IMG/VR virus record: IMGVR_UViG_2636415832_000002
Direction: 5' to 3' (one strand)
Source of the DNA: an uncultured virus (IMG/VR IMGVR_UViG_2636415832_000002)
Taxonomy: Duplodnaviria > Heunggongvirae > Uroviricota > Caudoviricetes
Length of the DNA stretch: 21,926 nt
The notes beneath the pieces are model-generated. The model saw nothing but the letters and a program-made list of their open reading frames with translations, ran no database searches and was not told where the DNA came from. The number at the start of each line of letters is the position of its first letter. Within the stretch, counting starts at the first letter, position 1. Position numbers and translations under genes: made by a program. Below, piece after piece: positions 1 through 21,926 of this stretch.

Positions 1-843
1 ACAAATACGGGTAGTTCACAACCTAACTTATCTGCAGCTAATGTGAAAAACTTTATTGTTCCATTACCAGATTTAAGAATTCAACACAAGGTTGTTCAAG
101 TTCTTGATATAGTTCAAGAACTTATCAATAAACGTAAACAACAACTTGAAGCATTAGACCAAGTAATACAAAGTATGTTTTTGGAGATGTTTGGTGATCC
201 AATTACAAATGTTAGGGGTTGGGAAATATCCCCGTGTAAAGATGTTGCTATTAAAATAGGTTCAGGCGCTACACCTAAAGGTGGTAACGCCAGTTATAAA
301 GATAGTGGTATCAGTTTGATTCGTAGTATGAATGTTTATAATAATAAATTTAGTTATAAAGATTTAGCTTTTATCGATGAAGAGCAAGCAGAAAAGCTAA
401 ACAATGTTGAGGTATTCAAAAATGATGTTTTACTTAATATTACCGGGGCATCTGTAGCTAGAAGTTGTATTGTTCCTACTGATATATTACCCGCAAGAGT
501 CAATCAGCATGTTGCTATTATCAGACCTAAAGAGGAAATGGTTAATTATATCTTTTTAAGCTATTTGTTTACAAATGAAATTTATCAAAGATATTTATGG
601 CAAATTGCTACAAACGGTGGGGCAACAAGAGAGGCTATAACAAAACAACAAATAGAAAAATTACCTGTAATTTTACCTCCACTTTACTTACAAAATGATT
701 TCGCAAGTAAAGTAGAACAAATAGAAAAACAAAAGTCATTAATGCAGTCAAGTATTGAAGAACTTGAAAATATGTATAATGCCTTGTTACAAAAAGCTTT
801 CAATGGAAATTTATTTAACGAGGAAAAGGTCTCTAATCTTTAA
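1..843 (+). CDS. hsdS: Type I restriction-modification specificity subunit (5'-truncated by window edge)
   Basis: Frame is open from base 1 (TNTGSSQPNLSAANVKNFIVPLP). Two PLP..Q coiled-coil conserved regions, EMFGDP, GSGATP, a TRD segment (NDVLLNITGASVAR, VNQHV) and the C-terminal LLQKAFNG motif. Directly upstream of hsdR. Confidence 0.95.
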   Translation, partial: TNTGSSQPNLSAANVKNFIVPLPDLRIQHKVVQVLDIVQELINKRKQQLEALDQVIQSMFLEMFGDPITNVRGWEISPCKDVAIKIGSGATPKGGNASYKDSGISLIRSMNVYNNKFSYKDLAFIDEEQAEKLNNVEVFKNDVLLNITGASVARSCIVPTDILPARVNQHVAIIRPKEEMVNYIFLSYLFTNEIYQRYLWQIATNGGATREAITKQQIEKLPVILPPLYLQNDFASKVEQIEKQKSLMQSSIEELENMYNALLQKAFNGNLFNEEKVSNL

Positions 844-861
844 TCAAAGGGAGGGGTAAAC

Positions 862-3800
862 GTGTCAAACTTTAGCTTCTTAAAAGACAAAAAGCAGTAC
901 AAAAGTTTTACTAATGCTTGTGTAGAAGCGGAAAAGGCTCTAATTGTAAGTCCAGCAGTAAGTGCTATTCAGTCTCGTCGAGCGCTGGAATTAGCAGTTA
1001 AATGGGTATACAGCTTTGATAGTGCAGCAATGATTCCCTACCAAGATAATTTATCTAGCTTAATACATGATTCGAACTTTCTAGCAATTATCGATGAAGA
1101 TTTATTGCCATTAATGAAATATATTGTGAAGTTGGGAAATGTAGCTGTTCATACAAATGCTCCGATTTCTCGTGATGAAGCGGTTTTATCGCTTCATCAC
1201 CTACATCAATTTATTTCGTGGATCGATTACTGCTACTCGGATGAATTTACTGCAGGAGAATTTGATGAATCTTTCCTTCAATTTGGTGAAGAAAAACGAG
1301 TACGTCCTGAAGAACTAAAAGATTTATATGAGCAATTAAGTTCAAAGGATAAAAAACTCGAAGAAGTGATGAAGGAAAATGAACATCTCCGTAAGAGTGT
1401 GACGGAAAAACGGGAACACAATACGAAAGATTACAACTTCCAAGTAGATGAGTTAAAAGAATTTGAAACTCGACTTAAATACATTGATCTCGACCTGAAA
1501 ATTGCCGGGTGGGAGTTTAATAAAGATATCATTCGTGAATATGAAGTTCAAGGAATGCCTAACAATGCAGGAACAGGTTATGTCGATTATGTCTTATTTG
1601 GTGACAACGGCAAGCCACTTGCTGTGGTTGAAGCAAAAAGAACTTCAAAGGATCCAAAAATTGGTCGTCAACAAGCCAAGTTATATGCGGATTGCATTGA
1701 AACGATGACGGGTACACGTCCAGTTATCTTTTATACAAATGGCTTTGAAACATATATTTGGCATGATCCATATCCACCAAGAAAAGTATCAGGTTTCTAT
1801 AATAAAGAAGAATTAAGCCTACTAATGGATCGCCGTGAAATGAAGCGACCTTTAAAAGATATTCAGATCAATGATTCGATAAGTAACCGTTATTATCAAA
1901 AAGAAGCTATTCTAGCAGTTTGCGATGCTTTAACACGTAATCAAAGAAAATCATTATTAGTAATGGCTACTGGCAGTGGTAAAACTAGGACCGCTATATC
2001 GATTGTTGATGTGTTGGCTAGACACAATTGGGTGAAAAATGTCCTATTCTTAGCTGACCGTAAAACGTTATTGAGTCAAGCATACAAGAACTTTAATACG
2101 CTAATGCCAAGTTTAACAATATGCAATCTACTAGACAATAAGGATAACCCGGAAGAAAGTAGAATGGTGTTTTCTACTTATCCAACCATGATGAATGCGA
2201 TAGACGATGTAAGAAGAAAAGATGGCAAGAAACTATTTACGGTTGGCCATTTTGATTTAATCATTATTGATGAATCACATCGTAGTATTTATAAAAAGTA
2301 TCGTAGCATCTTTGATTACTTTGATGGCATTTTGTTAGGATTAACAGCTACACCAAAAGATGAAATTGATAAAAATACGTATGAAGTATTTGATCTTGAA
2401 AATGGTGTCCCAACTTATGCTTATGAATTGGAACAAGCAGTAAATGATGGATACTTAGTTGACTATCGAACAATCGAAACGAAGATGAGGTTTCTAGAAG
2501 ATGGTATTCATTATGATGATTTATCAGATGAAGAAAAAGAAAAGTATGAGGAAACTTTTGATGAAGAAGATTTCAGAGAAGATATTGATAGTTCTGCCTT
2601 AAACGAGTGGTTATTTAACGACAACACAATTGATACTGTTCTGAAAAACCTAATGGAAAAGGGAATTCGTGTTGAAGGTGGAGACAAATTAGGTAAGACC
2701 ATTATTTTTGCTAAAAATCATAATCATGCAGAAAGAATCACTGAACGTTTTGATATTCTATTTCCGGAGTATAAAGGTGATTTTGCACGAGTTATAGATT
2801 ATAGCGTGAATTATTATCAAACCCTTATAGACGATTTTTCTGAAGTAAAAAAGCTACCACAAATTGCAGTTTCAGTGGATATGCTTGATACAGGTGTTGA
2901 CATTCCTGAAGTAGTAAATCTTGTTTTCTTTAAAAAGGTTCGTTCAAAGTCAAAGTTCTGGCAAATGATTGGTCGGGGAACGCGTCTTTGTCCTGATTTA
3001 TTAGGAATCGGAGAGGATAAAACACATTTCCTTATTTTTGATTATTGCGGAAACTTTGATTTCTTCCGGGAAAATCCGAAAGGAATGGACGGTCAAGTTG
3101 GGAAAAGTCTTACAGAAAAACTCTTTAATGCTAAAGTGGATATTATTCGTGAATTGCAAGGTCTTGATTATCAGACAGAAGAATATGTTGCCCATCGAAA
3201 TGAATTAGTTAATGTTGTGACTAAAGAAGTTTTATCGCTCGATAATGAGAATTTCAGGGTAAGACAGCATCTTCAATACGTAGAAAAATTCAAGAATCGT
3301 ACGAATTGGAATACTTTATCTGTCCTTGATACAAATGAGATAAAGGATCATATTTCACCAATTATTGTCCCAATGAATGATGATGAATTTGCCAAGCGTT
3401 TTGATTTAGTAATGTATACAATTGAATTGGCTAAATTACAAACAAGAAATGCAACGAAACCCATTCGAAGTGTCATTAAAACAGCAGAAGCACTATCAAA
3501 GCTAGGTACAATTCCGCAAGTGTTAGAAGCAAAACCAATTATTGATAAGGTTTTAACCGAGGAGTTCTGGGATAGTGCGGATATCTTTGAATTAGATTCT
3601 GTTCGTGCAGCGTTAAGGGATTTAATTAAATTCATCGAAAAAGAAACACAAAAAATATATTTTACGAATTTCCAAGATGAAGTACTTGAAGTTAACGAGA
3701 ACGGTCCAATGTACAATGTGAACGATTTAAAAAGTTATAAGAAAAAGGTTCATCATTACTTAAATCAGCATAAGGACCAAATGGCAATTTATAAATTAAA

Positions 3801-4200
3801 CAATAATAAGGCATTGACGGCAAAGGATGTAGAAATGCTTGAAAACATCTTATGGAACGAACTTGGAACAAAAGAAGATTATGAGAAAGACTTTGGTGAT
3901 ACTCCGATCACTAAACTCGTCCGTCAAATTGTTGGATTAGATCCTCAAGCAGCAAATGCAGCTTTTTCTGAGTTTCTATCAGAAGAACGATTAAATCTTA
4001 ATCAAATTCGATTTGTAAAATTGATTGTTGATTATGTCGTGAAAAATGGAACTCTTGATAAGAAGGTGCTGCAGCAAGAGCCGTTTAAGACTGTGGGAAG
4101 TATTGTTGAATTGTTTAAGGATAATATGGACGATGCAAAACGTATTATTGCAGTTATCGATGAGATTAATAGAAATGCTGAAGTGTTTACCGGGGCTTAA
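862..4200 (+). CDS. hsdR: Type I restriction endonuclease subunit R (EcoEI/EcoKI-like architecture)
   Basis: GTG start after GGAGGGG RBS. PD-(D/E)xK nuclease (VDYVL...VVEAKR), Walker A MATGSGKT, DESH box, LTATP and QMIGRGTR helicase motifs; 1112 aa. Confidence 0.97.
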   Translation: MSNFSFLKDKKQYKSFTNACVEAEKALIVSPAVSAIQSRRALELAVKWVYSFDSAAMIPYQDNLSSLIHDSNFLAIIDEDLLPLMKYIVKLGNVAVHTNAPISRDEAVLSLHHLHQFISWIDYCYSDEFTAGEFDESFLQFGEEKRVRPEELKDLYEQLSSKDKKLEEVMKENEHLRKSVTEKREHNTKDYNFQVDELKEFETRLKYIDLDLKIAGWEFNKDIIREYEVQGMPNNAGTGYVDYVLFGDNGKPLAVVEAKRTSKDPKIGRQQAKLYADCIETMTGTRPVIFYTNGFETYIWHDPYPPRKVSGFYNKEELSLLMDRREMKRPLKDIQINDSISNRYYQKEAILAVCDALTRNQRKSLLVMATGSGKTRTAISIVDVLARHNWVKNVLFLADRKTLLSQAYKNFNTLMPSLTICNLLDNKDNPEESRMVFSTYPTMMNAIDDVRRKDGKKLFTVGHFDLIIIDESHRSIYKKYRSIFDYFDGILLGLTATPKDEIDKNTYEVFDLENGVPTYAYELEQAVNDGYLVDYRTIETKMRFLEDGIHYDDLSDEEKEKYEETFDEEDFREDIDSSALNEWLFNDNTIDTVLKNLMEKGIRVEGGDKLGKTIIFAKNHNHAERITERFDILFPEYKGDFARVIDYSVNYYQTLIDDFSEVKKLPQIAVSVDMLDTGVDIPEVVNLVFFKKVRSKSKFWQMIGRGTRLCPDLLGIGEDKTHFLIFDYCGNFDFFRENPKGMDGQVGKSLTEKLFNAKVDIIRELQGLDYQTEEYVAHRNELVNVVTKEVLSLDNENFRVRQHLQYVEKFKNRTNWNTLSVLDTNEIKDHISPIIVPMNDDEFAKRFDLVMYTIELAKLQTRNATKPIRSVIKTAEALSKLGTIPQVLEAKPIIDKVLTEEFWDSADIFELDSVRAALRDLIKFIEKETQKIYFTNFQDEVLEVNENGPMYNVNDLKSYKKKVHHYLNQHKDQMAIYKLNNNKALTAKDVEMLENILWNELGTKEDYEKDFGDTPITKLVRQIVGLDPQAANAAFSEFLSEERLNLNQIRFVKLIVDYVVKNGTLDKKVLQQEPFKTVGSIVELFKDNMDDAKRIIAVIDEINRNAEVFTGA

Positions 4201-4255
4201 AAGCAAGTACTAATCAATTGTTACGACACTATGATTTAGAAGTAACAACATCATG

Positions 4256-4302
4256 AATAAGCAGAAGTGTTCCTCAGCAATAGGATCTTCTGCTTATTTT
4301 TA
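4256..4302 (+). terminator. Intrinsic terminator-like hairpin between hsdR and the CBASS operon
   Basis: AATAAGCAGAAG (4256-4267) pairs with CTTCTGCTTATT (4287-4298), running into a T tract. Confidence 0.7.
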
Positions 4303-4330
4303 TCCTGTTAAGGTTGTAGGTGATAAGTCA

Positions 4331-4948
4331 ATGGAGGAAAATATTTATGTGAAACAAGTAAAAAAACTAAGGAAAAAAGCGGAGAATTCAAGAAATGCTT
4401 ATTTTATGTTAACCAAAAGGTATAAATTTTATAGTAATTCGCTACATTTTTTTATCTTAGTTGGATCAACTATAATAGCCATTTTAACTTTTGCAAATTT
4501 TGATGTGTTTTTACCTCTAATAAAGGACCTAACAGATTCAACATACAAACTTTCTATTGGACTAATTGCATCTTCGGTATTTATCCTAACCGTAATTGAG
4601 GAATTTCTTAAATTGTCAAATAAGTCATCGGAATATGAAAGCTCAGGAAAACAATTAACATCTTTTATCAGATATGCGGATTCAGTAGAGAAACGAGAAA
4701 ATATTAATGATGAAGATTTGGCACAACTAACTCTTTACTACACATTAATATGTGAATCTACACCTATTATTCCAGATAAGTTCTTTTTTAAAGCCAAAAG
4801 ACAACTCTACAGAAAAATCGAGTTGAGTAAGGAATTGGAAAAAAATCCGGATACTATCTTATGGCTTTATAAAGTAAAGAGATTTAGAAAAGAGGTAAAT
4901 TCTCTGTTTAAGAAGGGAGATATTGATAAGAATGACGAGGGAAAATGA
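4331..4948 (+). CDS. Two-TM SLATT-like membrane effector of type IV CBASS
   Basis: ATG 4331 follows AGGTGA RBS; the ORF-track start at 4253 lies just before the terminator hairpin, so that extension would run through it. Helix-TM-TM-helix layout (SLHFFILVGSTIIAILTFA; LSIGLIASSVFILTVI). Overlaps the start of the QueC-like gene. Confidence 0.75.
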   Translation: MEENIYVKQVKKLRKKAENSRNAYFMLTKRYKFYSNSLHFFILVGSTIIAILTFANFDVFLPLIKDLTDSTYKLSIGLIASSVFILTVIEEFLKLSNKSSEYESSGKQLTSFIRYADSVEKRENINDEDLAQLTLYYTLICESTPIIPDKFFFKAKRQLYRKIELSKELEKNPDTILWLYKVKRFRKEVNSLFKKGDIDKNDEGK

Positions 4949-5507
4949 CTCCGTTCTAGTGTTAGCAAGTGGTGGCATTGATTCTACCGCTTTAATAGAA
5001 TATTACGCGTCAAAAAAATATAAGGTTTCTGCACTGTTTTTCGATTATGGACAGATTAGTCGTACGAAAGAGCTACAAGCCGTTAGGAAAGTATGTAGTT
5101 ATTATGGAATTAAACTAGAAGAAGCTCAATTAGGATTCACTTTAAAAAATACTAGTGGAGAATTTATAGGGAGAAATGCACTATTTATTACATCTGCATT
5201 TAATTTTTTACCAAATAATTATTCTAAAATATCTATAGGGATTCATTCAGGTACACCTTATTATGATTGCTCAAAGACGTTTGTTGAAGATTTTCAAAGA
5301 ATCGTAGATGGCTATTTTGAAGGAACAGTTTTAATTGATGTACCATTTGTTGAATTTACAAAGGGTCAAATTATTGAATATTGTTTACAAGAAAATGTGC
5401 CAATAAATCTTACATACAGCTGTGAAAATGGTTATGAAAAAAACTGTGGTAAGTGTTTATCTTGCTTAGATAGGAGAGAATTTCTTGGAAAAAGTGACCT
5501 TATGTGA
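4932..5507 (+). CDS. cap9: QueC-like PP-loop ATP pyrophosphatase, CBASS Cap9
   Basis: SGGIDS PP-loop, FDYGQ, RN motif, YYDC and the YSC...CGKCLSC zinc site. ATG 4932 after AAGGGAG. Operon context is CBASS rather than queCDEF. Confidence 0.88.
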   Translation: MTRENDSVLVLASGGIDSTALIEYYASKKYKVSALFFDYGQISRTKELQAVRKVCSYYGIKLEEAQLGFTLKNTSGEFIGRNALFITSAFNFLPNNYSKISIGIHSGTPYYDCSKTFVEDFQRIVDGYFEGTVLIDVPFVEFTKGQIIEYCLQENVPINLTYSCENGYEKNCGKCLSCLDRREFLGKSDLM

Positions 5508-6459
5508 AGAAAGAGTAATTAGTATAATTGAGACCAGTACTCCAGTATTAATACCTTCCTTTTCGAGCAAAGGTATAAAGCAGTTTGATAAGACTTTCTA
5601 TTCATTAAAAGATTACCTATCAGAAGTAACCTTATTTAGTGCCTACGATTTATATTACAAACTAGTTGATAAAGAGCTTATCTATGAAACTGATATGTTG
5701 TTTATAGATAGTGGTGGATATGAGGCATCAATTGAACCTGATTTATCCGAAATATATGGGTTTGGTCATAATCCTAATGATTGGAAAGAGGAATTATATC
5801 TTAATCAAATCGACACTTTGGAAGAACTTTCAAATATTGTATTAATAAACTATGATTATCCTAAGATCCCTTTTTCCGAACAAGTGAATAGAGCAAAATC
5901 AATTTTTACGAAGTATCCATCGTTTGCTAGTGATTTTTTAATAAAGCCTGATACAATATTTGGAAAATTCGATATGGAAAAACTTTTGGAGGATTTACAA
6001 CTCTGCTCTAATTTTTCTGTCATAGGATTTACCGAAAAAGAGCTAGGATTATCTGTTTTTGAAAGATGTAGAAACATTTATAAGATAAGAAAACGACTAA
6101 ATCAAATTGGGTTGAATAAACCTATTCATATTTTTGGCTGTTTAGATCCGTTAAATATCATAACTTACTTTTTATGCGGTGCCGATATTTTTGATGGATT
6201 ATCTTGGTTAAGATATGGATTCCAAAGTAACCGGCCTATTTATATTAATAGCTATGCTATTTCCAGTGGAAAGTGGATGTATACTAACGATGAAGTCAGG
6301 ATTATAACGTACCTAGAAAATATTAAGATACTAAATGCTTTAAAGCATAAAATGAAACTTTATATTAAAGAGAAGGATTTATCAGTGTTTGAATTAGACC
6401 AGCAGACCGAAACGGAAATATTCAACCTTATGGAAATAATTAAAGAAGAGGGGTTTTAA
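5485..6459 (+). CDS. cap10: TGT-like (tRNA-guanine transglycosylase fold) protein, CBASS Cap10
   Basis: TP..IPSFSSKG, FIDSGGY, IHIFG and GADIFDG motifs of the TGT TIM barrel. TTG start with AGGAG RBS; overlaps cap9. Confidence 0.85.
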   Translation: MEKVTLCEERVISIIETSTPVLIPSFSSKGIKQFDKTFYSLKDYLSEVTLFSAYDLYYKLVDKELIYETDMLFIDSGGYEASIEPDLSEIYGFGHNPNDWKEELYLNQIDTLEELSNIVLINYDYPKIPFSEQVNRAKSIFTKYPSFASDFLIKPDTIFGKFDMEKLLEDLQLCSNFSVIGFTEKELGLSVFERCRNIYKIRKRLNQIGLNKPIHIFGCLDPLNIITYFLCGADIFDGLSWLRYGFQSNRPIYINSYAISSGKWMYTNDEVRIITYLENIKILNALKHKMKLYIKEKDLSVFELDQQTETEIFNLMEIIKEEGF

Positions 6460-6460
6460 A

Positions 6461-7342
6461 TTGGGAGGAAGCGGTGGATGGAATGTACCCAGTAAAACAT
6501 TAAAAGAACTGTTAGAAGAAAAGGCAAAACAAAGGCAAAAAGAAAATGATAGAGAAATAAATGACTTTCTACAATCCTTGTTAAAAGAACTAAATAATCG
6601 TGATACTGAACAGGTACAAAAACATCTTAACACGTTAAAGGCTGCAATTGAAAAAGAAATTGACGGAGCTGTTGATCTTTTATTCGGTGGTTCATTAAGT
6701 AAACACACCTATGCACAGGGATTAAGTGACATTGATATGTTAGTACGAATTAACAATACTCAATTAGCTAATGCCAAACCACAAGAGGTCTTAGACTATT
6801 TTGCAAAACAAATAAAGACCAGATTACCAAAGACTGAAGTAAAAAAAGGAGATTTGGCTGTCACCGTTAAATTTAGCAGTGGATATGAGGTTCAATTATT
6901 ACCAAGTATAAAAACTGCCACTGGATATAAAATTGCAAAACCGGGTTTAAATGAATGGAGCAATGTTATCAAACCCAAAAAATTTGCTGAGAAATTAACT
7001 AGTGTTAATCAATCCAATGGTGGCAAGATAATTCCGATGATAAAGCTGTTTAAGATGATTAACGATCAATTTCCAAAGAAAGCCCAGCTTTCAGGTTATC
7101 ACATTGAATCACTTGCGATTGAAGCTTTTAAGAATAGACAAGTATATCCAAAGACAGTTAAAGAAGCCTTACAAAAGTTTTGCGAGCATTCAAGAACAAC
7201 GGTGTTAAGTCCCATCAAGGAGAGTACCGGCCAGTCTATACATGTAGACGATTATTTAGGAGGGAAAAATAGCGATATTAGAAGAAGAATCAGTAATAAT
7301 ATTAGAATCATACAAAAAAAATCGATAATGCAAGTTCAGTAG
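6461..7342 (+). CDS. cGAS/DncV-like nucleotidyltransferase (CD-NTase), CBASS cyclase
   Basis: Pol-beta motif FGGSLSKHT...SDIDML, a third-strand EVQLLP motif and SGYHIE. TTG start 2 nt after the cap10 stop. The C-terminus may be frameshifted (see findings). Confidence 0.92.
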   Translation: MGGSGGWNVPSKTLKELLEEKAKQRQKENDREINDFLQSLLKELNNRDTEQVQKHLNTLKAAIEKEIDGAVDLLFGGSLSKHTYAQGLSDIDMLVRINNTQLANAKPQEVLDYFAKQIKTRLPKTEVKKGDLAVTVKFSSGYEVQLLPSIKTATGYKIAKPGLNEWSNVIKPKKFAEKLTSVNQSNGGKIIPMIKLFKMINDQFPKKAQLSGYHIESLAIEAFKNRQVYPKTVKEALQKFCEHSRTTVLSPIKESTGQSIHVDDYLGGKNSDIRRRISNNIRIIQKKSIMQVQ

Positions 7343-7462
7343 ATGATTGGAAAAATATTATAGAGTAAGGATGGCAAATAATATATTTTTTCATCTGGCC
7401 ATGATTTTCTGTATTCAATACTTGAATGACCTACTGTACTGTCAAATTTATAGGAATACTGA

Positions 7463-7729
7463 TTAGGAATCTTCATCTATTTTTACAAAAGTATCACATT
7501 TCTTAGGAATAACAAAAGCAGTAAATTCCTCACCTTGTCCTTCGAGGGGCTGGTTGTTTACTGCTTTTATTAATGATGAATTTGTAAAACCCATTGGAAT
7601 AGCAGGACCTTTAAACACCGCATGTAGTTCGTCTAAATATTTTCCGCAAGTTTTCCCACAAGTACATGTTTTTTCTTCCAATTTCAGATTAAAAACGTCC
7701 ATGCAGTTGGTACACATTAAAATTTTCAT
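7463..7729 (-). CDS. Small Cys-rich putative zinc-binding protein
   Basis: CTNC...CTCG...CG pattern; AGGTGA RBS; directly downstream of the XRE gene on the same strand. Confidence 0.7.
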   Translation of the reverse strand: MKILMCTNCMDVFNLKLEEKTCTCGKTCGKYLDELHAVFKGPAIPMGFTNSSLIKAVNNQPLEGQGEEFTAFVIPKKCDTFVKIDEDS

Positions 7730-7749
7730 CGGACTTCACCTTCTAACTG

Positions 7750-8112
7750 TTATTCTTTCATATACGGCAGCAATAATGTATACAATCCCTTCTTTTGTTC
7801 CGTGGAAAGAGTAGAGATTATTTTATTTAATTCCTCGTTTAATTCTTCCTCAATATCTATTCCTGTTTTCTCGCCTTCCTCAATGGCTAATATGGCATTT
7901 CTCTCTTCTATATTTTGAAAAAATTCACTCATAGAAATACCGAACTCATCGCATATTCTCTCCAACTGAGTAAAGGTTACTTCTTGGTTACCACCCTCAA
8001 TCCTTGAAAGGGATGGTTGGGATATATTCACGATTTTCGCGAAGTCAACCATTGTATATGAATGCTCCTTTCTAAATGTTCTAATCAGCCTTCCGACTTG
8101 TAGTAAATTCAT
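7750..8112 (-). CDS. XRE/Cro-C1 family HTH transcriptional regulator
   Basis: IRTFRKEHSYTMVDFAKIVNISQPSLSRIEGG is a typical HTH_3 pattern; GGAGAG RBS; divergent from 8240. Confidence 0.92.
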   Translation of the reverse strand: MNLLQVGRLIRTFRKEHSYTMVDFAKIVNISQPSLSRIEGGNQEVTFTQLERICDEFGISMSEFFQNIEERNAILAIEEGEKTGIDIEEELNEELNKIISTLSTEQKKGLYTLLLPYMKE

Positions 8113-8169
8113 ATATTTATCTCTCCGTCTGCAATTTTCATTCTCACTTTCATACTACATTTTTCTGAT

Positions 8170-8209
8170 TTTACAATCAATCTCTTTCATGTTATCCTTT
8201 ATAAGGATA
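8170..8209 (+). promoter_or_regulatory. SigA-type promoter with overlapping palindromic operator
   Basis: TTTACA (8170-8175), 17 nt, TATCCT (8193-8198) with extended TG. Inverted repeat TATCCTT-tat-AAGGATA (8193-8209) overlaps the -10. Confidence 0.55.
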
Positions 8210-8239
8210 TATAATCTAAATGAATAATGGGGTGGAAAA

Positions 8240-8530
8240 ATGGTTGACGGTTTTTATAATGCGTATAGTAATTTAATTGAAGCACGATTAGCGGATATTT
8301 ATAAAAGTGAAGAGTACACAGTTTTGACTGAGACAATTTTTCATGAATTCGAACAAAAATTATCAGCTAAAATTGGCGAGTTAGGAACAGAGGAAAGAGA
8401 ATCTTTATTCGAAGATTTTCAAACAGCGATATTTAATCAAACGCATCATCAAAACAAACTTACTTATCGCATCGCATTTAATGATGCATTGTCATTTTTT
8501 ATGGATACAATTTTAACACAAAAAAGATAG
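8240..8530 (+). CDS. Hypothetical helical protein of mobile element
   Basis: GGGGTGG RBS, ATG, 96 aa; first gene after the divergent promoter. Confidence 0.75.
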   Translation: MVDGFYNAYSNLIEARLADIYKSEEYTVLTETIFHEFEQKLSAKIGELGTEERESLFEDFQTAIFNQTHHQNKLTYRIAFNDALSFFMDTILTQKR

Positions 8531-8550
8531 CCATCAGGAGGTAGTAGCAT

Positions 8551-8859
8551 TTGTATTTATATCAAGGGAGATTGGTTTTCGATATCGTGACAGCAGTAGG
8601 AGAAAAAAGTGAAGAAGCAGCAATGAAAAATGATGCTCATGAAAATTTAACAAATGAATTATTTAAGGAATTGCAAGCATTTATTGAAGCAAAAGGTTAT
8701 CAGGTACTTTCAATTGGTGTAGATTTAGAAAACTGTGGTAAAGCAGATCAAGCACAATTAAAAGCACTAGAAGAAAGTGAAAAAGACGGGAATGCTAAAG
8801 TAAAACGAATTTATAATAAAGCAAATATTACATCGCATACTATTCAAATTATAGAATAA
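8551..8859 (+). CDS. Hypothetical protein
   Basis: AGGAGG RBS then TTG; 102 aa; operon-like spacing. Confidence 0.75.
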   Translation: MYLYQGRLVFDIVTAVGEKSEEAAMKNDAHENLTNELFKELQAFIEAKGYQVLSIGVDLENCGKADQAQLKALEESEKDGNAKVKRIYNKANITSHTIQIIE

Positions 8860-8862
8860 GTT

Positions 8863-9309
8863 TTGAAGGGATTGATATATTTGTCTACTTTGGGAGATTC
8901 TGAATTTGAACTATATCAAACTACGAAAGTTCGGATAAATAAAGTCTTGGAACATGGGGTAGAAGTGAAAACTAGCAAAAGTCAGCTAGGGTTTATTCCC
9001 TTCTGTAATCTGGTTGAAGACAAATATACTTTGAAAATTGGTCAATCTTTATATGTAAGATTTTTAAGTCAAGATAAGGATTATCTGTATTTTGCGGGAG
9101 ATGATTTATTTAATCCAACCCCTTCTCCATCTTCAACGAGAACATCACATTCATCTGGTCTAGAGATGTTTCTTATAAACTATCAAAGTAATATAGTAGA
9201 TGTTATAAAGTTATTCGTAGCTGGACAATCAGTTATTGAAATATCCTCAAAACTAAACATGCCGCCAAAAGAAGTAGTGGAAATTATCGAGAAGTTTCAA
9301 TCAGAATGA
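8863..9309 (+). CDS. Putative S1/OB-fold plus C-terminal HTH protein
   Basis: KVRINKVLEHGVEV...GFIP...LKIGQSLYVRFL resembles S1; Pro/Ser linker; GQSVIEISSKLNMPPKEV is HTH-like. Start codon uncertain. Confidence 0.55.
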   Translation: MKGLIYLSTLGDSEFELYQTTKVRINKVLEHGVEVKTSKSQLGFIPFCNLVEDKYTLKIGQSLYVRFLSQDKDYLYFAGDDLFNPTPSPSSTRTSHSSGLEMFLINYQSNIVDVIKLFVAGQSVIEISSKLNMPPKEVVEIIEKFQSE

Positions 9310-9321
9310 TAATAAATAGGG

Positions 9322-9359
9322 AAACGCTTTGCACCCGTTGAATGCAGGCGTTTTTTTTT
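9322..9359 (+). terminator. Intrinsic terminator
   Basis: AAACGC..TGCA / TGCA.GCGTTT stem followed by a T run, just after the 9309 stop. Confidence 0.75.
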
Positions 9360-9803
9360 GTTTCTGCTGACCATCTTTGAGGTCAAAGTTATAAGCTTAA
9401 AGGGCATTTTAATAGGTTAAACTTAGGGGTTTACAGAAGCTATTAGTCGGCAAGAAAGGGTGATTTTCTACGTGGGAAAATGCAGTAATATCAGGGGTTC
9501 ATGGACTTCAGGTATATGAAGTCGTTCATATGTATAATTGGGTATGCCTTAGTGTACCCATTTGTCCTTATGAAACTGAGGGGAAAAGGTACTTAATAGA
9601 TGTATGTGGTAAGTAATCAAATAAAAAATACTCCATTCAAAGTTTAAAGGGATTTGGATAAGAATCAAAATTAATTCCTATTCGGAACTTAATACTGTCA
9701 AAATTGAACTTGAAAAGATTTTTCCTAGAAACCTGCAAGTATCCTATTAAAATATGATTTATTGCCGTTTATAATATTAAAAAGATTTTAGGAGGATTAA
9801 ATA

Positions 9804-10321
9804 ATGTTTATAAAAGATATATTATTTGCATTAAATAACGGTAAAAGTGAAGAGGATTTGGCAAAAGAATTAGGAATGAATTTGACGGTGTTTAAAAATA
9901 AATTAAAGAATGCTGCAATTGAGTTTGAAGATGTGGACAAAAAATGGAACTATTATGGATCAGATGTAGAAAAATCATTAGATAGGGACTTTACCAAAAC
10001 TGTTAAAGTTTTAGGAGTAGATAGAGCATTGTTGATAGCCATAAACAAACAGTAGCTAAGGTTGATAATGCTGAAACGAAGGATTCCGAGTACAAGTTGT
10101 TTAAAGATTATATTAATATGAATAACCAAGAGTTGCTTGCGAAGAAAACCTTCACGCTAACTGAAGAAATATACGATACAATCAAGGGTGTTAGTAAAAA
10201 GAATTCGATGAAAATTAATGTACTAATAAACGTGTTACTGGGGCAAGGATTACGGTTTTATAATATACCGATAGAGGGGGAAACTGCTAATAAAGGCAAA
10301 GGAATCCATTCAGATGAATAA
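9804..10321 (+). pseudogene. Probable single HTH plus ribbon-helix-helix DNA-binding gene split by a 1-nt frameshift near 10029
   Basis: AGGAGG RBS and ATG 9804. The second frame is open from 10025 to 10321 with no clear RBS of its own; adding one base at GCATT (10026-10030) joins the two frames. The C-part KKTFTLTEEIYDTIK..S...MKINVLINVLL is RHH-like. Confidence 0.55.
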
Positions 10322-10332
10322 TAATTTAAATT

Positions 10333-10378
10333 AGGTGTAATGTACAAGTTCGATACGGATTTGTATATTACACCTTTA
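10333..10378 (+). terminator. Long hairpin / terminator
   Basis: AGGTGTAATGTACAAGTTCG-ata-CGGATTTGTATATTACACCT, a 20-bp stem with G-U pairs after the 10321 stop. Confidence 0.7.
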
Positions 10379-10750
10379 TTTATACATAACACAATGAATC
10401 TTTGCTTTCTATTGATTACGGCCAGTGAAATGTACTACCCTTGACATAGTTTTTACCACCGAATGACAAAGAATGCACGATAGAATGACAAACTGTTTAC
10501 CTCTTGCAATCCGTCTTTTGATAAAAATGTAAAACAAAGTTTGAGAATGAAAATGTTTGATTGACCTTCAATAAGTTCAGTCTTCTTCAAACGGTCCAGA
10601 TTAACTCTTGTATTACGTAGTAGACTTATACTGCCAATAAAGTTTGTCATAATTTGTAGGAAAAAGGACAGCAATTTGCTATTATCTGCTATGATTTTAG
10701 TATGAAGATTACTGATAATATGAAGTGAAAAGCGGCGTAGGGGTGAAGTG

Positions 10751-10999
10751 ATGAAACGATTTGTTATACCAATTTTAAAGGAAATCGCAATAGGGCTTTT
10801 AGATGCAAAGAAGGATGAACCTGCGTTTAGCATTAAGTGTTTAAAATGCGGGTGTATTAGAGAATTAGAATATCGTTTTTCTAAAAGATCTGGGGATATA
10901 GAAGTTTTTAATGACGAAGATATTTTAAATGCTGAAGAAAACATTATATCAATTAGATGCAACAAATGTGGAAATAACTTAGATAGCTCAGAATATTAA
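10751..10999 (+). CDS. Small zinc-ribbon protein
   Basis: AGGGGTG RBS; CLKCG...CNKCG paired CxxC motifs; followed by a terminator. Confidence 0.7.
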   Translation: MKRFVIPILKEIAIGLLDAKKDEPAFSIKCLKCGCIRELEYRFSKRSGDIEVFNDEDILNAEENIISIRCNKCGNNLDSSEY

Positions 11000-11065
11000 T
11001 GTACAGTTCAACGATAATATTTATTAGAAAATGATATCCCACAATCCGTGTGATCGTGGAATACC

Positions 11066-11110
11066 AAAAGCATAAATTCTCGGTGTAAATATTGAGGATT
11101 TATGCTTTTT
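11066..11110. terminator. Bidirectional terminator
   Basis: AAAAGCATAAATTCTC pairs with GAGGATTTATGCTTTT. Confidence 0.75.
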
Positions 11111-11790
11111 ACTTCTAATTCGTTGACGTTTTTCTATTGGCAAATACTTTGACAGCAAGTGGTAAATTTTGTGGCAACTGCTGGTAAACAACAAGGCACA
11201 GATGGTGCATTCTTGACTGTAATCATCCTAATGCTTGTGGAAAATATCATCATCCTTCTAAAACATTTTCTAAACATCTGTTCGCCAGAAATATAATAAT
11301 CCATGTAGCTGATCAATAATATGGATTATCAAAGAAGTGTTTCAAAAAAAGAATTTTTGCTAATGCTATTAAAATATAAAAATCTTAATAATATAATATT
11401 TAAGATTTCGCAATAAGGAAGTGAATCCGGATAGGAGATTGTTAATTAATAAATTTATAGACATTTTCTGTTTAGACCTTGCGTAATGCTAAATCGATAA
11501 AACGATGGAAAAACAAGTACAGAATTTAATAACTAATAAACAAGGGAAACCCCCAATGAGCTTGGAAAAGAAGATGCCATATCTTCGTTTTCAGGATTGT
11601 TGGGGGTTGTTTTAATTAAGCCCAGTGGTGAAATGTCAACCATAAAAAACATCAAAATTGGAAATTCCTAAGTGCGAAAGCTTATTCATCGCCACTTTAA
11701 GGCGCACTCAAATAAACCTCACGTTTTCCAACTTAAAAAGTTAAAAAATGGAAGTTACAAATTAACTAAAGAAAAGCGAGAAAGTGTTCG

Positions 11791-13029
11791 TTATTCTCTC
11801 CTTTCTTCTTTGGGCGTGTACAGCTGTTTCGTGCGTAGTAGCGAATGCACGAGCCGTACAAGTTTTCTAGCGGTTAAGACGAGAGCGCGTTTGTGTTGAT
11901 GCTTGGTTACTTCTTGATATTTCTTTTGATAAAAGGCTTTATATTCGGTGTCATGTTTTCGTATGGCGTCTGAAGCTTGTACAAGATAATAGCGTAAATA
12001 CTTATTGCCGGTTCGCATCCGACTGGTGTTTTCAGACTCATATTCACCTGATTGATGCTGTGTCCATACGAAACCTGCGTATTTCGCTAAAGCGTGGTGA
12101 TCATCAAAACGATGGATATCGCCAATCTCTGCGATTAAGCCCGCTGCGTACACGGGACCGATGCCTTTTACTGATGTTAATGTTTGCGGAATACCTTTCA
12201 TCATGCGTTCGATTTCTTTATCTAAACGCTTTACTTGGGTTTCCATGTGCTGAATCGTGCTCAGAATGACTGATAAAGAAAGATTGACGGGATCCGCCAT
12301 CACTTTATCTAAACGATAGGAATTGCGAGCGAGCTGCTTGAGATATTTCGCCATCTCCTCTGGCGCCACAAAACGATTTTTGCCTTTCTCTTGTAGGAAC
12401 TCTACGAGCTCCTCTAAAGGCATATCGGCAATGATACCTGGATCTAGTTCTTCTATCACCGCGACACTTGTCGCACCGAATGTATCGGAGAACGGATTAT
12501 CTTGGCGTAAGCCACTAAATTTTAAGTACAGTTGATTTAACATGTATGTTTTATTACGGGCAATTTCATGGACTAAATGGAAGCGCGTGCGTGTTAATCG
12601 ACGAAGTGCATCGTAAATTAAGGTTTCTTGCATTTCATGTGGCAATCGTCCAAAGCGTAGATGATCCGCAATAACCCAGGCGTCTATTTTGTCGTTTTTC
12701 GGTAACATATCATAGCCCTTCTTAAAACGGGAAACTTTACGTGCGTTGAGCATATAAATCGCTGTTTGAAGATGTGGTACTACTTTCTTACATTGTGCTT
12801 TTAAGTAATGGGCAAGGTGCCAACTATATTGATCCGTGGCTTCCATCCCAATTTTTAATTGATCTGTTTGATTTTTTTCCGCTGTTCGTATAATTTTTTG
12901 AATCAAGGTGTCCGCACCTTCTACATCATTTCGAACAGAAAAATCAGCGAGTGTGTGACCCTCTCCATGCATGAAATGGACATGATGGGAGCGCAAACTC
13001 ACGTCAATACCGACTAGCATTTGTGACAT
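11791..13029 (-). CDS. IS110-family recombinase/transposase
   Basis: DEDD RuvC-like motifs GIDVS, MEAT, KNDKIDA; GIGPVYAAGLIAEIGD, YAG, catalytic QSG, GNKYLR, ARKL. ATG 13029 after AGGAGG. Confidence 0.97.
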   Translation of the reverse strand: MSQMLVGIDVSLRSHHVHFMHGEGHTLADFSVRNDVEGADTLIQKIIRTAEKNQTDQLKIGMEATDQYSWHLAHYLKAQCKKVVPHLQTAIYMLNARKVSRFKKGYDMLPKNDKIDAWVIADHLRFGRLPHEMQETLIYDALRRLTRTRFHLVHEIARNKTYMLNQLYLKFSGLRQDNPFSDTFGATSVAVIEELDPGIIADMPLEELVEFLQEKGKNRFVAPEEMAKYLKQLARNSYRLDKVMADPVNLSLSVILSTIQHMETQVKRLDKEIERMMKGIPQTLTSVKGIGPVYAAGLIAEIGDIHRFDDHHALAKYAGFVWTQHQSGEYESENTSRMRTGNKYLRYYLVQASDAIRKHDTEYKAFYQKKYQEVTKHQHKRALVLTARKLVRLVHSLLRTKQLYTPKEERRE

Positions 13030-13044
13030 GCCAATCACCTCCTA

Positions 13045-13625
13045 AAGGGGGAATTAATCAAGATACACGCAGACCTGGGTGCCCAGTCGAATCATCGATG
13101 TCTGCCTCGTGATGAGCAATCGCATGGAGAAGACCATAATTGAGCGCTACACTCTCTTCAATCATTGCGTCGCAGCCAGTGGTTAGACCTTCCATAATGA
13201 ACGATGGGTAGCAGGCTTATGAAGCAGTACACATGCGTGTCCGCAAGGAGGAAAAGCTATTTCCTGCGAATACCTTGTCCGTTCCATTGTCTCATGGGCA
13301 CAGTCTGAGTGAAATAAAAGTTGTCATAAAAAAGGACGAAGTACTGAAATGGAGCCTCCTCCATCCTTCGCCCTTGTGCTATAAAATTGGGTTAAAAAAG
13401 TGTATGACAAATAAACAGGCAAGCACCTGTGAGCAATACTTTAAGAAAAGATGATAAATAATGAAAATAGTGATTTCCTTTTGGCTCCCTCGGTCAAACC
13501 AGGGGCAAACAGGTAAAACATAAAACAGGAGTGAGGGAGCCAATTGGCGACCACTTCCTATAGGAAATCCAACAGATCCTCCAGCTGTCCGGATCAACTG
13601 GAAATTCTATCGGAAAGAGCTCTTA
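13045..13625 (-). ncRNA. Putative IS110 bridge RNA within the long upstream non-coding end
   Basis: About 600 nt non-coding end downstream of the junction promoter, containing segments that match the reconstructed target and donor sites. RNA boundaries not determined. Confidence 0.55.
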
Positions 13626-13651
13626 CTACTAATATACGAGGAGGAATATTA

Positions 13652-15466
13652 ATGGAGAAATCAAACTCTATAGAAAGAAAAAAGACAAGTATAGAAAATA
13701 GTATTGGGTTGTATTGCGAGCTGCTGATGGCCCTTAATACTGATTCGAATATACTAATAAATAATAAAGAAAACTATTACTACTTGGAGGGTAAAGGGAA
13801 TAATGGTGATTCTAGGGAAGATCCGTTATCAAACTTCATTATCGAACCGCTTTATTTTACCAAAAGTAAGAAGGGCATAACTAAGTTTATATTAAAGTTT
13901 ATCTCTAACAATCATTCAAAAGTAGTTGAGCTAGATGGTGAAACCTTAGCGATTAATCATTCCTTTAAGAAATTTTGTATAAATCAAGGCAAATTTAATT
14001 GGAAAGGTAAGCAGCATCATTTAGACGATTTAATCGATTTTATTATGGTTGGGGCCTCAAAAGAAATCACTATGATACCATATATAGGCTGGAATTCAAA
14101 AGAGAAAATTTGGATTTTCCCTACCCATGCATACTCTCAAGGAAATGTTTACTTTCCTAATAATGATGGGGTTTTTGAAATTGACAACAGTTATTTCAAG
14201 CTAGAGGTAGATAAGGATGATGAATATTTTATCCAACCGCATATTTCAACTGAACCATCTAAGAAGGAAATTGTTGAATACTTTAGAGATTTGAAAATGC
14301 TGTATAAGGATTATTCATATCTAGGTTTTGGATATATAGCAAGTTCATTTCATGTTGACGCTATTACTGAAAAAACGGACTTTTTCCCATTTTTATATAC
14401 TCACGGGAAAGCTGGACATGGAAAAAGCGCATTTATTAATATTATCTCTAAATTTTCGGGGATGAAGGTATCACTAACAAATCCTCCATCTTTAGATGGA
14501 TTAAGAAAAGGTATTAGTGGAAAAGCAAGTCTTCCGTTTATTATCGATGAAGCAGAAGATAAAAATGATAGGTCGCGTGGGAGAGATTTCTTTAAATATT
14601 TGTCCGATACTATAAAGGTTATTTACATGCGTTCTATATTAAAAAGAGGACATAAAGATGAAGAAAGATTGGTTTATTATCCGATAAGAGGTACGTTATT
14701 TTTAGGTGGAGAGGTGTTGACTAGTGTTGCATCAATCATACAACGTTCCATTCTTATTGATTCTTCCAAAATTACTAAGAATGAAGATGTATATAAGAAA
14801 GTTAAGGACAGTCAAATGCCTTTTTGGATAGGTCAATTTCTTATGCGAACTTCTCATGTATGGCAATCATATTTTTTAGACTTATATGATGAAATTACAG
14901 CTTATTTTATTAAACAGGGGTGGACAAATATCGATGTCCGTATACGCTGCAACTATGCTATATTCTTAGCTGGTGCTTTAGCTGCCATTAAACATTTGAA
15001 TAATTATTTTGAAATGGAGCTAATTTCGGAAGATGAGTTGAAAACTATATATCTTTTTATATATGAAGAAATGAAGGAAACAAAAAGAATGACGGAAAGT
15101 GATCATCCGTCAATGCAATTCTTAATGAAAATTGGATTACTTGCGAATAAAGGTGTTTTAAGTAAAGACATTGATTATAAGTGTATCAAGCAGAAGGATG
15201 GCCATGTTTATTTGTATTTAGCTCCTTCTAACGTCATAGAAGCATACAAGAGTAATGAAAAAACTCCGTTTTATACAACGAGCCATAAAGCAATTAAAGA
15301 CCTTCAAAATCAATCATTTTTTTGGGGGACTCGAAAACTTCGTATTGGACAAAGTCAGCCTACTGCATGGATTATACAGCTTACTCACCCTAATAACCCA
15401 GAGTTAATTAAGGAGGGGATAATACATCCCGATCTACCGGATACAATGGTTTATTTTTATAATTAA
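13652..15466 (+). CDS. P-loop NTPase, probable mobile-element replication helicase/initiator (primase-associated helicase-like)
   Basis: True ATG at 13652 after AGGAGG. Walker A GKAGHGKS, Walker B IIDEAE, IIQRS arginine-finger-like motif; 604 aa; followed by a repeat-rich AT-rich region. Confidence 0.7.
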   Translation: MEKSNSIERKKTSIENSIGLYCELLMALNTDSNILINNKENYYYLEGKGNNGDSREDPLSNFIIEPLYFTKSKKGITKFILKFISNNHSKVVELDGETLAINHSFKKFCINQGKFNWKGKQHHLDDLIDFIMVGASKEITMIPYIGWNSKEKIWIFPTHAYSQGNVYFPNNDGVFEIDNSYFKLEVDKDDEYFIQPHISTEPSKKEIVEYFRDLKMLYKDYSYLGFGYIASSFHVDAITEKTDFFPFLYTHGKAGHGKSAFINIISKFSGMKVSLTNPPSLDGLRKGISGKASLPFIIDEAEDKNDRSRGRDFFKYLSDTIKVIYMRSILKRGHKDEERLVYYPIRGTLFLGGEVLTSVASIIQRSILIDSSKITKNEDVYKKVKDSQMPFWIGQFLMRTSHVWQSYFLDLYDEITAYFIKQGWTNIDVRIRCNYAIFLAGALAAIKHLNNYFEMELISEDELKTIYLFIYEEMKETKRMTESDHPSMQFLMKIGLLANKGVLSKDIDYKCIKQKDGHVYLYLAPSNVIEAYKSNEKTPFYTTSHKAIKDLQNQSFFWGTRKLRIGQSQPTAWIIQLTHPNNPELIKEGIIHPDLPDTMVYFYN

Positions 15467-15483
15467 TCCGTGTAGCTTAGTCT

Positions 15484-15760
15484 TGTTCCAAAAATTCAAG
15501 AACAATTGGAACAAAAGAATTTCAGCAATATCAAGGTTTCCGAAGGCATTGTTCTATTGCTCCCAAAATTTTTGTTTAGTGCTTCCGTATATATTAGCTT
15601 TATTTAAAAGGCAAATAGTTAAATTTTTGCTTAATATTAAATAAACTATTGGAAGTTTGGAACAAAATTAATAAAAAGTAATAAAACCCTAATAACACGT
15701 GGGTTTACGGTTATTTATTATGTTCTAAATACGATTAAAATTCGGAACATAATTGGAACA
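15484..15760. repeat. Iteron-like (G/A)GAACA repeat cluster, candidate origin of replication
   Basis: GGAACA at 15508, 15659, 15744 and 15755; AGAACA at 15499; inverted TGTTCC/TGTTCT at 15484, 15550 and 15721; these flank an AT-rich core at ~15590-15650. Confidence 0.55.
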
Positions 15761-15956
15761 TTTAGTGTTTCGATTGGATCTGCCGAAGTTGATGCATGAT
15801 CGTTCGGTTTTTCAAAGTAATGGGATAACGTGAATGTGTTTACAAGTCATCTCTTATGAACCTTCGGAAATTAGAAACTAACGTAAATAATTTTTTATAT
15901 GGTATTAAAATACAGTTTTATTTGATCTAAACTGATTTTATATTAATAAAAAAAGG

Positions 15957-16018
15957 GAAAGCCCCATCAAATAAATGTACGATTTCAAAATGTGCGTATT
16001 TATTTGATGGGGTTTTTC
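15957..16018. terminator. Long hairpin, probable bidirectional terminator
   Basis: GAAAGCCCCATCAAATAAAT pairs with ATTTATTTGATGGGGTTTTT. Confidence 0.75.
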
Positions 16019-16041
16019 TATTAAACAATTAATTTTGAAAG

Positions 16042-16548
16042 GTGGAAATCAGGGTGTTTAGTGAAAAATACTCTTTATATTTTATTGATGAGTGTCATGA
16101 AGGAAACTACGAAAAAATGTTAAAAGATTTTCGGTCAGCAGAACAATTGAGCGATTATCGTTGTGCGATTTATATTGTTTCTCTACCGGAAATTTATAGC
16201 AGAATTGAAGGGATCGCAGGTGGTGAACAACCTCATGAATGGGTTTATGCTGTGAAAGGGGAATATATAGAAATGTATGATGAAGAAACTGATGAAGAAT
16301 ATCTAGAGTACTATTTTAACATATTACGGGAAAAGGATGGTTCCCCTGATTACAGCGATGCATATTATTCCTTGCCTTCGTCGTACAAGTTATTAGTTAA
16401 TATCGTAGAAGAGCTAGTTACTTATAGACATAGGGCATTTCGAATCATGGATGCTATTACAGACTTTGATGATAGCCTTTTTGAAGTATTGATTCAAGCA
16501 TTAAAAATACGGAGGGAAAAAGACGCTGAGTTGTTCCCAAATCTATAA
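16042..16548 (+). CDS. Acidic hypothetical protein of mobile elements
   Basis: 168-aa ORF with protein-like composition; start uncertain; no family recognised with confidence. Confidence 0.65.
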   Translation: MEIRVFSEKYSLYFIDECHEGNYEKMLKDFRSAEQLSDYRCAIYIVSLPEIYSRIEGIAGGEQPHEWVYAVKGEYIEMYDEETDEEYLEYYFNILREKDGSPDYSDAYYSLPSSYKLLVNIVEELVTYRHRAFRIMDAITDFDDSLFEVLIQALKIRREKDAELFPNL

Positions 16549-16683
16549 TAAATTAATACTAATTTTGGATCTGTAAATAAGTTCATTATCCCAATTTTTG
16601 ATCTTTCTTTTAACGGGAACCAACTATAATAATGTATAAGGATAAAGTATGTAGCCTAAAAATATTTTATAAGATAAAAAGGT

Positions 16684-16929
16684 GTGATGGATATGACTAC
16701 AGATTTGGCAGCTTCCATAGTAAAAGCCATTTCTTATGCTCGATATGGCTTAGAACAGTATTTTCGTGGTTTAAATCCTAAGATACAAGTTGAGAAATAT
16801 GAAAGTAGGATTGAAATTGTATCAAAAAAACTTCATGAAGGTGGTCTTATTGAAAAACAGTATCAGCCATTAAAGGTCAATGAAATGAGTTTCGCTGAGA
16901 TAGTGAAACGATCCTCTTATTATTTATGA
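16684..16929 (+). CDS. Hypothetical protein, possibly truncated by a frameshift
   Basis: AAGGTG RBS and TATAAT at 16625. An overlapping frame continues to 16991 (MRRVILLLWVEEEINNRKAEM). Confidence 0.5.
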   Translation: MMDMTTDLAASIVKAISYARYGLEQYFRGLNPKIQVEKYESRIEIVSKKLHEGGLIEKQYQPLKVNEMSFAEIVKRSSYYL

Positions 16930-17030
16930 GAAGAGTGATTTTATTACTATGGGTAGAAGAAGAAATCAATAATCGAAAAGCTGAAATGTAATCTTCATAA
17001 GCGCTTAAATCATTGATAATGCTCCTTAGC

Positions 17031-17065
17031 AAAAAGAGAAGCACATATGTATGGGCTTCTTTTTT
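17031..17065. terminator. Bidirectional terminator between convergent genes
   Basis: AGAAGC.CATA / TATG.GCTTCT stem flanked by A and T tracts. Confidence 0.65.
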
Positions 17066-17134
17066 CTGGGTATAAATTGTCACCAGCGATTCTATTTCAA
17101 AATTACTTAATGTATCTAGATGGCCCTTAGAGCT

Positions 17135-17884
17135 TTAGCAGTCCTCTTCAAGTCTTTTTAAAGCTCTAGCATAGGCTGCATTTCGCTCCTTTTCTTCCCA
17201 ATCAAGATTTTGAAGTATACGTTGCCAATAAATATTCCCTTTATCGGCGTAAGACTTTGCTGTCTCCCGCCATAAAAAAGCTTCTGCCTCTTCTAAAACG
17301 ATAAATGATCTGCTTTGAATTTTGAAATGGGGCATACCCTCTTCTTTTATTAAATTGTATATCGTGGCAGGACTTGATCTGAAATACTCGGCAGCTTCTT
17401 TTACTGTTAACACTGTTCTTCCATAGTAACGTGTTTTTTCTTTTTTTGCTTCCGCATATAAATCCTTAGAAAATTTATCAAGTTCCTCTCTTATTATTTC
17501 CCTTAGTATATCTTCAATCATTTTTGAATCCTCCTTGTTCTTTTCAAAAGCTAGAATTTCAGATTGTACTTTCGCAACAGCCCATTTGTCTTCTGGATCC
17601 GACCAGCCCAATTCTTTGTATTCAGAAACTGTATCCTTAATCGCATTTTCATCGAAGACTATTCTTCCTTTTATTTTTAAATGCGGCATTGCCCTTGAGT
17701 ATGTTAATTGCCGCAATACAGAGGAACCGATTCCAGTGGAACTTACAGCTTCTTTCATTGTTATAAACCTTTTTGAAGTAGTTTTTTTCATTTGGGACAA
17801 ATGGTTTCTAAGCATGAGCATTTCTTCATGAATGATTTTGATTATTAAGGATTCAAAAGAGTAGCTATTCTCCTTATTTTCCAT
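17135..17884 (-). CDS. Protein with two excisionase-like (HTH_17/MerR-like) DNA-binding domains
   Basis: ITMKEAVSSTGIG...MPHLKIKGRIVF and LTVKEAAEYFRSSPATIYNLIKEEGMPHFKIQSRSFI; GAGGTG RBS. Confidence 0.85.
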   Translation of the reverse strand: MENKENSYSFESLIIKIIHEEMLMLRNHLSQMKKTTSKRFITMKEAVSSTGIGSSVLRQLTYSRAMPHLKIKGRIVFDENAIKDTVSEYKELGWSDPEDKWAVAKVQSEILAFEKNKEDSKMIEDILREIIREELDKFSKDLYAEAKKEKTRYYGRTVLTVKEAAEYFRSSPATIYNLIKEEGMPHFKIQSRSFIVLEEAEAFLWRETAKSYADKGNIYWQRILQNLDWEEKERNAAYARALKRLEEDC

Positions 17885-18087
17885 AGTTCACCTCTTAATT
17901 TAGAATATTATGTATAAATTATAAATCAAATTATAGAGCATTAGTTCTCGGTGTGTGGTTAGTTTGATATGTGCTGTATAATATAAATAGATTATATGGT
18001 AAATTTTAACTAGGTAAAATAAATTCTACTTGGGATTCAGAACCCAGTTCATAAAAGTATTTATAAAGCAAATTTAAATATTAATAA

Positions 18088-18264
18088 GGAGCTGATGAGA
18101 AGAATCTAGACCCTTTTTATGACGAATTGGAAGAATCATTGAAGAAGGAACTCCCCACATTACTTAATGGCGTTAATGCTTTAGATATTGGTTGTGGTAG
18201 GAGATGGTTTTCAAGATACTTTAATAACGATATTAATTTAAGTGTTCTTAGCTTCTTGGCATAG
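18088..18264 (+). pseudogene. Fragment of a class I SAM-dependent methyltransferase
   Basis: Short frame encoding NALDIGCGRRWFSRYF (motif I at 18181-18198), bounded by stops and with no clear start. Confidence 0.55.
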
Positions 18265-18400
18265 ACAAGAGCAGGGAAAACATCGAATTTTGCTTATCTA
18301 ATGCCCAAAGTTCTAATCTTAATTTTGAGGTAAGGGTTTATCACTAATGACCAACTATCAATAAAAAGTAGATAAATGCATTTTTTAAATCCTATTGTTA

Positions 18401-18409
18401 TGGTAACAT
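18401..18409 (+). promoter_or_regulatory. Candidate extended -10 promoter for the ncRNA-RT transcript
   Basis: TG-G-TAACAT; would put +1 near 18416, just before the first hairpin. No good -35. Confidence 0.35.
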
Positions 18410-18415
18410 TTTATA

Positions 18416-18694
18416 TGTAGGTATTAGCCTAAAGCGTGTGTATCTAGATACACATGCGTCCCGATAATCGGTATAGGGCATTCGTTTCGATGATTTATAA
18501 TATAATTATAGACGTTGAAACTGAATGGAGGATAACGCTAATGAATCTATTAATGCAACTATTAATTGACTTATCAGTTTATCCAGCAGTCTTATGCAAT
18601 ATAGGACTGTTAAACTTTAACCTATCATTTTTGTTAGGGAGGCGGTTGAAAACCAATTCCTCCTTGTCCACCGCCGCAATATAATGGAGGAATT
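18416..18694 (+). ncRNA. Putative RT-associated structured RNA (~280 nt)
   Basis: Near-contiguous stems found by eye: 18434-18457, 18458-18479, 18479-18527, 18530-18584, 18585-18611, 18621-18638 and 18641-18675, many with G-U pairs, ending at the RT RBS. Confidence 0.7.
18541..18684 (+). CDS. Candidate 47-aa hydrophobic small ORF inside the RT leader
   Basis: GGAGG at 18527-18531, 9 nt, then ATG; MNLLMQLLIDLSVYPAVLCNIGLLNFNLSFLLGRRLKTNSSLSTAAI; stop 2 nt before the RT RBS. Confidence 0.3.
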   Translation: MNLLMQLLIDLSVYPAVLCNIGLLNFNLSFLLGRRLKTNSSLSTAAI

Positions 18695-18700
18695 ACAGTA

Positions 18701-20128
18701 ATGAGTACAGATGATTCTTTTAAAAAATTTGTAACTAGAAATAAAATTAAAGAGACTTTTGAACTGTATGTTGCTCAAAAGACTGACACTTTAACTGATG
18801 AACACCAAGTTAAAGTCCCAGAAGGTCTTGATGGTATAGATTACAAGTTATTTCAAAAAACTCTTGCTCATCAAGTTGATACAATCTTCAAAAGGATACA
18901 ACGAGGAAATTACTACTTTTATCCGCTGAGAGAAGTAAAGATTTCAAAAGATCCATTATTGAATATTAAGGATGCTGAAAAGCAAGGGAAAATAAGAAAA
19001 TTGTCAATTGCTACTATTAGAGATGTTATAATTCAAAAAATGTTATATGACTATCTAAGTCCATTTACTGAAGAGAAATTTACTGAATTACCATATGTTA
19101 GTTTTGCGTATCGTAAAAATGTAAATGCTCAGAAGGCAGCACAGAAAGTATTCAATGATCTAAATGATCAGTATATTTATGCTCTTGATGCTGATTTAAA
19201 AGGATTTTTTGATACTATTCCTCATGATAAGCTTTTTAAACAAGTTCTGACTTTTTTTAAAGATATGCCTGAAACTCACAAGCTTCTTTATCGTTTTATT
19301 CATATTGATATCGGATACAAAAGTAAGAATAAAAATAAGGTAATTAGAGAAAAGCGTAAAGAAGGTATTCCACAAGGTGGGATAATTTCCGGAATGCTAG
19401 CAAATATATATCTTCATCAATTTGATTTCTGGATAATGACAGTTTTAAAAGCTAAATATGATATAAGGTATACAAGGTATGCTGATGATTTTATCATATT
19501 AGCAAAAAATAATGACAGTATTACAAATATTCAAGAGGAATGTAAGGAATTCCTTGAAAATATTGGGCTAGTACTACACCCAGACCCCCAAAAAACAAAA
19601 ATATGTACACTAACTAATAGTAGAAGTTTAGATTTTGTTGGATTCAAAATTTCACAAAAGTATATTGGTGTCAAAGATAGTAATATAAAGAAATTTAAAA
19701 TAAGAATAGAAGAAATTTTAAAAACTACAGACTTTAAAAAGAAGAAGTCACTAGAGCTTTTAAAATTAAGGATGAGTTATAAGTACTTCGGTAATGAATA
19801 TAAGAGTTTCAAGTGTAAAACCTGCGGAAATTTTGAAAAATCGAGAAATTGGATGAGATTTTTTTTAGTGATTACAGATACAAATCAGTTAAAGAATTTA
19901 GATAAATGGGTCTATAAATCCATAAACTATTATTATTATAAGAAAACAGGGGAAAGGCTTCCTAAAAATGCGTTAAAGCAATTGGATTTCCCTTCTTTAG
20001 AATTACTTTATTATAACTATCGAAAACAGTTAAGCTATGAAAATGAGTATTGCCAATGTAATGCTATAGATAAAAATCTTTATGCCACTAAAAATCCTTA
20101 TAATGAGTTATTCAATATTTATACATAG
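18701..20128 (+). CDS. Stand-alone reverse transcriptase (group II-like / UG-DRT-type), probably defence-associated
   Basis: GLDGID (RT0), RKLSIATIRD, SFAYR, DADLKGFFDTI, GIPQGG, YADD and LDFVGF motifs; thumb NWMRFF...LDKWV; extra CKTC and CQC cysteines; GGAGG RBS. Confidence 0.95.
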   Translation: MSTDDSFKKFVTRNKIKETFELYVAQKTDTLTDEHQVKVPEGLDGIDYKLFQKTLAHQVDTIFKRIQRGNYYFYPLREVKISKDPLLNIKDAEKQGKIRKLSIATIRDVIIQKMLYDYLSPFTEEKFTELPYVSFAYRKNVNAQKAAQKVFNDLNDQYIYALDADLKGFFDTIPHDKLFKQVLTFFKDMPETHKLLYRFIHIDIGYKSKNKNKVIREKRKEGIPQGGIISGMLANIYLHQFDFWIMTVLKAKYDIRYTRYADDFIILAKNNDSITNIQEECKEFLENIGLVLHPDPQKTKICTLTNSRSLDFVGFKISQKYIGVKDSNIKKFKIRIEEILKTTDFKKKKSLELLKLRMSYKYFGNEYKSFKCKTCGNFEKSRNWMRFFLVITDTNQLKNLDKWVYKSINYYYYKKTGERLPKNALKQLDFPSLELLYYNYRKQLSYENEYCQCNAIDKNLYATKNPYNELFNIYT

Positions 20129-20220
20129 TTAGACTTTTTTGATATAAACTCCTCCTTTGGGTGAATTAACATTATCTAAAATAACTTCTTTTTATAAGGA
20201 TCCCTTAAACACAATGATCT

Positions 20221-20257
20221 AGGCACATTTCAGGAGAAGAAATGTGCCTTCTGTTTT
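20221..20257 (+). terminator. Intrinsic terminator between the RT and OLD genes
   Basis: AGGCACATTTC-aggagaa-GAAATGTGCCT, a perfect 11-bp stem followed by TCTGTTTT. Confidence 0.75.
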
Positions 20258-20312
20258 ATAAATCATTTAATTGCAAATACATCTATTGAAATGGATTGGG
20301 GGAAGAAAGTAA

Positions 20313-21926
20313 ATGTTATTGAAAAAGGTTAAAATTTATAATTATAAGAAGTTCGAGGACTTTTCTTTAGATTTTGATAGTAACTATTCAATAATGATAG
20401 GGAATAATGGGGCTGGTAAATCAACATTTTTAGAAGCAATTCACTTAGCGTTGACAGGGACAATCAATGGGAAACCAATCTTTTATGAGTTATCTCCCTA
20501 TATATTTAATAGAAAAATTGTTAACAAGTTTATCGAGGAAGTAAAAAATGATAATAAAAAAACTCCACCTGAAACAATAATCGAGTTATACTTCGGAGAG
20601 TCAGAAGACTCTGACCTCAATGAATTATTGGGTATGGAGAATAGCGAAAATATGAATGTGCCGGGATTTGTATTCTCTATTAAATTTAATGAGCATTATC
20701 GAGGGGAATATCAGCAGTATATTGAGAATGAAAATTTTATACATATTCCTACTGAGTACTATACAGTTGAATGGAAAAGTTTCGCAGGATTAACAATAAC
20801 TACAAGATCGATTCCTATAAAATCACACCTTATTGACTCCACTACTACAAGTCTAGCTACTAGTTCACAAAAGTATATTATGAAGATTATCTCAGATGTA
20901 TTAGATGAAAAACAAAAAGCTAATTTAGCAGTTCTCTACCGAAGCTATAAGGAAAAGTTTGGTGAAGATCCTAATATAGCCTCTATAAATGAAGTGTTAA
21001 ACGAGAAGAAAAATCTTATGTTAGACGACACTAGGAATTTATCAATATCGTTGGATGTTACTCAAAAGGCTACTTGGGAATCTGCAATAGCTGCCTTCTT
21101 AGACAATATCCCTTTCGATTATATCGGTAAAGGGGAGCAAAATGTTATAAAGACTACACTATCTATTGGAAACAGGAAGCCTAAAAGAAATTTAATACTA
21201 ATAGAGGAACCTGAGAGTCATCTGTCATTTTCAAACATGAGAATCTTATTAGAAAAAATAATATCAGAGTGTTCTGATCAACAATTACTTATTACTACTC
21301 ATAGTTCATATGTATTAAATAAAATGGCAATGGAAAATGTTATTCTTCTTGGTGAAAATAGAAGTGGGAAGCTAAATCAATTGCCAAAGGATACAAGAGA
21401 CTATTTTCAAAAACTACCGAACTATGACACTTTAAGATTTATTTTATCTAAGAGGGTAATATTGGTCGAGGGGCCTGCAGATGACTTAATCATCCAAAAA
21501 GCCTACCATCAAAGATATAATAAACTTCCGTTAGATGACGGGATAGATGTCATATCAGTAAATGGGCTATCATTCAAAAGATTTTTGGATATAGCAAAGT
21601 TACTAAATATAAATACTGTAGTAGTTACAGATAACGATCATGATTATGAAAAGAATATTAACAACAAATATAGAGACTATACGGGTGGTACAATTAAATT
21701 GTGTTTTAGTACAAATAATGAGCTAAATACGTTAGAACCACAGGTGTTAAAATGTGATGCTGGTAATTATGATAAATTAAAAACTATACTAGGAAAACAA
21801 GATAAGTCTGAAGAAGAGTTGTTAGAATTTATGCTGAAAAACAAAACTGATTGGGCGCTAAAAGTATTTTTAAACAGCGAAACACAATTAAATTTTCCGG
21901 AGTATATAAATGATGCCATCCAATAA
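20313..21926 (+). CDS. OLD-family ATP-dependent endonuclease (ABC ATPase plus TOPRIM), Gabija GajA-like
   Basis: Walker A GNNGAGKS, signature GKGEQ, Walker B IEEPESH, H-loop TTHS, TOPRIM VEGPADD and DND. Any partner gene would lie outside the window. Confidence 0.9.
   Translation: MLLKKVKIYNYKKFEDFSLDFDSNYSIMIGNNGAGKSTFLEAIHLALTGTINGKPIFYELSPYIFNRKIVNKFIEEVKNDNKKTPPETIIELYFGESEDSDLNELLGMENSENMNVPGFVFSIKFNEHYRGEYQQYIENENFIHIPTEYYTVEWKSFAGLTITTRSIPIKSHLIDSTTTSLATSSQKYIMKIISDVLDEKQKANLAVLYRSYKEKFGEDPNIASINEVLNEKKNLMLDDTRNLSISLDVTQKATWESAIAAFLDNIPFDYIGKGEQNVIKTTLSIGNRKPKRNLILIEEPESHLSFSNMRILLEKIISECSDQQLLITTHSSYVLNKMAMENVILLGENRSGKLNQLPKDTRDYFQKLPNYDTLRFILSKRVILVEGPADDLIIQKAYHQRYNKLPLDDGIDVISVNGLSFKRFLDIAKLLNINTVVVTDNDHDYEKNINNKYRDYTGGTIKLCFSTNNELNTLEPQVLKCDAGNYDKLKTILGKQDKSEEELLEFMLKNKTDWALKVFLNSETQLNFPEYINDAIQ

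Follow-up and report, generated by a model that had tools for sequence, protein, structure and literature searches.

The locus described here raises the question of what a reverse transcriptase (RT) related to those of group II introns is doing directly behind a structured leader and beside defence genes. The window, that is, the whole stretch of 21,926 nt that was analysed, had been read from its letters alone as carrying a stand-alone RT and an upstream RNA that might together be an undescribed defence system (the sequence-only reading). To our knowledge, all RNA-templated defence RTs so far (DRT2, DRT3, DRT9, and DRT10) fall within UG/Abi class 2, and retrons are a separate RT lineage. On balance, we think it probable that window positions 18386–20146 (∼1.76 kb) are a self-contained, effector-less defence module that consists of a non-coding RNA (ncRNA) plus an RT and resembles DRT2 and DRT9. 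If so, domesticated group II intron enzymes have also given rise to the ncRNA-plus-RT solution, the long-uncharacterised G2L group gains a testable mechanism, and the set of enzymes considered for programmable DNA synthesis grows by a compact RT-RNA pair of ∼1.8 kb from Bacillota.

A conserved structured RNA precedes the RT gene

The unit appears to begin with its own promoter. An extended −10-like element, TGGTAACAT (18401–18409, + strand), was read from the sequence, and its putative promoter role is consistent with a model-based alignment in which it lines up with the TGnTATAAT-type boxes of three relatives (L171, L167, and L084); similarity to relatives also begins at about this element. 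A simple two-hexamer promoter scan did not detect it. The leader start proposed in the sequence-only reading, 18416, lies ∼7 nt past the element, which fits a transcription start.

From 18416 to 18700 (+), the leader specifies a structured ncRNA of ∼285–300 nt. The region 18400–18700 folds with −90.1 kcal/mol as compared with −63.7 ± 4.5 kcal/mol for 100 dinucleotide shuffles, none of which was equally good (z = −5.87). The structured leader of the sequence-only reading is thereby borne out, its tally of about seven hairpins less so, as the minimum-energy fold has about nine and the curated model has eight nested helices and one pseudoknot. The leader is 87–88% identical to the window in two relatives (L083 and L085), in which the RT open reading frame (ORF) is 76% identical and its third codon positions are 59–60% identical, the flank background being ∼60%. 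A covariance model of the leader (R1), for which four close sequences were the input, scores 347.8 bits on the window (match 18402–18703) and has full-length matches immediately 5′ of the RT in eight other loci. Full-length matches on the strand of the RT include those immediately 5′ of divergent RTs, namely those of L171 (74.8 bits, RT 50% identical to that of the window), L167 (39.4 bits, 41%), and L172 (28.9 bits, 39%). R1 had no match in two true UG17 loci, in one group II intron locus, or in three distant members from cyanobacteria and fusobacteria (L168, L087, and L003). In such distant members, a long region precedes the RT and folds well (z −3.3 and −6.05).

Covariation was assessed on an alignment that was fitted to the R1 structure and in which most compensatory changes come from only three divergent lineages; pairing is found in 91.9% of its cells and changes on both sides in 48 of 67 pairs, a result that none of 500 shuffles equalled and that compares with 37–44% paired in slid controls. 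Conservation and covariation of the leader among homologs, on which the sequence-only reading had made its case depend, are therefore both found. All helices lie on the + strand. P0 (UAGGU/GCCUA, 18418–18431) has changes on both sides in three of five pairs, and the 10-bp hairpin P1 (18434–18457) in seven of ten. P2 (CCC … GGG, 18460–18478) is 100% paired, two of its three pairs being invariant. Changes on both sides are found in 16 of the 22 pairs of the long hairpin P3 (18479–18527), in four of the six pairs of P4 (GGAUAA/UUAUCC, 18530–18584, with a 43-nt loop), in eight of nine pairs of the 9-bp hairpin P5 (18587–18609, 98.6% paired), in all six pairs of the P6 hairpin (18621–18638), and in three of six pairs of P7 (GGCGGU/ACCGCC, 18641–18675, with a 23-nt loop). 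A conserved stretch, UGGAGGAU, lies immediately 5′ of P4 and extends into it.

The P4 loop contains UAAU-initial tandem units of 12 nt (18539–18566, or to 18574 if three units are counted; +), reported by TRF with period 12, 2.3 copies, and a score of 42. UAAU stands at loop positions 3, 15, and 27, a count that, for the window, 41 of 2000 shuffles attain; this enrichment is modest, with 84 of 2000 shuffles as high for L171 and no significance in L167 and L086. The P4 loop of L084 is shorter by exactly one 12-nt unit. Speculatively, these units are a candidate template region.

The P7 loop sequence UUCCUCC (18657–18663) can pair with GGAGGAA (18686–18692) to give a pseudoknot (18657–18692, +), the 3′ strand of which, both in the window and in close relatives, is the Shine-Dalgarno sequence of the RT. 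Nine of nine sequences can form a loop-tail duplex (−14 to −18 kcal/mol), the distant ones with other letters, and shuffled tails were equally good in 0–4 of 500 cases. On an alignment not fitted to it, the pseudoknot is 93.4% paired with changes on both sides in three of seven pairs (2 of 500 shuffles). A generic single-sequence pseudoknot finder gave no discrimination (shuffles as good in 1–49 of 100), and support for the pseudoknot is therefore drawn from its position and covariation. That it covers the ribosome-binding site suggests that RNA folding and RT dosage are directly linked. The cyanobacterial locus L168 shows a similar stem-loop-tail topology (7 of 100 shuffles), which is a hint only.

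That the leader occurs as RNA is indicated by contigs from RNA-labelled libraries of three studies, which cover 18401–18694, 18438–18675, and 18448–18668 with 95–99% likeness; as assembled contigs they cannot show ends or levels, and the RNA label of one run was guessed. These contigs do not cover the RT ORF, and the sequencing runs that contain the sequence do so with small word shares (0.05–0.10). The RNA matches no Rfam family, either in a scan of 17800–20400 by E-value or in the whole window at gathering score. The leader is hence a real, conserved, and covarying RNA element linked to the RT.

An open frame within the leader (18454–18684, 76 aa) was considered as coding and rejected, since the length of the open frames is not conserved (36–78 codons) and is at chance level; the sense-strand open frame was matched by 11 of 500 shuffles in the window and by 105–371 of 500 in relatives. 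The leader open frames of the window and relatives contain no Neo-like stop-free unit.

At its other end, the unit extends past the RT gene through a short conserved 3′ end (20129–20146, +) shared with the closest relative, G917, in a BLAST block (window 18365–20146) that is 95.0% identical and beyond which the two are unalignable. Farther on, a scan detected a terminator-like hairpin with a T-run behind it (20221–20249, +), and in L170 a hairpin of identical loop and similar stem stands at a different distance from the RT stop. The hairpin that the sequence-only reading had described as the unit's own terminator is thus present; the spacer between it and the RT stop is not conserved even in a 94%-identical relative. 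On the minus strand of this non-conserved spacer, a match to isrC (RF01387, 20160–20270) reaches 38.7 bits against a gathering score of 39.

An intact RT of the group II-like type

The RT gene (18701–20128, +) is an open ORF of 475 aa that encodes a YADD RT, as judged by a Pfam RVT_1 match (1.3e-30), invariant catalytic residues, its position in a tree, and fold comparison. Across an alignment of 20 family members, the catalytic residues D163, D165, Y260, A261, D262, and D263 are invariant, as are four cysteines of the family-specific C-terminal region (C372, C375, C451, and C453), and that region matches only 56 clusters among 1.84 billion representatives. From the alignment, the RT is predicted to be catalytically intact and to have a family-specific Cys4 C-terminal domain, in keeping with the intact enzyme of the sequence-only reading, which had also correctly read the motifs NAQKA and FVG that accompany RYADDF. 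The C-terminus has a predicted helix (466–471) and then Tyr474. A Tyr occurs in the last three residues in 13 of 13 Bacillota-type rows of family alignment A1, and Tyr or Ser occupies the extreme C-terminus in most family members; it is absent from L167, where the RNA is present, and from L168.

By sequence, the closest enzymes are the RTs of group II introns (TIGR04416, 197.9 bits; 7uim, 89 bits), and the next-best relatives have a GIIM maturase domain. By fold, the closest is the GsI-IIC RT (PDB 6ar1, TM 0.70/0.79), followed by DRT9, G2L4, and DRT2. In the tree the family is a clade of its own (SH-aLRT 96) beside the sampled group II intron RTs and not within them, a placement that the sequence-only reading had left to a phylogeny. 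No group II intron RNA was detected by Rfam in 17800–20400 (E up to 1), in the window (gathering score), or in the loci of six of seven relatives (E up to 0.1), which agrees with the earlier statement that no domain V/VI follows the ORF.

The RT fits the definition of a G2L enzyme, one nearest to group II intron RTs and without intron RNA. A 2021 review describes free-standing G2L RTs near defence genes, Gabija included, as uncharacterised, and gives 25% as the share of G2L RTs near such genes (PMC8632793). Literature searches returned no G2L RT with an ncRNA and no DRT number for the family of this RT. Because the review had already noted G2L RTs in defence islands, the novelty here lies in the RNA partner and in defining the family.

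Other classes of RT were compared by model scores and neighbouring elements. The motifs of retron RTs are NAxxH and VTG, in place of which the present RT has NAQKA and FVG, and its score on retron_St85 is 72.6 bits against a cut-off of 235; by score and motifs it is not a retron RT, and the sequence-only reading was right that the retron motifs are lacking. Likewise, its statement that Cas1, a CRISPR array, and a TR/VR pair of a diversity-generating retroelement (DGR) are lacking agrees with the analysis of 14000–21926, which contains neither a TR/VR-like long direct repeat nor a CRISPR-like array; the window as a whole has no array, and its only Cas1-related match is to an RT-Cas1 fusion model, in the RT domain of that model. 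On the Drt9 model the RT scores 112.7 bits and group II intron RTs score 113–145, the comparison being with intron RTs alone, and on the Drt2 model (NF041746), the cut-off of which is 390, it reaches 97.5 bits.

Neighbourhood, distribution, and mobility

The defence genes of the window are a type I restriction-modification system, a CBASS-like operon, and GajA of Gabija (20313–21926, +; PADLOC GajA, 636.6 bits), the latter a neighbour outside the module. Among the relatives, defence neighbours are LmuB (L083), QatD/QatC (L085), and PDC-S31 with PDC-M68B (L167), and the neighbours in L172 and L084 are housekeeping or uninformative. The cases of defence neighbours in the window and in L170 are not independent. 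Neighbours differ across all family loci examined with no common partner gene, and no SLATT gene was found in ten family loci (the window and nine relatives; ORFs of at least 80 aa within ∼1.5–3 kb), so that the sequence-only view of a unit with no obvious effector gene is upheld.

Within its own family the RT is present in 4 of 370 genomes, and within another order in 4 of 401 (∼1%). A genome from the order of G735, which was searched separately from the window's own order, has a copy with 95% nucleotide identity and an unrelated upstream flank. A scan of genome contigs gave at least three family loci in the best 80 matches, which are mostly group II introns, and one of metagenomes gave a single short family locus. 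The module is therefore rare, horizontally mobile, and sited in defence islands.

Proposed mechanism

In the reading that we favour, an RNA of ∼290 nt would be made from its own extended −10-type promoter and would fold into eight helices and an H-type pseudoknot, the 3′ strand of which would also be the ribosome-binding site of the RT. We infer that the RT and the RNA bind one another, that the RNA has a template role, and that the unit has a defence role. The RT would copy an internal single-stranded segment of the leader into cDNA, the synthesis of which would underlie an anti-phage response that needs no separate effector gene. The logic of DRT2 and DRT9 would here have arisen in the group II intron lineage and not in the UG/Abi lineage. 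A more specific version, which we consider quite doubtful, is that the RT is protein-primed from Tyr474 and repeatedly copies the 12-nt units of the P4 loop in a cycle like that of telomerase and DRT10, in which it would align, copy, and slip back. As the module lacks an effector gene, the repetitive DNA itself would then be the antiviral agent.

Alternative readings

The leader could instead be a cis-regulatory 5′ UTR that sets the level of the RT by occlusion of its ribosome-binding site, the substrate of the enzyme lying elsewhere, for example in DNA repair. Group II intron RTs regulate their own level by binding at domain IVa, and the present pseudoknot uses the Shine-Dalgarno sequence in the window and close relatives within a leader that is contiguous with the ORF and has no terminator before it; moreover, G2L4, the characterised free-standing G2L RT, is described as acting in double-strand-break repair and not in defence. 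This explanation is to be taken seriously but is unlikely, since eight conserved helices over ∼290 nt exceed what occlusion of a ribosome-binding site needs, the 3′ strand of the pseudoknot is not the ribosome-binding site in L172 (where another G-rich stretch is closer to the start codon), and that of L171 ends 18 nt before the annotated start. The RT is also only weakly like G2L4 (39.8 bits) and has YADD and not YIDD, and its patchy ∼1% distribution and island context are unlike those of a housekeeping repair enzyme. A second possibility is a group II intron that has degenerated or is unconventional, or another selfish retroelement, with the leader a remnant of the element's RNA and the RT serving the element's mobility. 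It draws on the closeness of group II intron RTs in sequence and fold, on the movement of the unit in one piece between distant genomes, and on L084, where a domain V/VI-like match on the RT strand (RF00029, 35.9 bits, gathering score 40) lies 670 nt past the RT stop. We regard it as improbable, because that 670-nt interval holds unrelated sequence including a short ORF, no group II RNA family was found in 17800–20400 of the window (E up to 1) or in six other loci (E up to 0.1), and the RTs of the family form a clade apart from the sampled intron RTs. The RT also falls short of the RT/maturase equivalog cut-off (TIGR04416, 197.9 bits against 300), scores 174 bits on PDLC01136 where true intron RTs score ∼305, and is a single copy in a 4.87-Mb genome whose sole other RT is of ordinary group II type and 31% identical. 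By the ribozyme, equivalog, and copy-number tests, the RT is not that of a mobile group II intron.

Of the named DRT models, RT_UG17 (PDLC03754) gives the best score (170.5 bits, positions 3–357 of 429), 20 of 20 family members tested match it, and UG17 was once named G2L3 (PMC8632793), all of which would speak for a divergent DRT10/UG17 member that lacks SLATT. Such membership is nevertheless hardly credible, as true UG17 RTs reach 520.7 and 488 bits across positions 1–429 and the score of the present RT is within the 140–190 bits of multicopy group II intron RTs (four group II RTs gave 184–189 bits); furthermore, SLATT_5 (124 bits) is directly upstream of the RT in two of two UG17 control loci and in none of the ten family loci, the UG17 pair is apart in the tree on a branch of length 2.15, and R1 has no match in UG17 loci. 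With the UG17, Drt9, and Drt2 models all at the level of intron RTs, the RT, on the evidence of its sequence, belongs to no described DRT type, as the sequence-only reading had supposed. Finally, the RT and RNA might be an accessory of the adjacent Gabija system and not autonomous, given that in the window and in G917 alike the RT unit is followed on the same strand by GajA and GajB, with RT blocks 95.0% identical over 1787 nt and Gaj blocks 97.4% identical over 2736 nt. We consider this very improbable because GajA accompanies the RT only in the window and this closest relative and is absent beside it in the other eight loci, and because an unalignable spacer between blocks of unequal identity is expected of modules that were joined separately.

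Comparison with known systems

The module that we propose can be set beside four kinds of system. Group II intron RT/maturases share with the RT the YADD motif, an N-terminal extension, and the closest sequence and fold, but the RT has the Cys4 C-terminal region in place of the D/En domains and the unit is without ribozyme domains, in single copy, and below the equivalog cut-off. Within the G2L lineage (G2L4, G2L5, and four further clades), literature searches found no partner RNA, whereas the present RT has one; its likeness to G2L4 (9d4s) is weak, with YADD here and YIDD there. DRT10/UG17 likewise has an ncRNA upstream of its RT, and UAAU at every 12 nt recalls its A-B-A′ template, yet its ncRNA is 137 nt, specific to the subtype, and placed before SLATT, where it serves as template for tandem repeats of 7 nt, whereas the RNA described here is ∼290 nt and directly precedes the RT with no SLATT.

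DRT9 (UG28) and DRT2 (UG2) are the systems that the unit most resembles in layout; among the other numbered types, DRT11 is given as UG5. The present RT is of another lineage than those of DRT9 and DRT2, and its leader has neither a U-tract template nor a stop-free repeat unit. The priming residue described for DRT9 and DRT10 is a Ser or Tyr at the C-terminus, past a conserved helix (10.64898/2026.06.29.735271), and the C-terminal hydroxyl residue after a predicted helix in the present RT matches that residue. DRT9 is also the best structural match to the RT outside the introns (9vma, TM 0.70/0.67). The unit, DRT9, and DRT2 all have a promoter, a structured ncRNA, and then the RT, have no dedicated effector gene, and occur in defence islands.

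A Conserved, Structured RNA Precedes an Intact RT

The reading frame at 18701-20128 on the plus strand is intact and encodes a 475-aa protein that matches Pfam RVT_1 (1.3e-30), and the catalytic residues of this reverse transcriptase (RT) are intact, the strings RYADDF, NAQKA and FVG all being present. The leader ahead of it (18400-18700, 301 nt) folds at −90.1 kcal/mol versus a mean of −63.7 ± 4.5 kcal/mol for 100 dinucleotide-preserving shuffles (z = −5.87), none of which is as stable. Relatives of the RT were found by protein search in Planococcaceae-type bacteria (62-93% identity), in Bacillus and Anaerobacillus (~50%) and in cyanobacteria and Chloroflexota (35-40%), and their DNA loci include L170 (94%), L086 (79%, partial), L083, L084 and L085 (~70%), L171 (50%), L167 (41%) and L172 (39%), with L168, L087, L088 and L003 more distant. 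In every one a long non-coding stretch, of 311 to ~1000 nt, lies ahead of the RT. The leader of L083 and L085 is 87-88% identical to that of the window, compared with 76% for the RT ORF, 59-60% for its third codon positions and a background of ~60% in the flanks on both sides.

R1, a covariance model of the leader, combines four close sequences with a nested, curated structure. It gave full-length matches directly upstream of the RT and in the same orientation in L171 (74.8 bits, E 3e-17), L167 (39.4 bits) and L172 (28.9 bits), and none in the UG17 loci, one group II intron locus or the cyanobacterial/fusobacterial-type loci. In the nine-sequence leader alignment, which was fitted to R1 and in which most changes come from three divergent lineages, 91.9% of cells are paired and 48 of the 67 pairs are changed on both sides; no shuffle (0/500) attains any of five covariation measures, and a shift of the 3′ partners 1-3 columns along lowers pairing to 37-44%. 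An elaborate RNA covaries and co-travels with the RT. The sequence-only reading of an intact YADD RT (with NAQKA and FVG) behind a structured leader is borne out, and extended to homologs.

Contigs from four public runs were mapped to 18300-20300. Three short ones, from three studies, fall wholly within the leader, which they match at 95-99% (327 nt at 18401-18694, 241 nt at 18438-18675 and 233 nt at 18448-18668), two of the libraries being metatranscriptomes and the third carrying a guessed RNA label, while a fourth, from a relative and possibly DNA, starts at 18380 and extends into the ORF. RNA libraries do contain the leader sequence, in contigs that give neither its ends nor its levels.

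A Pseudoknot Over the Ribosome-Binding Site

The loop of helix P7 (UUCCUCC, 18657-18663) pairs with GGAGGAA (18686-18692) on the plus strand, and the 3′ strand of this pseudoknot is the Shine-Dalgarno sequence of the RT. R1 does not include the pseudoknot, which therefore had no part in fitting the alignment; 93.4% of its cells are paired there, three of its seven pairs are changed on both sides, and 2/500 shuffles pair as highly. Its letters differ in L171, L167 and L172, and loop and tail can form a duplex of −14 to −18 kcal/mol in all nine sequences (9/9), values equalled by shuffled tails in 0-4 of 500.

Two arrangements were seen in more distant relatives. In the cyanobacterial locus L168 (1400-1465) a stem, CAACAGG/CCUGUUG, carries a loop, AAGAGUACCU, that complements a tail whose end lies 21 nt short of the start codon, which is the same topology as in the window though R1 has no match there. 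In the fusobacterial and viral-contig relatives L087 (2930-3000) and L003 (3930-4000), whose ~500 nt upstream are 88% identical, a perfect hairpin and eight T's stand immediately before the RT start codon, where the leader RNA would terminate just ahead of the ORF.

Placement of the RT

The AlphaFold model of the RT (pLDDT 87.4) is matched best by the GsI-IIC RT (TM 0.70/0.79), then by DRT9, G2L4 and DRT2, and by sequence the nearest solved structures are group II intron RTs (7uim, 89 bits), followed by DRT9 (62.8 bits), DRT2 (39.9 bits) and G2L4 (39.8 bits). The last 136 residues, in which C372, C375, C451 and C453 are invariant across the 20-member family alignment, have matches in just 56 clusters out of 1.84 billion representatives, in each case C-terminally and in proteins of similar length.

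The best-scoring named DRT model in PADLOC is RT_UG17 (170 bits), UG17 being DRT10. That score was calibrated by running the UG17 model on 301 genomes from the phylum. Two loci matched the whole model, at 520.7 and 488 bits; the multicopy group II intron RTs, of which there are dozens, reach 140-190 bits over positions ~5-360, and the window RT (170.5 bits) lies within that range. Four GIIM-bearing group II RTs score 184-189 on UG17 and 113-145 on Drt9, and an ordinary group II RT encoded elsewhere in the window's genome scores 150.9 on UG17; because group II intron RTs score likewise on both models, the UG17 and Drt9 matches are generic. In both high-scoring UG17 loci the gene directly upstream of the RT is a SLATT_5 (124 bits), and no such gene adjoins the RT in the window or nine relatives (0/10 loci), so that DRT10 was rejected. 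A true intron maturase was rejected on TIGR04416 (197.9 bits vs a cut-off of 300), on PDLC01136 (174 vs ~305 for real intron RTs) and on the single copy of the RT in its genome.

A quick maximum-likelihood phylogeny with 35 rows, of which 20 belong to the family, 13 are group II RTs and two are UG17 RTs (and none represents DRT2, DRT9, G2L4 or CRISPR-RT), places the family in one clade (SH-aLRT 96), 12 intron RTs in another (98) and the UG17 RTs on a long separate branch. An Rfam scan found no group II intron RNA, and across the whole window no family reached its gathering score; near the RT there is neither a CRISPR-type array nor a long direct repeat. The initial view of an RT outside the group II introns and the described DRT types, lacking intron RNA, array and TR/VR-like pair, thus stands. 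According to a 2021 review (PMC8632793), the G2L lineage is uncharacterised apart from G2L4 and G2L5, with four further clades, and a quarter of its RTs have defence genes, among them those of Gabija, nearby.

Two sub-threshold RNA matches were recorded. One resembles isrC (RF01387; 20160-20270, minus strand, 38.7 bits vs a gathering score of 39, E 3e-06) and falls within the spacer, itself not conserved, that separates the RT from gajA. The other is a domain V/VI-like motif (RF00029, 35.9 bits vs 40) at 3604-3680 (+) in L084, 670 nt downstream of the RT, after a short ORF and three GGGTACCTGTG-like repeat copies, and is probably a separate intron remnant.

Unit Boundaries and Genomic Setting

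A terminator-like hairpin and T-run at 20221-20249 follow the RT, and the surroundings are a defence island, both as first proposed: type I restriction-modification genes HsdS and HsdR (1-4200), a CBASS-like operon (4253-7342, +; 2TM effector 307, QueC-like 271, TGT-like 418 and oligonucleotide cyclase 428 bits), an IS110 transposase (11791-13038) and, directly downstream of the unit, GajA (20313-21926, +; 636.6 bits). The genome with the closest relative, G917, which came up when the search was centred on a different order, shares with the window's genome 18365-20146 (RNA and RT) at 95.0% identity and 20275-23010 (GajA and GajB) at 97.4%, with an unalignable spacer between these blocks and an unrelated upstream flank. 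Elsewhere the neighbours are LmuB (L083), QatD and QatC (L085), PDC-S31 and PDC-M68B (L167), PemK toxin (L171), TacA antitoxin (L168), a phage-type integrase (L087) or housekeeping or unknown genes (L172, L084); no neighbour recurs across these other loci, so the unit is the RNA and RT alone. It is rare, occurring (E up to 1e-50) in 4/370 genomes of its own family, 2/401 of a class-wide sample and 4/401 of another order.

Within the island, a 640-aa ORF (13544-15466, +) is matched by nothing in Pfam, PADLOC or NCBIfam and could be an unknown defence gene. The intergenic stretch 18100-18270 (+), upstream of the unit, reads like the N-terminus of a class I SAM methyltransferase, truncated and with an LDIGCG-type motif, as though a gene were interrupted there, and a Methyltransf_23 fragment likewise lies upstream of the RNA in L172. 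In L186 (G000:C10) 2903-5639, corresponding to the window from 20313 on, a 379-aa ORF comes after GajA (537 aa) and overlaps it; by its position it is a putative GajB, and known GajB proteins are longer.

Proposed Function and Comparison With Known Systems

The main rival explanation is that the leader is purely regulatory for RT translation. Since the pseudoknot covers the ribosome-binding site, folding of the RNA, perhaps with RT binding, probably does also limit RT translation. For the leader as a partner of the RT, we infer that the RT would bind the RNA and use a portion as template for reverse transcription, as in DRT2, DRT9 and DRT10, and that this would serve phage defence without a separate effector. 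The C-terminal Tyr after a helix and the repeats in the loop of helix P4 lead toward DRT9/DRT10-like chemistry. An ncRNA with an RT is already known as a type of defence system; what is new is the lineage of the RT, its RNA and its C-terminal domain. The role in defence, and that of the RNA as a template, are proposed. Within the literature searched, neither an RNA partner for any G2L RT nor a description of this RT family was found.

DRT10 (UG17) is reported as tripartite, consisting of an ncRNA, a SLATT-5 gene and an RT (10.1101/2025.10.16.682844; 10.64898/2026.04.29.721553), and the present family differs in that no SLATT_5 gene adjoins the RT in any of the ten loci. The 43-nt P4 loop contains three tandem 12-nt units, each starting UAAU (2.3 copies by TRF), exactly one of which is missing in L084; UAAU is also repeated in the P4 loops of L171 and L172, and the units are reminiscent of the A-B-A′ template reported for DRT10, the UAAU enrichment being modest. 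DNA synthesis by DRT9 and DRT10 is reported to start on an extreme C-terminal Ser or Tyr after a conserved helix (10.64898/2026.06.29.735271). The window RT resembles them in its predicted helix (466-471) followed by Tyr474; a Tyr lies within the last three residues in 13/13 Bacillota-type rows of the family alignment, the L172 RT ends in Ser-Ser, and those of L167 and L168 have no Tyr/Ser at the extreme C-terminus.

Follow-up and report, generated by a model that had tools for sequence, protein, structure and literature searches.

What occupies the short interval directly ahead of a stand-alone reverse transcriptase (RT) gene, in which a small open reading frame (ORF) with its own ribosome-binding site coincides with a run of 12-nt tandem repeats? 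The question is raised by positions 18527-18684 of the window, which is the whole 21,926-nucleotide stretch of viral DNA analysed here. The original prediction placed the interval inside an RNA partnering the RT, and suggested that the repeat could let the RT realign and add 12-nt units, that the stop-free repeat recalls the RT-made neo gene of DRT2, or that the peptide is a small membrane effector. The features on which it turned are the following.

18527..18531, plus strand: Shine-Dalgarno (SD)-like motif GGAGG, at the junction of hairpins H3 and H4
18541..18684, plus strand: the 47-codon ORF of the original prediction, with counterparts in relatives only for its first 12-21 codons
18539..18574, plus strand: three 12-nt units, on the 5' side of the H4 loop

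Direct reading confirms these coordinates. The ATG at 18541-18543 sits 9 nt after GGAGG and opens a frame of hydrophobic composition that is ended by TAA at 18682-18684, and this 47-codon ORF is the distal part of a 76-codon ORF (18454..18684). The three 12-mers are present as TAATGAATCTAT / TAATGCAACTAT / TAATTGACTTAT, and CTATTAAT occurs in exactly two copies, at 18547 and 18559, with GCAA between them in an A-B-A pattern. Tandem Repeats Finder (TRF) reports 18539-18566 with period 12, 2.3 copies and a score of 42. The first two units amount to an in-frame four-codon duplication (MNLL, then MQLL). The suspicion that the start codon is buried in structure is also borne out, as the minimum-free-energy fold draws 18529-18584 as one long imperfect hairpin covering the ATG, which forms because ATTAAT is self-complementary.

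Among dinucleotide shuffles of 18416-18700, used to gauge how often such features arise, 208 of 2000 contained an exact direct repeat of at least 8 nt at a period of at most 24, and 130 of 2000 an ATG-started ORF of at least 47 codons. Three tandem 12-mers with 8 of 12 identical columns at period 12 were never reached (0/2000), and when all periods between 6 and 15 were allowed, a tandem triplet with an equal share of identical columns was found in 69 of 1000 shuffles. Within the window alone, none of the ORF and repeat features singly beats chance, and they go at most marginally beyond it.

The comparison with relatives is more informative about the RNA. The interval lies within a conserved structure that abuts the RT gene, as had been predicted, and its parts are listed below.

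18401..18409, plus strand: putative extended -10 promoter of the non-coding RNA (TGgTAACAT), read from the sequence
18416..18700, plus strand: structured conserved non-coding RNA (ncRNA) of about 285 nt, directly upstream of the RT
18425-18429 with 18644-18648, plus strand: closing helix of the ncRNA
18434-18457, plus strand: hairpin H1
18460-18478, plus strand: hairpin H2
18479-18527, plus strand: hairpin H3
18530-18584, plus strand: hairpin H4
18585-18611, plus strand: hairpin H5
about 18615-18642, plus strand: hairpin H6
18655..18694, plus strand: H7, a helix between AATTCCTCC and GGAGGAATT, the latter being the ribosome-binding site of the RT itself; seen as an inverted repeat and a consensus helix

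The segment 18416-18700 is a covarying structured ncRNA that partners the RT. Its fold has a z-score of -5.45, and its covariance model matches directly upstream of the RT in 8/8 Bacillota loci, scoring 335 to 268 bits in close relatives and 54, 34 and 26 bits at 50-39% RT identity. Of the cells to be paired in the consensus structure, 93.3% are so, while slid controls reach about 42%, and compensatory change is seen in 30 of the 88 pairs. Identity between loci is 66-91% over the ncRNA and 38-45% over the next 300 nt upstream. The module RNA is expressed in soil, rhizosphere and fermentation metatranscriptomes, and the RNA-only contigs from three metatranscriptome studies cover only 18438-18675, 18448-18668 and 18451-18669. 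The boxes TAATAT, TATAAT and TAAAAT of loci L003, L004 and L005 align with TGgTAACAT at 18401..18409, and conservation starts just downstream; TGgTAACAT is likely the ncRNA promoter, and transcripts would start near 18416. In addition, GGCGG (18643-47) and CCGCC (18672-76) can form a predicted pseudoknot with H7.

Against this background the 47-aa peptide fares poorly. Measured from the shared start, the ORF runs to 47, 21, 21, 21, 16, 17, 13 and 12 aa in the eight ncRNAs, so that all seven relatives carry only 12-21 codons, including L182, whose RT is 94% identical to that of the window. The window is the outlier: compared with L182 and with sequencing runs X15, X16 and X20, it lacks 2 nt in the H5 loop. 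In RNA and DNA contigs of close relatives, the distal ORF shows net indels of 2 nt and 4 nt, and these shift the frame in X2, X16 and X20. The enclosing 76-aa frame has no family match in PADLOC or Pfam, and an ORF of such length is reached in the 130 shuffles mentioned above. A small membrane effector is suggested by the SD sequence, the hydrophobic composition and the fact that no effector gene adjoins the RT; given the shorter ORF in every relative, it is hardly credible as an explanation. Among homologs, the SD-ATG and an open frame are kept in 8/8 loci and the 47-aa length is not. L004 lacks exactly 12 nt at the repeat, one copy of the unit, and keeps GGAGG-9 nt-ATG, and L183 likewise carries the short form of the repeat region. 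By this comparison the stretch appears not to be a gene for a 47-aa peptide; it is best read as the central part of the ncRNA (hairpin H4).

The RT itself bears on which known system, if any, the module belongs to. Its gene and the element behind it are as follows.

18701..20128, plus strand: stand-alone reverse transcriptase, group-II-intron-like
20221..20249, plus strand: terminator-like hairpin, 3' of the RT

The active site is YADD, invariant in the family, and the C-terminal region carries CxxC...CxC. Among the named defence RT (DRT) models of PADLOC the top match is RT_UG17 (PDLC03754), at 170.5 bits over model positions 3-357. This match is a documented false lead, as intron RTs score alike against that model: multi-copy intron RTs in a sample of 401 Bacillota genomes reach about 130-188 bits, whereas the two true UG17 members in those genomes score 520.7 and 488 bits over positions 1-429. 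The RT's tblastn scores are 93-102 bits with true UG17 loci as the target and 97-114 bits with intron RTs. Membership of UG17/DRT10 was rejected on these scores. Membership of DRT2/UG2 was rejected as well, since NF041746 (Drt2) gives 97.5 bits against a cut-off of 390; the PADLOC Drt2 model gives 108 bits and the solved DRT2 structure 9c0i 39.9 bits. By score, the RT is neither UG17/DRT10 nor DRT2 and appears closest to group II intron RTs, which it resembles, together with their maturases and the domesticated RTs known as group-II-like (G2L), in sequence and predicted fold.

This affinity raises the possibility of a decayed group II intron, in which the RNA would be a remnant of intron domains and the RT a former maturase. 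The intron-type RT model TIGR04416 scores 197.9 bits, 7uim is matched at 89 bits, and the predicted fold superposes on the GsI-IIC RT with TM-scores of 0.70/0.79, all in keeping with such an origin. However, the TIGR04416 score is under the family cut-off of 300, no intron RNA family of Rfam matches 17000-21926 at E <=1, and nothing is conserved 3' of the RT, the place of domains V and VI. The module is moreover a single intact copy, conserved along with its 5' RNA in relatives whose RT identity goes as low as 39%, and in varied contexts. Decay of an intron is thus judged very improbable. Like the G2L RTs, this enzyme stands free without an intron ribozyme; it differs from them and from group II introns in its dedicated conserved 5' ncRNA and its C-terminal CxxC...CxC. 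G2L3 is the same lineage as UG10/DRT7. The active site is YIDD in G2L4 and YVDD in G2L3/UG10 (PMC4244168), in contrast to YADD here, and a G2L4 identity was rejected on this residue and on the match to the solved G2L4 structure 9d4s, which is only 39.8 bits.

DRT9 pairs a UG28 RT with an ncRNA and synthesizes poly-dA. The present module is likewise a two-part RT and ncRNA system, and DRT9 enzymes give the second-best structural matches (TM-scores about 0.65), but the ncRNA has no conserved U-tract template and PADLOC Drt9 scores only 112.7 bits.

The comparison with DRT10 concerns the 12-nt repeat directly. DRT10 consists of a UG17 RT, a SLATT_5 protein and a 137-nt ncRNA, and makes protein-primed tandem-repeat cDNA in a telomerase-like manner; a mismatch at the fourth base is tolerated, and B segments longer than 10 nt worked poorly (PMC12632851; bioRxiv 10.64898/2026.04.29.721553). 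By analogy, the RT would copy CTATTAAT-GCAA (A-B), re-align on the downstream CTATTAAT (A') and add 12-nt units, yielding tandem-repeat single-stranded DNA. The module does resemble an ncRNA-templated defence RT with an A-B-A' direct repeat in a loop after a stable hairpin: the repeat follows the stable H3 and H4 basal stem, in a stretch without conserved internal pairing. A 12-nt-period repeat of 4-8 nt ends beside the motif TTGACTTAT in the window, L003, L004 and L005, an 8-nt-period TGATT repeat does so in L006, and the TAAC/TAAT mismatch of L003 falls at the fourth base, the position that DRT10 tolerates.

Several observations nevertheless make this reading improbable. The RT is not UG17, its RT_UG17 score being no higher than those of ordinary intron RTs. 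No SLATT was found by Pfam among the window ORFs scanned, and PF18160 (SLATT) matched nothing in the genome, a search that gave no match in any control genome either; the true UG17-C locus L165, by contrast, has SLATT_5 (E 5.5e-36) immediately before its RT. The ncRNA is twice as long as that of DRT10 and unrelated to it, and its covariance model finds nothing in L165 or L166. The observed A-B-A' pattern, with an 8-nt A and a 12-nt period, has its counterpart in L006, but such repeats are common in these AT-rich ncRNAs: at least 5-8 short-period repeats of 5 nt are listed per ncRNA, and the 8-nt repeat is the one matched in 208 of 2000 shuffles. Only 4 nt of the homology remain in L003, and the matching 8-nt unit of L006 has stops in all six frames. 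The genome assembly contained no match to a concatemer of the 12-nt unit. The suggestion that the RT adds 12-nt units is weakly supported, and it offers no account of the SD-ATG, of the open frame ahead of it or of the split promoter described below.

These last features concern a longer unit. In 8/8 ncRNAs, GGAG(G) is followed after 7-12 nt by an ATG right after H3. The frame set by this ATG is also open upstream of it, for 31, 31, 31, 36, 37, 42, 34 and 24 codons in the eight ncRNAs, against 0-8 codons in the other two frames. The open length was reached, out of 4000 shuffles each, in 320 for the window, 202 for L183, 214 for L006 and 550 for L184, which combine to p of about 0.008 (Fisher's method by hand). 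No start codon is conserved upstream across the ncRNAs, and a small protein beginning upstream of the ATG was rejected on that ground. The open frame is flanked by a short repeat pair, from which the following elements are proposed.

18484..18487, plus strand: GTTT (A), within the 5' arm of H3, where the templated unit is proposed to have its 5' end
18577..18580, plus strand: GTTT (A'), directly adjoining the 3' basal strand of H4, where re-annealing is proposed
18484..18576, plus strand: proposed repeat unit of 93 nt or 31 codons, comprising H3 and H4 in the order -10 box, SD, ATG, -35 box
18496..18501, plus strand: TATAAT in the H3 apical loop, proposed to act as a -10 box only after concatenation
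18566..18571, plus strand: TTGACT in the H4 loop, proposed to act as a -35 box only after concatenation

A and A' flank H3 and H4 at corresponding places in all eight ncRNAs, 93, 93, 93, 93, 81, 81, 75 and 84 nt apart, all multiples of 3. In L006 the pair covaries, both members being TGTTCC; in L184 the homology is only 3 nt, and there are two candidate -10 boxes. When A and A' were strictly required to occupy the same columns throughout a five-sequence alignment, no pair came out, but L006 is aligned too loosely for such a requirement. With the units so drawn, the SD-ATG frame has no stop in 9/9 units (L007 included), whereas the other sense frames have 1-9, and the antisense frames contain stops in 7/9.

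The promoter halves follow the same boundaries. TTGACT belongs to TTGACTTAT, the motif common to the window and L006. When the unit is joined head to tail across A'/A, TTGACT and TATAAT are separated in the window by 5 + 12 = 17 nt, and a -35/17 nt/-10 site appears across the junction in 8/8 units, with the 17 nt split as 5+12, 3+14 or 9+8. The match to consensus is 11 of 12 positions in five units, 10/12 in one and 9/12 in two, and none of the eight linear ncRNAs contains a -35/-10 site scoring at least 10/12. Arbitrary in-frame boundaries giving an endless frame reach the observed promoter score in 1.5, 2.7, 6.0, 3.9 and 16.5% of cases, and over four lineages p is about 0.002 (Fisher's method by hand). 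Only about 4-5 independent lineages stand behind the ncRNA comparisons, and the unit boundaries were picked after viewing many repeat pairs. Endless candidates of at least 4 nt number 3-13 per ncRNA, with just 1 in L184.

Other boundaries were considered. The 9-nt repeat AATGGAGGA at 18524/18683, 159 nt apart, was rejected as a pair of jump sites as it would keep the TAA stop and is not conserved to L004 or L006. The TTTAT pair at 18494/18578 (84-nt unit) was rejected for its junction spacer of only 8 nt, and the idea of extended homology after A versus after A' was dropped. A second recurrent pair, (A)ATTG(A), delimits 33-51-nt units without a -10 box. Beyond the eight Bacillota loci, L007 of Oscillatoria shows the SD-ATG with 40 codons open and also a GTTT pair, but its junction spacer is 13 nt, and L177 of Nostoc has no SD-ATG, open frame, GTTT pair or junction spacer feature.

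These conserved features appear to fit a 75-93-nt unit rather than a 12-nt one, and the analogy to neo became the best lead of the follow-up. DRT2 consists of a UG2 RT and an ncRNA, from which rolling-circle reverse transcription makes the neo gene (PMC11100668). It is an RT-only system whose ncRNA lies upstream; the jump uses 3 nt of homology, the promoter spans the junction, the 120-nt, 40-codon unit contains the RBS and start, the concatenated cDNA becomes double-stranded upon infection, and the neo mRNA is antisense to the ncRNA (PMC11100668). The present module is likewise an RT-only system with a same-strand structured ncRNA of a few hundred nucleotides directly upstream, and only a short stub of the proposed ORF would be visible in the linear DNA. 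With the proposed boundaries, it would share short homology at both ends of a template of about 100 nt, a whole-codon unit with one stop-free frame and an RBS and start codon inside, and promoter halves joined only across the junction (9-11/12 in 8/8 units, though not in L007 with its 13-nt spacer). It differs from DRT2 in the RT family, in that the ORF and promoter are ncRNA-sense and neo is antisense, in a unit of 75-93 nt as against 120 nt, and in a jump homology of GTT(T) or TGTTCC instead of ACA. What the analysis itself establishes is the conserved covarying ncRNA, the RT family placement, and that the SD-ATG, the open frame, the in-frame spacing and the split promoter geometry are conserved.

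In the mechanism proposed, the RT would copy the ncRNA segment 18484-18576 (H3 and H4, 93 nt). On reaching the 5' GTTT (A, 18484), the nascent cDNA end would re-anneal to the identical GTTT (A', 18577), and resumed copying would give head-to-tail cDNA. Once double-stranded, each junction would place TTGACT (18566) exactly 17 nt upstream of TATAAT (18496), creating a promoter. Its ncRNA-sense transcript would carry GGAGG-9 nt-ATG and a stop-free frame of 31 codons per unit, hence an endless ORF, and the repeat protein would be the effector of the RT-only system. What the original prediction saw as an ORF would then be the stub that linear DNA shows of the concatemer gene, and the 12-nt repeat would amount to four codons duplicated in frame inside the 93-nt unit. 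We infer cDNA synthesis, template jumping, second-strand synthesis, transcription, translation and toxicity from these features. Stated generally, a second, unrelated group-II-intron-like RT lineage may build a gene that the chromosome lacks from head-to-tail cDNA of a 75-93-nt ncRNA segment, with junctions that assemble a sigma-A promoter from -10 and -35 boxes standing in reversed order in the genome, units that each bring an SD, an ATG and a stop-free frame on the ncRNA-sense strand, and a repeat polypeptide as effector. We put this forward tentatively as the leading reading, though one somewhat more apt to fail than to hold.

Points against the concatemer gene include the RT not being DRT2/UG2, an ORF that is sense, unlike the antisense neo, and the position of A inside the H3 5' arm, not at an obvious boundary. 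In the ORF frame, synonymous to non-synonymous changes stand at 0:4 between the window and L005 and at 1:19 between the window and L183, with no synonymous excess; it is only the frame and its lack of stops that appear kept. No joints were found in the Logan contigs of four runs, which are assembled contigs and blind to rare cDNA.

The same data suit an ncRNA with another role: it could serve as a scaffold, as the template of a single cDNA or of a non-coding product, or as a leader controlling RT translation. In that case the short ORF would have arisen by chance or encode a small leader peptide that is translated, and conserved AT-rich RNA motifs would give the split promoter and the open frame by coincidence. 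Covariation reflects selection at the RNA level, in H7 the ribosome-binding site of the RT is paired with an anti-SD, and the lack of synonymous excess points the same way. Peptide similarity (IDL, WR) tracks the conserved nucleotide motifs TTGACTTAT and TGGAGG, and hexamers resembling -10 and -35 boxes occur often in AT-rich DNA (9 found versus 15 expected). Such a role, however, leaves unexplained the SD-ATG frame that is stop-free for 24-42 codons upstream in every lineage, spacing differences between lineages in multiples of 3 only, and a 17-nt spacer composed of differing sub-distances in L006 and L184; the system would also encode no effector. It is considered unlikely, though far from negligible.

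The module's neighbours in the window are a Type I restriction-modification (R-M) system, CBASS and Gabija; the Nostoc RT has HsdR on one side and DarT/HsdS on the other. The two-transmembrane (2TM) protein at 4253-4948, 13.7 kb from the module, is a CBASS effector. The flanking genes vary between loci and the sequence 3' of the RT is not conserved, so that the ncRNA and RT appear to be a two-part module sited in defence islands. The family is rare, with 4 of 370 genomes in the window's order, 2 of 401 in a class sample, 2 of 401 in a phylum sample and 4 of 401 in the order of genome G1123. Roughly 30 RTs of the family (P0001-P0030) were found as protein sequences only. A search with the RT alignment gave 3 family members among the 80 loci listed in genome contigs, the rest being group II introns, and none among the 79 loci listed in metagenome contigs. 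The single RT as query gave no relative in genome contigs or viral contigs. Similarly, the ncRNA had no match in plasmids, the RT none in phages, and a 19-nt ncRNA motif none in viral contigs. The RT is split in L008 (Cetobacterium) and in L178, which has a different short leader.

To our knowledge, DRT2 is so far the one family in which reverse transcription is known to synthesize a gene de novo. Even if the concatemer reading fails, an uncatalogued pair of RT and ncRNA in Bacillota defence islands would stand. If the reading is true, genes that are hidden by circular permutation would represent a recurrent design and not a curiosity. Such genes could then be found through a simple signature, consisting of an SD-ATG stub, a startless upstream open frame, in-frame flanking homology, and a -10 box that precedes a -35 box at the unit length minus 17.

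The small ORF lies in the 815-nt gap preceding a reverse transcriptase (RT) gene, and the window is a defence island with the following features.

43-4200: HsdS and HsdR, Type I R-M genes
4253-7342, + strand: CBASS-like four-gene operon (2TM effector, QueC, TGT, cyclase)
11791-13038, - strand: IS110 transposase
17135-17884, - strand: HTH protein
18701-20128: reverse transcriptase, 475 aa
from 20313: Gabija GajA

The CBASS operon is matched with E values of 1.3e-92 (2TM effector, PDLC00684), 1.2e-81 (QueC), 6.6e-126 (TGT) and 6e-129 (oligonucleotide cyclase), and the effector also weakly matches RT-associated SLATT models (E 1.7e-05). The island also contains a 640-aa ORF (13544-15466, + strand), located after the IS110 transposase and before the RT module, for which Pfam, PADLOC and NCBIfam gave no match. 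An Rfam match to isrC, an Hfq-binding sRNA of Salmonella, is located between the RT and GajA (20160-20270, - strand; 38.7 bits vs a gathering score of 39, E 5.7e-06); it overlaps the RT terminator hairpin (20221-20249) and, in a Bacillota genome, probably reflects a terminator-like fold matched by chance.

The top named PADLOC match of the RT is RT_UG17 (DRT10), at 170.5 bits. This match is unspecific: when the same model (PDLC03754) was run on 401 sampled Bacillota genomes, the two true UG17 RTs reached 520.7 and 488 bits and multi-copy intron RTs of the ordinary kind about 130-188 bits; the other RT of the window's genome scores 150.9 bits. The model matches 124 of the 401 genomes (E <=1e-30); nearly all of these hits are group II intron RTs of the ordinary multi-copy type in that 130-188-bit range, and matches under roughly 400 bits should not be taken for DRT10. 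At the true UG17 locus L165, SLATT_5 immediately precedes the RT; Pfam gave no SLATT gene in the window, and a search of the genome for PF18160 was negative, as it was in all control genomes. Membership of UG17/DRT10 is rejected on both the score and the lack of SLATT in the window. Among NCBIfam models the RT is nearest to group II intron maturases (197.9 bits, under the threshold of 300), and the Drt2 model reaches 97.5 bits vs a cut-off of 390. Group II intron RTs (7uim, 89 bits; GsI-IIC RT, TM-scores 0.70/0.79) are likewise nearest among solved sequences and folds, followed by DRT9, G2L4 and DRT2. The active site is YADD; those described in PMC4244168 are YIDD for G2L4 and YVDD for G2L3/UG10. 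No intron RNA family matched, and no conservation of the RT 3' flank was found. Taken together, these scores, structural matches and flanks identify it as an unclassified, free-standing, group-II-intron-like RT.

This RT family is rare: the window's order has it in 4 of 370 genomes, a class sample and a phylum sample in 2 of 401 each, and a second order in 4 of 401. Protein relatives occur in cyanobacteria and Chloroflexota (36-40% identity); on a Nostoc plasmid the RT is flanked by HsdR on one side and DarT/HsdS on the other. The relative L182 (G1305:C1), found via the order of G1123, has a 94% identical RT and a near-identical ncRNA (316 bits), a likeness that suggests the ncRNA-RT module has recently moved by horizontal transfer. 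RT homologues split into two ORFs each in L008 (3001-4517, Cetobacterium) and L178 (1450-2920, genome G755) may be decaying copies.

Alignment and modelling indicate that the stretch holding the small ORF is a structured, conserved RNA. Among relatives whose RT is 70% identical, conservation extends from near 18415 up to the RT start and falls to 38-45% farther upstream. A covariance model built on four sequences matches immediately 5' of the RT in L182 (RT identity 94%), L183 (50%), L184 (39%) and L006 (39%), with no match at true UG17 loci. Paired cells in five sequences amount to 93.3%, vs about 42% with slid partners, and compensatory changes affect 30 of the 88 pairs (reached by 0 of 500 shuffles), counts that lean toward the ncRNA model because the alignment was fitted to it. 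Three metatranscriptome studies gave short RNA contigs (223-241 nt) limited to 18438-18675, 18448-18668 and 18451-18669, unlike a DNA run that extends into the RT; this hints weakly at a stable RNA with those ends. In run X2, at window positions 18425-18454, two large DNA contigs from a close relative end and overlap right at the palindromic H1 hairpin, which is most probably an artefact of assembling the inverted repeat.

The elements on which the original prediction was built are present: GGAGG (18527-18531) stands 9 nt before the ATG (18541) of a 47-codon ORF ending in TAA (18682-18684), three 12-mers span 18539-18574 and contain two exact copies of CTATTAAT (18547, 18559), and the minimum-free-energy fold is one hairpin (18529-18584) covering the ATG, as had been cautioned. 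Judged alone, they are unremarkable. The 47-codon frame is the distal portion of a 76-codon ORF, and the TRF score of the array is 42. Shuffling of 18416-18700 gave an ATG ORF of at least 47 codons in 130 of 2000 cases, a short-period 8-nt repeat in 208 of 2000, and an equal-quality triple repeat in 69 of 1000 at any period of 6-15 and in 0 of 2000 at period exactly 12. The ORF of the suggested 47-aa peptide is not a gene. The shared SD-ATG is kept in all eight ncRNAs, but not the ORF length (47 aa in the window; 21, 21, 21, 16, 17, 13 and 12 aa in the seven relatives), and the distal part carries net indels of +4, +2 and +4 in runs X2, X16 and X20. The window is the outlier owing to an H5 loop that lacks 2 nt relative to L182 and to runs X15, X16 and X20. 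The 9-mer AATGGAGGA is present in two exact copies, one ahead of the small ORF (18524-18532) and one serving as the RT's own ribosome-binding site (18683-18691); both copies are able to pair with a single anti-SD, AATTCCTCC (18655-18663), and this alternative pairing could link the ncRNA fold to RT translation.

A pattern common to the eight ncRNAs is found around the SD-ATG, which (as GGAG(G)-7-12 nt-ATG) directly follows hairpin H3 in 8/8. Its frame is stop-free upstream for 31, 31, 31, 36, 37, 42, 34 and 24 codons, the remaining two frames being open for 0-8, and no conserved upstream start codon was seen in the eight. Such lengths were reached in 320, 202, 214 and 550 of 4000 shuffles for the four most independent lineages (p about 0.008, Fisher's method by hand); among substitutions, synonymous changes in the ORF frame were not in excess. 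Hairpins H3 and H4 are bounded by a short direct repeat, GTTT at 18484 (A) and 18577 (A'). A and A' stand 93 nt apart in the window, L182, L003 and L005, 81 in L004 and L183, 75 in L006 and 84 in L184, always a multiple of 3; both copies are jointly altered to TGTTCC in L006, and the homology is GTT only in L184. The unit so delimited has no stop in the SD-ATG frame in 9/9 cases (Oscillatoria L007 included) and 1-9 in the other sense frames. It carries a -10 box (TATAAT, 18496, H3 loop) 5' of a -35 box (TTGACT, 18566, H4 loop), an order useless in linear DNA. Head-to-tail joining at A'/A sets the spacer to exactly 17 nt in 8/8 units (5+12 in six, 3+14 in L006, 9+8 in L184), with 11, 11, 11, 11, 10, 9, 11 and 9 of 12 consensus matches across the junction; no linear ncRNA has a -35/-10 site of at least 10/12. 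Arbitrary endless in-frame boundaries reached the observed score in 1.5, 2.7, 6.0, 3.9 and 16.5% of cases and shuffled units in 4, 48, 329, 17 and 256 of 3000, for boundaries picked after inspection of many repeat pairs (3-13 endless candidates of at least 4 nt per ncRNA, except L184 with 1). Units of 33-51 nt lacking the -10 box would result from another recurrent pair, close to the SD. Only about four to five independent lineages stand behind the pattern; L007 has the SD-ATG, 40 open codons and the GTTT pair with a 13-nt junction spacer, and in Nostoc L177 none of the shared features was seen.

The original prediction had the RT adding 12-nt units telomerase-style. That model is patterned on real biology, since DRT10 (ncRNA, SLATT protein and RT) reverse-transcribes an A-B-A' template into tandem-repeat cDNA (PMC12632851; bioRxiv 10.64898/2026.04.29.721553), and the 12-nt repeat does follow a stable hairpin; it is nevertheless improbable, as the RT is not UG17, such repeats are common in these ncRNAs, and none of the five conserved ncRNA features is accounted for. 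Rather, the shared pattern agrees with the design rules reported for DRT2, an RT-only system with an upstream ncRNA, in which template jumping across 3-nt homologies yields concatenated cDNA, a promoter arises at the repeat junction, and an RBS and start codon within a whole-codon unit give an ORF without end (as described in PMC11100668). Because of this agreement, 18484-18576 is tentatively read as the template of a neo-like gene, at somewhat less than an even chance. The RT here is from another family than that of DRT2, the ncRNA is unrelated, and the proposed gene is ncRNA-sense, whereas neo of DRT2 is antisense. The contigs of the four runs contained no joints. No such system outside DRT2 was found in the literature as accessible, and supplementary DRT2/UG homologue tables could include this RT family. 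A somewhat less likely alternative is that the ncRNA is simply a partner RNA, serving as a scaffold, a different template or a translational leader, with H7 masking the ribosome-binding site of the RT. Under the neo-like reading, 18484-18576 would template a gene of units joined head to tail at A'/A; the 12-nt repeat would be an in-frame four-codon duplication within the unit, with the single-copy form in L004 and L183, and the small ORF would be the stub of that gene in linear DNA.
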